Source of the DNA: Chloroflexota bacterium
GTDB taxonomy: Bacteria > Chloroflexota > Dehalococcoidia > Dehalococcoidales > UBA2162
Direction of reading: 5' to 3'
Length of the DNA: 64,000 nt
NCBI GenBank assembly: GCA_043812795.1
Contig: JBDRLU010000002.1
Span: 535 to 64,534 of the forward strand
Shown here: piece after piece, positions 1 to 64,000 of the stretch
Numbering within the stretch: the stretch's first letter is position 1
Layout of the letters: each line of letters starts with the position of its first letter
Position numbers and translations under genes: made by a program
Notes under the pieces: model-generated
The model's input: only the letters and a program-made list of their open reading frames with translations
The model's database searches: none
What the model was told of the DNA's origin: nothing

Positions 1-1
1 A

Positions 2-1102
2 GAGATGCGCATCGGTATGCAGAATGATATCTTGAAAGAGTTCGTTTGCCGGGGGACGCAAATTTTTCCGCTACGGCCGTCACTCAAGTTCAGCTGCGAT
101 ACTATCGAGTATGCCGTCCGTAATGGCATGAAGAATGTCCGTCCGGTCAGTATTTGCGGCTCCCATTTTCGGCAGGCCGGCGGTACAGCCGTCCAGGAGA
201 TAGCCTTTTCCATCGCCGACCACGTCGCTTACTTCGAGGAACTTTTGAGCCGGGGGCTGAAGATAGATGATTTGGCCCCCTATTCCAACACGATGTTCAT
301 CGGCGCCGGCATGGACTTCTTCGAGGAGATAGCCAAGCTCAGGGCAATCCGGAGAACGTGGGCCAGGGTGATGAAAGAGAAGTTTGGCTGTAAAACTCCA
401 CCACTGATTACCTCTCGCGGTAATGGCCGTGATTTTACCGCCCAGCAGCCATTAAACAACCTCATCCGGGGGACTATCGAGTTACTGGCGGCGGTGCTTG
501 GCGGATGTCCCAATTCACAGGTCTCTTCGTATGATGAAGCGCTGGCGATACCTTCGCCCGAAGCCGCCACGCTGGCCATGCGGACGCAACAGATAATTGC
601 CTACGAGAGTGGCGTTAATAATACCACCGACCCGCTGGCCGGTTCGTATTTCGTCGAAGCCCTTACCGACGAGCTGGAAGAGAAGTCGCAGGAGCTCCTT
701 ACTCAAGTCGAGGATATGGGCGGGGCATTACCGGCTATCGAGCAGGGTTTCTTCCAGCGAGAGCTTACCCGCGAAGCTTACGAAAAGCTGAGACTAATCG
801 AGACCGGAGAGCGGATACTGGTCGGCGTGAACAAATATGTGGTGGAGGAAGAGCTTAAAGTAGAGGTGAGAAAGGTTGACCCGGCGGAAGAGCGCCGGCA
901 GGTAGCCAAGGTCAAGAAACTGAGGAAGGAAAGGGACAATGCTGCGGTCAAGGCCGGACTCAAGCAACTGAAAGAGGCAGCGCAGGACGGGGTCAATCTG
1001 GTACCCGTTCTGGTTGACGTAGTGAAAACTTATGCTACCATCGGGGAAATGTGCGATACCCTCCGTAGTGTTTGGGGTGAGTACAAGGCGATGGGGCTGT
1101 AA
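2..1102 (+). CDS. methylmalonyl-CoA mutase-family large (catalytic) subunit, 5'-truncated by the window edge
   Basis: The frame is open from the window edge. MCM-family motifs are present (QNDILKEF, TAQQPLNNLIRGT). It stops at 1100-1102 with no fused B12-binding domain. Confidence 0.8.
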   Translation, partial: EMRIGMQNDILKEFVCRGTQIFPLRPSLKFSCDTIEYAVRNGMKNVRPVSICGSHFRQAGGTAVQEIAFSIADHVAYFEELLSRGLKIDDLAPYSNTMFIGAGMDFFEEIAKLRAIRRTWARVMKEKFGCKTPPLITSRGNGRDFTAQQPLNNLIRGTIELLAAVLGGCPNSQVSSYDEALAIPSPEAATLAMRTQQIIAYESGVNNTTDPLAGSYFVEALTDELEEKSQELLTQVEDMGGALPAIEQGFFQRELTREAYEKLRLIETGERILVGVNKYVVEEELKVEVRKVDPAEERRQVAKVKKLRKERDNAAVKAGLKQLKEAAQDGVNLVPVLVDVVKTYATIGEMCDTLRSVWGEYKAMGL

Positions 1103-1108
1103 GCTGGA

Positions 1109-1147
1109 TTAAGAGAAGGGGACTTTAAAGCCCCCTTCTCTTAATTG
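1109..1147 (+). terminator. hairpin just downstream of the mutase gene
   Basis: Inverted repeat TTAAGAGAAGGGG-N9-CCCCTTCTCTTAA starts 7 nt after the stop codon. The T tract is weak. Confidence 0.5.
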
Positions 1148-1156
1148 TTCGCGCGG

Positions 1157-1206
1157 TCATTGCGAGGAAGTCCTTCGGCTGAAGGACGACGAAGCAATCT
1201 CATTGT
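1157..1206. repeat. palindromic repeat module, GTCATTGCGAG type
   Basis: GTCATTGCGAGG..hairpin..CGAAGCAATC. Related modules occur at 42789-42833 and 58758-58805. Confidence 0.7.
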
Positions 1207-1213
1207 GATATCT

Positions 1214-1339
1214 CTGAGGTTGTTTAGCAACGAGGAGAAATTTCGTCTTCCCGTTCACCCTGAGCTTGTCGAAGGGTGAGTTCTAATCCACCGCTATGGT
1301 TCGACAGGCTCACCATGAGCGGTTATTAAACAACCTCAT
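1214..1339 (+). repeat. bipartite palindromic (MITE/REP-like) element with flanking inverted repeat
   Basis: Arms GTTCACCCTGAGCTTGTCGAAGGG and GGTTCGACAGGCTCACCATGAGCGG lie at 1251-1323. They are bracketed by GAGGTTGTTTA / TAAACAACCTC. Other copies: 4108-4180 (+), 32944-33004 (-), 41319-41375 (-). Confidence 0.75.
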
Positions 1340-1454
1340 CTTTTGACCTTGACAGAGACTAAATTGGTCGCTATGCTATCCTGTATTTGGTGGCACGGCG
1401 CCCGGACTTTGGCCACCGGCCGTACCGCCGAGAATTTGTTTCGAGGCATATACC

Positions 1455-2690
1455 ATTACATCGCAAAAAAGCCTGCTGCAAAAAGCCCGTTCTTCACTCG
1501 GTTTTTCCGGGCTGTTACCTCTTTTCGTACTGGCGCACTTCGGGCATCATTTATTGACGGCGCTTCCCGCCCCTCTATTGCCGATGATAAAGAGCGATTT
1601 CAAGCTGGACTATACCCGCTCCGGTTTCGTGGTCTCGGCGTTCAGTCTGGCCTACGGCGCCGGCCAGGTGCCGGCCGGATGGCTGACCGACCGTCTCGGT
1701 GCGCGCGTACTGGTGACGCTGGGTATCATCGGCGTGGCCGCTGCCGGCCTACTGGTCGGTATTTCGCACACTTACATTTTGCTCATTATCTTTCTGATAC
1801 TGATGGGTCTGCTGGGGGGCGGCTATCATCCGGCTTCGGCACTGGCCCTGACGGACTCGGTAGCGCCGTCCAGGCGGGGACAGGCCCTCGGTCTGCACAT
1901 GATTGGCGGGAGTGCCAGCTTTTTCCTCGCGCCGCTTATCGCCGCCGTCATTGCGGCCAAGTGGGGCTGGCGCGGTTCGTTTATCGGACTGGCTATCCCG
2001 ACGGCTCTTTTTGGTATCGCCTTTTATGTTCTTCTCGGCCGACTCACCAAGGCGAAGAAAGCTGAGCCGGCCGTTACTACAGGGGCGGCTGTCGGTAAAG
2101 TCGCTACTCCCGGCCGCCTGAGCCGTCTGGTCGCTTTCATCATTCTGGCGACTACGACCCAGGCGGTGATTTTCTCGGTAATATCGTTTGTCCCGGTCTT
2201 CATGGTCGACTATTTCAATGTCAGTAAAGAAACAGCCGCTGCTCTTATTGCTCTCATTTACTCCTGCGGGCTGTGGGCCAGTCCGCTGGGTGGCTACCTC
2301 TCCGACCGTTTTGGCCGGGTGCCGGTGGTAGTCCTCGATTGCCTGCTGGCCGGTCCGGTCATTTTCATGCTGACTCAGGCGCCGGCCGGCATCGGTGTCG
2401 GTGCAGTACTGGTGGGTATCGGTATGGTATCTTATATCTATCCGCCCGTCGCTCAGGCGTATATCATCGACCAGGTCTCTGAAAAGAACCGGGCGACGGT
2501 GCTCGGCATTTATTTCTTCGGTAATATGGAGGGGGGTGGCCTGGTCGCACCGGTGATGGGCTTGCTGGCTGACCGACTTGGTTTTTATTCTGCCTTTGGT
2601 ATTGCCAGTGTCACACTTCTTATTATGTCTTCCATCTGCGCCTTGTGGCTCTGGCGCAGCCGCGGCGAACGGCTTACCGCAAGCATTTGA
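1455..2690 (+). CDS. MFS transporter
   Basis: Multi-TM protein with the MFS loop motif WLTDRLGARV. The track start (TTG 1554) removes TM1. The frame is open back to 1353 with no ATG/GTG/TTG. The best start is ATT 1455, with GAGG 8 nt upstream. Confidence 0.75.
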   Translation: MTSQKSLLQKARSSLGFSGLLPLFVLAHFGHHLLTALPAPLLPMIKSDFKLDYTRSGFVVSAFSLAYGAGQVPAGWLTDRLGARVLVTLGIIGVAAAGLLVGISHTYILLIIFLILMGLLGGGYHPASALALTDSVAPSRRGQALGLHMIGGSASFFLAPLIAAVIAAKWGWRGSFIGLAIPTALFGIAFYVLLGRLTKAKKAEPAVTTGAAVGKVATPGRLSRLVAFIILATTTQAVIFSVISFVPVFMVDYFNVSKETAAALIALIYSCGLWASPLGGYLSDRFGRVPVVVLDCLLAGPVIFMLTQAPAGIGVGAVLVGIGMVSYIYPPVAQAYIIDQVSEKNRATVLGIYFFGNMEGGGLVAPVMGLLADRLGFYSAFGIASVTLLIMSSICALWLWRSRGERLTASI

Positions 2691-2728
2691 CCTTAATTTC
2701 CCGGTAGAGAGCAGGGATGCAGGTAACT

Positions 2729-4060
2729 CTAACTTCTATTACGCCGTACCAGGCCCATGAGTGTGTAGAAAAATATACCGGCACCGATGAGAAACGCGCC
2801 GAAGAGAACGGGGAGCCATCCGGTATTGACCGCGAGCGCCAGGGAGACAACAACTCCCAAAAGCGGGGCAACAATGTCCAGGACGATATGCTTAGACCGT
2901 CTATTCGAGAAACGATGACGGAAGAGCTTGAAGGCACTGGCGTTCACGGCGGCAAAAGCTAGCAGCGTGGCAAAGTTAGTAAATTCAGCAACGCTGGCGA
3001 CATTTCTGATGCTGGCGAACAGACTGGCTAAAAGCCCGACGACAATGATGGTAAACCACGGAGTGCGGCGATTTTTGCCGATAACGCAAAAGTTCATCGG
3101 TAGTGCACCGGCACAGGACATCGCCCACATGGCGCGCGATGCCGCCAGAAGCAGCAGGAGGACGGTATTACCGGTCGAAGCCAGGGCAATGTAAGTGAGG
3201 AGTAGTTCAGCCCGGGCGCCGAGTGCTCCCGCTGCCACTGCCGCAAGCGGTGCCGATGACTGGCTCAGGTTACTCCAGCCCAGCACACTTACTGCTGCAA
3301 TCGAGACGAGGACATAGAGGATGGTGCTTATCCCCAGGGCGAGGATAATAGCCCGTGGCAGGTCTCGTTCCGGGTCCTTCATTTCTTCGGAAAGGTTAGC
3401 CATGCCCTCGAAGCCGAGATAGGCGAAGAAAACGAGCGAGGCAGCCCCTAAGACACCCGGTAGTCCGTGGGACATTTCGAGAACATTGACGTTGCCGAGG
3501 TGAGGCAGTCCGATGCCTATAATGATGAGGAGCCCGGCCGCTTCGACAATGGTCAGTACACCGGCCAGGACAGCCGATTGGCCGATGCCCAGAAATACCA
3601 CCAGCGAAGAAAACAGGATTAGACAGATGGCGGCTGACAAATAGGGGACACCGAACCAGTGCTGAAGATAACCGGCAAAGCCGAGAGCGACGGCCGCTGC
3701 CGATATGGTCACCGCCCAGAGAATGAGCCATCCAGCTAAAAATGCGGGGAGCGGGCCAAACGCCATGCCGACATATTGGAACTCCGGGGCATCCTTGGGT
3801 CGAAGCTTGCTCAGGCGTGCGTAGGAAAATCCGGTGAAGGCCGCCCCGATAGCCGCCAGGACAAAAGACAGCCACACGGCGTTGCCGGCTTCACCGGCAG
3901 CTACCCCGACCAGCACGTAGATACCGGCTCCCAGGATTACCCCCACGCCGGTCAGGGTAGTGGCGGTCAGTCCCAGACGCCTGGCTAGGCCGGAATCAGT
4001 CGATTTTGCGTTCATGGCAGTAGTTGTCCCAAGCATACTGAAATGGTCTTTGGCCGTCAA
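2729..4060 (-). CDS. APC-family amino acid permease
   Basis: 443-aa, roughly 12-TM protein. The N-terminal 'LGLTATTLTGVGVILGAGIYV' signature is typical of the amino acid/polyamine/organocation family. Confidence 0.8.
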   Translation of the reverse strand: MTAKDHFSMLGTTTAMNAKSTDSGLARRLGLTATTLTGVGVILGAGIYVLVGVAAGEAGNAVWLSFVLAAIGAAFTGFSYARLSKLRPKDAPEFQYVGMAFGPLPAFLAGWLILWAVTISAAAVALGFAGYLQHWFGVPYLSAAICLILFSSLVVFLGIGQSAVLAGVLTIVEAAGLLIIIGIGLPHLGNVNVLEMSHGLPGVLGAASLVFFAYLGFEGMANLSEEMKDPERDLPRAIILALGISTILYVLVSIAAVSVLGWSNLSQSSAPLAAVAAGALGARAELLLTYIALASTGNTVLLLLLAASRAMWAMSCAGALPMNFCVIGKNRRTPWFTIIVVGLLASLFASIRNVASVAEFTNFATLLAFAAVNASAFKLFRHRFSNRRSKHIVLDIVAPLLGVVVSLALAVNTGWLPVLFGAFLIGAGIFFYTLMGLVRRNRS

Positions 4061-4107
4061 TAGGTGGAGGATACCTTGAGGATGTCTAGGAGAGCAAGTG
4101 GTTTTTG

Positions 4108-4180
4108 CCCGTTCACCCGGAGCATGTCGAAGGGTGAACTTTTGCTAACAGCTATGGTTCGACGGGCTCACCATGAGCGG
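4108..4180 (+). repeat. bipartite palindromic element (same family as 1251-1323)
   Basis: CCCGTTCACCCGGAGCATGTCGAAGGGTGAAC ... GCTATGGTTCGACGGGCTCACCATGAGCGG. It overlaps the last codons and stop of the MFS gene 4152-5453. Confidence 0.75.
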
Positions 4181-5453
4181 TTTGTGAATGCTCTCCGCCT
4201 TTACGTCCGACCAACCCGACGCATAAAGCGGCGGCCAGCATCGTGATAGCCCCGATTAAAAAGGCGGTAGCATAGCTTCCCGTCACGTCGAAAATGAGTC
4301 CGCCCAGCAGCGGGCCGATGGCCGCCCCGGCCGCCCAGCCCAGGTCCAGTATCCCGAAGATAGTCCCGATTTTAGTCAGTTCGAAGGTATCGCCGATGAG
4401 CGCCCCGACACTGGCGCCGAGGCCGCCGTGGGCGAAGCCGAAGACTACGGCGAAGGCATAGAATTCTCTCAGGCCGTGCGCCCGGATAAGCCAGAGCATA
4501 GCGGCGGTCATCAGCAAGCAGCCGAAAACGGAGGTCAATTTCCGGCCGACTCTATCGGCGGCGGCACCCATGATGATTTTACCGGCGATGGTGCTGGCAC
4601 CGATAACACCGATAACGGCGGCGGCCGCCGCCGGCGAAATATCGATATCGGTAAGATAGGGTACCAGGTGGGTGAAGATTAAGAACACGGTGATACCCAG
4701 GAAAAACCAGACCAGCCACAGCCACCACAGGTTGCTTGTCTTGAGTATTTGCCGCAAGGGCATTGCTATTGCCCCGGTTTTTGGTTCGGTATGGTCGTTG
4801 GCAGGAAGAGCGAGGCCGTCGGGCTCGGCCCCGATTTCACGCGGCTCTTTTTTCAGCAACCGGGAGAGCGGAAGGATGATGAGCCAGGCGATTAGTCCGA
4901 CTACCAGGTAGGCGGTGCGCCAGTTGAAATCGGTAATCAGGTAGGTGGCCAGCGGGGCGATGACCACCGGCCCCAGCCCCGCCCCGGCATCGGCGATGCC
5001 CAGCGTCAAGCCCCGCCTCCGGTTAAACCAGCGGGCCACCGTCGAAGTCGGCACCACGTAGAGGGCGCCCGTTCCCATCGAAAGTAACAGGCTGTAGGTG
5101 AGAAACAATTGCCAGGTGGCGTGCGTCAGGCTGGTCAGCACCAGGCTCAGTCCGGTCAGCACGCCCATGAAGAGGACGATGATTTTGGGCCCGAATTTAT
5201 CTAACGTCAATCCGCCGAGAAAGGCGAACAGGCCGGTAAGTATCAGACTGGCCGAGGCAATGGCCGAGGTCGCCCCGCGGGATAAATCGAACTCGGTTTC
5301 GATGGACTTGAAGAAAACGCCGAAAGAAAAATAAATGCCGTAAAGAGTAATCCCGATAAACAGGAAAGCAATGACCACTACCCATCCGTAAAAAAGCTTA
5401 TGTCTGGACATGAACGATATCCCGCTGTGGAATTCAGTATCAGGATGCATCAT
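4152..5453 (-). CDS. MFS transporter (oxalate/formate antiporter-like)
   Basis: 433 aa, about 12 TM, with a central loop. The C-terminal residues ..TAHGEPVEP* are encoded by the repeat element. Confidence 0.75.
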   Translation of the reverse strand: MMHPDTEFHSGISFMSRHKLFYGWVVVIAFLFIGITLYGIYFSFGVFFKSIETEFDLSRGATSAIASASLILTGLFAFLGGLTLDKFGPKIIVLFMGVLTGLSLVLTSLTHATWQLFLTYSLLLSMGTGALYVVPTSTVARWFNRRRGLTLGIADAGAGLGPVVIAPLATYLITDFNWRTAYLVVGLIAWLIILPLSRLLKKEPREIGAEPDGLALPANDHTEPKTGAIAMPLRQILKTSNLWWLWLVWFFLGITVFLIFTHLVPYLTDIDISPAAAAAVIGVIGASTIAGKIIMGAAADRVGRKLTSVFGCLLMTAAMLWLIRAHGLREFYAFAVVFGFAHGGLGASVGALIGDTFELTKIGTIFGILDLGWAAGAAIGPLLGGLIFDVTGSYATAFLIGAITMLAAALCVGLVGRKGGEHSQTAHGEPVEP

Positions 5454-5493
5454 AGCAGCTTCAGGGTATGAGGTACAATAAAGAAATGTCTGA

Positions 5494-5844
5494 AAAATCC
5501 CCCATCAGCAAAGGTATAAATACCACTATTCCGGTGGTACAATGGTAGCCATGAGGGAAGGGGATGACCTGAGGTATATCCACCAGGACCATCTGACCAG
5601 CACGTCACTGGTCACTTCCGACAACGGGACACTGGTAGGAACGATAAAGTACTATCCCTATGGAGATTGCCGAAATAATCAGGGAGATTTAGGCACGGAT
5701 AAGCTCTTTACCGGCCAAAGACTTGATGATATGGGGCTATATTACTACGGCGCCAGATATTATGACCCAACGATTGGGAGATTTATTTCACCGGATACGA
5801 TTGTGCAGAGTGCGGCCAATCCTCAGACGTTAAACCGATTTTAA
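5494..5844 (+). pseudogene. RHS repeat-associated core fragment, truncated at both ends
   Basis: ..YKYHYSGGTMVAMREG..YIHQDHLTSTSLV..YYPYGDCRN..LFTGQRLDD..GLYYYGARYYDPTIGRFISPD..NRF*. The frame opens right after a TGA at 5491. It stops before the DPxGW cleavage motif, so there is no toxin tip. Confidence 0.8.
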
Positions 5845-5873
5845 CATCTTGCTCCTGCTTAGGTGGGGGATAA

Positions 5874-6446
5874 GTGAAGAATTTAAATGATAATCTATTT
5901 AGGTTTGCGGGGCTACTTCTCGCACTACTAAGTAGCCTAACTTTCATTGCGACAATCGGTTGCAGTAACTACAAACACTTTACCTTTAGAGAAAGCCCCT
6001 ATCATTTCTCGTTTGAGTATCCCGCTACCTATTATATTGAAAGAGCATTTATCGAACCTACTACTCCCCATGTGCTTGACCGTGTGATTATCAATATGGG
6101 ACCAGTGGGAAAGCCTGCACCAGGCGGTTTCGAGTTTGTGATATACCTCGACCCTTCTTCCGGAAACGCGACATCAGCCATGGATGGCAAATTACGGTTT
6201 ATTAGCCAACTCCCCGATCCTAAGGTTTTAGAGCGGACTTACGTAAAGGTAGCGGGCACATTAGGTGAAAAAGTTGAATATACAACACTCCCGCCTTCGA
6301 ACCCATTATTCAGGATTTTTAGACAAGCATTTTTCGTGCACGGAGACCGACTTTGGTCAGTGACTATGATTTCTGACAATATAACTGCGGAAAAAGACAA
6401 AGCAGCTTTTGAGCACATGTTGAAGACATTGGGGATTTATGACTAG
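5874..6446 (+). CDS. hypothetical lipoprotein (possible orphan immunity protein)
   Basis: GTG start after GGTGGGGGA. Signal peptide with a lipobox-like ..IATIGC. No family recognised. Confidence 0.5.
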   Translation: MKNLNDNLFRFAGLLLALLSSLTFIATIGCSNYKHFTFRESPYHFSFEYPATYYIERAFIEPTTPHVLDRVIINMGPVGKPAPGGFEFVIYLDPSSGNATSAMDGKLRFISQLPDPKVLERTYVKVAGTLGEKVEYTTLPPSNPLFRIFRQAFFVHGDRLWSVTMISDNITAEKDKAAFEHMLKTLGIYD

Positions 6447-6484
6447 CCTACATTTAGCTAGCAATCCCCACGCCTTCCTGCTAA

Positions 6485-6646
6485 AATATACTCAAAACCA
6501 GTGGAGGTGCTAATTGTTAAAGCCAAAATCACCTCAAACCTCGTTCTATGGTAGTTACCTCTATGATAGAATCGTCCCAGCCGACCACCTGCTTCGTAAA
6601 ATCAATCAGGTAGTTGATTTCTCATTTGTGAGGGTGATTTGGCCTA
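6485..6646 (+). mobile_element. IS remnant (N-terminal stub of an IS5/IS1182-like transposase)
   Basis: 6514-6645 reads LLKPKSPQTSFYGSYLYDRIVPADHLLRKINQVVDFSF... This resembles transposase N-termini I recall. It is only about 40 codons, and a second copy lies at 8118-8247. Confidence 0.55.
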
Positions 6647-7612
6647 ATGACTTTTTCAGCAGTCTGGTATGGAGATTGCCGAAATAGTCAGGGTAATTTG
6701 GGCACGGATAAACTCTTTACCGGCCAGAGACTGGATGACACCGGACTCTATTACTACGGCGCCAGGTACTACGACCCAATTATCGGGAGATTTATCTCAC
6801 CGGATACGTTCGTACCTAGAGGAAATGGATTCGATGTCATTTCAGCCCCGCTAACTGTCAATTTCATCCCGCAGGGATTAGGAAATGAGCTAGCACCTAG
6901 AAAGAACTATCCTAAAATCTCTCTTCAGGTTTCTGCGAATCCGCAGGCATTTAACCGATATTCGTATGTATTGGATAATCCGCTTAGGTATACCGACCCT
7001 AATGGATGGGATACTTGGGGAAATGGAATCAACGTAAACGTTGGTTTTGGTATCGGTGTTTCTGGTGAAGTCTTAATCGTCACCGATGATAAAGGCAATA
7101 GGCGATTGGCGATAACTCTAAGTGGTTTGGGAACTACTCCTACTTTTAGTATCGGGGGTCAATTTCAAAAGACGGATGCTCCCACAGTCTTTGACTTAGG
7201 GAAATGGTCCGGCGGGTTCGGAGGTTCAAGCGGATTGATTCCTTCAATGTTGCTCCCTTCTGGGGGTGAGTACATCGGTTATAATGGTGGCAGTAAAGGG
7301 ATGGGATGGAAAGGTTATAATTTGAATATTGGGCCCGGGCGCACTTTCGTACCAATAGAAGTGCATGCTTTAGTAGGCTATACTTGGTTAGTTCCCGTAC
7401 CTTCGTGGATTGCCAACACACTAGGAAATAACAGTGCATCAGTTAGTAATGTTGGGACAGTGATAGGGTCAGGGTTTGGATTTATCTTCATTAGCGTCGG
7501 TGGAGGTGCTTCTGGTGACAACAATGGTGTTTCTGGTGACAACGGTGGTTCTTCGGAGGTGGTTGTAATTGATATATATGCTGGGTATGATTACAACCCC
7601 TTTGATTACTAG
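6647..7612 (+). CDS. orphan RHS C-terminal module: end of the RHS core plus an unrecognised Gly-rich C-terminal (toxin?) domain
   Basis: YGDCRNSQG..LFTGQRLDD..GLYYYGARYYDPIIGRFISPD..NRYSYVLDNPLRYTDPNGW is followed by about 200 aa of G/S/N-rich sequence. The ATG is created at the IS-remnant junction. Confidence 0.75.
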   Translation: MTFSAVWYGDCRNSQGNLGTDKLFTGQRLDDTGLYYYGARYYDPIIGRFISPDTFVPRGNGFDVISAPLTVNFIPQGLGNELAPRKNYPKISLQVSANPQAFNRYSYVLDNPLRYTDPNGWDTWGNGINVNVGFGIGVSGEVLIVTDDKGNRRLAITLSGLGTTPTFSIGGQFQKTDAPTVFDLGKWSGGFGGSSGLIPSMLLPSGGEYIGYNGGSKGMGWKGYNLNIGPGRTFVPIEVHALVGYTWLVPVPSWIANTLGNNSASVSNVGTVIGSGFGFIFISVGGGASGDNNGVSGDNGGSSEVVVIDIYAGYDYNPFDY

Positions 7613-7761
7613 GATAAGGATTAATTCTTAAACGGAAGGGACATTTGTGTCGAAGTACTTCTTTAGGCGAGAAAAGTTAGTAATTGAACCGACTCTTATT
7701 ACTATCCTTTAAGGCTTATTCGCCAACATTGGTTTCTTTGCTGGAGCCTTAAGAAAAAATA

Positions 7762-8067
7762 ATGATTACCGAATTAATTATCAGCTTTATAATGGTTGTA
7801 TTAGGAACTATCTTGCTAATGTATTCTTCACGCCTTGGCAAGTGGATATTCAGTATTAGGGTAGAATTCGAAAAGGAATTCTCCTGGAATCGTGCAGCAA
7901 AACCTAAACAAGACAGGAGACGGTCTCGTCATTCATGGTTGTTATCTTCATCATACAGGGCTGCCCTTCAATACGGTCCTATTTTTGATATATGGGCGCT
8001 ACGCACCGTCGCTATAGGAGTTCTCCTATGGGCGATTATTTTTCTTTTTTTAGTTGTGTTTACTTAG
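7762..8067 (+). CDS. small membrane protein (candidate immunity protein)
   Basis: 101 aa with hydrophobic segments at both ends and a basic loop. It lies immediately downstream of the RHS tip. Confidence 0.45.
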   Translation: MITELIISFIMVVLGTILLMYSSRLGKWIFSIRVEFEKEFSWNRAAKPKQDRRRSRHSWLLSSSYRAALQYGPIFDIWALRTVAIGVLLWAIIFLFLVVFT

Positions 8068-8117
8068 ATTTTCCGAGATCAGTTTCTATACTCACTCGCA
8101 ATCACCGCCTTTTCCCG

Positions 8118-8247
8118 CTACAATATATCCAAAACCCCAGGAGGTAATGGATGTTACGTCCTAAACCGCCTCAGTCCTCCTTTTACGGTAGCTACCTGTA
8201 TGAACGCATAGTCCCAAAGCCCACTTAATTGTGAGAGAATTACTTCA
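8118..8247 (+). mobile_element. IS remnant, second copy
   Basis: 8151-8228 reads MLRPKPPQSSFYGSYLYERIVPKPT*. The 5' flank (CTACAATATATCCAAAACCCCAGGAGGTAAT) and 3' junction (AATGACTTTTTCAGC) parallel the copy at 6485-6646. Confidence 0.55.
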
Positions 8248-8346
8248 ATGACTTTTTCAGCGGTCTGTTATGGAGAGTTGAGGACTCGTTTGAGTGTGAC
8301 TGGCAGAAACAGGTGTTGTGAGAAGAGGGCGCCAGCCCTCTTATAA
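8248..8346 (+). pseudogene. third RHS core remnant
   Basis: It has the same junction as 6647 (MTFSAVCYGELRTR..), then runs into the repeat cluster and stops. Confidence 0.5.
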
Positions 8347-8527
8347 AAAATTGCCCCTTCCCCTCGCAGGGGTCTTGTTCCAAAAGTACTAAAATTCGTG
8401 TCATTCTGAGCGTAGCGAAGAATCCGTCTGCCCTGTTCCAAGAACGGATTCTTCGTCGCTTCACTCCTCAGAATGACTTTTGGAGCAAAGCTCCTCGCAG
8501 GGGAAGGGGTTAAGGGGATAGGGTCGT
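8321..8527. repeat. composite cluster of palindromic repeat modules
   Basis: Contains AGAAGAGGGCGCCAGCCCTCTT, CCCCTTCCCCTCGCAGGGG, GTCATTCTGAGCGTAGCGAAGAATCCGT...ACGGATTCTTCG..CTCAGAATGAC (8400-8477), and CTCGCAGGGGAAGGGGTTAAGGGGATAGGG. Confidence 0.75.
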
Positions 8528-8623
8528 GCGAAAAGAGGTATCCTTCAACCAGAGGTGAAATCGCCTATCCCATTCCCCCAGTTTTGTGCTATACTGGTAT
8601 CTACCGGTCGAATAGACCCGGCG

Positions 8624-8660
8624 GTTACCCACTCTGTTCGGAGAGTGGGTAACTTTTTGT
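8624..8660 (+). terminator. rho-independent terminator-like hairpin
   Basis: GTTACCCACTCT-GTTCGG-AGAGTGGGTAAC forms a perfect 12-bp stem, followed by TTTTT. Confidence 0.6.
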
Positions 8661-8755
8661 GCTTGAATAGCAGCGCTTTTCAGGGTAGGGCGCTTGCGCT
8701 ATGGGCGTCTTTTATTGTATGGTATTAATACGCTTAATATTTTGAGGGAGAAATT

Positions 8756-9079
8756 ATGACAACTGAACCAGTGGTAACGGCCGAGGAGAAGGGCCTCCGT
8801 GCTTATGAGCTTGTCCTCGTGATTAACCCCGAGCTGATGGGCGATAAACTGGATGCCACCGTCGGTAACGTCAGCCAGTTTATTACCGACCGCAAAGGCG
8901 TGATAACCGAGGTGCAGCGGTGGGGCAAGAAAAAAATGGCCTATCCCATCGGCGGCTTTACGGAAGCGAACTACATACTGACCCGGTTTAAGTCCAAACC
9001 GGCTTTGGGTAAAGAATTAGAAGCCAACCTGCGTATTGCGGATGATGTCCTGCGGCATCTGCTGGTGAAATTGGATTAA
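8756..9079 (+). CDS. rpsF: 30S ribosomal protein S6
   Basis: YELVLVINPEL..ITEVQRWGKKKMAYPI. rpsF-ssb-rpsR gene order. Confidence 0.95.
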   Translation: MTTEPVVTAEEKGLRAYELVLVINPELMGDKLDATVGNVSQFITDRKGVITEVQRWGKKKMAYPIGGFTEANYILTRFKSKPALGKELEANLRIADDVLRHLLVKLD

Positions 9080-9135
9080 GCGTGGTAAGTAGTCTATCGC
9101 CAGGGTGTTTGAGAGGAGTGGAAGGAGTTCAAGGA

Positions 9136-9549
9136 ATGGTAAGCGTAAATCGGATGATAATCATCGGGAACCTGGGGGGTGAGCCGGAGATGCGCTTCAC
9201 ACCCAATGGGAGGCCAGTAACCAGCTTCAATGTTGCCACGAACCGGCGTTATACCACCTCTGAGGGTGAGCGCCGGGAAGAGACCGAATGGTTTACGGTG
9301 GTCACCTGGGGGCGGCTGGCGGAACAGTGTAACCAGTTCTTGAACAAGGGGCGGCTGGTCTATGTGGAGGGACGGCTGCGGACGCATAGCTGGGAAGGCC
9401 AGGACGGACAAAGGCGTTCCCGTAATGAAGTCGTCGCCGATAGGGTGAGTTTCCTCGACCGCCAGGCGTCGGCACACTTGCCGGAAGAAAAGATAGAAGA
9501 AGTGGGTGCCGAAGAAGAAGTCAGGCCGGAAGATATTTCCTTCCAGTAA
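9136..9549 (+). CDS. ssb: single-stranded DNA-binding protein
   Basis: MVSVNRMIIIGNLGGEPEMRFTPNGRPVTSFNVATNRRY..; acidic C-terminal tail. ATG 9136 is chosen over the upstream GTG. Confidence 0.9.
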   Translation: MVSVNRMIIIGNLGGEPEMRFTPNGRPVTSFNVATNRRYTTSEGERREETEWFTVVTWGRLAEQCNQFLNKGRLVYVEGRLRTHSWEGQDGQRRSRNEVVADRVSFLDRQASAHLPEEKIEEVGAEEEVRPEDISFQ

Positions 9550-9585
9550 CGTTCGAGAAACCTTAATGAATAGGAGTTGAGATAA

Positions 9586-9885
9586 TTGACGAGACAGCAA
9601 CAATCCGATAAAGGCAGGCCACCGCGGGGTGGTCGTTCGCGGTACACGCCGACACGCCGCGTCTGTTCTTTTTGCGTCGGTAAGGTGAAGGCCATCGACT
9701 ACAAAGATGCCGAAAAATTACGCAACTATATCTCCGATAGGGGCAAAATAGACTCGCGCCGTCGCACCGGCACCTGTGCCCGGCATCAACGGATGCTGGC
9801 CCAGGCCATCAAGAGGGCGCGGCAGGTGGCCTTGCTGCCTTACGTCTCCGCCCACATGCGTGAGACGGGCTGGGGCATCGGATAG
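9586..9885 (+). CDS. rpsR: 30S ribosomal protein S18
   Basis: ..[61 protein letters not shown] start after AGGAG. Confidence 0.9.
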
Positions 9886-9948
9886 ACATTCGACCGGACT
9901 TGCGGTCGTAAGTTGCTTCTCTGAATACTATCCAAATGTGGAGTTAGC

Positions 9949-10086
9949 ATGCCAAAAAGGACTTATCAACCGAAGAAGATACCACGTCAGCGTGAACATG
10001 GTTTTCTCAAGAGAATGAGCAGCCGGGGTGGCCGCCTTGTCTTGAAAGCCAGGCGACTCAAAGGCCGCCAGCGGTTGACGATTTAA
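9949..10086 (+). CDS. rpmH: 50S ribosomal protein L34 (below the ORF-track size cutoff)
   Basis: Hand translation gives [45 protein letters not shown]. It lies upstream of rnpA as usual. Confidence 0.95.
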
Positions 10087-10115
10087 CGCTGAAGCACGTT
10101 CAGCCAGAGGGCGCC

Positions 10116-10508
10116 ATGAGGGGAGCACAGTACCTTACCAAACGGCAACAGTTTACCGCCGTTAATAGTCAGGGACGTCCCTGGCTATCCGGTCTGGTGG
10201 TGATGAAGGTCTTGCCCAACGGCCTGGCTATCTCCCGCTATGGCTTCTCGGTAAGCAAGCGGGTCGGTAATGCGGTCATGAGGAATAGAGTGAAACGTCT
10301 GATGCGTGAGATACTACGGAAAATGCCGTTGCAGCCGGGATGGGATATTGTCGTTATCGCCCGTCCGGCCGTCGCCGGTACCCGCTACAACGACTTGAGG
10401 AGTACTATAGAAGTCCTGCTATCTCGGGCCGGGTTACTGATCTCCGAGCCCGAAAGCGGTTTGACTGAGATTAAAACCGGGAGCGGCCGGCCGTTAGCCG
10501 CTTCTTGA
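10116..10508 (+). CDS. rnpA: ribonuclease P protein component
   Basis: Basic 130-aa protein (..[24 protein letters not shown]..) located between rpmH and yidD. Confidence 0.9.
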
Positions 10509-10516
10509 GAGTTGAA

Positions 10517-10726
10517 ATGAAAGCGTTAGCTTTAGCTTTAATCAAGCTCTACCAGATGACGATATCGCAGGTTACGCCGCCATCCTGTCGTTTTATCCCG
10601 ACCTGTTCCGAGTACACCTATGAGGCGATTAGCCGCCACGGCTTCTTCAAAGGGACCTGGTTAGGCGTGCGACGCCTCGCTCGCTGTCATCCTTTTCATC
10701 ACGGCGGGTATGACCCGGTGCCGTAG
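10517..10726 (+). CDS. yidD: membrane protein insertion efficiency factor YidD
   Basis: ..[49 protein letters not shown]. Confidence 0.9.
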
Positions 10727-10776
10727 AGTGCGGCTCTTTATTTTGTAAACAACTTCGATGCGGATAATGTAGTTAA

Positions 10777-11913
10777 GTGAAAATAAAACAAAGCGTAATC
10801 TGGCGAAAAAAATCGGGACTGGCGTTGGCCTTGTTACTGGTTGGCGTGCTTGTCCTGGCCGGCTGCATGGGTACCGGGACTATCCCCAAGGGGTGGTCGG
10901 GTGGGATAGTGACCGACGGCACTCTCTACATCGGCTCGATGGAGGGGCAGCTCGTTTCGATGAACATCACCGATGGCAGCCGTTTGTGGGCACAACCCTT
11001 GACCGCGGCTGAACCGGTAGCGACCGGTCTGGGCTGCGCCCCCGCCGCCGTGAGACCGGCCTCGGTTTACGGTCCGCCGGCGGTATTAGGTGACCTGGTC
11101 TATGTCGGTGGCTATGATGGCATCGTCTATGCGTTTAATACGTCTAACGGTGCGCAGCGCTGGCTCTATCCCCGCCGTGGCCGTGTCGGTTCGGTTGTTG
11201 GCGGAATCATCGTCGCCAATAATAAGCTCTATTTCGGCTCGGCGGATAGTAAAGTCTATATCCTGGATGCGGCTACCGGCGATAATATCTCAGAGTTCAA
11301 GACCGGCAGCCAGATATGGTCCACGCCGACCATCGACGGTAACACTTTATTCATCGGCTCCTTCGATAAGAAACTTTATGCTCTGGACGCGAACACCGGC
11401 AGCCGGAAATGGGAATACGCTACGGAAGGGGCTATTGCCGCCACGCCGCTCGTCCAGGACGGCATCGTCTATATCGGCTCTTTCGATAGATATTTGTACG
11501 CTCTGGATGCTAATAACGGCCAGTTGAAATGGAAATTCATGGCGGGTAACTGGCTCTGGGCAAAACCCGTTATTCATAACGGCGTTATCTATGCAGCCAG
11601 CCTCGATGGCAAGGTCTATGCCCTCGATGCTGCGAATGGGACTAAAATTACCGACGAATTCGACCTGGCCGAGCCGATAAGCTCTTCACCCGTCGTGGCG
11701 GGCGACTCGGTGATCGTGGCTACCCAAGGTGGAACAGTCTATGCCCTGAATGCCGGTACCGGTGAAAACCGGCGATTGGAGAAATTAACGGAAAAAGTGT
11801 ATGCTCCACTGGTCGGGTCGGGTAATAGCGTCTTTATCCACGGTAACAAAGATACCCTCTTTGTTCTGGATGTCCAGACCGGGGCGATACGGAAGTTAGA
11901 CCTTAAACTGTAA
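10777..11913 (+). CDS. PQQ-like beta-propeller repeat lipoprotein (BamB-like fold)
   Basis: Signal peptide with ..LVLAGC. Repeated 'G.LY.GS.DG.VYALDA.TG...W.' blades, about 8 copies. Confidence 0.8.
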   Translation: MKIKQSVIWRKKSGLALALLLVGVLVLAGCMGTGTIPKGWSGGIVTDGTLYIGSMEGQLVSMNITDGSRLWAQPLTAAEPVATGLGCAPAAVRPASVYGPPAVLGDLVYVGGYDGIVYAFNTSNGAQRWLYPRRGRVGSVVGGIIVANNKLYFGSADSKVYILDAATGDNISEFKTGSQIWSTPTIDGNTLFIGSFDKKLYALDANTGSRKWEYATEGAIAATPLVQDGIVYIGSFDRYLYALDANNGQLKWKFMAGNWLWAKPVIHNGVIYAASLDGKVYALDAANGTKITDEFDLAEPISSSPVVAGDSVIVATQGGTVYALNAGTGENRRLEKLTEKVYAPLVGSGNSVFIHGNKDTLFVLDVQTGAIRKLDLKL

Positions 11914-11927
11914 GTGAGGTAGATTTT

Positions 11928-12896
11928 TTGAGTATCGGGCAAATTTGGGACCTAATTATTCTGTCCCCGATGATAAATATCATCATCATGCTCTCCCATT
12001 ATCTCGGGGGTAGCTTTGGTCTAACTATTATCGTGCTCACTTTTCTCATCCGGGGTGCGATGTACCCGCTGACCCTGAAACAACTTCATGCGAGCAAAGG
12101 CCTGCAACAAATGCAGGCCCAGGTGGCCGAGCTCCGCAAGAAATACGCGAAAGACAGGCAAAAACTGGCTCAGGAAGAGATGAAGTTGTACAAGCAGACG
12201 GGCATGAACCCCGCCGGCTGCCTGCTGCCCATACTCATCCAGATGCCTATCTGGATTGCTCTTTACCAGTCCATTATGCGGGTTTTAGCCGTAGCTCCTG
12301 AGGACTTTCTCAGCTTATCCCAGCACCTTTATACTTCCTGGACGCAAGTCTTTTCGCTGGTGCCGCTGGAAAGTCATTTTCTCTGGCTCGACCTCTCCCT
12401 GCCTGACCGCTGGCTGTTCTTACCGCTTCTGGTAGGCGGCACGATGTGGGTGCAGCAAAAAATGACCATGGTCACCGCTCCCGACCCCAGGCAGCAGGCC
12501 CAGAGCCAGATGATGTTATGGATGATGCCGATGATGTTTACCCTGCTGACGTTGCAATTCCCGAGCGGCCTGGCTCTATACTGGGTAGTATCGAACGTGT
12601 TCAGTATTGTCCAGCAATATTTTGTGACCGGGTGGGGTGGTCTGAGTTCGTTAGCGGCAGTGAAGAAGGTTACTGGTGAGAAAAAAATTCAGGGGCCTCT
12701 GACTTCGTCGAGGACGCCCGCGGCACGGTTTAGTGCCGGTGGCAAAACTCGTGAGCCGGAGAAACCCCAGGAAGAGGGAACCAATGGAAAGTCTGGAGAT
12801 GAAGGGCAAGACCGTGGAGGAAGCTATCCAACGCGCCCTGGAACAATTAGGCGTCCGCCGGGAGGAGGTCGAGATAACCGTCGTAAAAGAAGGTAG
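11928..12896 (+). CDS. yidC: membrane protein insertase YidC
   Basis: ..YPLTLKQLHASKGLQQMQAQVAELRKKYAKDRQKLAQEEMKLYKQTGMNPAGCLLPILIQMPIW.. with a basic C-terminal tail. TTG start. Confidence 0.9.
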   Translation: MSIGQIWDLIILSPMINIIIMLSHYLGGSFGLTIIVLTFLIRGAMYPLTLKQLHASKGLQQMQAQVAELRKKYAKDRQKLAQEEMKLYKQTGMNPAGCLLPILIQMPIWIALYQSIMRVLAVAPEDFLSLSQHLYTSWTQVFSLVPLESHFLWLDLSLPDRWLFLPLLVGGTMWVQQKMTMVTAPDPRQQAQSQMMLWMMPMMFTLLTLQFPSGLALYWVVSNVFSIVQQYFVTGWGGLSSLAAVKKVTGEKKIQGPLTSSRTPAARFSAGGKTREPEKPQEEGTNGKSGDEGQDRGGSYPTRPGTIRRPPGGGRDNRRKRR

Positions 12897-13488
12897 GGGC
12901 GGTATTTTAGGCCTTGGCGCCGAGGAGGCTGTAGTCAGAGTCACACCGCATGAGCCGGCACCGCCGGAGGCGGATGAACAAAGCAGTGGAGATGTTACTG
13001 AAGTCGTTAAGGATGTTCTGGAAAAGCTCATCTCTTTGATGGGGGTATCCGGTTCGGTTTCCCTCCAGTCTCAACCGGTAGTTGACCAGAAAATAGATAC
13101 CAGCGCTTCGGTAGTACTTGACATAAAGGGTGACGACCTCGGTATTTTAATCGGGCGGCGCGGCCAGACTCTTTCCTGTTTGCAGTATCTGGTCAGACTG
13201 ATGGTCGGCCACCAGACCAAGACGTGGGTACCTATCGTTATCGATGTCGAAGGGTACAAGCAGCGTCGTTACAAGGCCTTACAGACCTTTGCCCTTAATA
13301 TCGCCGAGCAGGTGAAAGTAAGGAAGGCGCCGTTTACCATGGAGCCAATGCCGGCCTATGAAAGGCGTATCGTGCATCTCACTCTTTCCAATCATCCCAA
13401 TGTTACCACTGAGAGTATTGGCGAGGGTGACGCGCGCAAAGTGATTGTCTTGCCGCGCAAGCAAGAACCTCAGGCTGAGAGTTCATAG
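12784..13488 (+). CDS. jag: Jag/KhpB RNA-binding protein (Jag-N, KH, R3H domains)
   Basis: MESLEMKGKTVEEAIQRALEQLG..; ..GDDLGILIGRRGQTLSCLQYL..; ..YERRIVHLTL. Follows yidC. The start is chosen by the family N-terminus. Confidence 0.85.
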   Translation: MESLEMKGKTVEEAIQRALEQLGVRREEVEITVVKEGRGGILGLGAEEAVVRVTPHEPAPPEADEQSSGDVTEVVKDVLEKLISLMGVSGSVSLQSQPVVDQKIDTSASVVLDIKGDDLGILIGRRGQTLSCLQYLVRLMVGHQTKTWVPIVIDVEGYKQRRYKALQTFALNIAEQVKVRKAPFTMEPMPAYERRIVHLTLSNHPNVTTESIGEGDARKVIVLPRKQEPQAESS

Positions 13489-13498
13489 AGGGTTTTGG

Positions 13499-16400
13499 AT
13501 GTTTCGTCCGGTCAATAGCAAAGTTAGTTTTCCACAACTCGAGGAAGCGATACTCAAATGGTGGCAAGAGCGTAATATATTCGGGCGGAGTATCGAAAAT
13601 CGCCGTGGCGCCCAGCGCTTTACCTTGAATGAAGGTCCGCCCACGGCTAACGGCAGTCCCGGCATCCACCACGTGCTGTCCCGGGCTTTTAAGGATGTCA
13701 TCCCGCGCTACAAGGCAATGAAGGGCTACTATACGCCCCGTATCGCCGGCTGGGATACTCATGGCCTGCCCGTTGAGCTGGAGGTGGAAAAGGCCCTCGG
13801 CTTCTCTACCAAAGCCCAGATTGAAGAGTATGGTGTCGACCGCTTCAACGCGCGCTGCCGGCAAAGTGTCCTCGGTTATTTGAAAGAATGGGAAGCTTTG
13901 ACGGAGCGGATTGCCTTCTGGATTAACCTCGAACACGCTTACGTCACCATGAATAATGATTACATCGAGACGGTCTGGTGGGCTATCAAGCAGATGTGGG
14001 ACAAAGGGCTGATCTATCAGGGCTATAAAGTCACTCCCCACTGCCCCCGCTGCGGTACATCGCTTAGTTCACATGAGGTAGCCCTGGGCTATCAGGACAA
14101 TACGGAAGACCCATCGGTCTATATCAAGTTCAAGGCGGTCCCGGAGAGCCGGGCGGCGCTGGTCAAGATGCTTAATCTGGATGCAAAAAGTCCTCTCTAT
14201 TTCGTCGCCTGGACGACGACGCCGTGGACTTTGCCCGGTAATACGGCTTTGGCCGTCGCGGCCGATGCCGAATATGCCGTGGTGGAAGTGGACGATGAGT
14301 ATTTTATTCTGGCGGACATTTTGCGTGAAGCGGCCGGATTGGGCGACCGCAAAGAAGTAGCCCATGTCCAGGGTAAAGACCTCATTGGACTGCATTACGA
14401 ACCATTATTTGAAATTCCTATTGCTTACGGTAAAGGTGATAAGCCGGCCTACCGGATTATCGGTGGTGATTTTGTCTCGATGGATGATGGCACCGGTATT
14501 GTGCATGTCGCCCCTGCTTATGGTGAAATTGACTTTGACGTCGGCCAGCAGGAAGGTCTGCCTCTGGTACATACTATCGCCCTGGACGGCCGGATGATGA
14601 CAGAGGTGCCGACCGGACTGACGCCGAAAGCACGGGCCGAAATGGGTACCGGTCAGAATTCGGCCTCGGTGACTAAGACGTTGGACCTGCCGGGCAGGGG
14701 TAAATTTGCGAAAGAAGCTGACCCGCTGGTTTTGCAAGACCTGAAGGAGCGGGGGCTGCTTTACCGCAGCGGGACAATCCGCCATACCTATCCCTTCTGC
14801 TGGCGTTGTGAGACGCCTCTCCTCTACTATGCCAAGCAGACCTGGTACATCAAGACCACCGCCGTGAAAGAGAGTCTGATTAAGGGTAATGACGCTATCA
14901 ACTGGTATCCCGAGCATATCAAGTACGGTCGTTTCGGTGACTGGCTGCAGAACAATGTGGACTGGGCGTTTTCCCGTGAACGCTACTGGGGTACGCCCCT
15001 CAACGTCTGGCAATGCGAAGCCTGTGGTAGCTATGAATGCGTCGGCAGCGTGGCCGAACTTAAAGGTAAGCCGGGTTTAGCCGGCTTCAAAGAGCCGCTC
15101 GATTTGCACCGTCCCTTTGTTGATGACATCAGCTTTACCTGTGCTAAATGCGGCGGGAAGATGAAGCGGCGGCCGGAAGTCATCGACTGCTGGTTTGATT
15201 CCGGGGCCATGCCCATCGCCCAGTATCACTATCCCTTTGAGAATGAAAATATCTTTGAAGACGGCCGTTTCCCGGCTGACTATATCTGCGAAGCTGTTGA
15301 CCAGACGCGCGGCTGGTTTTATAGCCTCCACGCTATTGCTACTCTCTTGTTCGACCGGCCGAGTTTCAAAAATGTCATCTGCCTGGGACTTATTCTGGAT
15401 GCCAATGGCGATAAGATGAGCAAAGCTAAAGGAAACGTGATTGACCCGTGGACGGTCATTAACAAGTACGGTGCTGATGCCATCCGCTGGTATCTCTTTA
15501 CGGCGGCACCGCCGGGCAATGTCAGGCGGTTCTCCGCCGATATCGTGGGTGAAGTGACGCGCCGCTTTCTTTTAACGCTGTGGAATGTTTATTCCTTCTT
15601 TGTTATCTATGCCAATATCGACAACTTTACGCCGAATACCAAAGAAGCTTCTTTGCCGTCTTCGGAACTCGACCGATGGATTACATCTGAGCTTAACCAG
15701 CTTATTGTTGATGTCGATACGGCGCTGGATAGCTATGATCCCACCGGTGCCGGTCGCAAGCTGGAAACTTTCGTCGATGTTCTCTCCAACTGGTACGTAC
15801 GGAGAAGTCGGCGGCGCTTCTGGAAGAGCGAAAACGATGCCGATAAGCTCTCCGCTTATAATACCCTCTATCATTGCCTGGTGACTCTGGCCAAACTCCT
15901 GGCGCCATTCGTTCCTTATGTGGCTGAGGAACTGTACCGTAATCTTGTCGGTTCGGTCGCGGCAGAAGCCCCCGAAAGTGTGCACCTGGCTGACTTTCCG
16001 GTAGCGGATACGACTCGAATCGACCAGCCCTTGATGGAAGCTACCCGCCTGGCGATGAAGGTATCCAGTCTGGGGCGGGCGGCGCGGAGCCAGGCCGGCA
16101 TCAAAGTACGCCAGCCTCTGGCGGAGGCGCTGGTCAAGGTCATCTCCAGGCAGGAGAGAACCGGACTGGAGAGCGTGCGTCCCCAGGTACTGGACGAGCT
16201 TAACGTAAAAGCAGTGAAATTTATTGACGATGCGGACGCATTGAATAAGAGCGAGTATTCGGTCAGTGAGGAAGGTAACTATCTGGTGGCGGTGCCGATT
16301 AACGTTTCGGCACAGCTTCTGGCGGAAGGGACGGCCCGGGAAATAGTGCACCGCTTGCAGACGATGCGCCGGTCGGCGGGCTTTGATATTGCCGATTACA

Positions 16401-16582
16401 TCGTTACTTATTATCAGGGTGACAGTTATATCGAACACGTCCTGGCTGATTTTGCCGACTATATCAAGCAGGAAACCCTTTCCCGTGATGTTATCGGGGG
16501 GGAACCTGAAGCGGGTGCTTTTACCGAGAAGCACAAGTTGGCCGGTCACGAAGTGCTGCTTGGCGTGAAAAAGCTTAGCTAG
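13499..16582 (+). CDS. ileS: isoleucine--tRNA ligase
   Basis: Class I motifs PPTANGSPGIHH (HIGH) and KMSKAKGN (KMSKS), with an IleRS-type editing domain. ATG 13499 gives the family N-terminus MFRPVNSKVSFPQLEE. Confidence 0.95.
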   Translation: MFRPVNSKVSFPQLEEAILKWWQERNIFGRSIENRRGAQRFTLNEGPPTANGSPGIHHVLSRAFKDVIPRYKAMKGYYTPRIAGWDTHGLPVELEVEKALGFSTKAQIEEYGVDRFNARCRQSVLGYLKEWEALTERIAFWINLEHAYVTMNNDYIETVWWAIKQMWDKGLIYQGYKVTPHCPRCGTSLSSHEVALGYQDNTEDPSVYIKFKAVPESRAALVKMLNLDAKSPLYFVAWTTTPWTLPGNTALAVAADAEYAVVEVDDEYFILADILREAAGLGDRKEVAHVQGKDLIGLHYEPLFEIPIAYGKGDKPAYRIIGGDFVSMDDGTGIVHVAPAYGEIDFDVGQQEGLPLVHTIALDGRMMTEVPTGLTPKARAEMGTGQNSASVTKTLDLPGRGKFAKEADPLVLQDLKERGLLYRSGTIRHTYPFCWRCETPLLYYAKQTWYIKTTAVKESLIKGNDAINWYPEHIKYGRFGDWLQNNVDWAFSRERYWGTPLNVWQCEACGSYECVGSVAELKGKPGLAGFKEPLDLHRPFVDDISFTCAKCGGKMKRRPEVIDCWFDSGAMPIAQYHYPFENENIFEDGRFPADYICEAVDQTRGWFYSLHAIATLLFDRPSFKNVICLGLILDANGDKMSKAKGNVIDPWTVINKYGADAIRWYLFTAAPPGNVRRFSADIVGEVTRRFLLTLWNVYSFFVIYANIDNFTPNTKEASLPSSELDRWITSELNQLIVDVDTALDSYDPTGAGRKLETFVDVLSNWYVRRSRRRFWKSENDADKLSAYNTLYHCLVTLAKLLAPFVPYVAEELYRNLVGSVAAEAPESVHLADFPVADTTRIDQPLMEATRLAMKVSSLGRAARSQAGIKVRQPLAEALVKVISRQERTGLESVRPQVLDELNVKAVKFIDDADALNKSEYSVSEEGNYLVAVPINVSAQLLAEGTAREIVHRLQTMRRSAGFDIADYIVTYYQGDSYIEHVLADFADYIKQETLSRDVIGGEPEAGAFTEKHKLAGHEVLLGVKKLS

Positions 16583-17696
16583 CTGGCGGTGGGGTCTGGG
16601 CTAATGTGGCCGGGGTAGTTTGCATCGTCTGGCCGCGCCAGAAGGTGATGTCTACAGTTTGCCCAATCTGGGCTGAGTGAATCGCCCTGGTGAGCTCATC
16701 ATCGGTGGTGATATCAGTATCTCCGAACCGGGTAATAACATCGCCTCCCTGGAGGCCGGCTTTATCTGCCGGGCTGCCTGCCCCGACATTGACCACCAGT
16801 ACTCCTTTATCCACGCTCAAGCTGTACATGGCGATAGCCAGCTGGTCTACCGTATAGAGGCCGATACCGAGCCAGGGGCGTACCACATACCCGGTATTCA
16901 CCAATTGCTGGATGACAGGTAATGCCTCCTGAATGCTGATGGCATAGCCCATGCCCTCGACGCCGGAGCTGGCAATTTTGGCACTGGTGATGCCGATGAC
17001 TTCTCCCGCCATATTGACCAGAGGGCCGCCACTATTACCCGGGTTTATCGCGGCGCTGGTCTCGAGAAGTTCGTATAGTGTCTGGTCGGAGATAGTCAGG
17101 GACACGCCCAGGCGGCTGACGATGCCTTCTTTGGCGCTGATGCCCAGTCCCAATGAATTGCCGATGGCCACGACCCAGTCACCTACCCTTAATTTGCCGG
17201 AGTCTCCTACCGGTGCTGGCGGCAGACCGTTGGTACTAATCTTTAGCACGGCTAAATCGGTGAGCGGGTCGGTGGCGACTGTTTTCAGGTCGGCGGAGAA
17301 GGTCCGGCCGTCGGCCAGGGTGACATTGATGTTGGTGGCGCCTTCAACGACATGGTTATTGGTGACGATGGTGCCGTCCTCTCTTAGTATCCATCCCGAG
17401 CCGGCGCCTTCCTGGACAGCCGGGCGGTTGAAAAAGTCGTAGCCGATGGACCGGGTGTTAATCGCTACCACCGACGGTCTGACCTGAGCGACGACATCGG
17501 CGATGCTGGGTAGTAGCGGCCCCCCACTGAGTGGCGGTGGTGTCCAACCGTTGCCGGCTGGAGAAGGGGGAACCTCGGGGGGAGCAGCGATAGGGGTGGG
17601 TGTCGGAGTAACTACACGTTGCGGTAAGCAGCCGGAGCTCAAGATAAGAAGCAAGGCCAGACTCGGGGTGAGGAAGATTCTCTCCGATAGTTTCAT
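16575..17696 (-). CDS. HtrA/DegP-family serine protease with PDZ domain
   Basis: ..TNNHVV.., ..DLAVLKI.., ..GNSGGPLVN.. catalytic triad context. N-terminal signal/lipobox (LSSGC) and a C-terminal PDZ domain. Confidence 0.9.
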   Translation of the reverse strand: MKLSERIFLTPSLALLLILSSGCLPQRVVTPTPTPIAAPPEVPPSPAGNGWTPPPLSGGPLLPSIADVVAQVRPSVVAINTRSIGYDFFNRPAVQEGAGSGWILREDGTIVTNNHVVEGATNINVTLADGRTFSADLKTVATDPLTDLAVLKISTNGLPPAPVGDSGKLRVGDWVVAIGNSLGLGISAKEGIVSRLGVSLTISDQTLYELLETSAAINPGNSGGPLVNMAGEVIGITSAKIASSGVEGMGYAISIQEALPVIQQLVNTGYVVRPWLGIGLYTVDQLAIAMYSLSVDKGVLVVNVGAGSPADKAGLQGGDVITRFGDTDITTDDELTRAIHSAQIGQTVDITFWRGQTMQTTPATLAQTPPPAS

Positions 17697-17739
17697 ATAG
17701 TCTAAAATTTTAACATGGCGAACGTGATGGTAGCAAACT

Positions 17740-17770
17740 AAGAGGGCTGGTCATTTTGACCAGCCCTCTT
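17740..17770 (-). terminator. hairpin downstream of trpB2
   Basis: AAGAGGGCTGGTC-N5-GACCAGCCCTCTT, a perfect 13-bp stem. It starts 23 nt after the stop codon. Confidence 0.5.
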
Positions 17771-17792
17771 ATCGGTTCTGTTTTGCTGTGGT

Positions 17793-19163
17793 TTAGGCAC
17801 CTTCTGGCATCTGAGGCAAGGAAGCCAAGGCTTCTTTCACCTTTTCGGCAGGGTACTCATAATCCTGCAGCTTTCCGGAGAAATAACTCTCGTAGGCGGC
17901 CATATCAACATGCCCATGCCCACTATGAGCAAGGAGAATCGTCTTTGCCTCGCCTGACTCGCGGCATTTAAGAGCCTCGTCGATAGTCACCCTGATCGCA
18001 TGGTTAGTCTCCGGAGCACTGATTATTCCTTCTGCGCGTGCGAAGGTCACGCCAGCCTCGAAGGTAGCGATCTGGGGAACGGCTCTGGCCTCAATGAATC
18101 CCAATCGTAACAAGTGGCAGACGAGTGGCGCCATACCATGGTAGCGCAGACCACCAGCATGTACAGGCGGAGGTATGAAGCCATGCCCCAATGTGTACAT
18201 CTTGAGGAGAGGCGTAAGCCCAGCAACATCGCCGAAGTCATAGGCGTAGGGTCCTTTGGTAAGTGTTGGACAACTTGTCGGTTCAACACAAATAATACGT
18301 AAATCTGGCTTCTTCCCCTGAATTTTATCCTTTACAAAGGGTAGGAACATGCCTGCGAAATTAGATCCCCCACCAACACAACCGACGATTATATCTGGGT
18401 AGAACCCGGCCATTTCCATCTGCTTCATTGACTCCTGGCCAATGATAGTCTGGTGGAGCAGAACGTGGTTCAGCACACTGCCAAGCGAATAGTGGGTATC
18501 ATCGCGGGAAACGGCATCCTCGACGGCCTCACTAATGGCTAAGCCAAGGCTTCCGGGACAATCAGGGTCTTTGGCCAGCATATCCCGGCCGGCTTTAGTA
18601 TCCTTGCTGGGACTGGGGACACAGGTTGCACCCCAGGTTTCCATCATTACACGACGGTATGGTTTCTGGCGATAGCTAATACCGACCATGTAGACCTTAC
18701 ATTCAATACCAAAGAACGCACAGCCCATCGCCAAAGAACTGCCCCACTGTCCAGCACCTGTCTCGGTGGTGATTCGCTTAACCCCTTCTTTCTTATTGTA
18801 GTATGCTTGGGCCACCGCCGTATTAGGTTTATGGCTACCAGCTGGGCTCGTCCCTTCATACTTGTAGAATATCCGCGCGGGAGTATCAAGGGCTTTCTCA
18901 AGGCGGTAGGCACGGTGCAGTATAGTCGGTCTCCATACCTTGTAGATCGCCTGCACCTCTTCGGGAATTTCAACGTACTGCTCTGGGCTGAACTCCTGCA
19001 TGATGAGTGCCATCGGAAACAGAGGGGCAAGGTCATTGGGTGTTACCGGCTTTCCCGTAGCCGGATGCAGGACGGGTGGCAATGGCTCAGGTAAATCAGG
19101 CAGGATATTATACCACTTGGTCGGCATCTCTTTTTCATCGAGAATAAATTTTGTTCTTTCCAT
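17793..19163 (-). CDS. trpB: TrpB2-type tryptophan synthase beta-like PLP enzyme
   Basis: N-terminus [30 protein letters not shown].. is typical of TrpB2. Also ..GSHKPNTA.., ..[11 protein letters not shown]... ATG 19163 follows GGAG. The upstream part of the track ORF lies in the T-box leader. Confidence 0.85.
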
Positions 19164-19206
19164 GTTTCTCCTTTTTCGATATATCTCTCGTTGTGGCTTT
19201 CCCGTT

Positions 19207-19528
19207 AAAATAGAAAGCCTCCTGTCCGCTGAAGGGGCAGGAGGCTGTTGCTGCGGTGCCACCCTTCTTGTCCTTCATCTAATTCAGTGAAGGACATCTC
19301 TTCGCAGTACCAAGCTGGACTTCCGATAGAGTGGCTCAGCTTAATACCTGGACTAAGCTAACGCTGCCCCTGCGGCACAACCTACTCGGGCTACCTGTGC
19401 CCTTTCAGTTGACGGCTCTCCGGTCCATTCGGCTCCCGGCGTCTGGCATCGGCTCACACCTTACCCGACTCTCTGTGCCCCGCTGTGGAGCTTACTCGTC
19501 CGACTCACAGCCTTTACATATTTGATTA
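19207..19528 (-). promoter_or_regulatory. T-box riboswitch leader, Trp (UGG) specifier
   Basis: On the minus strand: CAGAGAGUCGGG..GGUGUGAGCC (stem I), GAA-UGG-A specifier (plus 19425-19427), T-box AAGAAGGGUGGCACCGCAG (plus 19251-19269), and terminator AGCCUCCUGCCCC-N6-GGACAGGAGGCU-UUCUAUUUU (19207-19246). Confidence 0.85.
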
Positions 19529-19535
19529 TCTTTGG

Positions 19536-19564
19536 ATTGTATGCTAATGTGTGATGTCTGTCAA
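19536..19564 (-). promoter_or_regulatory. sigma-70-type promoter for the T-box/trpB2 transcript
   Basis: Minus strand reads TTGACA-17 nt-TACAAT. Confidence 0.65.
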
Positions 19565-19573
19565 GGGTGAAGC

Positions 19574-19603
19574 TTGACACGTTGCCTGTAACACTGATAA
19601 AAT
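19574..19603 (+). promoter_or_regulatory. sigma-70-type promoter for rplU-rpmA
   Basis: TTGACA-18 nt-TAAAAT, placed back to back with the trpB2 promoter. Confidence 0.65.
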
Positions 19604-19625
19604 CTTTACGTTTGGGAGGTGTGAG

Positions 19626-20009
19626 ATTTACGCTATAATTGAGACCGGTGGCAAGCAGTATAGAGTAGCCCCCGGGCAGGTTATCCAGGTTGACCACCTG
19701 GACAATGCCTTCGAGGGGGATACCGTCGAACTGGACAAAGTGCTGCTTTTCTCCGGTGACGATAAGGTTACCGTGGGCACGCCTACTGTGGAAGGAGCCA
19801 AGGTCGTTGCTACTTCCCAGGGAGAGCGGCGTGGCCGGAAAGTCATTGTCTTCCGCTACAAGAGTAAAGTACGGTCGCGCCGGAAGACAGGCTCTCACCA
19901 CCTTTATACCAGATTGTCCATCGATAAAATAGTCGGGCTAACTGCCGAGCCGGAAAAACCGAAGCGGGCTAGCCGTCGTAAAAAAGAGGTGACTGAAAGT
20001 GGCACATAA
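19626..20009 (+). CDS. rplU: 50S ribosomal protein L21, ATT start codon
   Basis: (M)[24 protein letters not shown].. is the conserved L21 N-terminus. There is no ATG/GTG/TTG/CTG in frame after the TGA at 19575. GGGAGGTG lies 5 nt upstream of ATT 19626. Confidence 0.9.
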
Positions 20010-20253
20010 AAAAGGAGGCGGGAAGACTCATAACGGCCGTGATAGCCAGTCCAAACGACTCGGTGTAAAGCGGTATGCCGGACAGGCAGTCAAGGCAGGG
20101 ACGATTCTCGTCCGGCAGCGGGGTACCCGCATTCATCCCGGGGCTAACGTCGGGGTGGGTAAAGATTACACCCTCTTCGCTCTGATTGATGGTACGGTCC
20201 AGTTCGGACCAACCAGTAAAGACCGCAGAGAGGTCAGTGTTTCCGCGAGTTAA
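19999..20253 (+). CDS. rpmA: 50S ribosomal protein L27
   Basis: [43 protein letters not shown]... GTG start. Confidence 0.95.
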
Positions 20254-20258
20254 CGAAT

Positions 20259-20465
20259 ATGAAAGAAAAAATTCATCCTAAATATTTCTCCGATGCCAAG
20301 GTAGTCTGTGCCTGCGGCAACACTTTTACCATCGGTTCCACCAAGAAGCTCATTAAAGTAGAGATGTGCGATAAATGCCATCCCTTCTTCACCGGCGAAC
20401 GCAGGATGATGGATACGGCGGGACGGGTGGAGCGGTTCAAGCGGCGCTACGGCATCAAAGACTAA
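20259..20465 (+). CDS. rpmE: 50S ribosomal protein L31
   Basis: MKEKIHPKYF..VVCACGNTFTIGST..VEMCDKCHPFFTG. Confidence 0.95.
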   Translation: MKEKIHPKYFSDAKVVCACGNTFTIGSTKKLIKVEMCDKCHPFFTGERRMMDTAGRVERFKRRYGIKD

Positions 20466-20502
20466 GACCCGGTATCTTGCCATTGGAAGAAAAAATAAGG
20501 CA

Positions 20503-20528
20503 GGGCGGTACAGTGCACCGCCCTTTTC
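20503..20528 (+). terminator. terminator after rpmE
   Basis: GGGCGGT-ACAGTGC-ACCGCCC followed by TTTTCC. Confidence 0.55.
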
Positions 20529-20545
20529 CATTATCGGGAGGTATT

Positions 20546-21427
20546 GTGGCTGATAGGTTCTATTACGGCGGGCAGGCGGTCTTTGAGGGCGTGATGATGC
20601 GCGGGCGAAAGACGATGGTAACCGTGGTGCGCCGTACCGATGGTACGCTGGTGACGGACACGCGGCAATTGCACCGCTTTTATACCGGCTGGTTACGGAA
20701 GGCGCCGATATTACGCGGCATTATTGTCCTCATCGAAGCTCTGGTGCTGGGAATCCAGACCTTACTCTTTTCCGCCGAGCTATCTCTTGAGGAAGAAGGG
20801 GAAAAAATATCCGGAGGTATGGTCTGGCTGATTATGACAGTGGCTGTATCGCTGGCGGTTGTCCTGTTTTTTCTTGCGCCCCTTTTCCTGACCAGACTAT
20901 TACACATCAATGACCCGTTGTTATTCAATCTGGTGGATGGCCTTATCCGCGTAGCTATTTTCGTGGCTTATCTGAAACTGATGGGGCTCGTCCCGGACGT
21001 TAAGCGGGTCTTTGCCTATCATGGCGCCGAGCACAAATCGGTGAATGCCTACGAAGCCGGCGTCCCTCTGGAAGTGGCGGCGGTCAAGCAGCACAGCACG
21101 GCCCATGTACGCTGCGGCACCAGTTTTCTCTTCGTGGTAATGATTATCTCGATTATTATCTTTGCTCTGGTCGGCCTTCCGGCCCTGTGGTTAATGGTGC
21201 TGTCACGTATCGTCCTCGTGCCACTGATAGCAGCGCTGAGCTATGAGTTTATTTACTTCAGCGGCCGTCACGCCCATAATCGCTTTGTCCGGCTGATTAC
21301 GGCACCCGGGTTGTGGCTGCAGTCAATGACAACCCGCGAACCCGACGATAGCCAGCTTGAGGTGGCTTTATCGGCATTGAGCAAGGTAGTCGAAGCCGAC
21401 CAGCCGGCGGCTCAAGCTGCATCCTGA
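20546..21427 (+). CDS. DUF1385-family membrane protein
   Basis: (M)ADRFYYGGQAVFEGVMMRG.. and ..AYHGAEHKSVNAYE.. motifs. GTG 20546 follows GGGAGG. The upstream part of the track ORF overlaps rpmE and was discarded. Confidence 0.8.
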   Translation: MADRFYYGGQAVFEGVMMRGRKTMVTVVRRTDGTLVTDTRQLHRFYTGWLRKAPILRGIIVLIEALVLGIQTLLFSAELSLEEEGEKISGGMVWLIMTVAVSLAVVLFFLAPLFLTRLLHINDPLLFNLVDGLIRVAIFVAYLKLMGLVPDVKRVFAYHGAEHKSVNAYEAGVPLEVAAVKQHSTAHVRCGTSFLFVVMIISIIIFALVGLPALWLMVLSRIVLVPLIAALSYEFIYFSGRHAHNRFVRLITAPGLWLQSMTTREPDDSQLEVALSALSKVVEADQPAAQAAS

Positions 21428-21439
21428 GGGTTACCTGAC

Positions 21440-21880
21440 TTACTTCCGCAATATGGCATCCAGGGCAGAGGGGCCCTCATATTCAACGAGGTCGATTCTG
21501 CAGCCGAATATCGGGCCATAAAGGGCCTGTCGCATCTTACCGACATGTTCCTCGTGGAGGAGGCGGATGCCTTTCTTTTTCATCTCCGCTTTGGCTGCCT
21601 CCAGGTTATCTACTTTGAAATAGATAACGCGTACGCCCTCGTTCGCGACGGGCGGGTCTTTCTCGACCAGCTCGAGGCCGATACGGCTGTGGGATGCCTT
21701 CCGGCTCTTGCCGATGAAAGCGCGGTGTTCATCGCTAATCGGTTCGTTCAAAAGCAGTTCCCGTTTGACATCGGTTGGTGACTTGGTAAAGGTCAGGCCG
21801 AAAACGTCGGAAAAGAACTTTTCGGCTTCAGCCAGGTTCTTGACCCCGATAGATACCCGTTCCAGTTTTTCTATTTTCAT
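21440..21880 (-). CDS. VOC/glyoxalase-fold protein (methylmalonyl-CoA epimerase-like)
   Basis: 146 aa. MKIEKLERVSIGVKNLAEAEKFFSDVFGL.. is typical of the glyoxalase/bleomycin-resistance fold. The function is not resolved. Confidence 0.6.
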   Translation of the reverse strand: MKIEKLERVSIGVKNLAEAEKFFSDVFGLTFTKSPTDVKRELLLNEPISDEHRAFIGKSRKASHSRIGLELVEKDPPVANEGVRVIYFKVDNLEAAKAEMKKKGIRLLHEEHVGKMRQALYGPIFGCRIDLVEYEGPSALDAILRK

Positions 21881-21961
21881 CCTCGTCCTCCTCCTTATTT
21901 TGTTCTGGTGTTAGGCGCATTCTAACTAAGGGAAGTTAGGAGTGTCAACTGCTATGTCAAT

Positions 21962-22037
21962 GTCATTCCAGCGAAAGCTGGAATCCAGAAAAATGGCTTC
22001 CCTATTTTGGGGGATTCTGAATCAAGTTCAGTATGAC
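21962..22037. repeat. palindromic repeat modules
   Basis: GTCATTCCAGCGAAAGCTGGAATCCAG and GATTCTGAATCAAGTTCAGTATGAC. The GTCATTC.. module type is also seen at 8400, 29148 and 33066. Confidence 0.65.
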
Positions 22038-22078
22038 GTCAGTATTTGGACTGGATGCTGACGGCTGTTAGCTGAGGG

Positions 22079-22414
22079 CTACTTCAACTGCTGGAAAAAG
22101 CAGGACCTGTTGCCGGTATGGCAGACGGGGCCGGTGGGGTGCACTTTGACCAGGAGAGTATCGTTATCGCAGTCCAGCCAGACCGAGCGTATCTGGAGAC
22201 GGTTGCCCGAAGTATCGCCTTTGTGCCAGAGCTCCTGGCGGCTGCGGCTGTAGAACCAGACTTCGTCGCCGGCCATGGTGCGGCGAAAGGCTTCTTTGTT
22301 CATATAGCCCAGCATCAGTACTTCGCCGGTATCCGCATCCTGGATGATAGCCGAGAGAAGTCCCTTATCATCTAATTTCAATTCGTCGGGCGATATTTCC
22401 TTAGGTTCTGGCAT
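22079..22414 (-). CDS. hisI: phosphoribosyl-AMP cyclohydrolase
   Basis: ..[56 protein letters not shown]...GPVCHTG. Confidence 0.9.
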
Positions 22415-22437
22415 AATTCCTCGTTTTCCGTTTGTTT

Positions 22438-23154
22438 TTAGGATGAGATAACTGAGATGGCCTGCTTCAGGTCGATATCGCCGGTATAGAGTGCCTTACC
22501 GATAACGGCCCCTTCGACACCGAGTTCTTTCAGTAGTTTCAGGTGGGTCAGTGACGAAATGCCACCAGCAGCAATGACCGGTAGCCTGATTTCATCGATT
22601 AGCTCATAAATGGCGGTGAAATTAGGCCCGCTGAGGGTACCGTCGCGGCTGATATCGGTGTGGATAAACCGTTTTACTCCAAGGTCGGCGAGAAATTTGG
22701 CGAATTCGATGGTGGTCAGCTCAGTATCCTGCTGCCAGCCGTGAATCGAGATGTGTCCTTCTCTGGCATCGAGGCTAACCGCTATCGAGTCGTTAAACTT
22801 ATGGCAGGCCTCCTCGATTAGTTTGGGTTCTTCGGCGGCGGCCGTGCCGAGGATAATACGCTCGATGCCGTCCTTGAGAAACTGTTCGATAGTATCAAGG
22901 CGACGGATACCGCCACCGAGTTGAACGGGTACGAGCATGACGTTGGCGAGCTGTTTGATGATATCCTGGTTTTGTGGCTCGCCCTGGGCGGCGCCGTTAA
23001 GGTCAACAACATGTATTCGCGGCGCGCCCAAGCTCTGCCATTTCAACGCCACCTCCAGCGGGTCGTCGGAATAGACCGTTTCCTCGTTGTATTTACCCTG
23101 ATAAAGGCGGACGCACTTGCCGCCTTTCAGGTCAATAGCCGGGATAACTTCTAT
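22438..23154 (-). CDS. hisA: HisA (ProFAR isomerase), probable ATA start codon
   Basis: (M)[24 protein letters not shown].. contains the catalytic AIDL Asp and lies upstream of the first canonical start (GTG 23052). There is no ATG/GTG/TTG after the TGA at 23167-23169. GAGGTGG lies 7 nt upstream of ATA 23154. Confidence 0.85.
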
Positions 23155-23166
23155 TTTTGGTCCACC

Positions 23167-24738
23167 TCACAGGTTAATATTCGAGTATTTGCGCCAGAGC
23201 TTGCCAGTGAATGCCTTGTTATCCTTGTTTTTGTCCGCGAGAATGTCCAGCGCTCTGTTTATCATTTTTCGAGTATCGCTCGGCATGATGACGTCGTCGG
23301 TAAAGCCACGCTCGGCGGAGCGGTACGGGTTCTCATAAAGTTCGCTGTATTCACTGATACGCTGGGCAGCCAGCTCTTTGGGATTAGCGGCTTCTCTGAT
23401 TTCGCGGGCGAAGATGACACTGGCGGCTGTTTCAGCACCGACGATGGTAATACGGGCCGTCGGCCACGCGTAAACAAGGTCGGCGCCAATGGATTTATCC
23501 AGCATGCCATAGTGAGCGCCGGCATAGGACTTCCGGAGCATGATGCTAATCAGAGGAATGGTCGCATCCGCCCAGGCGAAAAGCAGCTTGGCGCCGTGGC
23601 GCAGGATGCCTTTCCACTCCTGTTCCGAGCCAATCATGTAGCCCGGGCAGTCCTGAAGGGAAACGACCGGAATATTGAATAAGTCGCAGAAGCGGATAAA
23701 CCGGGCGCCTTTATCGGCGGCGTCACAATCGATGACGCCCGAAGCCCAGAGGGGCTGGTTGGCCCAGATGCCCACCGGGCGTCCGCCAAACCGGGCGAAG
23801 CCGGTGATGACGGTGCGAGCATGGTCTTTCATCGTCTCGAAGAAGAGGCCGTCGTCAACGATAGCCTTAATCACTTTCTGCATGTCATAGGGCTGGTTGG
23901 GGCGGTCGGGAATAATCGTGTCCAGTTCGGGAATAACCCGCTCCGGGTTATCTTTGGTGACCAGAATTGGCGGCATCTCTCTATTGTTGTTGGGCAGGAA
24001 GGACAGGAGCGCCTTAGCTTTGTCCAGAGCGTCCTTATCGTCCTCAGCGACAACATGGGTCTGCCCGGCCTTAATGGCATGGGCTTCCCAGCTGGATAGT
24101 TTTTCCAGGGTAATATCTTCACCAAGCTGGGTTTTGACAAAAGCGGGGCCGGCAATGCCCATAAAGCCGGTCTTGCGTGTTTGAATGAGGAAGTCCTGCA
24201 TAATGGGATGGTAAGCCTGCCCGCCGAGGCAGGGGCCCATGAGCACCGCGATTTGCGGCACGATGCCCGAAGCCTGGATTTGGGTACGGAAGAGCCAGCC
24301 GTAAGCCTCAAGGGTATCCATGCCTTCCTGCAGACGGGCACCACCCGAGTCATTCATGCCGACAATCGGCCAGCCTTTTTCTTTGGCGAGCTCAATGGCA
24401 CGTGTTTCCTTCTTGCCATGATATTCGCCGAAGGTACCGGCGAGGGCCATGAAATCTTCGGCAAAGGCGACTACCCAGCGGCCATTGACCTTGCCATAGC
24501 CGGTGACGACGCCTTCAGCCGGTATTTCACGTTTGTCCATGCCGAAGGCCGTGGTGCGATGACGGACAAAGATGCCCAATTCATTGAAAGTGCCGGGGTC
24601 GAAGAAATAGTTTATCCTCTCCCGTGCCGTCATCGACCCGCCCTTGTGCCGCTTTTCGATATCGGCGGGCGATGCCATCTCCTCTATTTTCTTTCGCTTC
24701 TCTAGGTATGACTCGATTAGTTCCTTGGTTGTTGCCAT
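23167..24738 (-). CDS. acyl-CoA carboxylase carboxyltransferase subunit (propionyl-CoA carboxylase beta / methylmalonyl-CoA carboxyltransferase 12S-like)
   Basis: 523 aa with the two crotonase-like halves. Motifs ..MNDSGGARLQEG.. and ..CPGYMIGSEQEWKGILRHGAKLL... Confidence 0.9.
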   Translation of the reverse strand: MATTKELIESYLEKRKKIEEMASPADIEKRHKGGSMTARERINYFFDPGTFNELGIFVRHRTTAFGMDKREIPAEGVVTGYGKVNGRWVVAFAEDFMALAGTFGEYHGKKETRAIELAKEKGWPIVGMNDSGGARLQEGMDTLEAYGWLFRTQIQASGIVPQIAVLMGPCLGGQAYHPIMQDFLIQTRKTGFMGIAGPAFVKTQLGEDITLEKLSSWEAHAIKAGQTHVVAEDDKDALDKAKALLSFLPNNNREMPPILVTKDNPERVIPELDTIIPDRPNQPYDMQKVIKAIVDDGLFFETMKDHARTVITGFARFGGRPVGIWANQPLWASGVIDCDAADKGARFIRFCDLFNIPVVSLQDCPGYMIGSEQEWKGILRHGAKLLFAWADATIPLISIMLRKSYAGAHYGMLDKSIGADLVYAWPTARITIVGAETAASVIFAREIREAANPKELAAQRISEYSELYENPYRSAERGFTDDVIMPSDTRKMINRALDILADKNKDNKAFTGKLWRKYSNINL

Positions 24739-24777
24739 TACTACGACCTCCTTCTTTTTAATATCAGGGGCGTGTTG

Positions 24778-25749
24778 CTAGGTGAGATTCATCCTTTCCT
24801 TGACTTCCTTGATTGTTTCACGGGCAATAACCTGGGCTTTGCGGGCACCATCAGCCAGGACTTCGGTGACATATTCAGGCCGGGCAGCCAGGGCGTTCCT
24901 CCGTTCGCGGAAGGGGGCCAGGGTGGTGTTAATGCCTTCGGCCAGGCGCGTCTTGCATTCGACACAGCCGATTTTAGCGGCGCGGCACTGTACGCCGATA
25001 GTCTCCAGTTCGGCCGGCTCGAAATACTGATGCAGCCGGAAAATATTACAGATTTCCGGATGTCCCGGGTCGGTGCGGAGGCGGCGGGCTGGGTCGGTAA
25101 CGGCGGTCATCACCCGCGCCCTGGTCTCCTCGGGGGAAAGCGATATCGGGATATCGTTATCGAGTTGTTTGCTCATTTTCTCTTTACCATCTAACCCCAG
25201 TATCAGCGGGAAAGGCGTCAGTTTGGCCTGCGGTTCAGGGAAGACCGGGCTGAAAAGGCTATTAAAGCGCCGGACTATCTCCCGGGCTAGTTCAAGATGA
25301 GGCAACTGGTCTTCGCCCACCGGCACGACCTCCGCCTTATACAATATAATGTCCGCCGTCATCAGCACCGGGTAGCCGACCAGCCCGTAATTCACATTGT
25401 GAGGCTGGATTTTTACCTTGTCCTTGAAGGTCGGCACACGCAGGAGCCAGCTTAGCGGTGTAATCATACTCAAATAGGTGTGCAGTTCCATTACCTCGGG
25501 CACCCGGGACTGGACGAAAATAATACTCCTTTCCGGATTAATCCCTGCCGCCAGCCAGTCGAGCGCCAGCTCGCGGATATTTGCCTGTAGTTGGCCGGTG
25601 TCCTCGAGAGAAGTCAGGGCGTGGACATCGACAATACAATAGATGCAATTGTATTCGTCCTGTAGTTTAACATAGTTTTGAATAGCCCCAAGGTAATTAC
25701 CGATATGCTGACGGCCGGTGGGACGAGCACCGGAAAAAACACGTTTCAT
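24778..25749 (-). CDS. trpS: tryptophan--tRNA ligase
   Basis: MKRVFSGARPTGRQHIGNYLGA.. (HIGH-like motif) and ..KMSKQ.. (KMSKS). Confidence 0.95.
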   Translation of the reverse strand: MKRVFSGARPTGRQHIGNYLGAIQNYVKLQDEYNCIYCIVDVHALTSLEDTGQLQANIRELALDWLAAGINPERSIIFVQSRVPEVMELHTYLSMITPLSWLLRVPTFKDKVKIQPHNVNYGLVGYPVLMTADIILYKAEVVPVGEDQLPHLELAREIVRRFNSLFSPVFPEPQAKLTPFPLILGLDGKEKMSKQLDNDIPISLSPEETRARVMTAVTDPARRLRTDPGHPEICNIFRLHQYFEPAELETIGVQCRAAKIGCVECKTRLAEGINTTLAPFRERRNALAARPEYVTEVLADGARKAQVIARETIKEVKERMNLT

Positions 25750-25887
25750 GCTGCTAATTTACCCTTGTGCAGTGTAGCACAAAAGTGGCGCTGGGGCAAG
25801 ATGAATTGTGGTACCCCAGCGCGGACTAACCAAATTAGGTTGGCCTCGTTATAATAGATTGTAGAATTATTCGGAGGGAGGCATAGA

Positions 25888-27165
25888 ATGAGAAAGGCGA
25901 TATTACTCCTGCTGGTATCGGTGGTGTTATTCGGGTTATTAGGTTGCGGCCAGGCAGCCGCCGGCCAGGTGCTGCAATCGGATAAGCCGCGCGATACGTC
26001 GCCTGCGGTAGATGAAGCCGGCCTGGCAGCCCTGGTCGATGGTAATAACGCCTTTGCCTTCGATTTGTATCAGACATTAAGACAAGAGGGGGATAACCTG
26101 TTCTACTCGCCATATAGCATATCGGAAGCGCTGGCGATGACTTATGCCGGCGCTCGTGGTGAAACAGAGCAAGATATGGCTGCAGCTCTGGACTTTACAC
26201 TTTCACAGCCACGTTTACATCCTGCCTTCAATAGCCTCGACCTTCAACTCGGGCAGCGCGGTCAGGGAGCTAAGGGTAAGGATGGAGAAGGCTTCCGGCT
26301 GCATGTGGTCAATGCCATCTGGGGACAGAAGGACTATGAGTTCCTGCCGTCTTTTCTCGATGTTCTGGCCCAAAACTACGGGGCCGGGTTGAGGATATTA
26401 GACTTCATTAATGAAACGGAACAATCGCGGTTGACTATCAACCAGTGGGTGAGCGACCAGACGGAGCAGAGGATTAAAGACCTGATACCACCGGGGGTAA
26501 TTGACCGGCTGACGCGGCTCGTCCTGACCAACGCTATCTATTTCAATGCCGCCTGGCAGTACCCTTTTGAAAAGAATGCGACTTCTGATGGTGCATTCCA
26601 GCTTCTTAACGGCAGCGATGTCACGGTACCGATGATGAGACAGACCGAGTCGTTCCGCTATACGGCCGGTGACGGTTATCAGGCGGTGGAATTACCCTAT
26701 GACGGGCAGGAACTTTCGATGGTGATATTGCTGCCTGAAGCGGGACAATTCGAAACTTTTGAGGCGTCGCTGGACTGGGCTCTGGTTAAAGAGGCCATCG
26801 GTGACCTGAAGGCGAATGAAGTGGCGCTGACCATGCCTAAATTCGAGTACGAGTCCAGCGTCGGTTTGAAAGATGCTCTCAGCACGCTGGGCATGGGGGT
26901 GGCTTTCACTCCCGATGCTGACTTTTCCGGTATGGATGGCCGACGTGACCTGCTGATTCAGGACGTGATTCATAAGGCTTTCATCTCGTTGGACGAAGCC
27001 GGCACTGAGGCGGCCGCGGCGACGGCTGTGGTCGTGGGGGTGACCTCGGCACCGGCGGAGATAGTCGAACTCAAAATCGACCGGCCTTTCGTTTACTTCA
27101 TTCGTGACATACCTACCGGTAGCGTGATATTCGTCGGGCGCGTGCTGAATCCGGTGGGGAAATAG
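25888..27165 (+). CDS. serpin-family protease inhibitor with lipoprotein-type signal peptide
   Basis: ..LLLVSVVLFGLLGC.. Serpin body with an inhibitory-type hinge DEAGTEAAAATAVV and ..DRPFVYFIRD... Confidence 0.85.
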   Translation: MRKAILLLLVSVVLFGLLGCGQAAAGQVLQSDKPRDTSPAVDEAGLAALVDGNNAFAFDLYQTLRQEGDNLFYSPYSISEALAMTYAGARGETEQDMAAALDFTLSQPRLHPAFNSLDLQLGQRGQGAKGKDGEGFRLHVVNAIWGQKDYEFLPSFLDVLAQNYGAGLRILDFINETEQSRLTINQWVSDQTEQRIKDLIPPGVIDRLTRLVLTNAIYFNAAWQYPFEKNATSDGAFQLLNGSDVTVPMMRQTESFRYTAGDGYQAVELPYDGQELSMVILLPEAGQFETFEASLDWALVKEAIGDLKANEVALTMPKFEYESSVGLKDALSTLGMGVAFTPDADFSGMDGRRDLLIQDVIHKAFISLDEAGTEAAAATAVVVGVTSAPAEIVELKIDRPFVYFIRDIPTGSVIFVGRVLNPVGK

Positions 27166-27229
27166 AAAGATAGTCGATTGGGTCTCTGGCAACGCGATTA
27201 TTTGTAACTCGCGTCGTGGGCATTTCCCT

Positions 27230-27427
27230 GAAGCTCGACATCTCCCCTGACCTTTTTCCTGGAAGAAGAGGGGAAAAGAGAATAAGTCCCGAAGCTTCGG
27301 GACTTCTGACAACTCCTATTCTCTACCAGAGAGGGGAGTAAATTAATAAAAGAGGGGGCAGTATTGCCTCCTCCTTTTAAGACTATTTCCCCTTCCCTCA
27401 GGGAAGGGGACTAAGGGGATGGGTACC
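27230..27427. repeat. composite cluster of palindromic repeat modules
   Basis: GAATAAGTCCCGAAGCTTCGGGACTTCTGACAACTCCTATTC (27280-27321) matches 42746-42785. TTTCCCCTTCCCTCAGGGAAGGGGACTAAGGGGATGGG (27387-27427) matches 8488-8527. Confidence 0.75.
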
Positions 27428-27438
27428 TTAAAATAACC

Positions 27439-29112
27439 TTACATCTTGTCCGGGGCGGTCATGCCCATGAGGCGCAGGGTACGTGCCAGGACGATTTTAG
27501 CGGCCTCCACCAGCTTGAGGCGGGCCCTGGTTATGGTTTCATCGTCGGAGACGACCCGGCAGTCCTTGTAGAAGCTGTGGAAGGCGGTTGCCATGTCCTG
27601 GGCATAGTAAGTCAGGTGGTGAGGTTCCAGCGCCACGGCCACCCGTTCCACGAGTTCCGGCAGGAGGACGAGCTTGCGGATGAGGGCCAGTTCCGGCTCG
27701 CTGGCCAGCAAAGAAATATCTCCGTCGGCATAATTAATTTTTCTCTCTTTGGCCAGGCGGAGAATGCTGGCGATGCGGGCGTGGGCGTACTGGACGTAAT
27801 AGACCGGGTTATCGGCCGATTGTTTCTTGGCCAGTTCGAGGTCGAAGTCCATCTGGCTGTCCGCCGAGCGGGAGAGGAAGAAGAAACGGCAGGCATCGGT
27901 GCCGACTTCTTCGGCCACCTCGCGTAACGTGATAATATCACCGCTGCGCTTGGAGACACGGACGAGTTCTTCACCGCGCTTCAGCGTCACCATCTGTGAA
28001 ATAAGTATCTTGAGCCGCTCCGGGTTGATGCCGAGAGCACCGACCACGGCTTTCATACGGGGCACATGGCCCTGGTGGTCGGCACCCCAGATATCGATGA
28101 CCTTGTCGAATTTGCGTTCGACGAATTTATTGTAGTGATAGGCGATATCGGCGCCGAAGTAGGTCGGCGTGCCGTCGCCGCGGATGACGACGTTGTCTTT
28201 ATCTTCGCCGAGGGCGGTCGAGACAAACCAGGTGGCATCTTCTTTTTCGGAGATAAAACCGCTCTGGCGCAGGAGCGACATTACCGTCTGAAATTCTCCT
28301 TTTTCATATAGAGTCTTCTCGCTGAACCAGACATCAAAGGTCACACCGAGGAGAGCGAGGTCGTTTTTAATTTGTTCCAGCATTTTGCTGACGCCAAGCT
28401 GGCCGATTTGAGCGATGGCTTCCGCCTCGGGCATCTCCAGGAAGGTCTTACCTTTTTCGGCGATAATTTCTTGGGCCAGGTCGATGAGGTAGGGACCGAC
28501 GTAGCCTTCTGCCGGCATTTCGGCCTCGACGCCTGAGCTCTGCTTATAACGGGCATAGAGCGACTGGTAGAAGGCGTTCATCTGGCCGCCGGCGTCGTTG
28601 ATGTAATATTCCTTTTCGACTTTATTGCCGGCAGCGGCGAGCACGCTGGCCAGAGCGCTGCCGAGGATAGCCCCCCGCCCGTGCCCCACATGGAGGGGGC
28701 CGGTGGGATTGACGCTAACAAATTCAATCTGGATGCGGCAGCCTTTGCCGAGGTCGATATTGCCGTAGTTCTCACCCGCCTGCAGGATAAAACCAACCTG
28801 GTCGGTGAGCCAGCCTGTTTTGAGAGTGAAATTGATGAAGCCGGGCGGCGCCGCCACCACGCTTTCGATTTCCGGCGAGGGGGTAATCAGTTCCACCAGG
28901 TCCTGGGCGATGGTCATCGGTTTGGTGCCGGTGGCACGGGCCAGTTTCAATGGAAAGCTGGAGGCATAATCGCCGTGGTCGGCGTTTTGCGGGCGTTCGA
29001 TAAAAGCCTCCGGCAAAGCTACCGCCGGCAGCTTGCCCGCCTGCTGGGCTTTCTGGGCGGCTTCCATCAACTGTGCCGCCAGCCTCTGTTTCAATTCTAA
29101 TACGTCGCTCAT
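27439..29112 (-). CDS. argS: arginine--tRNA ligase
   Basis: 557 aa. ..[14 protein letters not shown].. (HIGH) and C-terminal DALR anticodon-binding region ending ..[14 protein letters not shown]. Confidence 0.95.
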
Positions 29113-29128
29113 TTTGTCTTCACAATTC

Positions 29129-29237
29129 TAAGAGGTTGTTTAGTGATGTCATTCTGAAGGAGGACGCTGAAGGCGGACGACTGAACGAATCCGTACTTCC
29201 ACGTAGGGAACGGATTCTTCGCTTTGCTCAGAATGAC
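29129..29237. repeat. palindromic repeat modules in the argS 5' leader
   Basis: AGAGGTTGTTTAG (also at 1214-1228), then GTCATTCTGAAGG...ACGGATTCTTCGCTTTGCTCAGAATGAC. Confidence 0.7.
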
Positions 29238-29353
29238 AATTGATATGCTACACCCTCTATTCTAAAGTAGTTGACTCACGAATTATAGCATATTCAGGAG
29301 AGGAAAATACTGTTCATCATTTCTTCGTACCCTGTTCCCCAAAGTGTGCTATT

Positions 29354-30394
29354 TCACTTGACTAGGCAACTAAACTCATTATATCGGTCACGCAGCCGTT
29401 TTGAGAGTTTGCGGGAGTCTAAGTAAACGGGATCAGCGATTAATAGCGACACACGAATAACACCTACGTCTGCGTACTGTTTATTTAAGACTGATTGCAC
29501 GTACTCCTGTCGTGGTTCTTTGTGCATATTTACTGGAATGAGTGGAGGATACTTTTGCTCATATGCTTTAAAAGCGTTTGAGCTTTTCTGTAAGGCGCTG
29601 TGTAGTTGACTCATGCGTTCGTATCCAACTGCCCGTAATTCTTCTATAAGCTCTGAAATGCTTCTAGGCTCGGAATGAGTTCTATCGGGGTATGTTTTCT
29701 GAAGGTAAGCAGACAAAGTGTCAAGATTGATTTCCTCAGATTCAATATCTTTTAGCCGTTCTGCTTTTCCTACAGCTGCTTCTCGTGCTTCCTGACTGGA
29801 ACGGAAGAACAATTCAAAGTGGCTGTCTGCAAGGTAAAATAGTGCGCTAAGTGCGTTGAAGTCTTTTCTCAGAGAAGATGGAATGGCGTTTGGTGACTTG
29901 TAATCGAGGTAGTGGGATACCGTTGCCCATGCATGCATAGCAATTGTTCTTACTTGGATTTCAAACTTTAGCCTCTTCAGGTCATCGTATCGCGGGCCGC
30001 TACAACTTTCTGGTAGAGTGCAGACATAATGAACTGAGAAATAGCCAAATGCATCTTCAGGCTTCGCGCTAATTTTATCATCCTTAGTTTGGACGCTAAA
30101 ATTCGATTCGATGAGTTCGTCTATACGCCGAAGGTCAGACAGGAATAGACATATTACGCGAACACCGCATATGTCGAGAATGGTGTCGAAGGGTGATTCG
30201 CTTTCTTGGCGGGATATCTTCTCAATAAAAGACTCGAAAGGTTTAATTCGGGAGCTGATATCATGTAAAGGGATGTGTTGCTCTTGTAGGCATCGTTCCA
30301 GAATAAAGGTGGCCTCGCCTTTAAGTCGCTCATACCGTGGTCTCCTTTGCTCATATTCTTTATGCAAAACTGTCACGTTTATATTCATAACCAC
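29354..30394 (-). CDS. RelA/SpoT-domain nucleotide pyrophosphokinase (SAS/toxSAS-like) with an uncharacterised C-terminal domain
   Basis: Motifs SRIKPFESFIEKI, DICGVRVICLF, FGYFSVHYV and FEIQVRTIAMHAWATVSHYLDYK fall in residues about 45-165. Total length is 346 aa. G+C is markedly lower than the flanks. Strong SD GGGAGGTGG. Confidence 0.85.
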   Translation of the reverse strand: MVMNINVTVLHKEYEQRRPRYERLKGEATFILERCLQEQHIPLHDISSRIKPFESFIEKISRQESESPFDTILDICGVRVICLFLSDLRRIDELIESNFSVQTKDDKISAKPEDAFGYFSVHYVCTLPESCSGPRYDDLKRLKFEIQVRTIAMHAWATVSHYLDYKSPNAIPSSLRKDFNALSALFYLADSHFELFFRSSQEAREAAVGKAERLKDIESEEINLDTLSAYLQKTYPDRTHSEPRSISELIEELRAVGYERMSQLHSALQKSSNAFKAYEQKYPPLIPVNMHKEPRQEYVQSVLNKQYADVGVIRVSLLIADPVYLDSRKLSKRLRDRYNEFSCLVK

Positions 30395-30438
30395 CTCCCT
30401 CCTTTCTTCTTAGGTGAACAGTATGCCCAGCCTATATT

Positions 30439-32898
30439 TTAGCTCCACTCGGCCGCTTCCGGCCAGACGCGGGCCAGTTCTTTAATAAGGAGAGCATGTT
30501 CCGGTTTTTTCAGATTGGGGTCTTCCTCGAAGAGACGGGTGGCCTCGTTGCGGGCAAGCTCTAAGATAGCGACGTCGCTAAGTTTGGCCATGCGTAAATC
30601 GGGCAGGCCGCTCTGGCGGGTGCCGAAAAATTCCCCGGGGCCACGCAGCCGTAAATCTTCCTCGGCTAATTTGAAGCCGTCGTGGACTTTTTCGATGATA
30701 TCGAGACGCTCCCGTCCGATTTCAGAGGGGTGCTCGGCCAGCAACATACAGTAGCTTTGCTCCGGCCCCCGCCCCACCCGGCCGCGGAACTGGTGCAACT
30801 GGGACAGGCCGAAGCGGTCGGCACTTTCCACCATCATGACGGTAGCATTGGGAATATCGATGCCGACCTCGATGACAGGCGTGGCTACCAGAATGTGCAT
30901 CTCGCCGGCACGGAACTGCCGCATCACGTCGTCTTTCTCCACGGCGGACATCCGTCCGTGTATTAAGCCGAGCCGCAGGTCGGGGAAAACTTCCCGGGAT
31001 AATCGTTCGTATTCGGCGATGGCAGCGCGGGCCTGGATGGCCTCGGACTCCTCGACCAGCGGACAGAGGATAAAAGCCTGCCGACCTTCGGCAATCTGGC
31101 GGCGGATGAAAGCATAGGCACTTTCCCGCTGCTCCGGCCTGAGCCACCTGGTCTTTATTATCTGCCTCCCCGGCGGAAGCTGGTCGAGGACAGACAGGTC
31201 GAGGTCGCCGTACAGCGTCAGCGCCAGGGTACGGGGGATGGGGGTGGCCGTCATTACCAGGACGTGCGGGTTAAAACCCTTCTGTCGCAGGGCAGAACGC
31301 TGTGTCACGCCGAAACGGTGCTGCTCGTCCACCACAGCCAGACCCAGCTTCGGAAATTCGACATCCTCTTGAATAAGGGCGTGGGTGCCGATTAATAAAT
31401 CGATTTTGCCGTCCAGCAGGCACTGCTGCAGTATCTGTTTTCGGGATTGTTTAATATCGCCGGTGAGGAGGGCGACGGTCAAGGGGCGGGGTAAAATCCC
31501 GGAATAGCTGCGGAGGCAGTCCTCTTCTTGCTCTAGCCGGCCGGCTCTCTCGAGTAGCTGGCTGATGGTAGCAAAATGCTGCTCGGCGAGAATTTCAGTC
31601 GGGGCCATGAAAGCCCCCTGGTAGCCGTTGGCGGCGGCCATCAGCAGTCCGGCGGTGGCGACCACCGTCTTACCGCTGCCGACATCGCCCTGCAGCAAGC
31701 GGGACATTGCCCGCGGTCTCTTCAAGTCGGACATCAGCTCGTTCAGCACTTTTTGCTGTGCCGGAGTTAAGGAGAAGGGCAGGGAGTGGATAAATTTGTC
31801 GAAGATGGCGGGGTGAAGGGTAAGGGGGTGGCCCGGCTGGCCCTCCTGCCAGCTCCGTTTTTTGCTCATTACGCCCAGTTGCAGGATAAAAAGCTCATCG
31901 AAAGCGAGGCGGATTCTTGCCCGCTGGCGTATCTCATCGTTTTCGGGAAAATGTGCCTGGCTGATAGCCTGCGGCAAGTCAAGTAACTTCTGTCTGTCTT
32001 TCAAGGCGGGCGGGAGAAAATCGCTCAACTGTCCGGCCCAACCGTCGACGGCCTCTTTCATTAGTTTTCTGACCTGGCGGGGGTAGAGCCCCTGGGTGAG
32101 GGGATATAACGGTACCAGCCGTCCGGCATGGACCAGTTCCTGGTCTTCAAAGAATTCCCATTCCGGCGACTCGAAGACGTAGCGCCCTTTGAAAACCCCG
32201 ACTCGCCCGCTGAGGATTATCCGGCTATTGGTGGTCAGTCTTTTGACTAAATACGGGTTATTAAACCAGACGACGCGGACGTTCCCGGTCTCATCACCGA
32301 CGGTGGCCTCGGTGCTGCGGCGGCGACCGCCCAGCCGGATTTCGTGTGCCTCCCATACATTAGCCACGATGGTCTCTTCCTTGCCTTCGGTAAGCTGCGA
32401 GATAGTCTTCCGCTGGCTGTAGTCGAGGTGGCGGTTGGGGAAGAAATAGAGCATATCCCGAATTGTCCGTACGCCCAGTTTATTGAATTTCCCGGCCAGG
32501 CTGGTGCTGATGCCTTTAACAGCAGTAATCGGGGAGTTAATCGACTGGGTCGGTGTTATCTTTTTAACCGGCCGTTTGAGGGTAGATGAACGTGGGATAG
32601 GTCGGGAACCGGTTGTCTTTTCTTTGCTTTCATCGCCTCGTTCCGCCTCGGTCAGGAAAGTGAGCACGCTCTCTATCCAGTCGCGGCGTTGCTCTCTGGT
32701 CAATCCCGCATAGTTGGACTGGGCTAAGCCCAGCTTCTTGAAGCGCGCGAGCAAACGCGGCCGGGTGATGCTTCCGGCGGCGCCCGCCGCCCAGTTGTGG
32801 AGAAATCTGTCCAGGCCACCCATAACGGCGGCATCGGTATAGTCCTTTTTGCCTTCTAGCTCGAGGATTTTGCGTAGCGCTTCGGTATTTAACGGCAA
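30439..32898 (-). CDS. recG: ATP-dependent DNA helicase RecG
   Basis: 819 aa with a wedge/OB domain, then helicase motifs ..LQGDVGSGKT.., ..VVDEQHRFG.., ..MTATPIPRT.., ..QLHQFRGRVGRG... Confidence 0.95.
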   Translation of the reverse strand: MPLNTEALRKILELEGKKDYTDAAVMGGLDRFLHNWAAGAAGSITRPRLLARFKKLGLAQSNYAGLTREQRRDWIESVLTFLTEAERGDESKEKTTGSRPIPRSSTLKRPVKKITPTQSINSPITAVKGISTSLAGKFNKLGVRTIRDMLYFFPNRHLDYSQRKTISQLTEGKEETIVANVWEAHEIRLGGRRRSTEATVGDETGNVRVVWFNNPYLVKRLTTNSRIILSGRVGVFKGRYVFESPEWEFFEDQELVHAGRLVPLYPLTQGLYPRQVRKLMKEAVDGWAGQLSDFLPPALKDRQKLLDLPQAISQAHFPENDEIRQRARIRLAFDELFILQLGVMSKKRSWQEGQPGHPLTLHPAIFDKFIHSLPFSLTPAQQKVLNELMSDLKRPRAMSRLLQGDVGSGKTVVATAGLLMAAANGYQGAFMAPTEILAEQHFATISQLLERAGRLEQEEDCLRSYSGILPRPLTVALLTGDIKQSRKQILQQCLLDGKIDLLIGTHALIQEDVEFPKLGLAVVDEQHRFGVTQRSALRQKGFNPHVLVMTATPIPRTLALTLYGDLDLSVLDQLPPGRQIIKTRWLRPEQRESAYAFIRRQIAEGRQAFILCPLVEESEAIQARAAIAEYERLSREVFPDLRLGLIHGRMSAVEKDDVMRQFRAGEMHILVATPVIEVGIDIPNATVMMVESADRFGLSQLHQFRGRVGRGPEQSYCMLLAEHPSEIGRERLDIIEKVHDGFKLAEEDLRLRGPGEFFGTRQSGLPDLRMAKLSDVAILELARNEATRLFEEDPNLKKPEHALLIKELARVWPEAAEWS

Positions 32899-32943
32899 GA
32901 CCCGGCTCCATTATTGGGGTTAATACTCATAGGGTTATTTTAC

Positions 32944-33092
32944 CCGCTCGTGGTGAGCTTGTCGAACCACGAGTTATCCCTTCGACAGGCTCAGGGTGAC
33001 CGGGCTATATTAAGACTTGAGCGAGCGAAGTCGGATATTTTTGTCGCCGTTCCCTGGTGGTGAATACGGATTCTTCGCTACACTCAGAATGA
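32944..33092. repeat. palindromic repeat modules (bipartite element in reverse orientation plus half of a GTCATTCTGAG-type hairpin)
   Basis: CCGCTCGTGGTGAGCTTGTCGAACCACGAG..CCCTTCGACAGGCTCAGGGTGACCGG (32944-33004) and ACGGATTCTTCGCTACACTCAGAATGAC (33066-33092). Confidence 0.75.
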
Positions 33093-33105
33093 CAGTTTGC
33101 TGTCT

Positions 33106-33945
33106 TTACTCGCCCTCGAGGAAACTGAGGGCCATTGCTCCGGGGCCGCCGTGCGTTCCCAGCACCGGGCTTACCGTTGACCGGTAGATACGCTCTTTAG
33201 GGAAGAACTGAGTTAAACGCTCGACCAGCTGGTCGGCGGCTTCCGGGTTAGTCGTGTGTTCTACGGCCAGCTCCTCGACTTTGGGAGAGGAGGCAATCAC
33301 ATTATAGAGATAATCGATACCGGCGATTAAGGAGCGTACCCGGGTAAGCGGGGCCATCTCACCATCTTTTATCGTCAGTATGGGTTTGACGGATAACAGC
33401 GAGCCCAGCAGTCCCTGTGCCTTGCCGATACGCCCTCCCTTAGCCAGGTATTTCAGTGTATCGAAGTAAGCGACAAAATGGGCCCGGTTCATCACCCGTT
33501 GCACATAATCAACTATCTCGTCGAGCTTAGCTCCGCTCTGGGCCATCTTGGCGGCGTTAATGACGATTAGCCCTAACCCCATGGCTACCGTGCGTGAATC
33601 AATGACTTCGATGCGGCATTTTTTGGTTACCAGGCTCTTGGCGCTTAAGGCCGACTGATAAGTGCCGCTCAGCCGGCTTGACACCGTGACGGTAAGTATC
33701 TGGTCGGTTTCCTCGGCTAACTTGTTATACACGTCGGCAAAGGCAGCGGGAGAAGGCTGGGTGGTCGTCGGCCAGATACTGTCGTGGGCCAGCCTGTCAT
33801 AAAACTTATCCGTGGTGATGGTGACGCGGTCGAGAAAAGACTCATGACCAAAAAGAACGGTCAACGGTACCACGGTAACGGCCAGCTTTTGCGCCAGGTC
33901 GCTGGTGATATCGGACAAACTATCGGTAACAACCTTGACTGTCAT
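33106..33945 (-). CDS. DegV-family fatty-acid-binding protein (FakB-like)
   Basis: MTVKVVTDSLSDI..; ..TTTQPSPAAFADVY..; 279 aa. Adjacent to the DAK2 gene. Confidence 0.9.
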   Translation of the reverse strand: MTVKVVTDSLSDITSDLAQKLAVTVVPLTVLFGHESFLDRVTITTDKFYDRLAHDSIWPTTTQPSPAAFADVYNKLAEETDQILTVTVSSRLSGTYQSALSAKSLVTKKCRIEVIDSRTVAMGLGLIVINAAKMAQSGAKLDEIVDYVQRVMNRAHFVAYFDTLKYLAKGGRIGKAQGLLGSLLSVKPILTIKDGEMAPLTRVRSLIAGIDYLYNVIASSPKVEELAVEHTTNPEAADQLVERLTQFFPKERIYRSTVSPVLGTHGGPGAMALSFLEGE

Positions 33946-34026
33946 GGCGTTGGTCCTCCCCGATTTCTCATTTTTAGCTTAAACTATTTCCCGCCCTTAT
34001 ATATTCCACCGAATATTGTTCGGTAT

Positions 34027-35661
34027 TTATTCGATGGAGACGATATAGTTATAGTGAGGTTGGTTACCTTTTACTACCTCGGTCTGTAGTTGCGGGTATT
34101 CCTCATGAATGCTGGAGCTGATTTCTTCGGCTTCATCCGGCTGGATACCATCCCCGTAGTAGATGGTAATCACTTCGGTATTATTTAAGTCCATTTTGGT
34201 CAGTAACTTCGTTATAACATCAAGGGCGTCTTTGCCAGTGGCCAGCAGGTTGCCATCGAGCAGGCCGATAGCCTGTCTTTTCCTGATATCGAGGCCGTTC
34301 AAGCGGGTGGAGCGTATCGCCCGCGTAATCTCGATTGTTTTGACACGGCCGGCGGCCTCTTTCATCAACCGGGCGTTGGTCTCAAAATCGGCTTCATAAT
34401 CAAAAGCGAGCAGGGAAGCCACACCCTGCGGGATTGTTTCCGTCGGTACCACTTCCACCTTTTTGTCGGTGAGCGATTGGACTTGCTGTGCCGTGAGCAC
34501 GACGTTCTTATTGTTGGGCAAAAGAATCACTTTGTCCGAGGCCACCGCTTTTACTGCCTGCAGCAGTTCTTTAGTACTCGGGTTCATCGTCTGCCCGCCG
34601 GGTACGATGGCACTCACGCCGAGGCTGGTAAAGACTTCGGAAAGGCCGTCGCCGGCGACAACGGCCACGGTGGCAATGTCAACCTCCGGCACTCTTTCTT
34701 TTTGCATGGCCAGATAGTCCTGGTGCTGTTCGTCCATATTACGAATACTGACCTGATGCATGGTACCGAGAGAAGTGGCGTAGCCGATGACTTCGCCCGG
34801 CTCCAGAGTATGGATATGTACCCGGGCCGTGTTTTCATCCCCGACGACGATGAGGGATTCACCTTTCTTACGCAGTCTCGCCCTGATTTTTTCGGGCTTC
34901 AGTTTCTGTCCTTTCAGGAGAAACTCGGTGCAGTAGCCGAAAGGTACTTCTTCGGTCGGCATGATGCGGGATACCCGGGCCGGCTGGGGTACACTGCTGG
35001 CAATCATCTGGGGCTTGCGGAACTGCATTTGTTCAGCTTCGCCTCTCAAATAGCGGAGAGCGCCTTCCAGAATAGTGTACAGACCTTGTCCGCCGGCATC
35101 CACCACACCCGCCTGTCTCAGCGCCGGCAGTAGGGTCGGGGTATCGGCCACGGACTCATTGGCGGCGCTGACTGCCGCTTCCAGGACTGAGACGAGGTCG
35201 TTATCGTCGCTGGCGGCTTGCTCTTTGGCCGCCGCGGCAGCATCTTTGGCGACGGTAAGGATTGTCCCCTCGACGGGATTACTTATGCCTTTATAAGCCA
35301 TCGTAGCTGCCAGTTGCAGGGCCTTGGCAAAATCAGCGCCGGTTAGCGTTTCTTTCGCGGCGATGCCATTGGCTAAGCCGCGCCAGATTTGGGAAAGGAT
35401 GACGCCGCTATTACCTCTCGCCCCCATCAGCGCCCCCCTCGCCATCGCCTGTACCACATTGCCGACGGTAGAGTCGCCTCCCTGAAAGGCTTCCTCGATA
35501 CTGGAACGCATGGTCAGCAGCATATTGGTGCCGGTATCGCCATCGGGTACCGGGAAGACATTCAGGGCGTCAATGTCGGAGGCGCTTTTTTACAGCCAGT
35601 TAGTGGCGGTAGCGAACATTTCCCGGAATTCCTGTCCGTTGATAGATTCGATATGTTTCAT
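34027..35661 (-). pseudogene. DAK2-domain protein (YloV/FakA-like) interrupted by an in-frame TAA
   Basis: Hand translation from ATG 35661 gives [53 protein letters not shown]... The stop is at 35590-35592. The remainder (track ORF 34027-35523) is intact. Confidence 0.8.
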
Positions 35662-35751
35662 TTCAATATCATCCTTGCTAAATAGAGCCTGCTTATGATA
35701 TTATGCAGCATGTTACCGTAAAAACAATCTAAAGGTCAAGGGGATAGAAAA

Positions 35752-35955
35752 GTGAAATGCGATTTATGTGGGAAATCACCACAATTCGGTCATAACGTCA
35801 GCCACTCCAAACGCCACACTAACCGTGATTGGGTTCCGAATATTCACAGGGTGACGGTCACTATTGGTGGTAAAGAGCAACGGCTCAAACTGTGCAGCCG
35901 CTGCTTGCGCAACCAGCAGAAATCGGCCAAAGTTGCCTCCGTCACCTTAGGCTAG
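35752..35955 (+). CDS. rpmB: 50S ribosomal protein L28
   Basis: (M)KCDLCGKSPQFGHNVSHSKRHTNRDWVPNIHRV... GTG start. Confidence 0.9.
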   Translation: MKCDLCGKSPQFGHNVSHSKRHTNRDWVPNIHRVTVTIGGKEQRLKLCSRCLRNQQKSAKVASVTLG

Positions 35956-36610
35956 CTCTTATTTTCTGAATCGCCTCTTTTACTGTCTGGGTCTTTTTGA
36001 AGACAGCGGCACCGGCGACCAGTACCCGTGCTCCGGCTTTGACCACTTGAGGAGCACGCTGAGCATTGATGCCGCCGTCAACTTCCAGTTCAGTGGTTGC
36101 GCCCTTCTCGTCGAGTAAAGCCCGCATCCGGGCAATCTTTTCCTGCATACCGTCAATAAAAGTCTGCCCGCCCCAGCCGGGATTGACTGTCATCACCAGC
36201 ACCAGGTCCAGATAGGGAAGAATCTCACTTAGCGTCTCTACCGGTGTGCCCGGGTTAAGAGCAACGCCGGCCTTGACTTTCAGTTCCTTAATCATCTGAA
36301 TCACGCGATGAATATGAGGGCAGGCTTCGATATGAACGGTAATAATATCGGCACCGGCATCGGCGAACTGTTTCAGGTGGCGTTCGGGGGCTTCCATCAT
36401 TAGATGGACATCAAGGGGCAGCTTCGTCCAGGAGCGGATAGACTGGACGACGAGCGGGCCGATGGTCAGGTTAGGGACAAAATGCCCGTCCATCACATCC
36501 ACGTGGATGTAGTCGGCGCCGGCTTTGGTGACTTCTGCCACCTGCTCGCCGAGGCGGGCGAAGTCGGCCGAGAGAATCGAAGGGGCCAGTTTAACCTTAT
36601 TTTTTGCCAT
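35942..36610 (-). CDS. rpe: ribulose-phosphate 3-epimerase
   Basis: MAKNKVKLAPSILSADFARLGEQV..HVDVMDGHFVPN..DVHLM..MTVNPGWGGQ... ATG 36610 follows GGAGGT. Confidence 0.9.
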   Translation of the reverse strand: MAKNKVKLAPSILSADFARLGEQVAEVTKAGADYIHVDVMDGHFVPNLTIGPLVVQSIRSWTKLPLDVHLMMEAPERHLKQFADAGADIITVHIEACPHIHRVIQMIKELKVKAGVALNPGTPVETLSEILPYLDLVLVMTVNPGWGGQTFIDGMQEKIARMRALLDEKGATTELEVDGGINAQRAPQVVKAGARVLVAGAAVFKKTQTVKEAIQKIRASLR

Positions 36611-37982
36611 GATGACCTCCGATTTCCTTCTTAGCGGTGGCAATAGCCTGTTTTACCCGCTCTGGCGCTGTACCACCGATAACATTCCGCGCCGCCAGCG
36701 ATGACTCCACCGTAATCGAATAAACGTCCTTACCGAAACGCGGAGAAAACTTTTTGTACTCCGTTAATTTGAGTTCACCGAAAGTCTTTTTCCTGGCGCT
36801 GGCATAGCTCACCAGTTGGCCCATAATGTTGTGGGCAGAGCGGAACGTCTCCCCCTTCCTGACCAGATAGTCAGCCAGGTCGGTAGCGAGCAAATAGCCG
36901 TGCTCGATAGCGGCGGCCATTTTGTCTTTGTTCACTTTTAAGGTGCTCAGCATGCCAGTGGTCACTTCCAGAGAACCGAGCAGGGTGTCAACGCAATCAA
37001 AGAACCCCGGCTTGTCTTCCTGCATATCACGGTCATAAGCAAGGGGCAGACCTTTCATCGTGGTCAATAAGGCCATCAGGTGGCCGTAGACCCGTCCCGT
37101 CTTGCCGCGGGCCAGTTCGGCGACGTCCGGGTTTTTCTTCTGGGGCATGATACTCGAGCCGGTAGTATAAGCCTCATCGAGTTCAATAAAGCCGAATTCA
37201 GACGACGACCACAGGATAATCTCTTCGGCCAAGCGGGAAAGGTGCATCATGGCGATACTGGCGGCAGCTTCATATTCGATGATAAAATCGCGGTCGGAAA
37301 CGGCGTCAATGCTGTTCCGGCTAACGTGGCTGAAGCCTAGTTCTTTGGCGATAAATTCGCGGTCGATGGGGTAGGTGACACCGGCCAGCGCCCCACTGCC
37401 TAGAGGCATCACATCGATACGCCCGAGACAACAATTTAACCGGCTGACATCCCGCTCGAACATTTCGAAATAAGCTAAGAGGTGGTGGACAAACAAGACT
37501 GGCTGTGCCCGCTGCAAGTGCGTGTAACCGGGCATGACGACATTCTGGTTCTTTTCGGCCAGGCTAATTAAAGCCGCCTGCAACTTTCTTAACCGCGCCT
37601 GAGCGTCAGCGATGGCCTGTTTGGTGAAGAGGCGTAAATCAAGGGCGACCTGGTCGTTACGAGAGCGGGCAGTGTGTAATTTTTCGCCGACTTTGCCGAT
37701 TTTCTCAATCAGACGGGCTTCGATATTCATGTGAATATCTTCCAGCTCCGGCTTGAACTTAAGTTTACCCTGCTCGATTTCTTTTTTAATCGAGGTCAGG
37801 CCGTGAACGATTACCTTGGCTTCTTGTCTGGTAATAATGCCTTGCTTGCCGAGCATTTTGGCGTGCGCAATGGAGCCGGCAATATCATAGGGATAGAGCC
37901 GGCAGTCGAAAGAGATCGACTCCGTATATGCAGCGGCTGATTTGGCCGCTTCTTTATGGAAGCGCCCGCGCGTAAGGCTCAT
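36597..37982 (-). CDS. argH: argininosuccinate lyase
   Basis: ..HTARSRNDQVALDLRL.., ..GYTHLQRAQP.., ..GSSIMPQKKNPD... Confidence 0.95.
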   Translation of the reverse strand: MSLTRGRFHKEAAKSAAAYTESISFDCRLYPYDIAGSIAHAKMLGKQGIITRQEAKVIVHGLTSIKKEIEQGKLKFKPELEDIHMNIEARLIEKIGKVGEKLHTARSRNDQVALDLRLFTKQAIADAQARLRKLQAALISLAEKNQNVVMPGYTHLQRAQPVLFVHHLLAYFEMFERDVSRLNCCLGRIDVMPLGSGALAGVTYPIDREFIAKELGFSHVSRNSIDAVSDRDFIIEYEAAASIAMMHLSRLAEEIILWSSSEFGFIELDEAYTTGSSIMPQKKNPDVAELARGKTGRVYGHLMALLTTMKGLPLAYDRDMQEDKPGFFDCVDTLLGSLEVTTGMLSTLKVNKDKMAAAIEHGYLLATDLADYLVRKGETFRSAHNIMGQLVSYASARKKTFGELKLTEYKKFSPRFGKDVYSITVESSLAARNVIGGTAPERVKQAIATAKKEIGGHHGKK

Positions 37983-39214
37983 TTACCGGCTTGCCTCTTT
38001 TTCGGTTGCTTGGTACTCAATACTTTGCCCTGTGCCTGGGCCTGGTTTCTTACCGGCAGTCCCCAGATGTGGATGAAGCCGGGGGAGGCACTCTGGTCGA
38101 ACTGGTCGCCTTTATCGTAAGTGGCCAGGCTGTAATTGTACAGGGAATAGGGTGACTTGCGGCCGACGACCGTCGAAGTCCCCTTGAACAGTTTCAAACG
38201 GACGGTACCGGTGACGAAACGCTGAGTGCTGGTAACGTAGGCCGCCAGGTCCTCGCGGAAGGAACTGAACCAGAGCCCGTTATAGACCAGGTCGGCGTAC
38301 TCCACGGCCACCTGCTGTTTGAAGCGTAACTGGTCTTTGGAAAGGGTCAAGCCTTCCAGTGCCTGGTGTGCTTGCAATAAGACAACCGCGGCCGGAGCCT
38401 CATAAATCTCCCTCGATTTAATGCCGACCAGGCGGTTTTCGATGTGGTCGATGCGACCGACGCCATGCTCGCCGGCAAGCTCGTTGAGTTTCAGGACTAG
38501 GCTGATGCCGTCCATTTTTTTGCCGTTAAGACTCACCGGAATACCTTGGACAAAACTAATCTCAATATAGCCCGGCTTATTCGGGGCTTTGGCCGGTGAG
38601 GTAGTCATGGTGTAGGCGTCTTCCGGCGGCTCGTTCCAGGGGTCTTCCAGAACGCCGCACTCGATGGCCTTGCCCCACAGGCTCTCATCAATCGAGTACG
38701 GGCTGGACACGGTGATGGGGACGGGTATTTTGTAGCGCTGGGCGTATTTGATGGTCTCCTCGCGGGTCATCCCCCATTCGCGGGCAGGCGCAATAATCTT
38801 CAATTCCGGGGCCAGGGCGTTAATCCCGACCTCGAACCGAACCTGGTCGTTGCCCTTGCCGGTGCAGCCGTGAGCGACGGCAGAAGCCCCCTCAGCCAGG
38901 GCGATATCCACCATTAATTTGGCCATTAGCGGGCGGCCGAGAGCCGTCGCCAGCGGGTACTGCCCTTCATAGAGACAGTCCGCCTGCAGGGCCGGAAAAC
39001 AATAATCATTAACAAACTGCTTCTTGGCATCGATAACAATAGACTTGATAGCCCCGACCTTCAGTGCTTTCTTCTTGACTGCGGTGAAATCCTTCTCGTT
39101 ACCGACATCGATGGTGACGGCGATGACATCCATGTTATATTTTTCTTTAATCCATCTGACGGCCACCGAGGTGTCGAGACCGCCGCTGTAAGCTAAGACA
39201 ACTTTTTTTGCCAT
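37979..39214 (-). CDS. argG: argininosuccinate synthase
   Basis: MAKKVVLAYSGGLDTSV..; ..AHGCTGKGNDQVRFE... Confidence 0.95.
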   Translation of the reverse strand: MAKKVVLAYSGGLDTSVAVRWIKEKYNMDVIAVTIDVGNEKDFTAVKKKALKVGAIKSIVIDAKKQFVNDYCFPALQADCLYEGQYPLATALGRPLMAKLMVDIALAEGASAVAHGCTGKGNDQVRFEVGINALAPELKIIAPAREWGMTREETIKYAQRYKIPVPITVSSPYSIDESLWGKAIECGVLEDPWNEPPEDAYTMTTSPAKAPNKPGYIEISFVQGIPVSLNGKKMDGISLVLKLNELAGEHGVGRIDHIENRLVGIKSREIYEAPAAVVLLQAHQALEGLTLSKDQLRFKQQVAVEYADLVYNGLWFSSFREDLAAYVTSTQRFVTGTVRLKLFKGTSTVVGRKSPYSLYNYSLATYDKGDQFDQSASPGFIHIWGLPVRNQAQAQGKVLSTKQPKKRQAGK

Positions 39215-39229
39215 GTCGCCCTCCTAATC

Positions 39230-40420
39230 TTATTTGCCGGGTAGGCTGGTGAGAGCTTCGTCCAGGATGTGCAATGCTTCATCGATGTCTTTGTTGGTAA
39301 TGGTCAATGCCGGGATGAAGCGCAAAGCATTGGGCTTGACCACGTTGACCAGTAAGCCCCTTTCGAGGCAGGCCGTGGCTAGCGCTTGGCCGATATCGGA
39401 GTCGAATTGGATGGCAACCAGCAGACCACGACCCCGTATCTCGGTGACGAACGGGTATTTCTTCTGAAGGTTTCTCAGGCCGGCCATCAGGTACTCGCCC
39501 ACCTGTCGGGCGTTATCGGAGATATTATGGTCGATGATGTATTTCACGGTGGCGTAACCCGCCGCACAGGCGAGCGGATTCCCACCGAAAGTCGAGCCGT
39601 GCTCACCGGGTACGAAAACAGCAGCTTTTTCCTTAGCTAAGATAGCGCCGATGGGTACACCGCTGGCCAGACCTTTCGCCAAAGGCATGATATCGGGTTC
39701 GACGTCGTATTGCTCGTAGGCAAAGAGCGTGCCGGTACGTCCGATGCCGGTCTGGATTTCATCCAGGATAAAGAGGATACCCTTCTGGTCGCACCATTCC
39801 CGTACGGCTTTAAGATAGCCGTCAGCAGGCACATTCACTCCCCCCTCCCCCTGTATCGGCTCTAGCATGACGGCGCAGGTGAGATTGGTGGTGGCTTGCT
39901 TGATAGCGTCGATGTTATTGAATTCCGCATTGACGAAGCCGGTCGGTAGTGGAGTATAAGGCTCCTGGAACTTCGCTTGCCCGGTAGCGGCGGTCATCGC
40001 CAGCGTGCGGCCGTGAAAAGAACCGGTGGCCGTGATGACTTCGTAGGCCTCGTTCAAATGACGTTTGCCGTAACGGCGGGCCAGCTTCACCGAGCCTTCG
40101 GTGGCCTCGGCGCCGCTGTTGCAGAAGAAAATCCGGTTCAGGCAGCTATTCTGGATGAGAAGCTCGGCCAGACGAAGCTGCGGGATAGTGTAGAACTGAT
40201 TGGACGTCTGAATGAGCGTGTGTACCTGCTCGGTGACGGCGGCGGCGACGGCCGGGTGGCAGTGCCCCAGGCTATTGACCGCCCAGCCGGCCACGAAATC
40301 CAAATATACACGACCGTTTTCATCCCACACCCGCGTCCCCTGACCCTTAACGATGGTCACGGGCGTGCGGTTAGCACAGCGCATATAGTATTTGCTTTCC
40401 AGTTCTTGCCATTTACTCAT
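39230..40420 (-). CDS. argD: acetylornithine aminotransferase
   Basis: Class III aminotransferase with ..NSGAEATEGSVKLAR.. and ..DEIQTGIGRTG... Located in the arg cluster. Confidence 0.9.
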   Translation of the reverse strand: MSKWQELESKYYMRCANRTPVTIVKGQGTRVWDENGRVYLDFVAGWAVNSLGHCHPAVAAAVTEQVHTLIQTSNQFYTIPQLRLAELLIQNSCLNRIFFCNSGAEATEGSVKLARRYGKRHLNEAYEVITATGSFHGRTLAMTAATGQAKFQEPYTPLPTGFVNAEFNNIDAIKQATTNLTCAVMLEPIQGEGGVNVPADGYLKAVREWCDQKGILFILDEIQTGIGRTGTLFAYEQYDVEPDIMPLAKGLASGVPIGAILAKEKAAVFVPGEHGSTFGGNPLACAAGYATVKYIIDHNISDNARQVGEYLMAGLRNLQKKYPFVTEIRGRGLLVAIQFDSDIGQALATACLERGLLVNVVKPNALRFIPALTITNKDIDEALHILDEALTSLPGK

Positions 40421-40475
40421 TTTTGTTCTCCGATTCCTACTATGTGCCTGACTTTACAGTTGAAGTCTCCTCAGC

Positions 40476-41258
40476 TTACTTTCTTATCGTTGTTCCGCAA
40501 CCCTCGCCCTTAAGCTGCTGGAGGAGGGCGTGGGGTTGCCGCCCATCAATAATACACGTTTGGGCTTGACCGGACAAGGCTTTGAGGCAAGCCTTGACCT
40601 TGGGAATCATTCCACCCGAAGCGATGCCGGAAGCAAGTAAGGCCTCGGCTTCAGCCGTAGTAAGGCTCGGTAGTAATTTGCCCGACTGGTCGAGGATACC
40701 CGTCACGTCGGTCAGAAAAATAAGACTTTCGGCATTAATGGCGGCGGCCAGCTCGCCGGCAGCAACATCGGCATTAAGGTTAAGAGTTTGCGGGCCATTG
40801 GATGATGTTTCGGAAACATTGAAACCCACCGGCGCAATTACCGGTATGAAACCCGATTGCAGGAGCGCCGTCAGGAGAGTGGTATTTATCTTAGTAACTT
40901 CGCCGACAAAGCCCATTTTCGGGTCTTTGATTTTCCCTTCGAGGAGGGCGCCGTCGGCGCCGCTGATGCCCACCGCCCGTCCGCCGCGGCGGTTGATGGC
41001 GGTTACCAGTTCTTTATTGACCAGACCGGCCAGCACCGCAACGACCACGTCCAGCGTAGGTTGGTCGGTGACACGTTCACCCTGGACGAACCGGCTGGGG
41101 ACTCCCTGTTTAGCCAGCCAGTCGGTGATGACCTTGCCGCCGCCGTGTACCACCACCAGGGAATTACCTTCCTTTTGCAGCTTGACCAGGTCTTCGATAG
41201 TGGTATCATGGCTGCCTAAAGTCGAGCCGCCGATTTTAATGACGATTACTTTATTCAT
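40476..41258 (-). CDS. argB: acetylglutamate kinase
   Basis: MNKVIVIKIGGS..; ..VVVHGGGKVI..; ..NADVAAGELAAA... Confidence 0.95.
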   Translation of the reverse strand: MNKVIVIKIGGSTLGSHDTTIEDLVKLQKEGNSLVVVHGGGKVITDWLAKQGVPSRFVQGERVTDQPTLDVVVAVLAGLVNKELVTAINRRGGRAVGISGADGALLEGKIKDPKMGFVGEVTKINTTLLTALLQSGFIPVIAPVGFNVSETSSNGPQTLNLNADVAAGELAAAINAESLIFLTDVTGILDQSGKLLPSLTTAEAEALLASGIASGGMIPKVKACLKALSGQAQTCIIDGRQPHALLQQLKGEGCGTTIRK

Positions 41259-41318
41259 TTTGTGTCTCGCCTGACGCCGTAAATAGTCCTATTGTAGCGA
41301 TGAAAGTTAATTATAATC

Positions 41319-41375
41319 GTTCGTGGTGAGCCTGTCGAACCACGAATCGCCCTTCGACAAGCTCAGGGCGAACGG
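41319..41375 (-). repeat. bipartite palindromic element (reverse orientation)
   Basis: CGTTCGTGGTGAGCCTGTCGAACCACGAA..GCCCTTCGACAAGCTCAGGGCGAACGG. The track ORF 41323-41544 (MVSLSNHESPFDKLRANG..) is its translation. Confidence 0.75.
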
Positions 41376-41417
41376 AATAAAATTGATAACACTATTGTCA
41401 GTGCCATACTCCCAGAA

Positions 41418-42638
41418 TCAAGTCATGTACTGGCTATTAATGGTGACATATTCTTTCGATAAATCGCAACCCCAAGCGGTCGCCGAGGCGTTGCCGAGAT
41501 TAAGGTCAAGCGTAATGGGCACCTCTTTCCGGTTGAACACCTGAGCCACGCTGGCCTCACTATAATTCAACGGACGTCCGCCTTCGAGCACATTTACCTC
41601 GCCGATAGCCAGGTCGAGTTTGTTTTCAATCAATTCCGCGCCGCTGCGACCGGCCGCCACGACAATCCGCCCCCAGTTGGGGTCGCCGCCGTTCACGGCG
41701 GTCTTCACCAGTGGCGAGTTGACCACGGTGCGGGCGGTTACTCTCGCATCAGCCAAGCTGGCAGCCCCGTTCACGGTAACCTGAATAAGCTTGGTCGCCC
41801 CTTCGCCGTCGCCGGCGATTGCTTTAGCCAGATAGATACAGGCCCGGTCGAGGGCCTCCTGAAAAATTTTCGCCCCCTGGCTGCGTTGGGTAATCGGTTT
41901 ATTCCCGGCCAGACCATTAGCCAGGATGAGCACGGTATCGCTCGGACTGGTATCGCCATCGACAGAAATCATGTTAAAGGAAAGGTCGGCGGCCTGACGC
42001 AGCGCCGATTTGAGAAAACCCGCCTCAACCACCGCATCGGTGGTCAAGAAACAAAACATGGTGGCCATGTTGGGGTGAATCATGCCGGCGCCCTTGGCAA
42101 TACCGCCGATGGTAAATTGTTTGCCGCCGATGGCAGCAGTAATAGCTATCTCTTTCGGGCGGGTATCGGTGGTCATTATCGCCCTGGCCATGTCGTGGCC
42201 GCCTTCACGGGAAAGCACAATCTGTTTGATACCGGCCTCGATTAGCTTTATCGGTAAAGGCTGGCCGATGACACCGGTGCTGGCGACAAATACGTCTTCC
42301 GGCTCGGCGCCGAGGGCATTAGCCGCCAGGTCGGCCATTCTTGCGGCGTCCGATAAGCCCTGTTCGCCGGTGCTGGCATTGGCGCAGCCGCTATTGGCGA
42401 TAATCGCTACGGCCCGGCCTCGCTTTAGCTTCTCCTGGTTCAAAATTACCGGGGCCGATTTAATCTTGTTAGTGGTAAAAACACCGGCAGTGACGCAGGG
42501 GACTTCAGCGTAGAGCATGCTCAGGTCCAGGACGCGGGGTGTTTTTTTCTTAATACCGGCGTAGGTCGCTCCGGCGCGAAAACCCTGAGGCGAGGTAATC
42601 GTACCTCCGCTCACAAAATTCATTTCTCCAGCTTTCAT
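41418..42638 (-). CDS. argJ: bifunctional ornithine acetyltransferase / N-acetylglutamate synthase
   Basis: ..ANSGCANA.., ..HPNMATMFCFLTTDA.. (autoproteolytic ATM site). 406 aa. Confidence 0.95.
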   Translation of the reverse strand: MKAGEMNFVSGGTITSPQGFRAGATYAGIKKKTPRVLDLSMLYAEVPCVTAGVFTTNKIKSAPVILNQEKLKRGRAVAIIANSGCANASTGEQGLSDAARMADLAANALGAEPEDVFVASTGVIGQPLPIKLIEAGIKQIVLSREGGHDMARAIMTTDTRPKEIAITAAIGGKQFTIGGIAKGAGMIHPNMATMFCFLTTDAVVEAGFLKSALRQAADLSFNMISVDGDTSPSDTVLILANGLAGNKPITQRSQGAKIFQEALDRACIYLAKAIAGDGEGATKLIQVTVNGAASLADARVTARTVVNSPLVKTAVNGGDPNWGRIVVAAGRSGAELIENKLDLAIGEVNVLEGGRPLNYSEASVAQVFNRKEVPITLDLNLGNASATAWGCDLSKEYVTINSQYMT

Positions 42639-42702
42639 ATCGGTTAAACTATAACATACCCCGTCAGCCTCGGCAATCGAAGGTGCTTGGAATCGTGCAC
42701 GA

Positions 42703-42833
42703 CCTCACCCCCTACCCCCTCTCCTGTCAGGAGAGGGGGATATTAGAATAAGAGGGCTGAAGCCCTCTTCTGACAACTCCTTATCACTGTCATTGCGAGG
42801 AGTCCCGATTTTATCGGGACGACGCGACAATCT
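42703..42833. repeat. composite cluster of palindromic repeat modules
   Basis: CCCCCTCTCCTGTCAGGAGAGGGGG; GAATAAGAGGGCTGAAGCCCTCTTCTGACAACTCCTTATC (42746-42785); GTCATTGCGAGGAGTCCCGATTTTATCGGGACGACGCGACAATCT (42789-42833). Confidence 0.75.
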
Positions 42834-42893
42834 TAGATTAGCTGATAGCTCAGTTTGCATTCTCCCTCTGGTTCGGGTAAACTTACTTTTGCT

Positions 42894-43658
42894 ATGAAAA
42901 TTGTGCGGTTTGCAGTCCAGAAAAAAATCAAATACGGTATTTTGAAAGACTGTGTTATCGAGGTGATTGCCGGTACACCTTTCCGTTCCATTAAGACTAC
43001 CGGTGAGACTTATCCGCAGGATGAAGTGAAACTGCTGGCGCCGTGTTTGCCTTCGAAGATAGTGGCCCTGGGTCTTAACTACCGGAGCCATGCCGAGGAA
43101 GTAAAAATTCGCTTGCCTCAAGCCCCCCTGATTTTCATCAAGCCTTCCACCTCTGTTATCGGACCCGAGGACGATATTGTCTATCCCCCGTCTTCGAAGC
43201 AGGTGGACTACGAAGGCGAATTAGCCGTAGTGATTAAGAAGAAAGCCTGGCGTGTGCCATTGAAGGACGTGTTTGATTATATCCTGGGCTATACCTGTAT
43301 CAACGATGTGACGGCACGTGACCTCCAGTACTTGGACAAGCAGTGGACGCGGAGCAAAGGGTTCGATACTTTCGGCCCGATGGGTCCGTGGATTGAAACG
43401 GAGCTTTATCCCGGGAAAGTAGGGCTGGAGACCTATCTGAACGGTGAGTTGAAGCAGAAGACCGATACCAGCTACCTGCTTTTTAGCGTGCCGCAATTGG
43501 TCAGCTTTAGCTCGGAAGTGATGACCCTCTTGCCCGGTGATGTCATTGCCACGGGGACGACCAGTGGCATCGGCCCGATGCAGCCAGGCGATACCGTCGA
43601 AGTAAAAATAGAGGGCATCGGCACGCTGAGAAACCATATCGCCAAGCAAAAGTTATAG
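42894..43658 (+). CDS. fumarylacetoacetate hydrolase-family protein
   Basis: MKIVRFAVQKKIKYGIL..; ..LNYRSHAEE..; ..DYEGELAVVI..; ..NDVTARDLQ... ATG 42894 is chosen; the upstream track codons lie in repeat DNA. Confidence 0.85.
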   Translation: MKIVRFAVQKKIKYGILKDCVIEVIAGTPFRSIKTTGETYPQDEVKLLAPCLPSKIVALGLNYRSHAEEVKIRLPQAPLIFIKPSTSVIGPEDDIVYPPSSKQVDYEGELAVVIKKKAWRVPLKDVFDYILGYTCINDVTARDLQYLDKQWTRSKGFDTFGPMGPWIETELYPGKVGLETYLNGELKQKTDTSYLLFSVPQLVSFSSEVMTLLPGDVIATGTTSGIGPMQPGDTVEVKIEGIGTLRNHIAKQKL

Positions 43659-43736
43659 GCGTGATTACAGGCAGAAGTGTTATCAGCCCAAGCCTGTTTT
43701 TGCTTGACATAGCCCACGAAAGTCGGCTAAACTGAG

Positions 43737-43778
43737 TTAAGGAAGATTTGTGCGGTGGCTAATCTTCCTTTTTCTTTT
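43737..43778 (+). terminator. rho-independent terminator-like hairpin
   Basis: TTAAGGAAGATT-N12-AATCTTCCTT followed by TTTCTTTT. Lies about 80 nt after the FAH stop codon. Confidence 0.55.
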
Positions 43779-43819
43779 GTCGTGGAATATCAAATCTTCA
43801 TTATCAAGGTGAGAGAAAA

Positions 43820-45244
43820 ATGAAAGTAGATTTTGCCAAGCTTGACCGGGCGTTTAGTCCGAAGTGTGTAGTGGTGGTCGGGGACAGTGTCAGGAACGAG
43901 TTTAACTGGCTCAAAGCCCAGAAAGAGTTCAAGGGCAAGCTTTATTCGGTACAGGTCAACCCGGAGACGATTAAGCAGATTGAAGCCATGGGGGTAAAGA
44001 ATTATACCAGCCTGCTCGATATTCCGGACCAGATTGACCTGGTTATTGTGTCAGTACCGCGGGTCGCCGCAATGAAGATTCTGGAAGATTGCATCCGTAA
44101 GGACGTAGGAGCAGTCCATTTCTTTACTTCGGGCTTTGCCGAGACCGATACCGAAGAAGGCAGACAATTAGAGCGTCAGTTTGTGGCCAGGGCAACGGAG
44201 GCGAACCTTCACGTTATCGGGCCTAACTGCATGGGTGTTTTTAATCCTAAAGTCGGCGTGAAACAGACGGAGAACCTGTACTCAGGTGTCAGCGGACCTG
44301 TCGGCTGCATTGCCCAGAGCGGTACTCATGCTATTGCCTTTGCTTCACAAGCCCATCTGGAAGGCGTGAACGTTGCCAAGTCGGTGAGCTTCGGCAACGG
44401 CATCGTGCTCGATTCCCCTGATTATCTGGAATACTTTGCCCATGACCCGGAAATTAAGGTGATTGCCATGTACCTGGAGGGAGTCAGGGATGGGCCGCGG
44501 TTTCTCCGGGTCTTAAAGAATGTAACGGCACAGAAACCGGTGGTGATATGGAAGGGTGGCCGGACCGAGGAAGGCGGGAGGGCAATTGCTTCGCATACCG
44601 GCTCTCTGGCGGTATCCCGGGCAATATGGGATACGGCGGTGAAGCAGTGCGGCGCCATCGGTGTACGAAACATTGAGGAACTTATTGATACGACGAAAGC
44701 GCTTGTCTTTTTGCCTCCGGTGCGAGGGCTGCGGGTTGGTATTGCCGGTGGTTCCGGGGGGCAATCAGTAGCTATCGCTGATGTTTTTGCCGAAGCCGGA
44801 TTGAAAGTGCCGACTTTGTCGCCGGAATCATATAAAGAGTTATCTTCGTTCTTCTCGCTCATCGGCGGGAGCTACCGTAATCCGGTTGATACGGGCAATC
44901 CGAACCAGGACCAGATGAGGCGCATCATGGAAATTCTGGAGCGGGATGCCAATCTGGATAATCTGGCGTTACTGATGACCGCCCGCTGGATTAAAGACGA
45001 CCAACTTGACGCCCAGGTCAAAATGCTTACTGAACTCAGGCAGAAAACAGATAAGCCAATTATAATGATTGTTTTCTATCATACGCCTGAAGACATGCAG
45101 AAAGCGATAAAGATTGCCGAGAGGTTTCAGGCAGGCGGCGTGCCGGCATTTTCTTCAATGGAGCGGGGCGCGCGGACTTTGAAGAATGCTTTTGAATACT
45201 ACCAGATGAAAAAATCGGTGGAACTGGAGCGACGATATCTCTAG
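43820..45244 (+). CDS. CoA-binding, acyl-CoA synthetase (NDP-forming) alpha-type protein
   Basis: ..KCVVVVGDS.., ..DLVIVSVPRVAAMKILEDC.., ..HVIGPNCMGV.., ..IWKGGRTEEGGRAIASHTGSLA.. (phospho-His loop context). No ATP-grasp partner is adjacent. Confidence 0.75.
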   Translation: MKVDFAKLDRAFSPKCVVVVGDSVRNEFNWLKAQKEFKGKLYSVQVNPETIKQIEAMGVKNYTSLLDIPDQIDLVIVSVPRVAAMKILEDCIRKDVGAVHFFTSGFAETDTEEGRQLERQFVARATEANLHVIGPNCMGVFNPKVGVKQTENLYSGVSGPVGCIAQSGTHAIAFASQAHLEGVNVAKSVSFGNGIVLDSPDYLEYFAHDPEIKVIAMYLEGVRDGPRFLRVLKNVTAQKPVVIWKGGRTEEGGRAIASHTGSLAVSRAIWDTAVKQCGAIGVRNIEELIDTTKALVFLPPVRGLRVGIAGGSGGQSVAIADVFAEAGLKVPTLSPESYKELSSFFSLIGGSYRNPVDTGNPNQDQMRRIMEILERDANLDNLALLMTARWIKDDQLDAQVKMLTELRQKTDKPIIMIVFYHTPEDMQKAIKIAERFQAGGVPAFSSMERGARTLKNAFEYYQMKKSVELERRYL

Positions 45245-45253
45245 CCGCCCCAT

Positions 45254-45817
45254 TTATTGCTTGATAATCTCATCCTGATTTTTTACTTGCAACTTCTGCC
45301 AGTCGATGCGGAATACTTCCATGAGCAGGAAGCTGAACCCATCCTTGGTGAGCTGTCCGTAGGGGATAAAGCCACATCTTTTGAAGCATTTCTGTGCTCG
45401 GCTGTTGGACTTCAGTGTCTTCAGATAGATATGCCTGAAGGCTGTTTCCTGGAAGATATGATTGACCAGCGTACTTATGGTATCGGTGCCATAGCCTTTA
45501 TCCCAGTAGTCACGGTTACCAATCATAATACCCAGTTCGGTTTCTCCACCGGTCTCATCAATGTTGTAGTAAGAGCAGTTGCCGATATGCTTGCCTTCCC
45601 TGGTGTCGATGGCAAACCGGCGGCTGGTGGCAAAGGGACTGCGCAATTCACGAGTATATTCCAGCAGGTATTGAGGGAAAGGGATTGAGACTACCGAGGC
45701 GGCATCAAGGTGGGCAAGTTCGGGGTCGGTTTCCCAGATATAGTCGTTCCACGCGTCAGAGAGCCTCTTTTCGCGTAGTACGACTTTGTTCCCGACGATT
45801 GTATTGTTGTTGCCCAT
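45254..45817 (-). CDS. GNAT-family N-acetyltransferase (RimJ/RimL-like)
   Basis: ..VVLREKRLSDAWNDY.., ..IGNRDYWDKGYGTD.., ..NSRAQKCFKRCGF... ATG 45817 lies 4 nt after the HEAT gene stop. Confidence 0.8.
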   Translation of the reverse strand: MGNNNTIVGNKVVLREKRLSDAWNDYIWETDPELAHLDAASVVSIPFPQYLLEYTRELRSPFATSRRFAIDTREGKHIGNCSYYNIDETGGETELGIMIGNRDYWDKGYGTDTISTLVNHIFQETAFRHIYLKTLKSNSRAQKCFKRCGFIPYGQLTKDGFSFLLMEVFRIDWQKLQVKNQDEIIKQ

Positions 45818-45821
45818 CTCG

Positions 45822-46745
45822 TTATTGAAAGAGCAGGCTCTCTTTTGTTTCCAGTTCCTGTAAGGCTTGCTCGGCAGCATGGCTGGCAGCTTCACTGCGG
45901 CTCTTCAGCAGGCGTTGCAGGCACTTTTTAGCCTCGGTGCCGCCGATTTTGCCTAATGCTTGAATTGCCGCCAGCTGGACATCCAGCTCGGGGTCAATCG
46001 CCATCGGGATGAGTAGCGGTAAGGCAGCTTCTTCTTCCAGTTCGCCACAGGCGTGGGCAGCTTCATAACGTACTTCGGAGTCTGGGTTACTTAATTCCCT
46101 GAACAGGATGTTTAACCAGGATGGGTCGCAACTCTTTCCCATCGCATAAATAGCACTGATTTGCAGTCGCGGCTGCTCACTCTGATAAGCTTCCTCAATG
46201 GCAGCTTTCACCTCGGGCAAGCTCAGGGGGGCCATCGCTTCCAGGGCACGGCGCCTGACTTCAATCGGCTTAGCCTTGTTGTTGAATACATTAAGTAAAG
46301 CCGTTTCTATTTTGGTCGTATGGCAGGGACGCAACTTGTTATGCTCGGCGAGCATGGCAAACTTACCCAGGGCACTGGCTGCGGTTGCTTGCACCTCTTC
46401 CGAGGTGTCCTGTTCGAGCATGATTAGCAGCGGGCTAATCAAGGATGGCTCTTCATTTTCCCACAAGCCCTTGATGGCGGTACCTCGTATTTCGGCGTCT
46501 TCGTCCTTAAAGCAATACTTGAAAATGCTATCGAAATTGAGCTCGACATTATCATCGGCCAAATCGACCAACCGCTGGATAACCTGCCGTCGCCGTTCCA
46601 GCTCAATGGTCGGCCATGAGTTCTTAAACAGCTCCAGTTCCTCCGAACTCAGGTTCGATAGCTCTGCTAATCTCGAATAAAGTGGTTTCTCACTCTTAGT
46701 TATTTCGGCCAAGATATCAGCCAGGGAGGGTATGATGGATTCCAT
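45822..46745 (-). CDS. HEAT-repeat protein (PBS-lyase HEAT-like repeats)
   Basis: Repeated ..D.D..VR..A..ALG... units through the C-terminal two thirds. Confidence 0.75.
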   Translation of the reverse strand: MESIIPSLADILAEITKSEKPLYSRLAELSNLSSEELELFKNSWPTIELERRRQVIQRLVDLADDNVELNFDSIFKYCFKDEDAEIRGTAIKGLWENEEPSLISPLLIMLEQDTSEEVQATAASALGKFAMLAEHNKLRPCHTTKIETALLNVFNNKAKPIEVRRRALEAMAPLSLPEVKAAIEEAYQSEQPRLQISAIYAMGKSCDPSWLNILFRELSNPDSEVRYEAAHACGELEEEAALPLLIPMAIDPELDVQLAAIQALGKIGGTEAKKCLQRLLKSRSEAASHAAEQALQELETKESLLFQ

Positions 46746-46749
46746 GGTG

Positions 46750-47559
46750 CTATTCCTCTTCCTCCTCTTGTTCTTCGTCCTGTTCCCAGATGGGTTCGGT
46801 AAACAAATCGATATATTCCCCCATCGCTTCAGATGCCATTTCTTTCATCTTTTCCTTCATTTCTTTGGCTTCTTGAGTCAGTTCTACCGTATCAATACTA
46901 ATATCCAGCATTTTAGGCAAGACTTCAAGTATTGCCAGAGCCGCCATCGGGTTCTGGATTCGGGTGGCATAAGTCGGTACTTCGCCAAGCAGGCACATAC
47001 CGGCCACACCTCTTTCTTTGGCGACGCCTAAGAGTAAACCATTTAATCCGGCGATTTGCAAGTTTCCTCGCTGCATCAGGTCATATTTTTCAAGCTCTCC
47101 GGCTAGTTCCGGGCTGGTGGCGACTCCCCAGACTCTTGATGGCTCGCTATGATGGATACGGGTCAGTGCCGCGGCACAGGTATAGAGCCGTTTGACCTGA
47201 AAGTTTAGCCCGAGGTCAACCACGCAGTTGGCCAGTTCATATGCCTTGGCCCCCGGCTGGTCATCACCGATAAACAGAATGAGGTCGCTTTTGCCAGCAG
47301 TATTTTTCCAGTAATAGAACTTACTTTGCGGAAACTGAGGGGCTTCGACGATATTATTTTTGACCATGATGCCGATGGGGTCGAAAAAACAGGCCGCCTC
47401 GATTTCGCCCAGTTCCTTGAAGTCGAGCTTGCGTTGCAGGTAGCTGGCAACGATGCTGGCTACCTGCCCAACGCCGGGCCAGGCGGCGACCATATTTGGC
47501 GAATGCAGTTTCGGATGGGCACGGAGTTTAATCAAATTACTCATTTCTAAAGACTTCAT
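46750..47559 (-). CDS. PAC2-family (proteasome assembly chaperone 2-like) protein
   Basis: ..LHSPNMVAAWPGVGQVASIVASYL.. N-terminal signature as I recall it for PF09754. Acidic tail EQDEEQEEEEE. Confidence 0.6.
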   Translation of the reverse strand: MKSLEMSNLIKLRAHPKLHSPNMVAAWPGVGQVASIVASYLQRKLDFKELGEIEAACFFDPIGIMVKNNIVEAPQFPQSKFYYWKNTAGKSDLILFIGDDQPGAKAYELANCVVDLGLNFQVKRLYTCAAALTRIHHSEPSRVWGVATSPELAGELEKYDLMQRGNLQIAGLNGLLLGVAKERGVAGMCLLGEVPTYATRIQNPMAALAILEVLPKMLDISIDTVELTQEAKEMKEKMKEMASEAMGEYIDLFTEPIWEQDEEQEEEEE

Positions 47560-47560
47560 C

Positions 47561-48862
47561 CTACTTGCCGGCTACCGATAGCCCCGATAAATAAAGCGAC
47601 GGGGTATTCACCGAGTCATCGACCCATTTGGTATCGCTGCCGATGGCATTAATATTCTTGAGGAGACGGTAAACGTTTCCGGAAACCATGGTATCTTTCA
47701 CTCTACCTGTTATTTTACCATGTTCTACCTTATAACCTAAAAGAACGTTACCGCTGAAGTCACCGCCGAGGATATTACCCTGTTCGGCACCCATCAATTG
47801 TTCGATGACCAGCCCTTCCTGCATATCGCTCACCATTTCGGCGAAGGTGGTATTGCCTGGCGTGATAATGAAGGCACTCGGAGCAGGGGAGGGCAAGCTG
47901 CTGCCGCTTCTCTGGCCGTTGCCCGTACTTTGCTTATTGGCGCGGGCCGCCGTTTGCAGGTCGTAAAGAAAGTTGCGTACTACCCCCTGTTCGACGAGAG
48001 AGGTGAGTTGACTGGGTACGCCTTCATCGTCGCAGGGACGACTGGTCGGACGATAAGCGACGGTCGGGTCATCCCGGAGGGATAATTTGGCGTCGAAGCA
48101 AGATTGACCGAGTTTCGACCCGATGGGGGAGGCCCCTTCAAGGACTAACTTGCCGTTAAAGGCGGCCATCAGGGAGGGCATCAAGGCACCGGCGACACCA
48201 TCAGGAGTAAATATTACCGGTAAAGACTTAGTCGGAGCGACGGCCCGGTTTTTGGCGCGTTCCAGCTGTTCGATGACCGCCCCTGCGACTACGTCGGGTC
48301 TTGTTATCGGGTGACAGTCACTTTCACTGTCACCGACGAAGAGCATATCGGTCTCACGGATAAGATTACCCCAGATGCTCAGACTGAAGGTGGTCTGCTG
48401 ATAGCTGGCCTGCCCGCCACGGGAATTCATAATCTTGACCGAAGTTACACTTTTATTTACCCAGGCGTGGCAGAGAAGTTCGGGAGTGTGCCGGCGTAAA
48501 ATGGCCAGTAGCTCTTCACCGAGCGTGACCATGGCTTCGATGGGTACTTTCCCGACAGCCGGGTCGAAAACGGCGATGTGGGGGTAGGTAGTCGGGGTGG
48601 GGAAATCGAATTTGACGTCCATGCCGAACTGGGCTGTCTCGGCAGCCATCCTGACCAGGGTTTCACTGTCATCAAGGCGGGTGGCGGTAGCATAGCCCAG
48701 TTTACCCTGCTTGACCAGACGTAGCGCTACGGCCGTACGCTGTTTGCTCTGGATATGCTTCAGGCGGTTAGCTTCGAATTGAATCGGTGTCTCTTCTGAA
48801 GTTACCTGGAAGACTTCGGCTTCCTCGGCTACTTTTTTTGCTTGAGCCAGGATATTCTCCAC
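47561..48862 (-). CDS. pmbA: TldE/PmbA-family metalloprotease subunit
   Basis: 433 aa TldD/PmbA fold with the Gly-rich C-terminal region ..GAEQGNILGGDFSGN... GTG start abuts the tldD stop. Confidence 0.85.
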   Translation of the reverse strand: MENILAQAKKVAEEAEVFQVTSEETPIQFEANRLKHIQSKQRTAVALRLVKQGKLGYATATRLDDSETLVRMAAETAQFGMDVKFDFPTPTTYPHIAVFDPAVGKVPIEAMVTLGEELLAILRRHTPELLCHAWVNKSVTSVKIMNSRGGQASYQQTTFSLSIWGNLIRETDMLFVGDSESDCHPITRPDVVAGAVIEQLERAKNRAVAPTKSLPVIFTPDGVAGALMPSLMAAFNGKLVLEGASPIGSKLGQSCFDAKLSLRDDPTVAYRPTSRPCDDEGVPSQLTSLVEQGVVRNFLYDLQTAARANKQSTGNGQRSGSSLPSPAPSAFIITPGNTTFAEMVSDMQEGLVIEQLMGAEQGNILGGDFSGNVLLGYKVEHGKITGRVKDTMVSGNVYRLLKNINAIGSDTKWVDDSVNTPSLYLSGLSVAGK

Positions 48863-50239
48863 CTATTGTCCTCCGACTAAACAGTGCTGGATGCGGATAT
48901 GGGGACTGCCGTTGGATACCGGCAAAGGTGACTGGGCGCCCTTACCGCAGCCACCGCCTTCGTTCATATCGAGGTCATTGCCGATGGCATCGATATTCTT
49001 GAGGGTGGTAAAAACGTTGCCGGTCAGTGTTACCGGCCGCAGGAGTTCGGCGACTTTGCCGTTGCGAATCATATAGGCTTCACCGGCAGAAAAGGTGAAC
49101 ATTTCCATACTGGTGGTGCCGCCGTACCAGTTCTTGGCATAGACGCCTTCTTTAATATCGGCGATGATATCGGCAAACGAAGCTGATTTAGGCTCGATGT
49201 AAGTATTCGTCATGCGGACAATGGGCGGATAGCCGTAGTTAATAGCCCGGGCATTGCCGGTAGCTTCCTCCTGCATTTTGGCAGCAGTTTCACGGGAGTG
49301 GAGCCGCCCGACCAGTTTTCCTTCTCTAATCAGGTAGGTCTTGGTCGCTGGTGTGCCCTCGTCATCATATTTATAGCTGCCGCGCAGCCCCGGTACGGCC
49401 GCCGAATCAATGATGTCAAGTTCAGGGCGCCCGAATTCTTTGCCGAGGACCATAATCTCACGCATGCGTTCATTCTCGTAAACGAAGTCGGCTTCGGACA
49501 GATGCCCGAAAGCTTCGTGAACAAAAACACCGGCCAGGACCGGGTCTAAGATTACGGTGTACTCACCGCTTTTCACCTGCGGGGCCGAAAGCAGTTCCAC
49601 TGCCCGCCGGGCGCTGTTTGTTATTTGCTGGTGCAGATTTTTCAGCGTGCGAAAATCACCGCGGCTGCCCACACTTAATCCGGCCTGCTGTACCTCACCG
49701 CCTTCCACCGCCACGGCGGTTACCCGTAGCGTAATATCGGACCGCTCCTGCTCAATATCACTGCCGATTGAGTTCAGGAAGACGGTTTTTTTGTAGCTAT
49801 CCCCGTAACCGATGACGGAAGTCTGGAGTTTGGGTGTGCTCCAGATAAGGTCGTTGTATTCATCGAGCAATTGTTTTTTCTCTGACAGCGGGATTGCTAG
49901 GGGATTACGACCTGGCTCGATGAGTACCCGGTCTACAGTCGGCTCAACCGGAGCCAACTTGCTTTCGGCTTGACCCACCAGGCAGGCCTGTTCGATGGCG
50001 GCGTCAATTCTATCGGTCAAGTTGGCCAGGTTATTGAAACAGACAAATCCCCAGCCGCCTTTGACCAGCGCCCGCACATTGCCGCCGAGGGCAGTGCGGC
50101 GGGTCACCGATTCCAGCGTCCGGCCGCGGTAGGTAATCGAACTTGTCTGGCCCTCCTCGAGGCGGACTTCGAGGTAGTCGGCATTGTACTTCTTGAGTGT
50201 TCCGGCTATTTCCTGTCGGGCAGCTTCGATACTCGTCAT
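48863..50239 (-). CDS. tldD: TldD metalloprotease subunit
   Basis: ..VFVHEAFGHLSEAD.. (HExxxH zinc motif) and ..GGCGKGAQSPLPVSNGSPH... Confidence 0.9.
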   Translation of the reverse strand: MTSIEAARQEIAGTLKKYNADYLEVRLEEGQTSSITYRGRTLESVTRRTALGGNVRALVKGGWGFVCFNNLANLTDRIDAAIEQACLVGQAESKLAPVEPTVDRVLIEPGRNPLAIPLSEKKQLLDEYNDLIWSTPKLQTSVIGYGDSYKKTVFLNSIGSDIEQERSDITLRVTAVAVEGGEVQQAGLSVGSRGDFRTLKNLHQQITNSARRAVELLSAPQVKSGEYTVILDPVLAGVFVHEAFGHLSEADFVYENERMREIMVLGKEFGRPELDIIDSAAVPGLRGSYKYDDEGTPATKTYLIREGKLVGRLHSRETAAKMQEEATGNARAINYGYPPIVRMTNTYIEPKSASFADIIADIKEGVYAKNWYGGTTSMEMFTFSAGEAYMIRNGKVAELLRPVTLTGNVFTTLKNIDAIGNDLDMNEGGGCGKGAQSPLPVSNGSPHIRIQHCLVGGQ

Positions 50240-50445
50240 GTCGTTATCTTCTTTAAGGTGTAGCTAAGACCAGTTTACCGAGGTGGTCAGTCTATTGTCA
50301 ATCTACTTCATTTTACATAATAGTGGAGGAAAATGCCAATTACGATGTCGATTGTTACTGTTCTGGGCACTCGAGAGTTAAGCTGAAATTGACGAGGACT
50401 CCGCTGCTGGTATATCATCCTTTTAACAACTGCCAAGATAAGCCC

Positions 50446-51228
50446 ATGGTCGAAATCAAAAACCTTTGCTTCTCTTATCAGAAGAATGTTCCCATCTTCG
50501 CCGATTTTGGCTGGCATGTCGCTCAGGGCGAAGCCTGGTCAATAGTCGGCCCTTCCGGTTGCGGTAAGACAACGCTCCTCTACTTATTGGCTGGCCTCTA
50601 CCCACCATCGTCGGGGACGATAATTATCGGCGGCATGCCGCTGGATAAGCCTCGCCTCTCGACGGGTCTGGTTTTGCAGGACTATGGACTGCTGCCCTGG
50701 GCTACGGCTATCGACAATATCTCGGTCGGTTTAAGGATTCGTGGCGTAGAGAGAAAAGAGGCAACGCGGGTCGCTCGTGAGTGGTTGACCAGGCTGGCCC
50801 TCGATTCAGTAGCGGGCCATTATCCGGCCCAGCTAAGCGGCGGGCAGAGGCAGCGGGTGGCGATTGCCCGGACACTGGCCCTGCAACCCGACCTCTTATT
50901 GATGGATGAGCCGCTGGCTTCTCTGGATGCCATGACGCGAGAAGATTTACAGACCCTGATTATTGAGCTGCGGGATGTCCTGCCGGCAACGGCGATGGTA
51001 CTGGTGACACATGATATTGAAGAAGCAGTGTATCTGGGGAAAAAGATTCTAGTCCTGGACAATCCGCCCAATACGCATCCGGTAATTATGGAGAACCCGG
51101 ACTCCGGGTGTGCGGAATATCGCCGGACACCCGATTATGCGTTCAAGTGTGGAGAAGTGAGAGAGCTTTTTCGACAACAGGCAAAAAAATGTGGCGTTAA
51201 AACTATGAAAGTGGGACTCGGTAAATGA
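50446..51228 (+). CDS. ABC transporter ATP-binding protein (NitT/TauT, SsuB-like)
   Basis: Walker A GPSGCGKTT, signature LSGGQRQR, Walker B LLLMDEP. ATG 50446 is chosen from the family N-terminus MVEIKNLCFSY. Confidence 0.9.
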   Translation: MVEIKNLCFSYQKNVPIFADFGWHVAQGEAWSIVGPSGCGKTTLLYLLAGLYPPSSGTIIIGGMPLDKPRLSTGLVLQDYGLLPWATAIDNISVGLRIRGVERKEATRVAREWLTRLALDSVAGHYPAQLSGGQRQRVAIARTLALQPDLLLMDEPLASLDAMTREDLQTLIIELRDVLPATAMVLVTHDIEEAVYLGKKILVLDNPPNTHPVIMENPDSGCAEYRRTPDYAFKCGEVRELFRQQAKKCGVKTMKVGLGK

Positions 51229-52193
51229 AAGCGGCCATGACGGTGGGCCGGTTGAGCGGGTTCTGGCGTTCGTTGTTGACCGGCGAAGCGGCTATCAAGG
51301 CGGGCTATTCTTTCAGGGAACGATTATGGGGAATGCTCATCACGGTAAAGCCGCGTTTTGCCTTGATGGTCACGCCGGTAAATGCCGCCAGCGCGGCGGT
51401 GCTGGCCTACGGTGGTTATCCTTCGCTGACTAAATGTATCCTGGGCTTGCTCAGTGTGGCTTTTGTTTCCGCTTCAACTATCGTCTTCAACGATATCGTT
51501 GACCGCAAACGCGACGTTTTGTGCTGGCCGAAACGCTCGCTGCCCAGCGGCCGGGTAAGATTGATGCCGGCACTGGCGCTGGCTTTAATTTTGCTGGCTG
51601 GTTCGCTGGTACTGACCTGGCTAGCTTTTAACCCGCTGGCCTTCTTTATTCTTCTCTCGGTGTTTGCCTTGGGGATACTCTATGCCCTCTATTTACGGCG
51701 CAAAGTCGGCTACCTAGCACTGCCTCCGATTGTAGGCTTGATTTACCTCGGTGGCTGGGCAGCTTTTTCTCCCGAAACACTTTTTTCGGCGCGTCTGCCG
51801 TGGCTGCTTTATCTGCTCGGTGTGCTGTGGCAGGCGGCCCACATTATGGTCTATTCACCTCTCCATCCGCTGTATACCGAACAGGGCCAGCTGCGCACGG
51901 AAAGCAAGGCCCTTTTCGCGGCTACTTCGCCACGGACTGCCGTGGCCCTGGGGATGGGCTTCCTGGCCCTGACGGTGTTGCTGAGCGGGCTCTTACCGCT
52001 TTTTACCGGGCTGAGTTTTGTCTATCTTCCGCTGACCATCATTGCCGGGGGCTGGTCGCTGGTCCGTACCACACGATTTCTCCGTCAACCCACCGATAAG
52101 GAAGTAGGTTTCCGGGCTTTCAGCGCCGTTTCGACCTTGAGAACGGTGATATCGGGGGCCATTCTCCTCGACGTTTTGTTCCTCTGGAAATGA
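51225..52193 (+). CDS. divergent UbiA-superfamily prenyltransferase
   Basis: 8-9 TM protein. First Asp-rich motif is FNDIVDRKRD...RSLPSGR (NDxxDxxxD). ATGA overlaps with both neighbouring ABC genes. Confidence 0.75.
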   Translation: MKAAMTVGRLSGFWRSLLTGEAAIKAGYSFRERLWGMLITVKPRFALMVTPVNAASAAVLAYGGYPSLTKCILGLLSVAFVSASTIVFNDIVDRKRDVLCWPKRSLPSGRVRLMPALALALILLAGSLVLTWLAFNPLAFFILLSVFALGILYALYLRRKVGYLALPPIVGLIYLGGWAAFSPETLFSARLPWLLYLLGVLWQAAHIMVYSPLHPLYTEQGQLRTESKALFAATSPRTAVALGMGFLALTVLLSGLLPLFTGLSFVYLPLTIIAGGWSLVRTTRFLRQPTDKEVGFRAFSAVSTLRTVISGAILLDVLFLWK

Positions 52194-52936
52194 TGATGAG
52201 TAAGAAAGCGATAATCTTTGGTCTCTTGGTTCTGTTCTTTGCCTGGGCGGTAGTGGCCCTGGTGGTGGATAAACCGATGGTGCCGGCTCCCTGGGTGGTG
52301 ATTTATTCCTTTTTTGCCGACCTGCCCCGCGGCCTGGGCTGGCATGCTCTGGTCAGCGGCTGGCGGATAATCGCCAGTATGTTTATTGCCACGGCTATCG
52401 GGCTGCCGCTGGGGCTGGTACTGGGGCAGAACCGGCGGTGGGATAAAATTCTTTACCCGCTGGTATATTTGACTTATCCGGTGCCTAAGGTAGCCCTGCT
52501 GCCGATTATCATCCTGTTCTTCGGCATCGGGGACGCCAGCAAAATATTTCTCATCAGCCTCATTCTTTTCTTCCAGGTGCTGGTCGTGGTGCGGGACGCG
52601 TCCCGTAATATACCGGCCCAACTTGTCCTGTCGCTGCGTTCGCTGGGTGCCGACCGGTGGCAGCTTCTGCGCCACGTTTATTTTCCGGCATCATTACCGG
52701 CCGTCCTGACTTCATTACGATTGAATGTGGCTATTGCCATTGCTGTTCTTTATCTCGCCGAGTCTTTTGCCACCGCTTCGGGTTTAGGTTACTATGTTAT
52801 GGACGCTTGGCAGCGGATGGACTATGCCCGGATGTACGCTACGGTGGGTGCGATGAGCCTGATTGGTTTTATCGCTTTTGTCATCCTCGCCTTGATGGAA
52901 GACAAGCTCTGTCACTGGGCGCAGGTCGGTAAGTAG
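52190..52936 (+). CDS. ABC transporter permease (NitT/TauT, SsuC-like)
   Basis: 6 TM. EAA-type loop ..VVRDASRNIPAQLVLSLRSLGADRWQLLRHVYFPASLP... Confidence 0.9.
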   Translation: MMMSKKAIIFGLLVLFFAWAVVALVVDKPMVPAPWVVIYSFFADLPRGLGWHALVSGWRIIASMFIATAIGLPLGLVLGQNRRWDKILYPLVYLTYPVPKVALLPIIILFFGIGDASKIFLISLILFFQVLVVVRDASRNIPAQLVLSLRSLGADRWQLLRHVYFPASLPAVLTSLRLNVAIAIAVLYLAESFATASGLGYYVMDAWQRMDYARMYATVGAMSLIGFIAFVILALMEDKLCHWAQVGK

Positions 52937-52964
52937 GGGATGAGAAAAGTAAGGGAGGCTATTT

Positions 52965-54137
52965 ATGGCAATTAACGAGCGGAGATGGGTTATCCCGGCT
53001 TTCTGGGACAAGGAATATCTGGTGGAATTGGAGAAGGAAGGCCTCATCCCGTCTATTTACGAAGTCTATGGTTCCCTGTCCAGTTCCCCGATGGGTAGTA
53101 TGCGTACCCGGGCTTCACTCCCTGAAGCCACCACCAAAGACATCGGCGATTTCGTCCAGAAACTGCATACCAAGGGGATTAAGTTCAGCTATGCTCTCAA
53201 TGCTATGACTTTCCGTAATTCGGAATATACCGCCGGAGGGCGCAAAGAAATATTCAAGTTCCTGGACTGGCTGAAAGAGATAAGGGCCGACTCGGTGATT
53301 ATTGCCAATCCCTTTCTGGCCAAACTGATTAAAGAACATTATACCTTTGAGGTCAGTGTATCGTCGGTTGCCTGCGTTGATTCCGTACAGAAAGCGGCCG
53401 ATTGGCAGGAGATGAAGGTGGCCAGCATAAAATTACCGCTGGTGGCGAACCGTAATTTTTTATTGCTCCGGAGCATAATAAAAAATACTACGGCCGAGGT
53501 GGAAGTCATGGTCAACCAGCTCTGCCTTTACCAGTGCCCTTTTGAAAGGTACCATACCGTCACCACTTATACTGATTCCCAGGCGGCCAAGAGGTGGGGA
53601 AAAGCACCCGCCTTTCTCGATTGGTGCCGTTTGAACTGTAATCTGATACGCTGGGGAAATCCAGCCGAGCTCATCAAATCTCCCTTCATCAGGCCGGAAG
53701 ACGTGCCTCTCTACCGGCGCTGCGGCGTAAAGTTTTTCAAGATAGTCGGCCGGAATAAGAGGATGCGTAACCGGATAGTAACGGTAATTAAGGCGTACCA
53801 GACCGGGAAATGGCCGGGTAATCTACTGGATATTGTCGGTATTAATGAAAACCCGCCGCCTTTTGAAATGACGCAATACTATCCCGCCAGTGATTTCGAA
53901 AAGTACTTTACCGAACCGCTCTACTATGTGGATAATCCCAAACTGGCCGGATTTATCAATTATTTCATTGAGAACGGCCAGAAATGTTCTTATCTGTGCG
54001 GCACCTGCCAGTATTGCGACCAGACGGCGAATCGAGTTGTCCGGTTGCCTTCCGAAGAGAGATTGAAGAAATTCCTTGACGCGCTGAATGAACTGGACGC
54101 CGCTACCAAAACGAAAGAGAGCCGTCTCTTTGCTTAG
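52965..54137 (+). CDS. U32-peptidase-family protein (UbiU/UbiV/RlhA/TrhP-like fold), Cys-rich C-terminus
   Basis: By-eye alignment to UbiU: ..LHTKGIKFSYALNAM.., ..IRADSVIIANPFLAKLI.., ..EVSVSSVA.., ..VEVMVNQLCLYQCPF.., ..FFKIVGRNKR... It also has KCSYLCGTCQYC. Confidence 0.6.
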   Translation: MAINERRWVIPAFWDKEYLVELEKEGLIPSIYEVYGSLSSSPMGSMRTRASLPEATTKDIGDFVQKLHTKGIKFSYALNAMTFRNSEYTAGGRKEIFKFLDWLKEIRADSVIIANPFLAKLIKEHYTFEVSVSSVACVDSVQKAADWQEMKVASIKLPLVANRNFLLLRSIIKNTTAEVEVMVNQLCLYQCPFERYHTVTTYTDSQAAKRWGKAPAFLDWCRLNCNLIRWGNPAELIKSPFIRPEDVPLYRRCGVKFFKIVGRNKRMRNRIVTVIKAYQTGKWPGNLLDIVGINENPPPFEMTQYYPASDFEKYFTEPLYYVDNPKLAGFINYFIENGQKCSYLCGTCQYCDQTANRVVRLPSEERLKKFLDALNELDAATKTKESRLFA

Positions 54138-54172
54138 TATGCTACGCGAGCTTGAATTAACTTGGAGGTGTT

Positions 54173-55102
54173 ATGCTAAAACGACTAACTCCCGTCCTGC
54201 TCCTGATGGCTATTTTATTCGCTGGTTGTGCGCCGGCCACGTCACAACAAGAGCCGAGTCTGAAGATTGGCTCGTTGCCGCGCATTATCGACCTGCCGGC
54301 CTACGTGGCCCAGCAAGAAGGATTATTTGAGCGGCAAGGCGTTAAAGTAGAGATAGTGCCTTTCCGCAGTACGGTGGAGATGAATACCGCTTTGCTCGCC
54401 GAGCAACTCGATGGGATTATCCAGGATGTTTTTGAAGCGGTCAACATGAATAAAGAGCAGCCTACAGTGAAACTGGTCGGCCGTGCGATAATGCCTCGAA
54501 TGTTCCAGATTATTGCTGCCAAAGACAGCGGTATTAATAGCGTGTCCCAGTTGAAAGGTAAACAGGTAGCCGTGGCTACCAGTACCATCATCGATTATGG
54601 CCTTGACCGGTTACTGGTGGCTAATGGTCTGAACAGTGATGATATAACGAGAGTAAATATCCCGAGTATGCCGCTGCGCCTCGAGGCATTAAACCAGGGA
54701 CAGGTGCCGGTGGCGGCACTGAGCCGGCCTTTGTCTGATATGGCGGTGCTCGGTGGGGGTAAGATTGTTGTTGAGGACGATAAAGAACCTTTTGCCGGGC
54801 CGGGACTCGTTTTCTCGCTAACTGCGTTGAAAAATAAATCGGAAGCAATTAGCCGGTGTGTTGCGGCTTGGCAGGAGGCGGTTGAGGCTATCAACGCTGA
54901 GCCGGCGAAATACGAGAGTTTGCTGGCCGAAATTGCTCTCGCCCCAGCTTCGGTAAGTCTTGAGGTACCTACTTTTCCTTTGCTGGCTCTGCCGTCCGAA
55001 GCCGAGGTGAAATCGGTGGTTGACTGGTTCATCGCTAAGGGATTGGCCAGCAAGCCACTGGCTTATTCCGACGTGGTGGAGACGAAGTATCTGGCAAAGT
55101 GA
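54173..55102 (+). CDS. ABC substrate-binding lipoprotein (NMT1/THI5 / SsuA-like)
   Basis: Lipobox ..ILFAGC, then ..LKIGSLPRIIDLPAYVAQQEGLFERQGVKVEIVPF... Confidence 0.8.
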   Translation: MLKRLTPVLLLMAILFAGCAPATSQQEPSLKIGSLPRIIDLPAYVAQQEGLFERQGVKVEIVPFRSTVEMNTALLAEQLDGIIQDVFEAVNMNKEQPTVKLVGRAIMPRMFQIIAAKDSGINSVSQLKGKQVAVATSTIIDYGLDRLLVANGLNSDDITRVNIPSMPLRLEALNQGQVPVAALSRPLSDMAVLGGGKIVVEDDKEPFAGPGLVFSLTALKNKSEAISRCVAAWQEAVEAINAEPAKYESLLAEIALAPASVSLEVPTFPLLALPSEAEVKSVVDWFIAKGLASKPLAYSDVVETKYLAK

Positions 55103-55114
55103 TGAGTTGGTAAC

Positions 55115-55792
55115 ATGGCCACGGTTAGGAGAATTCCACTACCTCAGGAACCTATCGCTGAATTGCAGGCCGTCCTTGAATACGATAAAGGCGCCCGGTG
55201 CTACATCATGCCGGAATACAAATACTTCGTCCGAAAGATTTTGAACAGGGGGATACGAGGGGGCCGGGTACTGGATATCGGCACGGGGTCGGGGCGACTG
55301 GCGATTGAACTGGCCAAGAGAAAAAGCTGCGATTTTGAAATTATTGCTCTCGATATCTCCGAGAATATGGTGCGGCAAGCGAGAGCCAATGCCCGGCAAG
55401 CCGGCGTCGATAAGAAAATTAAATTCATGGTCGGTACGGCGGCGGCTCTTCCTTTTCCGGCCGGTTCCTTCGACCTCGTGATGAGCTACGCTTCATTGCA
55501 CCACTGGTTCGAACCGGTAGCCGTGTTCAATGAAATCGGGCGGGTGGTAAAAGAAGCTGGAACTTACATTATCCGTGATAATAAGAGGCTGTATCACAAT
55601 CCCCTATGGAAACCGGTTATCTGGCTGATGTCCCGCTTTATGAATAAGCGGCACCGGGAAAACTGGCCGAAAGCAATTATGGCCAGCTATACTGTCCCAG
55701 AAATCAGAGAAATACTGGACCAATCTGAGCTTAAGAAATGGTGCGTAAAGAGCGACTTCGTGGGGGTTGACCTGTCTATCGAATCACGCTAG
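55115..55792 (+). CDS. class I SAM-dependent methyltransferase
   Basis: Motif I VLDIGTGSGRLAIELAK; post-I ALDISENM; ..FDLVMSYASLHH... Confidence 0.85.
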   Translation: MATVRRIPLPQEPIAELQAVLEYDKGARCYIMPEYKYFVRKILNRGIRGGRVLDIGTGSGRLAIELAKRKSCDFEIIALDISENMVRQARANARQAGVDKKIKFMVGTAAALPFPAGSFDLVMSYASLHHWFEPVAVFNEIGRVVKEAGTYIIRDNKRLYHNPLWKPVIWLMSRFMNKRHRENWPKAIMASYTVPEIREILDQSELKKWCVKSDFVGVDLSIESR

Positions 55793-57330
55793 AGGACGAG
55801 GGCGTAGCCGACCATATCAATCAGGCCGTGGACGGTAGCGCCCGTCTTGTAGTAAGCCATCGTGTTGGGGAGCTGGGCTTTACAGATAGCACAGGGGGCA
55901 ATCAAGATAAGGGCGCCGGTAGCTTTGACCTGCTCGGCTTTCGGTTTGGAGAACTTCATTCTTAAGTCCATCAACTCATCCATGAGTATACCCGAACCTC
56001 CACCGCAGCAGAAGTTTCTGTCGCCATTGGGCCACATCTCTCTGAAATCCTCGCAGACGGCCTTTACAATCTGGCGCGGCTGTTCGATATAGCCCGCCGC
56101 GCGGCTCATGTTACACGGGTCATGGAGAGTCACCGGTAACGGGTTAGCCGATGGGTCGAGCTTTATTCTTTTGTCCCGGATATAGTCCAGGGTTTCGTCC
56201 ATCAAGTGGGTCAGTTTGTAAGGCATGGGTTTGCTGAGCTGGGAGGTAAACATCTTCCATGTCCTCCAGCCATGCCCGCATTCACCGGCTACAATCCGCT
56301 TTGCCTTCAGCCGCCTCGCCTCGTCAATTAAGAGGTTGTTGTGTCTCTTCATGGCGGCGTAGTCGAAGAACAGGCCGAAGTTAGCCGTCTCGATAATCTT
56401 GCTGCTTAGCGTCCAGCTTGTTCCGGCGGCATAGAACATTTTGGCGGCACCTTTTAAACTCTCGAAAGTGACGAAGAACTCGGAAGACGATGGATTAAAA
56501 AGTACCTCAGCACCTTCGTTGTCGATAGGGAGGGGGATATCTTTCCCGGTCTCCTCCTTCATCTCTTCCTCGATGAATTTACAGGTATCCGCCATTGCTT
56601 TCGGAGGTATAGCGATATTATTACCGAACTTCTGGGCACCCTTGGCGACGGAGGCGACGAAGTCGGGGACGATGCCCAGGTTGGTTAATATCTGCCGGCC
56701 CATGATAGTTATCTCACAGGTGTCCAGCCCGAAGGGGCAGATGACAGCGCAGCGTCGGCACTCATTACACTGATAGAAATATTTGTACCAGAGGTCTATT
56801 GTCTCCGGGCTGATATCTTCTCCACCGGCGAACCTGCCGAAAAACCGTCCGGCGCGGGTGAAGTACCTCTTATAGATTTTACGCATCAGTTCGACCCGGC
56901 CGACCGGGGCATTATTGGGGTCGCCGGTGCCGAGGTAGGTATGGCAGGCTTTGACGCAGGCACCACATTTACTGCAAATATCCATGATGAGAAGCAACGA
57001 CCGGAAGTTCTCCCTCGTTTCACCCAGTAAATCGAGAGCTCTTTGTGGCGTTTGTTCCCGCGGTGTCGGCTCGGGAGTACCCAGGATAGCTAAGTCTTGC
57101 GGTCTGGCCCTAAAGGGCCGGTCGGTAGATTTTTTGACCAGTCCCTCGACCATTTTAGCGACCATTTCCACTTCATCGGCCGGTGTAAGGTGGTACTTCT
57201 GGCGGTCGGCGTCGCTTACCTGCGGCGTGCCACGGCTATCATATTCCGCTTTGTCAGGTGGGGTGGTAATCTTACGGATATATTCGTCCAAGGCTCTTTG
57301 TTCGCTCTCGCTGATTTTTTCGGTCTTCAT
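55789..57330 (-). CDS. Fe-S oxidoreductase, HdrD/DsrK/GlpC-like
   Basis: CSKCGACVKACHTY and CNECRRCAVICPFG (two 4Fe-4S motifs), plus two CCG-type Cys-rich domains (..FCCGGGSG.., ..APCAICK..). Confidence 0.8.
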   Translation of the reverse strand: MKTEKISESEQRALDEYIRKITTPPDKAEYDSRGTPQVSDADRQKYHLTPADEVEMVAKMVEGLVKKSTDRPFRARPQDLAILGTPEPTPREQTPQRALDLLGETRENFRSLLLIMDICSKCGACVKACHTYLGTGDPNNAPVGRVELMRKIYKRYFTRAGRFFGRFAGGEDISPETIDLWYKYFYQCNECRRCAVICPFGLDTCEITIMGRQILTNLGIVPDFVASVAKGAQKFGNNIAIPPKAMADTCKFIEEEMKEETGKDIPLPIDNEGAEVLFNPSSSEFFVTFESLKGAAKMFYAAGTSWTLSSKIIETANFGLFFDYAAMKRHNNLLIDEARRLKAKRIVAGECGHGWRTWKMFTSQLSKPMPYKLTHLMDETLDYIRDKRIKLDPSANPLPVTLHDPCNMSRAAGYIEQPRQIVKAVCEDFREMWPNGDRNFCCGGGSGILMDELMDLRMKFSKPKAEQVKATGALILIAPCAICKAQLPNTMAYYKTGATVHGLIDMVGYALVL

Positions 57331-58070
57331 TTGACGACAGCCCCTCCCGGGACAAGCGGTTCTTCTTTCTGCGTTATCGTCCAGCGGTTAACGATTTGTC
57401 CTAGAGGATGGAATAGTTTGCTGAAGGGGAAATAGATAAATAAGGTGAAAGCGGTGGCAACGTGGACCGGAAAAATCCAGCTACCGGCGACGACATAGGG
57501 ATGGAAAGTGGCCAGGCCCAGGCCCCATTTCATCACTTCCGCCATATCAACCTCGGTGAAGAAACTCATGTAGGTACCGTTAACCACGTGGAAGAGGATT
57601 AAGCCAAGAGCAACGTAATCGGTGGGTATGGTAATCCTTCTCACTTCCGGGGTAAAAAGACGCTTGAAGAGCAAGATGAGCAAAGTGGCAATTAGCGGGA
57701 AGGAGAAGGTAGCGGCTACATAGAGAATAGCTTTGCCCTGAGGGATAACGAGAGGTGTCCACAGTTCGATGCCGGCATCGATTAAGCCAAAAAAGTGAGT
57801 GCCTACCAGGACGACTAAAGCACAAATGTGCATTATCCAGGCGATAACCCAGAGGACTTTATCGCTTCTGAGCAGACTGATGAAGAGGAAAAACTCGGCG
57901 GCGATTTTACCGGTTGCCGCCTTCCAGGTTGTTTTAGCCGGGGCTAGGCCGATGCGCAATGGCACGGGTGTCTGTAACCAGTACCAGAGACGATAGGCAG
58001 TGCCCAAGACGAAGATAATAATCGCGATGTAAGGAAAGATACCCTCAATGAAGAAAGCTAGACCATTCAT
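57327..58070 (-). CDS. membrane cytochrome b-like subunit, NarI/DsrM/HdrE family
   Basis: 247 aa, 5 TM, with conserved His in TM2 and TM5. Start/stop overlaps the Fe-S subunit gene. Confidence 0.65.
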   Translation of the reverse strand: MNGLAFFIEGIFPYIAIIIFVLGTAYRLWYWLQTPVPLRIGLAPAKTTWKAATGKIAAEFFLFISLLRSDKVLWVIAWIMHICALVVLVGTHFFGLIDAGIELWTPLVIPQGKAILYVAATFSFPLIATLLILLFKRLFTPEVRRITIPTDYVALGLILFHVVNGTYMSFFTEVDMAEVMKWGLGLATFHPYVVAGSWIFPVHVATAFTLFIYFPFSKLFHPLGQIVNRWTITQKEEPLVPGGAVVK

Positions 58071-58207
58071 TCAGACGTTAGTTTCACCTCGCAAAGCCTC
58101 TGGTATGTTAACATAAGTAGGGGATGAGGGTCAAGTCCTGTGAGTACAATTTTATCCGTACCAGCGCTGGATTTGCCGGGATGCCTTCTTTGGTTGCGGC
58201 TCATTCA

Positions 58208-58390
58208 CTAGGTTAAAACGAGGGCGGCATATATGGCAAACGCAGCGATAGCAATAAGAACGAGGATACCCATGATGGAGGCGAGACGCCATCGGCCTAT
58301 CTTGTGGCCCAGGTAATCACCAATGACGGTCACAGCAGCGACGCCGACAATTAACTCGACAATAGTAATGGCCGTCTTTAATTCAAGCAT
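58208..58390 (-). CDS. small membrane protein
   Basis: 60 aa, two hydrophobic helices. No family recognised. Confidence 0.4.
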   Translation of the reverse strand: MLELKTAITIVELIVGVAAVTVIGDYLGHKIGRWRLASIMGILVLIAIAAFAIYAALVLT

Positions 58391-58405
58391 AGACTTCTCT
58401 CCTCA

Positions 58406-58663
58406 TCAGCTACGTAGCATAAAAACCGTGCCCATAGCTATCATCACCAGGCCGATGGCAATGGCAATCCAGCCGCCTATTTTCAAGGCGCCGGGTTCCG
58501 GACGTGCCGGCCAGTGTTCGAAGAACTCTCTCTTATCCATGTGGGTTAACAGAGAGCGGTCGTAATTACTTTGTTCGTGTTTACCCCAGAAGAAAGAGAT
58601 TAGGCCGAGGAGGATAAAAAGACCGCCCACAGCCATAAGCGCCAGCCAATCCTGCTCAAACAT
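58406..58663 (-). CDS. small membrane protein
   Basis: 85 aa, two TM helices flanking a polar loop. No family recognised. Confidence 0.45.
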   Translation of the reverse strand: MFEQDWLALMAVGGLFILLGLISFFWGKHEQSNYDRSLLTHMDKREFFEHWPARPEPGALKIGGWIAIAIGLVMIAMGTVFMLRS

Positions 58664-58757
58664 CTTTTACCCCTACTTATTTCGGGATTTGACTTGATTA
58701 TAGCGCTTTGGGCTGTGTTTGCAATAGGCCAGGTTTTTTGATGTTCTATTAGTCAGT

Positions 58758-58805
58758 GTCATTGCGAGTCCTTCGTCGTCCTTCTTAAGGAGGACTCGCA
58801 ATGAC
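58758..58805. repeat. GTCATTGCGAG-type palindromic module, perfect hairpin
   Basis: GTCATTGCGAGTCC-N20-GGACTCGCAATGAC forms a 14-bp perfect stem. It lies 30 nt downstream of the rplL stop. Confidence 0.75.
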
Positions 58806-58834
58806 AAATGATTGTTGTGCCTAAGATGATTGGG

Positions 58835-59242
58835 CTAAGAAACCTCAGCCGTGGCCCCGGCTGCTTCCAGTTTAGCTTTGGCGGCGGCGGCCTCATCCTT
58901 GGTGACTTTTTCTTTTACCGGCTTGGGGGCGCCTTCAACCAGGTCTTTGGACTCCTTCAGTCCCAGGGAGGTCAATTCCCGCACGGCCCTGATGACGTTG
59001 ATTTTATTGGCGCCGACATCTTTGAGGATGACGTCGAACTCCGTTTTCTCTTCCTCAGCGGGGGCAGCGGCTGCGCCCGCAGCACCTCCGGCGGGTGCCG
59101 CCATCATCGGCGCGGCTGCGGTGATGCCGAATTCCTTTTCCATCGCTTTAACCAGTTCGGCCAACTCAAGGACAGTCATGCCCTTGATTTTGGCTAAGAT
59201 TTCCTCGGTGGCAGCACTTTGCGTTGCTTCAGTTTCTGGCAT
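58835..59242 (-). CDS. rplL: 50S ribosomal protein L7/L12
   Basis: ..[25 protein letters not shown]..; Ala-rich hinge; ..[25 protein letters not shown]... Confidence 0.95.
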
Positions 59243-59243
59243 T

Positions 59244-59777
59244 TTAGTTTCCCTCCATTTGTTTAATTCTACCGTTTAATACTCCGATGAACCCCTGAAT
59301 CGGGGAGGCTAAATGAGCGAGTAAATTGGCTACCGGGCTTTGCATCTGGCCGATAACTCTGGCGAGCAGCACTTCTCTTGATGGTAATGTGGCTAGCGTC
59401 ATTACTTCGTGTGAAGTAAGCAGCCGGTCACCCAGGAAGCCTCCCTTGATGAACGTATCGGCTTTGGTCTCACGGCCGAAATCGGCTAAAACTTTAACCG
59501 GTTTAGCGTAATCTCCGGAACCAAGCGCAATAGCCACTGGGCCTTCGAACAGGCTGACCAATTCCGTCTTTCCGGCTTTCTTGGCTGCCGACCGGGCGAG
59601 CGTATTCTTTACTACCTGATAATCTACGCCTGACTCCTGTAGCTTGCGGCGTAAAGCCGTCAGCTCGAGTGTTGAGAAGCCGCGGTAGTCAGTGAGGACG
59701 CCCAGGTTGCTCTTGGCCAGGGCGGCCTCTAACCCGTCAATAATCTGTGCCTTTTTCCCTTTCGAACTTCTGGCCAT
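59244..59777 (-). CDS. rplJ: 50S ribosomal protein L10
   Basis: 177 aa with ..[19 protein letters not shown]... Lies upstream of rplL. Confidence 0.95.
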
Positions 59778-59813
59778 CTTTCTTATCTCCTAATTCGCTA
59801 CTATTTCTGCCTG

Positions 59814-59846
59814 AAAAAAAAGTCCTTGTGCCGATTGCACAAGGAC
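59814..59846 (-). terminator. attenuator/terminator hairpin in the rplJ (L10) leader
   Basis: Minus strand reads GTCCTTGTGC-AATCG-GCACAAGGAC followed by T8. Lies between rplA and rplJ. Confidence 0.6.
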
Positions 59847-60006
59847 TCGCACTCTTTTCCGCTTTTTTGCGGAATGATGAGAATCGTAAGTCAATGTCTT
59901 CCTCGGCGGGCGGACTGGTTTAAGCCGTAAACGGCACCCACTGTCTCAGGATGATTAAATTTTCCCTTAGTTTGTTATACCTCCAAGAACTCTAGCATAT
60001 TCTTGC

Positions 60007-60720
60007 TTAAGCGGCAACCAGCGAAAGAGTCGGCTTGAGGTCAAGGGCGATACCTGGCCCCATGGTCGTGGCCAGCACGGCCGTCTTGATATACTGCCCT
60101 TTGACGCTACTGGGCTTGGCCTTGATAATCGCCTCCAGTATGGCGGTCAAATTATCCATTAATTTGTCTTCCTCAAAACTGACCTTGCCGATAGGGACGT
60201 GGATTATTGAGGTCCGGTCCAATTTGAATTCCAGACGTCCTTTACGGGCATCCTCGATTACTCTCGGTAAGTCATTGGCGGCAACCACGGTGCCGGCTTT
60301 GGGGTTGGGCATCAGGCCCTTTCGGCCAATAATCCGGCCCAGTTTGCCTACTTTACCCATCATGTCCGGGGTAGCGATGGCGACATCGAAATCGAGCCAT
60401 CCCCCTTCAATCTTGGTGATGATGTCGTCACTGCCGACATGGTCAGCGCCGGCGGTCTCGGCTGTTCTGGCCGCTTCTCCCTGGGCAAAAACCAGGACCC
60501 GGACTTTCTTGCCCAAACCATGCGGTAACAGGGCTACGCCCCGCACTTGCTGGCTGGAATCGCGCGGGTCAAGACCTGTCCGCAGGTGGAGTTCAACTGT
60601 TTCATCGAACTTGGTGTGAGCTGTCTTTTTGGCCAGTCCGATGGCTTCCTTAGGGTCATAGGTCTTAGCCGGGTCAACCAGCTTTGCGGCTGCTTCGTAT
60701 TTCTTGCTTTGTTTTACCAT
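60007..60720 (-). CDS. rplA: 50S ribosomal protein L1
   Basis: ..[17 protein letters not shown]..; ..[21 protein letters not shown]... Confidence 0.95.
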
Positions 60721-60723
60721 GTT

Positions 60724-61146
60724 CTATTCGACCTCGATTCCCATGCTGCGGGCAGTGCCCTCAACAATTCGCTCGGCAGCTTCGATAGTTATCGCGTTCA
60801 AGTCTTTCGCCTTGAGCTGAGCTATTTCATGGACTTTATCATGCGATAGGCTGCCGACCCGTTGTGTTCCCGGGGTGCCGGCTCCTTTTTCCGCGCCGAT
60901 TGCCTTCTTGAGTAAGTCGGCCGTGGGTGGTGTTTTGGTCACGAAGCTGAACGACCGGTCTTCATAGATGGTAATTTCGGCCGGGATAATCTGGCCGGCT
61001 TGCGCCGAAGTGCGTTCATTGTATTCTTTGCAAAAGCCCATGATGTTGACTCCGTGCTGGCCTAAGGCCGGCCCGACCGGCGGTGCCGGGTTCGCCTTGC
61101 CGGCTGGAATCTGTAGTTTAATTATCGCTTTAACTTTTTTTGCCAC
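60724..61146 (-). CDS. rplK: 50S ribosomal protein L11
   Basis: [43 protein letters not shown]... Confidence 0.95.
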
Positions 61147-61173
61147 TCTATTTCTCCTTAGGTACCTTCAGGT

Positions 61174-61722
61174 CTAGAGCCTCTCCACCTGTAACGAGTC
61201 GAGCTCTACCGGCGTCTCACGTCCGAAAAGAGTTAACAGCACCTTCACCTTGCCTTTTTCCGGGCTAATCTCGTCAACTATCCCGACGAAATCAGCGAAG
61301 GGGCCATCGGTGACGCGCACGCTTTGTCCCTGCTTAAAACCAACTTTTACCTTGGGTACTTCTTCCGTCATCTGTTTGTGGATGCGGCTTACTTCGGCCT
61401 CCTGTAGTGGGGTCGGTTTCCCGCCGCTACCGACGAAACCGGTTACTCCCGGGGTATTGCGTACGATGGACCAGCTCTGGTCGCTCAACTTCATTTGAAT
61501 CAGGACGTAGCTGGGTAGTATCTTCTTGGTCACCGTGTGTCTCTGCCCGCCTCTAACTTCCACCTCATCCTCGGTCGGTATCACTACCTCTCCAATTTCA
61601 CCCTCGGCATCCATGACTTTGACGCGCTGTTCCAGGTTCTTCTTTACCCGGTCCTCATAGCCCGAGTAGGTATGGATGACATACCATTGTTTTTCGCTCT
61701 TGTCAACTGAAACTTCGTTCAT
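61174..61722 (-). CDS. nusG: transcription termination/antitermination factor NusG
   Basis: ..WYVIHTYSGYEDRVKKNLE.. (NGN domain) and C-terminal KOW domain ..GQSVRVTDGPFADFVGIV... Confidence 0.95.
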   Translation of the reverse strand: MNEVSVDKSEKQWYVIHTYSGYEDRVKKNLEQRVKVMDAEGEIGEVVIPTEDEVEVRGGQRHTVTKKILPSYVLIQMKLSDQSWSIVRNTPGVTGFVGSGGKPTPLQEAEVSRIHKQMTEEVPKVKVGFKQGQSVRVTDGPFADFVGIVDEISPEKGKVKVLLTLFGRETPVELDSLQVERL

Positions 61723-61771
61723 AAGTGTTCCCGTTTAAAATGTTGTCTCTGCTGCCACCATAAGCCCGTTA

Positions 61772-61990
61772 CTAACCGATAAAAAATGTATCCACGAGTT
61801 TGGTAAAGCCAAGATCGATAACGCCAAGGAGTATGGCCATGGCAACAGAGACCAGCAAGACCATGCCGGTCAAACGGATAGCCTCGTTCCGGTTAAGCCA
61901 GATTACTTTCTTTAGTTCGGCGATAATTTCACCCGCCGGCCTAATTCGCGGGCTGCTTGCTTTGGCCGTACTGGCCGTTCGCTGTTTCAT
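61772..61990 (-). CDS. secE: preprotein translocase subunit SecE
   Basis: 72 aa with ..ELKKVIWLNRNEAIRLT.. plus a single TM. Lies between rpmG and nusG. Confidence 0.9.
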   Translation of the reverse strand: MKQRTASTAKASSPRIRPAGEIIAELKKVIWLNRNEAIRLTGMVLLVSVAMAILLGVIDLGFTKLVDTFFIG

Positions 61991-62081
61991 ATAATCTTTT
62001 CGTGCCTCTTACTTTAATTAATTCATCTGACGGAATGCCACGGCAAAAAGTCCATCTCTCAACTTTACCGGTTGTGGTGAG

Positions 62082-62249
62082 CTATCTTGTCTCACGGTGG
62101 AGCTGATGAGAGCCGCAACGGGGGCAGTATTTTTTCAATTCCAGCCGTTGCGTGTCATTCTTTCTGTTCTTGGTAGTAGTATATGTTCTTTCCTTGCATA
62201 CCGTGCAGGCAAGATGAACGATTTCTCTGTTTTCCCCTTTTTTAGCCAT
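62082..62249 (-). CDS. rpmG: 50S ribosomal protein L33 (below the ORF-track size cutoff)
   Basis: Hand translation gives [55 protein letters not shown]. Confidence 0.9.
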
Positions 62250-62251
62250 AG

Positions 62252-63457
62252 TTATTCAAGGATTTTGGTAAACGTGCCGGCGCCTACCGTTTTCCCTCCT
62301 TCACGAATAGCAAAACGCAGACCTTCCTCGAGGGCTACCGGGTAAATAAGTTTTATCTTCATGGGGACATTGTCACCCGGCATGGCCATTTCCATTCCTT
62401 CCGGCAATGCGATATCGCCGGTGACATCGGTAGTCCTGATATAAAACTGGGGTTTGTAGCCGGTGAAGAACGGAGTGTGCCGGCCGCCTTCCTCTTTACT
62501 CAAAATGTAAACCTGGCCTTCGGCATAGGTGTGGGGCTTAATGCTACCGGGCGCGGCTAAAACCATGCCCCGTTCGATATCCTCTCGCTCAACGCCGCGG
62601 AGCAGGATACCGACGGCATCGCCGGGCTCAGCATAGTCCAGTGTCTTGTGGAACATTTCAAGGCTGGTGGCCACTACCTTGCGCGGCTCATGACGCAAAC
62701 CGACTACTTCGACTTCGTCGCCGGCTTTAATTTTGCCTCGTTCGACACGTCCCGTGGGTACGGTGCCCCGCCCCTTGATACTGAAGACATCCTCCACAGG
62801 CATCAGGAAGGGCTGGTCGGTAGCTCGTACCGGAGTGGGGATATAATCATCGACGGCCTCCATTAGTTTCCAGATGGGACCGCACCACTGACAGTCCCTC
62901 TTGCCGCAGCCACACTCAAGTGCCTTGAGAGCGCTTAATCGGATTACCGGTGTCTTATCGCCCGGGAACTGATATTTGGTGAGTAGTTCTCTGACCTCTA
63001 ATTCGACCAGTTCCAGAAGCTCCTCATCTTCCATGAGGTCCACTTTGTTAAGAGCGACGACGATATAGGGTACGCCAACCTGGCGGGCGAGCAGGACGTG
63101 CTCTCTGGTCTGAGGCATCGGCCCGTCCGGAGCGCTGACGACCAGTATGGCGCCATCCATCTGGGCCGCGCCGGTAATCATGTTCTTAATAAAGTCGGCA
63201 TGTCCCGGACAATCGACGTGGGCATAGTGCCGCTTCTCTGTTTCATATTCTACATGAGCGATGGCGATGGTCATGCCACGGGCTTTTTCCTCAGGCGCAT
63301 TATCAATCTGGTAGAAGTCTTTAAACTGGGTATTCGTGCCTGACTTGGAAAGCGCCATTGTTATGGCCGAGGTTAAGGTTGTTTTTCCGTGGTCAACATG
63401 CCCAATGGTACCCACATTACAATGTGGTTTAGTTCGCTCAAATTTCTGTTTTGCCAT
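62252..63457 (-). CDS. tuf: elongation factor Tu
   Basis: [40 protein letters not shown]... ATG 63457 is chosen from the universal N-terminus. Confidence 0.97.
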
Positions 63458-63477
63458 ATTTCCCTCCCTTAATTCTA

Positions 63478-63550
63478 AGCCCACAACCAGATTCGAACTG
63501 GTGACCCCGCCCTTACCAAGGGCGTGCTCTACCAGCTGAGCTATGTGGGC
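63478..63550 (-). tRNA. tRNA-Thr (GGT)
   Basis: Hand-folded cloverleaf: GCCCACA / GCTC-AGCTGGTA-GAGC / CGCCC-TTGGTAA-GGGCG / ACCAG-TTCGAAT-CTGGT / TGTGGGC-T. No encoded CCA. Confidence 0.9.
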
Positions 63551-63604
63551 ATATTTTCCTATTATACTGGCTTTTACGCTTTGGTGTCTAGCCCCGATTC
63601 CGGA

Positions 63605-63692
63605 TGGTGGAGGGGGGAGGATTCGAACCTCCGTAGCCCGTCAGGGCGACAGTTTTACAGACTGTTCCGATTAACCACTCCGGCACCCCTCC
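63605..63692 (-). tRNA. tRNA-Tyr (GTA), long variable arm, CCA encoded
   Basis: GGAGGGG..ACAGT-CTGTAAA-ACTGT..variable arm CGCCCTGACGGGCTAC..GGAGG-TTCGAAT-CCTCC..CCCCTCC-A-CCA. Confidence 0.9.
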
Positions 63693-63714
63693 CGGTAATC
63701 AGGTAGAGCACCTC

Positions 63715-63787
63715 AGCCCGAGAGGGGATTCGAACCCGCTAACCTACCGATTACAAGTCGGTTGCGCTTCCATTGCGCCACTCGGGC
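63715..63787 (-). tRNA. tRNA-Thr (TGT)
   Basis: GCCCGAG / GCGC-AATGGAA-GCGC / ACCGA-CTTGTAA-TCGGT / T arm with one C-C mismatch / CTCGGGC-T. Confidence 0.85.
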
Positions 63788-64000
63788 ATTAGTTTACCAT
63801 ATTTATTTATTAACGTAAGCCTCTTCCTAAAAAAGATGAAGTCTAGCGGGAGCTAACCCCTAGGCTAGACTAGACACGGCTTTACTGGCGCTTGGGCTGT
63901 GCCCAAAGCCACGGTAGTATTATAGGTACGAATGGCCTAAAAGTCAAGGCTGGAGACTGTTTTACGTTTTGCTTGACAAGGTTGTGCGCTTATGGTAATT

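What the first reader, a model, noticed from the sequence alone, without database searches (positions are those of the whole stretch)
29250..30440. Low-GC single-gene island: a RelA/SpoT (toxSAS-like) synthetase domain fused to an unknown ~140-aa C-terminal domain, wedged between recG and argS
ORF 29354-30394(-) carries the full nucleotide-pyrophosphokinase motif set in its first ~170-200 aa (SRIKPFESFIEKI; DICGVRVICLF; FGYFSVHYV; FEIQVRTIAMHAWATVSHYLDYK). It is roughly 120-140 aa longer than housekeeping small alarmone synthetases. I see no HD hydrolase, TGS or ACT region.

My hand counts of two 60-nt samples inside it give 43% and 37% G+C. A sample from the body of recG (31201-31260) gives 68%, so lateral acquisition is likely.

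No partner gene fits. Only 44 nt separate its start from the recG stop. It has a strong SD (GGGAGGTGG) and no obvious promoter of its own, so it is probably co-transcribed with recG. Downstream there is only repeat DNA and the argS leader.

Stand-alone, laterally moving SAS-like proteins are the architecture of toxic SAS effectors. A toxin domain fused to a C-terminal autoinhibitory or sensor domain is how CapRel-type anti-phage systems are built. I do not recognise the C-terminal domain here, so it could be a new sensor or antitoxin module.
Basis: partly seen in the sequence, partly recalled or inferred. Interest (0 to 1): 0.75.

Follow-up and report, generated by a model that had tools for sequence, protein, structure and literature searches.

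The report
Alarmone synthetase with a new, swappable C-terminal module
This is an intact accessory gene for a RelQ-like (p)ppGpp-type synthetase fused to a conserved, previously undescribed helical domain that elsewhere sits on TIR, cyclase and membrane proteins, so it is probably a signal-gated growth-arrest enzyme, possibly for phage defence; it is not a CapRel relative.

Summary
An intact ORF (29354-30388, minus strand, 344 aa from the ATG) lies between recG and argS in a low-GC trough. It carries a complete RelA/SpoT synthetase domain and about 135 extra C-terminal residues.

The catalytic half is closest to housekeeping RelQ/RelP and to GRel/Pag1B. It is far from CapRel.

The C-terminal region is a confidently folded all-helical domain. 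It has no match in Pfam, in PDB sequences or by Foldseek. It is unrelated to the C-terminal domains of CapRel and of Pag1B.

The synthetase-plus-domain architecture is a large family (582 clusters at 50% identity). The same C-terminal domain is occasionally fused to PycTIR-type TIR domains, PycC-like cyclases and membrane proteins, so it is a swappable input module.

No partner gene is conserved across 38 lineages. None of 80 Dehalococcoidia relatives has the gene, and their recG-argS gap is a variable hotspot that holds HicAB and other cargo.

Two cautions apply. The PADLOC PDC-S33 hit is non-specific, because B. subtilis RelQ scores higher. Low GC is a trait of the whole family, seen even where the gene is inherited vertically.

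Best reading: a signal-gated alarmone synthetase, possibly for defence. No experiment has tested it.

The parts
29354..30388 (-). Coding sequence of the two-domain RelA/SpoT-family protein: 344 aa from the ATG at 30388, stop codon at 29354-29356. The GTG at 30394 gives 346 aa but is less likely.
   Evidence: (P0001, 100% identity, 344 aa)
29879..30388 (-). Residues 1-170: RelQ-like synthetase (SYNTH) domain. The catalytic set is complete: R47, K49, D72, R77, G-loop Y116, H120, E143, Q145, R147. All are invariant in the family.
   Evidence: Pfam PF04607; PDB phmmer to RelQ/RelP, E 1e-19 to 1e-16; Foldseek TM (target) 0.75-0.81 to 2be3, 6ewz, 5dec; invariant columns
29762..29878 (-). Residues 171-209: one long alpha-helix linking the two domains. 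Its first part aligns with the C-terminal helix of RelQ.
   Evidence: AlphaFold2 model, helix 171-209; RelQ alignment reaches residue 204
29357..29761 (-). Residues 210-344: uncharacterised all-alpha C-terminal domain of about 8 helices. Motifs: EINLDT..AYL, FPDR.H (R236), L.EEL..GY, AF..YE (E277), DVGV.R.SL.I (R312). Residues about 281-300 form a low-confidence loop that is longer here than in relatives.
   Evidence: pLDDT 89 and pTM 0.80 when predicted alone; no Pfam, PDB or Foldseek match; 582 representative clusters; fusions to TIR, cyclase and TM proteins
30394..30402 (-). Shine-Dalgarno sequence GGAGGGAGG, 5 nt upstream of the ATG
   Evidence: sequence
29113..30438 (.). The inserted low-GC segment between the argS start and the recG stop (1326 bp). 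It occupies a slot that is 1-3585 bp long and variable in relatives.
29147..29238 (.). Palindromic intergenic repeat: 11-nt perfect arms TGTCATTCTGA / TCAGAATGACA around an inner GAATCCGT...ACGGATTC stem. It is a generic REP/MITE-like element of this lineage, not tied to the gene. It could act as a hairpin between the gene and argS.
30439..32898 (-). recG, the upstream flank on the same strand. Probable co-transcription.
27439..29112 (-). argS, the downstream flank on the same strand. A promoter-like site ATGACA-16-TAGAAT lies at 29152-29125.

Best explanation
The gene encodes a single-polypeptide, signal-gated small alarmone synthetase.

Shown:
- The N-terminal 170 residues are a RelQ-type pyrophosphokinase with every catalytic residue intact.
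- A long helix connects this domain to a folded 135-aa helical domain. That domain defines a large family and is also attached to other output domains (PycTIR-type TIR, PycC-like class III cyclase, membrane proteins).
- The gene is solitary and accessory, and it sits in a variable hotspot.

Inferred:
- The C-terminal domain is an input (sensor or regulatory) module. It binds a cue through a site of its own (R236, E277, R312) and, through the linker helix and probably a change of oligomeric state, switches the synthetase on.
- The enzyme then transfers pyrophosphate from ATP to GTP/GDP (possibly ATP/ADP). This makes (p)ppGpp-type alarmones and drains NTP pools, so growth stops.
- The most likely biological setting is abortive-infection-type phage defence or another emergency dormancy response.

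The cue is unknown.
For: Catalytic domain:
- PF04607, 82 bits.
- Nearest solved relatives are the (p)ppGpp-making RelQ/RelP.
- 30% identity, and hhalign probability 99.5%, to the GRel/Pag1B-like family. That family is reported to make pppGpp (preprint 10.64898/2026.04.06.716658).
- Catalytic residues are invariant in 36 sequences.
- The N-terminal domain is not basic (pI 6.1), unlike what is described for tRNA-binding toxSAS.

C-terminal domain:
- Conserved full length across phyla at 45-68% identity.
- Confident fold.
- 582 clusters in an exhaustive profile search.
- The same domain (30-43% identity, same motifs) is fused to TIR PF10137 (P0224, P0254, P0431), to cyclase PF00211 (P0255, P0203), to TM or unknown N-termini (P0158, P0265, P0187), and in tandem to TPR repeats (P0152).
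- The TIR and cyclase partners match PycTIR/PDC-S35 and PycC models.
- R236 and E277 are invariant across all these architectures.

Accessory status:
- Absent from 80 of 80 related argS loci. The recG-argS gap is a hotspot with HicAB, DUF6602 and unknown cargo.
- Homologs with both domains occur as a reverse-oriented lone gene in an M. abscessus prophage, and on a B. mycoides plasmid among DUF4435, DUF3800, a KAP NTPase and a recombinase.
- One homolog lies next to ParE/Phd, and another 1.5 kb from a PANGU-like NA37+SAS pair.
- No conserved partner in 55 loci of 38 lineages.
- Cultured Dehalococcoidetes were reported to carry only the long Rel (PMC3153485).
Against: - There is no experimental datum for any member of the family.
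- The only hit to a defence database is non-specific. RelQ scores 90.6 bits on PDC-S33 against 71 bits for this protein, and the C-terminal domain gives no hit.
- About half of the chromosomal contexts are plain housekeeping genes.
- Synteny is conserved within clades: DAO-SAS-PriA, with co-divergence of the SAS gene and PriA, and MscS-SAS-DinB. This suggests long vertical residence, which is unusual for defence genes.
- Only 2 IMG/VR contigs carry the family.
- Non-SAS fusions of the C-terminal domain are rare: about 8 of the 148 best representatives, and 3 of the 120 closest TIR proteins.
- Substrate and product are inferred from similarity only.
- Domain contacts in the AlphaFold model could not be inspected.
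Confidence: 0.55

Rival explanations
1. Physiological, non-immune second-messenger enzyme. The family is a regulated housekeeping-type SAS whose C-terminal domain senses a metabolite or stress cue. It adds (p)ppGpp to the cell's normal stringent control. The TIR, cyclase and SAS fusions would then reflect a general signalling input domain coupled to nucleotide-messenger outputs.
For: - The catalytic domain is closest to RelQ/RelP.
- Many contexts are housekeeping genes, and synteny is conserved over 54-61% protein identity in step with PriA.
- A long Rel lies 4 kb away in two lineages.
- The family is rare on phages.
- Cyclases and SAS are both messenger synthases.
Against: - Absent from all 80 closest relatives at this locus. 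It sits in a slot used by toxin-antitoxin cargo.
- Patchy distribution across phyla, including an archaeal hit, P0050.
- Carried on a prophage and on plasmid islands.
- The TIR partner is of the CAP12/PycTIR NADase-effector type.
- It falls far below the NCBIfam RelQ equivalog cutoff, 78 against 320.
- GC3 is persistently foreign.
Confidence: 0.28
2. CapRel-type fused toxin-antitoxin. The C-terminal domain would fold back on the active site as a cis-antitoxin and be pulled off by direct binding of a phage structural protein. The enzyme would then pyrophosphorylate tRNA CCA ends.
For: - Same overall plan, a synthetase plus a C-terminal domain in one protein of similar size.
- The catalytic fold resembles CapRel (Foldseek E 4e-8).
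- The gene is solitary.
- The G-loop tyrosine is conserved.
Against: - The global superposition on CapRel is poor: rmsd about 20 A, TM 0.41.
- The C-terminal domain alone has no Foldseek match to 7ZTB or 9ERV, or to anything else, at E below 1.
- Sequence similarity to CapRel is marginal, E 1e-3 within the catalytic core only.
- The N-terminal domain is acidic to neutral (pI 6.1, family median about 6.1), not the basic surface described for tRNA binders.
- Polar residues of the C-terminal domain are conserved across TIR, cyclase and TM fusions. This argues for a site of its own, not an interface fitted to the SAS active site.
Confidence: 0.1
3. Orphan PANGU-like effector. Like Pag1B/GRel, it would be an inert tetramer that is activated when a nucleoid-associated protein, encoded elsewhere in the genome, binds its C-terminal domain after phage-induced DNA damage.
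For: - Same three-part layout as Pag1B, and 30% identity in the catalytic half.
- One family member lies 1.5 kb from an NA37+SAS pair.
- Replication and repair genes recur next to the gene.
Against: - No homology between the two C-terminal domains (hhalign probability 0.8%, with the N-terminal domains as a 99.5% positive control).
- The C-terminal domain is not acidic: net +1 here, family range -14 to +10.
- No NA37 gene in the 64-kb window.
- No recurrent neighbour in 38 lineages.
Confidence: 0.05
4. The C-terminal domain is a homotypic adaptor (an effector-associated domain). It would recruit the synthetase to a separate sensor protein that carries the same domain, such as the tandem-domain TPR protein P0152.
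For: The domain sits on diverse effectors and, in tandem, on a TPR protein with no enzymatic part.
Against: No second ORF with the domain lies in the 64-kb window or in any of about 80 family loci. The TPR fusion is a single representative.
Confidence: 0.05

Closest known systems
RelQ / RelP (SAS1/SAS2, YjbM/YwaC) small alarmone synthetases of Firmicutes
   Same: The catalytic fold and all catalytic motifs, 25-29% identity, Foldseek TM (target) 0.75-0.81. The alignment runs through the helix after the core, to residue 204.
   Different: This protein has about 135 extra C-terminal residues that form a separate domain. It is far below the NCBIfam equivalog cutoff (78 against 320 bits). It is accessory and compositionally foreign rather than a core gene.
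GRel / Pag1B, the toxSAS effector of type I PANGU (bioRxiv 10.64898/2026.04.06.716658)
   Same: The same three-part plan (synthetase, helical linker, C-terminal domain of about 120 aa) and the same size (about 330 aa). 30% identity, and hhalign 99.5%, over the synthetase and linker. Probably also an alarmone maker that is off by default.
   Different: The C-terminal domains are unrelated (hhalign 0.8%). This one is not acidic. There is no adjacent NAP gene.
CapRel (for example CapRel SJ46, PDB 7ZTB), a fused toxSAS-antitoxin phage sensor
   Same: A single-protein system with a catalytic domain plus a C-terminal regulatory domain, similar length, and occurrence on prophages.
   Different: The catalytic domain is only marginally similar in sequence (E 1e-3). 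The C-terminal fold is unrelated. There is no basic tRNA-binding character. The product is probably a nucleotide alarmone, not modified tRNA.
Bicistronic toxSAS toxin-antitoxin modules (FaRel, FaRel2, PhRel, PhRel2; PMC7229694)
   Same: A RelA/SpoT synthetase used as a growth-arresting effector on mobile DNA.
   Different: There is no conserved neighbouring antitoxin gene in 38 lineages. Solved toxSAS other than CapRel gave no match at E up to 1 in the PDB sequence search. Phrann gp29 did not appear among the phage hits.
Pycsar/CBASS effectors and cyclases (PycTIR / CAP12 TIR, PycC)
   Same: The C-terminal domain of this gene is found fused to these domain types in other proteins.
   Different: Those fusions lack the cyclic-nucleotide-binding domains of true Pycsar effectors. 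Here the output is a SAS domain, and no cyclase gene is nearby.

Membership tests
RelA/SpoT homolog (RSH) superfamily, synthetase domain | Pfam PF04607 above the gathering score | tested here: met
   82.1 bits against a cutoff of 27, residues 48-168
RelA/SpoT homolog (RSH) superfamily, synthetase domain | Catalytic residues present: the R-x-K ATP site, D of DxxGxR, the G-loop tyrosine, E-x-Q-x-R-T | tested here: met
   R47, K49, D72, R77, Y116, H120, E143, Q145 and R147 are invariant in 36 sequences and align with RelQ motifs
Long RSH (Rel/RelA/SpoT) | HD, TGS and ACT domains; TIGR00691 above its cutoff | tested here: not met
   Only PF04607 is found. TIGR00691 scores 33.5 bits against a cutoff of 499.
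Housekeeping RelQ/YjbM | NCBIfam NF053588 equivalog cutoff; single-domain protein of about 210 aa | tested here: not met
   78.3 bits against a cutoff of 320. The protein has 344 aa and a second domain.
Housekeeping SAS (any) | Conserved presence and synteny in close relatives | tested here: not met
   None of 80 Dehalococcoidia argS loci carries it. In the 35 loci with recG-argS adjacency, none has it. Synteny is, however, conserved inside two other clades.
CapRel | C-terminal antitoxin/sensor domain of the CapRel fold | tested here: not met
   Foldseek with the C-terminal domain alone gives a best E of 1.0, and CapRel is not among the matches. The full-length superposition has rmsd about 20 A.
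CapRel | Basic tRNA-binding surface on the catalytic domain; tRNA CCA pyrophosphorylation | tested here: inconclusive
   The N-terminal domain has pI 6.1 and net charge -3. This is a bulk proxy only. The surface was not inspected and activity cannot be tested here.
CapRel | Activation by direct binding of a phage protein | not testable with these tools
   Needs phage challenge and escape mutants.
PANGU type I (Pag1A + Pag1B/GRel) | Adjacent nucleoid-associated protein gene | tested here: not met
   tblastn with an NA37 protein finds nothing in the window. No recurrent neighbour in 38 lineages.
PANGU type I (Pag1A + Pag1B/GRel) | Homologous, acidic DNA-mimic (DMK) C-terminal domain | tested here: not met
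   hhalign probability 0.8% for the C-terminal domains against 99.5% for the N-terminal domains. Net charge is +1 here and the family median is -2. The comparison used the C. aestuarii Pag1B-like family, not the published proteins themselves.
Bicistronic toxSAS toxin-antitoxin modules | Conserved adjacent antitoxin gene | tested here: not met
   Flanking-ORF clustering of 55 loci gives at most 4 of 38 lineages for any cluster, and that cluster is PriA/RecG. A small HD_4 gene follows the homolog in C. aestuarii only.
Bicistronic toxSAS toxin-antitoxin modules | Toxicity of the synthetase | not testable with these tools
   Needs expression assays.
PADLOC candidate PDC-S33 | Specific match to the PDC-S33 profile over its full length | tested here: not met
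   71 bits over profile positions 54-283 of 349. The match is driven by the N-terminal domain alone (66 bits), and the C-terminal domain gives no hit. A B. subtilis RelQ fragment scores 90.6 bits on the same model.

The most novel reading that the evidence does not exclude
The 135-aa C-terminal domain is a new, widespread sensor module of single-protein immune or emergency systems. It recognises one class of cue, such as a phage component, a damage signal or a small molecule, and can switch on whichever output it is fused to: alarmone synthetase, TIR NADase, nucleotide cyclase or membrane effector. The SAS fusion, with hundreds of clusters in many bacterial phyla and at least one archaeal hit, would then be a new major class of alarmone-based abortive-infection proteins, mechanistically distinct from both CapRel and PANGU.
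Probability: 0.35. Interest if true: 0.75.

Novelty: new variant of a known kind. Interest (0 to 1): 0.55.

Why it matters
Alarmone synthetases used as weapons (toxSAS) are known in three control formats: separate antitoxins, the cis-antitoxin of CapRel, and the NAP activator of PANGU. This family would add a fourth. It is a RelQ-like enzyme governed by a C-terminal module that has no known fold relative and is shared with TIR, cyclase and membrane outputs.

That gives a concrete and widespread target, with more than 500 sequence clusters, for finding a new infection or stress cue. It also bears on why many bacteria carry extra SAS genes. And it supplies a defined domain, with candidate key residues R236, E277 and R312, that is missing from Pfam.

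If the family instead proves to be a physiological regulator, it would still be a new input domain for (p)ppGpp signalling in phyla where only the long Rel is known.

Tried and rejected
- PADLOC as evidence for defence. Rejected after a control: RelQ hits PDC-S33 better than this protein does.
- Homology of the C-terminal domain to the Pag1B DMK-type domain. None by BLASTP or hhalign.
- An acidic DNA-mimic character. Not present.
- A NAP gene in the window. None.
- Fold matches for the C-terminal domain in the PDB and BFVD. None below E = 1.
- Pfam, PDB and PHROG profile searches with the C-terminal domain. Only sub-threshold noise.
- A conserved partner or antitoxin. None. The 132-aa upstream ORF in L001-L004, the 72-aa ORF in L097 and the HD_4 gene in L009 are each specific to one lineage.
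- A second gene nearby with the same C-terminal domain. None.
- The palindromic repeat as an island boundary or a mobile-element end. Rejected. It is a generic intergenic element with other copies in the window and in relatives' unrelated intergenic regions.
- A T-box or other leader for argS. No Rfam match.
- Phage-borne origin. Only 2 IMG/VR loci and 2 prophage records carry the family.
- Literature searches for PDC-S33 or for this family. No description found. The Atkinson-lab subfamily name could not be assigned from the texts held.
- Contexts of the TIR fusions. The contigs are too short to be informative.

Full report
**1. The observation**

It runs from 29354 to 30394 on the minus strand and gives 346 aa from a GTG. 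The better start is the ATG at 30388, giving 344 aa:
- The Shine-Dalgarno sequence GGAGGGAGG (30394-30402) lies 5 nt upstream of that ATG.
- The public model of the same contig (P0001, a Chloroflexota MAG) starts there.
- Homologs align from that methionine.

Pfam finds RelA_SpoT at residues 48-168 (82 bits against a cutoff of 27) and nothing else. The GC trough is real. The gene has GC 0.433 and GC3 0.407, against 0.58 and 0.70-0.72 for recG and argS. The gene lies 44 nt (GTG) or 50 nt (ATG) after the recG stop. No sigma-70-like promoter lies between them, so read-through from recG is plausible. Promoters of this phylum are poorly covered by that scan.

Downstream there is a palindromic repeat at 29147-29238. 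It has two further copies in the window and copies in relatives' intergenic DNA. It is a generic REP/MITE-like element. No Rfam family, and so no T-box leader, lies before argS.

**2. The catalytic half**

By sequence, the nearest solved proteins are RelQ/YjbM and RelP/YwaC (E 1e-19 to 1e-16, residues 36-204). CapRel matches only at E 1e-3, inside the catalytic core.

An AlphaFold2 model built from 36 family members is confident (mean pLDDT 89.5, pTM 0.76). Foldseek puts residues 1 to about 200 on RelQ/RelP with TM (target) 0.75-0.81. CapRel aligns only with rmsd about 20 A overall.

All residues expected for pyrophosphate transfer are invariant in the family: R47, K49, D72, R77, the G-loop Y116, H120, E143, Q145 and R147. 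The protein falls far below NCBI's equivalog cutoff for RelQ (78 against 320 bits) and for long RSH.

The N-terminal domain is not basic (pI 6.1). A basic pocket is what the literature describes for tRNA-modifying toxSAS and notes as absent from the alarmone-making Pag1B. From these similarities I infer that the product is a free alarmone, most likely (p)ppGpp. This inference has not been tested.

**3. The C-terminal half**

Residues 171-209 form one long helix. Residues 210-344 form a compact bundle of about eight helices. Predicted alone, the bundle reaches pLDDT 89 and pTM 0.80. Only residues about 281-300 are uncertain, a loop that is longer in this protein than in relatives.

The domain has its own conserved motifs: EINLDT..AYL, FPDR.H, L.EEL..GY, AF..YE and DVGV.R.SL.I.

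It has no significant match to any of the following:
- Pfam models
- PDB sequences
- PDB structures (best Foldseek E 1.0)
- predicted viral structures
- PHROGs or PADLOC models

It is therefore neither disordered nor a known domain, and it is not the C-terminal domain of CapRel.

**4. The family and the modularity of the domain**

A word-indexed search found 593 homologs. The best 120 are nearly all 320-349 aa long, cover most or all of the query, and are 45-68% identical. They come from Clostridium, Sedimentisphaerales, Verrucomicrobiota and an archaeal Methanoperedens bin, among others.

An exhaustive profile search with the C-terminal domain alone found 582 representative clusters. I sorted the 148 best by architecture:

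| Architecture | Count |
|---|---|
| Full synthetase plus the domain | 63 |
| Truncated synthetase plus the domain | 33 |
| The domain with fewer than 110 aa before it (mostly fragments that begin in the linker helix) | 47 |
| A different N-terminal region plus the domain | 5 |

The proteins with other partners are these:
- P0224 and P0254 carry a CAP12/Pycsar-type TIR domain (PF10137, E about 1e-25).
- P0255, and the partial P0203, carry a class III nucleotide cyclase (PF00211).
- P0158, P0265 and P0187 have transmembrane or unknown N-termini.
- P0152 has two tandem copies of the domain followed by TPR repeats.

An alignment shows 30-43% identity to the window's domain in the TIR, cyclase and membrane fusions (22% in the tandem-domain TPR protein P0152). 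The same motifs are kept, and R236 and E277 are invariant. The TIR and cyclase partners hit the PADLOC models PDC-S35/PycTIR and PycC.

A third TIR fusion (P0431) turned up among the 120 closest TIR proteins. The other 117 carry other partner regions, so the TIR fusion is real but rare.

The swap also runs the other way. A Vibrio filamentous prophage carries the same synthetase chassis with a different C-terminal region. Several phage and PADLOC profiles of 330-365 positions match only the synthetase plus linker.

The picture is a synthetase-and-linker chassis with interchangeable C-terminal modules, and a C-terminal module with interchangeable outputs. That is the behaviour of an input (sensor or regulatory) domain. 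Its polar invariant residues are the same whatever the output domain. This argues that it has a binding site of its own, not a surface fitted to the synthetase active site.

**5. Genomic setting**

I used ArgS as a probe and fetched 80 loci from Dehalococcoidia and related MAGs, with ArgS identity of 66-79%. None contains the gene. In 35 of them recG lies directly upstream of argS, as in the window. The gap there ranges from 1 to 3585 bp. Its varied, mostly lower-GC cargo includes:
- a HicA/HicB pair
- a HicB-like gene with an unknown partner
- a DUF6602 protein
- several unknown ORFs

So this junction is an insertion hotspot, and the gene is an acquisition in this lineage.

Family members with both domains also occur on mobile DNA:
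- In Mycobacterium abscessus prophages, as a lone gene in reverse orientation between phage genes.
- On a Bacillus mycoides megaplasmid, among DUF4435, DUF3800, a KAP-type NTPase and a recombinase.
- On a Streptomyces plasmid, near an integrase.

Other chromosomal contexts are mixed:
- Next to a ParE/Phd pair.
- 1.5 kb from an NA37 plus SAS pair that looks like a type I PANGU system, with a small HD_4 gene in between.
- Otherwise among ordinary metabolic or replication genes.

Clustering of all flanking ORFs from 55 loci (38 lineages at 75% identity) found no neighbour shared by more than four lineages. That top cluster is the helicases PriA and RecG. No second ORF with the C-terminal domain lies near any member. 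The gene is therefore solitary.

**6. Two corrections to easy inferences**

First, the PADLOC hit that a pipeline would report (PDC-S33, E 2.7e-20) is not evidence for defence. A fragment of B. subtilis RelQ scores higher on the same model (90.6 bits). The window hit comes from the N-terminal domain alone, and the C-terminal domain gives nothing.

Second, low GC is not simply a mark of recent transfer. The gene is lower in GC than its flanks in 35 of 38 loci, with a median of -7.6 points. This holds even in the DAO-SAS-PriA clade. There the gene (54-61% identity) has diverged in step with the adjacent priA (54-64%), which indicates vertical descent. Why AT-richness persists is unexplained.

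**7. Comparison with known systems**

The closest functional analogue is Pag1B/GRel of the PANGU system, described in a 2026 preprint. Pag1B has a synthetase, a helical linker and a C-terminal domain. It is inert as a tetramer. It makes pppGpp when a nucleoid-associated protein binds the C-terminal domain. Its isolated catalytic domain is inactive.

The window protein shares 30% identity with a Pag1B-like protein over the synthetase and linker. The two C-terminal domains are unrelated (hhalign 0.8%, against 99.5% for the N-terminal domains). The window's domain is not acidic. No NAP gene is present.

CapRel shares only the general plan. Bicistronic toxSAS modules need an antitoxin gene, and none is present here.

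The census of RSH proteins lists cultured Dehalococcoidetes as having only the long Rel. This fits the gene being an extra in this lineage. I could not assign the family to one of the named SAS subfamilies from the texts available. I found no paper that describes it.

**8. Verdict**

Shown:
- An intact accessory gene encodes a catalytically complete RelQ-like synthetase fused to a new, conserved, modular helical domain.
- The gene is solitary.
- It was inserted into a hotspot.

Inferred:
- The C-terminal domain gates the enzyme in response to an unknown cue.
- The output is an alarmone burst that stops growth.

Whether the setting is phage defence (my leading reading) or ordinary stress signalling is open. 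Domain partners, mobile carriers and the hotspot favour defence. The RelQ-like core, clade-level synteny, plain neighbourhoods and rarity on phages favour physiology.

I rate the finding as a new variant of a known kind and of moderate interest. The most valuable element is the C-terminal domain itself.

Noticed in passing
window 8399-8478, 29147-29238 and about 33010-33094: Three copies of a palindromic intergenic element of about 85 nt (TGTCATTCTGAGCGAAGCGAAGAATCCGT ... ACGGATTCTTCGC ... CTCAGAATGACA). The core 11-mer occurs 5 times against 0.77 expected. Copies also lie in intergenic DNA of a few related MAGs (L077, L080, L081, L091, L092, L094).
   Followed up: partly
L015-L094 (recG-argS junction of Dehalococcoidia relatives), e.g. 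L038 6536-6990, L018 5863-6706, L059 1043-1852: The recG-argS gap is a variable hotspot (1-3585 bp in 35 genomes). It holds HicA/HicB, a HicB-like gene with an unknown 166-aa partner, DUF6602, an ABC-transporter insert (L023) and unknown ORFs of 166-336 aa. A 94-96-aa gene starting MLSQIP(I/L)NL.KV recurs there in at least six relatives but is absent from the window.
   Followed up: partly
L009 (Clostridium aestuarii JAPQER010000002.1) 8001-12564: Within 4.6 kb this locus holds a family member (P0044), a 140-aa weak HD_4 gene (possibly a small alarmone hydrolase), a 205-aa unknown gene, and an NA37 plus RelA_SpoT pair that looks like a type I PANGU system. It is a small cluster of alarmone-related accessory genes.
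   Followed up: partly
38 family loci (L001-L166) and window 29357-30388: The gene is lower in GC than its flanks in 35 of 38 hosts (median -7.6 points). This includes a clade where it co-diverges with the neighbouring priA. AT-richness seems to be maintained rather than a fading sign of transfer. Unexplained.
   Followed up: partly
window 30439-32898 (recG); L012, L123, L129, L145, L147 (priA 71-235 nt downstream); L001, L014, L107-L109 (dinB convergent, 24-91 nt); L097 (dnaE 1.4 kb); L098 (recG 5.4 kb): Replication-restart and repair genes lie within 6 kb of the gene in 7 of 39 lineages. The four gene families were chosen after they had been seen, so the statistic is weak. It might hint at a link to replication stress or DNA damage.
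   Followed up: partly
L170 (Vibrio phage 10N.261.45.F7_PE002A, PQ189320.1) 6571-7581: An 8.1-kb filamentous (Tubulavirales) prophage carries a 336-aa SAS-like cargo gene. It has the same synthetase chassis but an unrelated C-terminal region.
   Followed up: partly
L128, L143, L146, L157, L165: In several metagenome contigs the family gene is split over two reading frames. These may be frameshifts, pseudogenes or assembly errors.
   Followed up: no
window 25888-27165 (+): A 425-aa ORF with an N-terminal lipoprotein-like signal looks, by eye from its translation, like a serpin-type protease inhibitor. It lies just beyond argS. No family search was run on it.
   Followed up: no
P0050: One of the closest homologs (67% identity, partial) comes from a Candidatus Methanoperedens (archaeal) bin. 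This suggests transfer between domains of life, or a binning artefact.
   Followed up: no
L102 3456-7918: The cyclase fusion of the C-terminal domain (P0255) lies next to DUF2513, an HTH plus Peptidase_M78 (ImmA/IrrE-type) gene and a DDE transposase. The setting looks like a mobile element.
   Followed up: no

Follow-up and report, generated by a model that had tools for sequence, protein, structure and literature searches.

U32-family proteins of the UbiU/UbiV type carry out O2-independent hydroxylation of ubiquinone precursors with prephenate as the oxygen donor (PMC6747719, PMC10990095). DsrMK of dsr-bearing Dehalococcoidia is thought to take its electrons from the menaquinone pool (PMC4959651), and the NrfD-type complexes of Dehalococcoides are reported to work without quinones (PMC10772276). 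The six genes analysed here, carried by a 64,000-nucleotide stretch of DNA (the window), combine an ABC importer with a UbiA-family prenyltransferase, a U32-family protein and a class I methyltransferase, MT2. They are a trimmed, transporter-containing variant of a Dehalococcoidia-specific, previously undescribed gene module, whose most likely role in these anaerobes is the oxygen-independent synthesis of a membrane electron-carrier lipid from an aromatic precursor that is taken up. An earlier note on this DNA, which knew of no described pathway with such a layout, had suggested uptake of an aromatic compound and its tailoring into a quinone-like lipid. We found no paper describing such a layout either, and comparison of related sequences partly supports the idea: the core of the module is always encoded with quinone-interacting modules, but the importer and U32 protein proved to be optional inserts, with radical-SAM enzymes mostly in their place.

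The six genes form one operon

All six genes lie on the + strand (50446-51228, 51225-52193, 52190-52936, 52965-54137, 54173-55102 and 55115-55792). Read directly from the sequence, the ATPase/ubiA and ubiA/permease junctions are 4-nt ATGA overlaps (51225-51228 and 52190-52193) and the remaining three gaps measure 28, 35 and 12 nt, so the genes constitute one operon; here the earlier note's coordinates, strand, overlaps, gap range of 12-35 nt and single-operon call were exact to the base. The U32 and SBP (substrate-binding protein) genes are each preceded by a GGAGG-type Shine-Dalgarno sequence. Although the mechanical ORF of the ATPase begins at GTG 50323, we prefer ATG 50446 as its start because residue 1 of the L001 orthologue aligns there and because of a promoter-like site, TTGACG-18-TATCAT (50389-50418, + strand), which was found by consensus scan and, as a consensus match only, is weak evidence by itself. 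This site falls within the 206-nt divergent intergenic region 5' of the operon, and no Rfam element was detected in 50150-50500 even at E <= 1. The six family assignments made previously were all upheld by scores above Pfam gathering cut-offs (given below as score versus cut-off), and none of the six proteins qualifies for a curated NCBIfam equivalog.

UbiA and MT2 flank a variable middle

The fixed core of the module, conserved in Dehalococcoidia, pairs an atypical prenyltransferase of the UbiA family with UbiE-like MT2. At least seven further loci, drawn from different MAGs and metagenomes, show these genes linked, so that their linkage is not a chance juxtaposition. Relatives conserve the association of UbiA with importer, U32 and methyltransferase but not the exact six-gene order, which among the loci compared occurs in the window only. 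In every locus type UbiA and MT2 flank a variable middle, occupied in most genomes by two radical-SAM enzymes (UbiA-rSAMa-rSAMb-MT2 operons), in L029 by the importer and radical-SAM enzymes without U32, in another variant by importer, U32 and a second methyltransferase, and in L026 and L040 by the importer and a metallo-beta-lactamase-fold (MBL, Lactamase_B_2) protein, again without U32; only the window combines importer and U32 with a ubiA relocated to within the transporter gene set. The conserved unit is therefore UbiA plus MT2, not the six-gene arrangement, and importer and U32 are optional inserts.

Nonetheless, the importer appears to be part of the module and not just of its surroundings, since it always lies between UbiA and MT2 except that the window has ubiA itself inside the transporter genes, translationally coupled between those for ATPase and permease, and since L029 has it between UbiA and its radical-SAM genes, within a PhsABC-like operon with no dsr genes within 10 kb. 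In L010, ubiA is preceded by three aromatic-metabolism genes, for an indolepyruvate:ferredoxin oxidoreductase, a PaaI-like arylacetyl-CoA thioesterase and DAHP synthase. The module has no linked gene for a polyprenyl-diphosphate synthase or a ring decarboxylase.

The core enzymes and the U32 protein

The UbiA homologue (51225-52193, + strand; Pfam UbiA 87.5 versus 34.2) belongs to a Dehalococcoidia-specific clade of at least 254 clusters, in which it stands apart, sharing 46-54% identity with all other members. Throughout the clade N89, D93, R96 and D97 are invariant and the first Asp motif is kept, but the second Asp-rich motif, which in UbiA enzymes binds Mg-diphosphate, is replaced by an invariant W202-Q-x-A-H206-I-M-x-Y-x-P-x-H214 (WQxAHIMxYxPxH), whose WQxAH aligns on CyoE WQMPH. 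Absence of the second motif and a WQxxH shared with heme O synthase make a non-quinone acceptor possible. In hhalign, E. coli CyoE and E. coli UbiA each matched at E ~1e-8, and MenA gave no significant match. A place for the protein outside the heme O and DGGGP synthases, as the earlier note's idea would require, holds insofar as it reaches no NCBIfam cut-off, including those for these two enzymes and chlorophyll synthase, but is weakened by the shared WQxxH.

MT2 (55115-55792, + strand), the second invariant core gene product, is a UbiE/COQ5-like class I SAM methyltransferase (Methyltransf_25 87 versus 27; Ubie_methyltran 62.6 versus 20.1) with motif I VLDIGTGSG, and is 69-71% identical to the methyltransferase ending the UbiA-rSAM-rSAM-MT2 operons. 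The UbiE/UbiG/MenG type proposed for it holds at the level of the Pfam match but is otherwise generic: NCBIfam UbiE/MenG models score ~60 bits, under their cut-offs and no better than other class I methyltransferases.

The 52965-54137 protein (+ strand), correctly called U32 from the outset, has two predicted metal or Fe-S sites. Its Pfam Peptidase_U32 match (45.2 versus 22.4) spans only profile positions 3-90 of 233, and its AF2 model (pLDDT 91.5) has as top Foldseek match 5d88 (E = 6.5e-12, TM 0.75), which we take to be the only solved U32 structure. Aligned to UbiU by hhalign (86% probability), C187/C191 fall at the UbiU C169/C176 region, and C187, C191, H197, C225 and C341/C345/C348/C351 are conserved in 57-60 of 60 family members. 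The resulting pattern, Cx3Cx5H...C plus a C-terminal Cx3Cx2Cx2C, differs from the published Cx6Cx15Cx3/4C; moreover, the operon has a single U32 protein as opposed to a UbiU-UbiV pair, and none of its six genes is UbiT-like. The subfamily is large and uncharacterised (1,045 50%-identity clusters at E <= 1e-30). One member (30% identity to the window protein) carries a TrpE/PabB-like domain and chorismate mutase, which produces prephenate, as fusion partners, and a TrpG/PabA gene precedes its gene. This natural fusion supports a prephenate-type reaction. Fold and fusion, if not the cysteine pattern, thus agree with the UbiU/V-like role first suggested, and the protein is a candidate O2-independent (prephenate-type) hydroxylase. 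Since an MBL-fold, hydrolase-type protein takes its place as the transporter's enzyme in L026 and L040, a hydrolytic step would fit as well as hydroxylation.

The ABC importer

The NitT/TauT-type ATP-binding subunit (50446-51228, + strand; ABC_tran 109 versus 25) has Walker A GPSGCGKT, signature LSGGQ, Walker B LLLMDE and H-loop VTHD motifs, TauB as best NCBIfam match (197 bits versus a cut-off of 357), and 58-65% identity to orthologues in L001, L002, L007, L013 and L040 (55% in L029). The permease (52190-52936, + strand; BPD_transp_1 100 versus 26.4) is 71-76% identical to its orthologues, its best NCBIfam matches, SaoP, TauC and SsuC, all being under cut-off. The SBP (54173-55102, + strand; NMT1 67.6 versus 20.5; SsuA_fam 101 bits versus 163.5) has an NMT1/SsuA fold and a lipoprotein-type leader (...LFAGC), and its AF2 model (pLDDT 93.4) is closest to SsuA and TauA, at 16-22% identity. 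Other proteins with this fold bind thiamin, FAMP, PQQ or an aryl sulfinate. Aromatic cofactors (PQQ, thiamin) are thus among the ligands of the fold, and this, together with the lack in the SBP of the Gln with which TauA/SsuA bind sulfonate, counts towards the aromatic precursor proposed below.

Respiratory neighbours and proposed function

Convergent to MT2, with overlapping stop codons, is a gene for a DsrK-like subunit of the HdrD-type CCG/Fe-S kind (55789-57330, - strand; NCBIfam DsrK 433.5 bits versus a cut-off of 400), present at the same position, with 71-75% identity, in L001, L002, L014 and L040. The adjacent gene (57327-58070, - strand) encodes a DsrM-like membrane cytochrome b of the NarI family (Nitrate_red_gam 63 bits; DsrM 89.5 bits, below cut-off), which as DsrK's quinol-interacting partner is likely to use the lipid product; it recurs in L014 and L040, followed there by dsrAB, which the window lacks. 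In independent arrangements, the UbiA-MT2 core always lies beside quinone-interacting respiratory genes, which supports a quinone-like product: a PhsABC-like Mo-enzyme with NrfD (Fer4_11-NrfD-molybdopterin, PhsA/DsrO-like), FixC/FixX of the ETF:quinone-oxidoreductase type, an FdnI-like cytochrome b, a TfrB/HdrD-like CCG protein, or DsrMK followed by DsrAB-DsrN-DsrC.

As a tentative but favoured reading, to which we give a little less than an even chance, the SBP lipoprotein, permease and ATPase would import a small anionic aromatic head-group precursor, which would undergo O2-independent hydroxylation by the U32 protein, attachment of a polyprenyl chain by the UbiA homologue and ring methylation by MT2, the last two steps resembling the way MenA and MenG complete menaquinone. 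The resulting lipid, a quinone-like membrane electron carrier, would serve the adjacent DsrMK complex in the window and, in relatives, PhsABC-like/NrfD, FixCX, cytochrome b and DsrAB systems. Several findings weigh against this reading: the UbiA homologue has no second Asp-rich motif and has a WQxxH in common with heme O synthase, MT2 is generic, the U32 protein is unpaired, has an atypical Cys pattern and gives way to an MBL-fold protein in two loci, the transporter is closest to SsuABC/TauABC and the locus adjoins dsr genes, linked genes for chain synthesis and ring decarboxylation were not found, and NrfD-type complexes of Dehalococcoides do not need quinones.

Alternative readings

The importer and its U32 or MBL enzyme might instead take up and process an organosulfonate or other sulfur anion to sulfite or sulfur for Dsr or Phs-like respiration, with UbiA and MT2 co-located through a shared respiratory island and not through use of the imported compound. 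The nearest characterised relatives of all three transporter subunits are indeed the sulfonate and taurine importers (SsuABC/TauABC), as are the best structural matches of the SBP; the locus adjoins dsrMK in the window and dsrMK-dsrAB in L014 and L040, the canonical operon's Mo-enzyme is most like the thiosulfate reductase PhsA, and the sulfite source of dsr-bearing marine Dehalococcoidia has been stated as unresolved (PMC4959651). We nonetheless think it unlikely: every SsuA/TauA score is under its curated cut-off, 40 of 40 SBP clade members have Leu/Ile/Met in place of the Gln with which TauA/SsuA bind sulfonate, none of the known desulfonating enzymes (SsuD/TauD, glycyl-radical IslA, Xsc) is linked, and the transporter keeps its place between ubiA and MT2 even in L029, where dsr genes are absent within 10 kb, with ubiA coupled inside its genes in the window. 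Improbable too is a variant of our favoured pathway in which the U32 protein is hydrolase- or peptidase-like and splits an imported conjugate to free the head group, as the MBL-fold protein would in other loci. The U32 family was first described as peptidases, most MBL-fold enzymes are hydrolases, and the two look interchangeable because L026 and L040 have MBL within the transporter genes and no U32; but their slots differ (MBL between ATPase and permease, U32 between permease and SBP), the near-invariant Cys/His sites and chorismate mutase fusion point to redox/prephenate chemistry, and experimental work on U32 members ties them to hydroxylation.

Two further readings concern the prenyl acceptor. 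The UbiA homologue could be heme-O-synthase-like and prenylate a tetrapyrrole for neighbouring cytochrome b, DsrM or siroheme enzymes, with MT2 and the radical-SAM or U32 enzymes as tetrapyrrole tailoring, as the CyoE-like WQxAH, heme b neighbours (DsrM, FdnI-like cytochrome b), siroheme DsrAB with DsrN, and a corrinoid-associated methyltransferase and BchM/ChlM among the weak best matches of MT2 would suggest. To this we give little credence, since heme O synthase, although among the best NCBIfam matches, scores 63 bits against a cut-off of 210 and E. coli UbiA matches equally well, NrfD, FixCX and the HdrD-like partner lack heme yet interact with quinone, the radical-SAM enzymes match no Ahb, NirJ or HemN model, and we know of no NMT1-type SBP that binds heme. 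Quite improbable is a non-redox polyprenyl/ether membrane lipid made in the manner of DGGGP synthase, its chain saturated by the FixC-like flavoprotein and its head group added by the CDP-alcohol phosphatidyltransferase encoded divergently adjacent in L001, L002, L013, L025, L026 and L040. The closest PDB sequence to the UbiA homologue is DGGGP synthase 6m31 (a weak E = 3e-4) and the FixC-like protein also matches the geranylgeranyl reductase superfamily (121-125 bits), but DGGGPS models give 44 bits where the cut-off is 296, the FAD protein matches FixC far better (336-347 bits) and has a FixX ferredoxin as its partner, window and canonical operons have no CDP-OH transferase, and MT2, U32, importer and the constant respiratory neighbours are left unexplained. 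Finally, the structural neighbours of the SBP, which share its NMT1/THI5 fold, include ThiY, a thiamin-binding SBP and PqqT, so that vitamin or cofactor salvage (ThiXYZ-type thiamin pyrimidine or PQQ-type), functionally unrelated to UbiA, U32 and MT2, was also considered. It is very improbable: searches for a TPP or other riboswitch were negative for the window at gathering score and for the leader at E <= 1, the module has no linked genes for thiamin or PQQ, and the transporter keeps recurring between ubiA and MT2.

A six-gene operon abutting dsrK- and dsrM-like genes

ORF calling recovered, all on the plus strand, the six genes that the earlier note had described, encoding an ABC ATPase (50446-51228), a UbiA homologue (51225-52193), a permease (52190-52936), a U32-family protein (52965-54137), an NMT1/SsuA-fold substrate-binding lipoprotein (SBP; 54173-55102) and a UbiE-like class I SAM methyltransferase (MT2; 55115-55792), and profile searches bore out its Pfam family call for each product. 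None of the six proteins reached an NCBIfam equivalog cut-off, and the U32-like protein matched no NCBIfam model at all. Direct reading of the junctions upheld the two ATGA start/stop overlaps, at 51225-51228 (ATPase/UbiA) and 52190-52193 (UbiA/permease), and gave 28, 35 and 12 nt for the remaining gaps, with a GGAGG-type ribosome-binding site preceding each of the U32 and SBP genes. At the distal end, the MT2 stop codon overlaps that of the convergent DsrK-like gene (55789-55792). The ATPase gene likely starts at ATG 50446 rather than at the upstream GTG 50323, because its orthologue in a related locus, L001, aligns there from its residue 1; a promoter-like TTGACG-18-TATCAT, a consensus match only, lies ahead of it at 50389-50418. 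No Rfam family was detected in the operon leader, even at E <= 1, and no riboswitch anywhere in the window at the gathering score.

Elsewhere the window is unremarkable chromosomal DNA, with arg genes, aminoacyl-tRNA synthetase genes, recG, tuf, tRNA genes and the ribosomal L11/L1/L10/L12 cluster with its L10 leader. A tblastn search over the full 64 kb found no genes for FixC/FixX, the second methyltransferase of some relatives (MT1), radical-SAM enzymes, Mo-enzyme/NrfD subunits, DsrAB or metallo-beta-lactamase (MBL)-fold proteins.

UbiA and MT2 delimit a module with exchangeable middle genes

Orthologues of the U32 protein with ~60% identity occur in five further loci from other genomes or metagenomes (L001, L002, L007, L013 and L014), where the order is FixC-FixX-UbiA-MT1-ATPase-permease-U32-SBP-MT2 followed by convergent DsrK-DsrM, with a divergent CDP-alcohol transferase gene upstream; in L014, dsrA starts after dsrM. 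In the window, ubiA instead lies between the ATPase and permease genes, without FixCX or MT1. The neighbourhood comparison suggested in the earlier note thus shows the link between UbiA, importer, U32 protein and methyltransferase to be conserved, but the window's own gene order is so far unique. Its UbiA is likewise a sequence outlier, 46-54% identical to every other clade member (UbiA copies of types C/E share 63-90% among themselves); its permease (71-76%) and MT2 (69-71%) are ordinary orthologues.

Using a UbiA alignment, we found 20 loci in species-representative genomes and mapped them with a protein panel; scanning species-representative genomes with the close U32 alignment gave no confirmed locus. 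Fourteen of the 20 contain what we call the canonical operon (complete in eight, the rest running off a contig end). This has the order Fer4_11-NrfD-molybdopterin subunit, then either FixC-FixX or a 116-aa protein plus cytochrome b, then UbiA-rSAMa-rSAMb-MT2-Zn-ribbon protein, where rSAMa and rSAMb are two radical-SAM enzymes, and a gene for a Crp/Fnr regulator is divergent upstream. The MT2 that closes these operons is ~70% identical to the window methyltransferase.

Other loci show further arrangements. L029 has UbiA-ATPase-permease-SBP-rSAMa-rSAMb-MT2, combining the importer with radical-SAM genes and lacking U32, while L026 and L040, with neither U32 nor radical-SAM genes, have UbiA-MT1-ATPase-MBL-fold protein-permease-SBP-MT2, followed in L040 by DsrKM, DsrAB, DsrN and DsrC. 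In L010/L022, UbiA and MT2 enclose a 77-aa protein and an HdrD/TfrB-like CCG protein, and genes for indolepyruvate:ferredoxin oxidoreductase, a PaaI-like thioesterase and DAHP synthase stand ahead of the module. The ends of the module are fixed as UbiA and MT2, and the genes between them are exchangeable. The six genes do form a unit in the window, as first proposed, but the conserved unit is UbiA plus MT2, with importer and U32 as optional modules, and the importer is an accessory of the UbiA-MT2 module. The UbiA clade comprises at least 254 clusters at ~50% identity, mostly from Dehalococcoidia, and is far larger than the U32 clade; that of the importer SBP comprises at least 132 clusters, every named member being from Dehalococcoidia. 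ORF clustering over 27 loci brought out no polyprenyl synthase, UbiD/X, men or mqn genes, and only the Crp/Fnr regulator emerged.

The canonical operon is highly conserved across Dehalococcoidia MAGs (L021, L023, L024, L029-L033, L035, L037 and L038; for example L023:4423-14448), and we found no published description of it. Its Fer4_11 protein is DsrO/NrfC-like, its Zn-ribbon protein is of the FmdB type, and its molybdopterin subunit is PhsA-like, aligned from PhsA residue 39, so that a Tat leader is not seen. The two radical-SAM enzymes are paralogues of the 'variant' type; an assignment to MqnC/MqnE of the futalosine pathway was rejected, as the only models they match are those for 'variant rSAM' and the MSMEG_0568 family, and a sequence search gave no relative in the PDB. 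The MBL-fold (Lactamase_B_2) genes of L040 (8309-9061) and L026 (10762-11511), between those for ATPase and permease, occupy the slot of ubiA in the window.

A distinct UbiA branch without the second Asp-rich motif

The UbiA homologue belongs to the UbiA superfamily (PF01040, 87.5 bits against a gathering score of 34.2, residues 54-294) and has an intact first Asp-rich motif, NDxxDxxxD, as N89-D90-I-V-D93-R-K-R96-D97, with N89, D93, R96 and D97 invariant in 15 of 15 clade members. The second motif, DxxxD in the TM6-TM7 loop, is absent; in its place is an invariant W-Q-x-A-H-I-M-x-Y-x-P-x-H without Asp, a region that aligns in profile comparison to YDTQYAMVDRDDD of UbiA and, with its WQxAH, to WQMPH of CyoE. 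In hhalign, the protein matched E. coli CyoE and E. coli UbiA at E ~1e-8 each but E. coli MenA not significantly (2.6% probability), and the MenA model was absent from its NCBIfam matches. Scores were far below the cut-off for heme O synthase (TIGR01473, 63.4 against 210.3 bits) and also below those for DGGGP/GGGP-type synthases (NF009521, 44.2 against 296; NF009522, 35.3 against 353), and PDB 6m31 matched only at E = 3e-4 over 114 residues. Judged by sequence, the homologue forms a superfamily branch of its own, and homology does not reveal its acceptor. A crude hydropathy count with a strict threshold gave four strong segments, which was not informative and was set aside. As for MT2, it matched Pfam Ubie_methyltran at 62.6 against 20.1 bits but scored below the NCBIfam cut-offs (TIGR01934, 62.8 against 158; UbiE equivalogs, ~60 against 216-378 bits), CpaM scoring as high at 68.7 bits.

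A large U32 subfamily with its own Cys pattern

As the earlier note had predicted, the protein encoded from 52965 matches U32 models (PF01136, 45.2 against 22.4 bits), the match being confined to the N-terminal part of the profile. For its AF2 model (pLDDT 91.5, pTM 0.92), the best PDB match by a wide margin in Foldseek was the U32 protein Mk0906 (5d88; E = 6.5e-12, TMt 0.75), the others being generic TIM barrels. The window protein shares its N-terminal TIM-barrel-like U32 fold with the U32 peptidase Mk0906 and the hydroxylase candidates RlhA and TrhP, but unlike them it continues into a further C-terminal domain, ~130 residues long, that holds a Cx3Cx2Cx2C motif. Residues 55-198 align to UbiU 42-183 (hhalign, 86%), with C187/C191 at the UbiU C169/C176 region; UbiV gave no significant profile match. 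The Cys/His pattern C187-x3-C191-x5-H197...C225 plus C341-x3-C345-x2-C348-x2-C351, each position of which is conserved in 57-60 of 60 diverse family members, is accompanied by an invariant R-P-x-D motif, the x of which is E in at least 90% of sequences. The four-Cys [4Fe-4S] motif of U32 proteins is Cx6Cx15Cx3/4C in most families and Cx6Cx16Cx38C in UbiU (PMC6747719), and the spacing found here is unlike the published Cx6Cx15Cx3/4C. The operon also lacks the heterodimer of two U32 paralogues and the SCP2 protein UbiT that make up the UbiU-UbiV system: just one of its genes is of the U32 family, and an SCP2 domain is missing from all six products. An exhaustive profile search at E <= 1e-30 retrieved 1,045 clusters at 50% identity with the full-length architecture. 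The subfamily is large and unnamed, and the tiny family of 24 clusters returned by a word-indexed search was a sensitivity artefact, given the more than 1,000 found exhaustively. Its more distant members lie in unrelated gene contexts. For the window protein, the operon context suggests a small-molecule substrate rather than RNA.

One homologue, P0281 (L016:2586-5953), is a 924-aa fusion in which a TrpE/PabB-like chorismate-aminating enzyme is joined to a chorismate mutase of type II and to a U32 domain; the U32 domain shares 30% identity with the window protein and has retained its motifs. The P0281 gene directly follows, and overlaps the end of, a TrpG/PabA amidotransferase gene. Chorismate mutase yields prephenate. 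The demonstrated oxygen donor of the UbiU/V reactions is likewise prephenate (PMC10990095), so the fusion lends independent, if indirect, genomic support to a prephenate-type reaction on a small chorismate-derived aromatic. P0281 also lends itself directly to testing whether U32 chemistry depends on prephenate, here with a substrate of the aminobenzoate type.

In the P0145 cluster, two subfamily members are encoded by adjacent genes of a Dehalococcoidia bacterium (HEY48741.1/HEY48742.1) and may form a heterodimer analogous to UbiU-UbiV. P0152, P0168, P0185 and P0200 have a C-terminal extension weakly matching DUF2621. The closest outgroup of the window U32 clade, P0013 (47% identity; L008:907-4582 and L009), is encoded between split PEP-synthase-like pieces (PEP-utilizers swivel, PPDK_N) and a family-less 355-aa protein, with a radical-SAM/SPASM gene nearby, an arrangement reminiscent of phenol or aryl phosphorylating systems.

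The embedded importer diverges from sulfonate transporters

The importer has the ATPase motifs, a BPD_transp_1 permease and an SBP with a lipoprotein leader ending in LFAGC. It shares its three-component architecture and fold with TauABC/SsuABC, which provided the best sequence and structure matches for ATPase, permease and SBP, but it falls short of their curated scores (SsuA_fam, 101 against 163.5; TauB, 197 against 357; TauC, 100 against 342) and differs from them in having no SsuD or TauD gene and in being embedded in a prenyltransferase/methyltransferase operon. HMP/FAMP salvage of the ThiXYZ type found no backing, as Rfam gave no TPP or other riboswitch (window at gathering score, leader at E <= 1) and thiamin genes are not adjacent. 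The AF2 model of the SBP (pLDDT 93.4) has SsuA and TauA as its nearest structures, at 16-22% identity, and among its structural neighbours the fold also binds thiamin, FAMP, PQQ and aryl sulfinate. TauA holds sulfonate through the Gln30 side chain and backbone amides (PMC6906117); the position matching Gln30 is Leu, Ile or Met in 40 of 40 members of the SBP clade, in which Y142, R169, D80, S66 and W285 are invariant.

Association with respiratory genes

The FAD protein of the relatives resembles FixC, at 336-347 bits, and has a FixX ferredoxin as its partner; these scores and the pairing make a geranylgeranyl reductase (121-125 bits) less likely. The Mo-enzyme trio is similar to complexes of the PhsA/DsrO/NrfD type and the cytochrome b to FdnI; the window DsrK exceeds its curated cut-off (433.5 against 400 bits). 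FixCX, the Mo-enzyme trio, cytochrome b and DsrMK are all of types that interact with membrane quinones in characterised organisms. DsrMK of dsr-bearing Dehalococcoidia is thought to use the menaquinone pool (PMC4959651); as a caution, the NrfD-type complexes of Dehalococcoides are reported to work without quinones (PMC10772276).

The DsrK-DsrM pair of the window occupies 55789-58070 on the minus strand, and dsrAB, dsrC and dsrN are nowhere in the 64 kb. In L014 and L040, dsrAB directly follows dsrM, a place taken in the window by the L7/L12-L10-L1-L11 cluster.

A candidate route to an aromatic redox lipid

On what seems the most economical reading, UbiA and MT2 would carry out the last two steps in the synthesis of a prenylated, methylated aromatic redox lipid, analogous to MenA and MenG, with the middle genes supplying or tailoring the head group: two radical-SAM enzymes in most genomes, or, in the window's lineage, the importer with tailoring enzymes (U32 and/or MT1, or the MBL-fold protein). 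The window would then hold a minimal set, in which an imported precursor undergoes O2-independent hydroxylation by U32, prenylation and methylation, and the adjacent DsrMK consumes the product. We give this reading, of an aromatic redox lipid made by these four steps with DsrMK as a consumer, slightly less than an even chance. What the analysis shows are the protein families, the modularity and the respiratory association, from which the class of substrate, a hydroxylase activity of U32 and a quinone as product are inferred. The earlier note's idea of a quinone-like lipid is thus supported in part, and has to be amended as to the conserved unit and the roles of importer and U32. As a tentative and rather doubtful extension, Dehalococcoidia may make a membrane quinone, or a redox lipid of a new kind, without O2 and by a route that has so far gone unrecognised, built on an atypical His-bearing UbiA, one methyltransferase and interchangeable head-group modules; these would act either de novo, via two radical-SAM enzymes, or by salvage, via the importer and a prephenate-type U32 hydroxylase or MBL-fold enzyme.

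An importer bringing in a sulfonate or sulfur anion for Dsr/Phs-type respiration would fit its family resemblance to sulfonate importers and its adjacency to dsr genes, but this is unlikely, because the Gln that binds sulfonate is lost, no desulfonation genes are present and the importer constantly lies between ubiA and MT2, also in one locus without dsr. Prenylation of a heme-O-like tetrapyrrole has a slim chance: the module has heme-protein neighbours, and its UbiA has superfamily membership, the first Asp motif and the WQxxH element in common with heme O synthase (CyoE/CtaB), but it lacks the DDY-type acidic residues after WQxAH, heme-copper oxidase genes are not linked, and both the profile scores and the non-heme quinone partners point elsewhere. 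We regard it as improbable to a like degree that U32 is a hydrolase freeing the head group from a conjugate, as the MBL-fold enzyme might elsewhere. A non-redox ether or polyprenyl lipid as product seems very unlikely, and an unrelated vitamin salvage system as the role of the transporter is hardly to be expected.

The proposed redox-lipid route resembles the O2-independent ubiquinone pathway of Proteobacteria (UbiA, UbiE/UbiG, UbiT-UbiU-UbiV) in combining, in an anaerobe, a UbiA-family enzyme, a UbiE-like methyltransferase and a U32-family, putatively Fe-S protein that is homologous to UbiU. It differs in phylum (Chloroflexota), in its single U32 protein of another subfamily and Cys pattern, without UbiV partner or UbiT, in a UbiA without the second Asp motif, in the interleaved ABC importer, in the absence of linked UbiD/UbiX and UbiG genes and in having sister loci where two radical-SAM enzymes or an MBL-fold protein take the place of U32. 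In the MenA-MenG route, including that of some organisms salvaging exogenous DHNA, a preformed dihydroxy-aromatic acid is prenylated by a UbiA superfamily enzyme and then C-methylated by a UbiE-type one. The logic is the same, with a resulting quinone that serves DsrMK, PhsABC and similar complexes of anaerobic respiration, but the window prenyltransferase is not MenA and the operon encodes a dedicated importer and a U32 enzyme. The enzyme families (UbiA, UbiE-like, U32) are thus known, yet the UbiA motif and the U32 subfamily with its Cys pattern are new, as are, relative to known quinone pathways, the embedded importer and the swap-in alternatives inside one operon frame. In agreement with the earlier note, a literature search, whose incomplete coverage leaves absence unproven, yielded no published description of this gene arrangement.

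In anoxic sediments and aquifers, Dehalococcoidia belong to the most abundant bacteria, and cultivated Dehalococcoides are described as quinone-less; many uncultivated relatives encode quinone-dependent DsrMK/DsrAB, PhsABC-like and FixCX proteins. If the redox-lipid reading is true, a conserved module would fill this bioenergetic gap and account for the quinone source of dsr-/Phs-type respiring Dehalococcoidia (DsrMK, NrfD, FixCX). Its UbiA homologue would bring a new catalytic motif to that family, and the large U32 subfamily would gain its first function on a small molecule outside ubiquinone synthesis. O2-independent hydroxylation of the U32 type would then have two biological contexts, ubiquinone being the earlier one, and the chorismate mutase fusion makes the prephenate-donor idea directly testable. 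Within one operon frame, radical-SAM enzymes for de novo synthesis of the head group would be swapped with an importer and tailoring enzyme for its salvage, and cross-feeding of quinone precursors in anoxic communities would therefore be expected. The finding merits follow-up.

Other features of the window

A TldD/PmbA metalloprotease gene pair (47561-50239, minus strand) is divergent upstream of the operon and is found beside the module in no relative. At 5223-5384 (minus strand), tblastn gave a weak match to the 77-aa protein encoded after ubiA in L010 (37% identity over 54 residues, E = 1e-6); it is probably due to chance or low complexity, lying as it does inside an MFS transporter ORF (4152-5453). 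Between 6001 and 8000 the GC content drops to 0.43 from ~0.53 elsewhere; this low-GC stretch, where two plus-strand ORFs (5874-6446 and 6647-7612) have no Pfam match, may be foreign or fast-evolving DNA.
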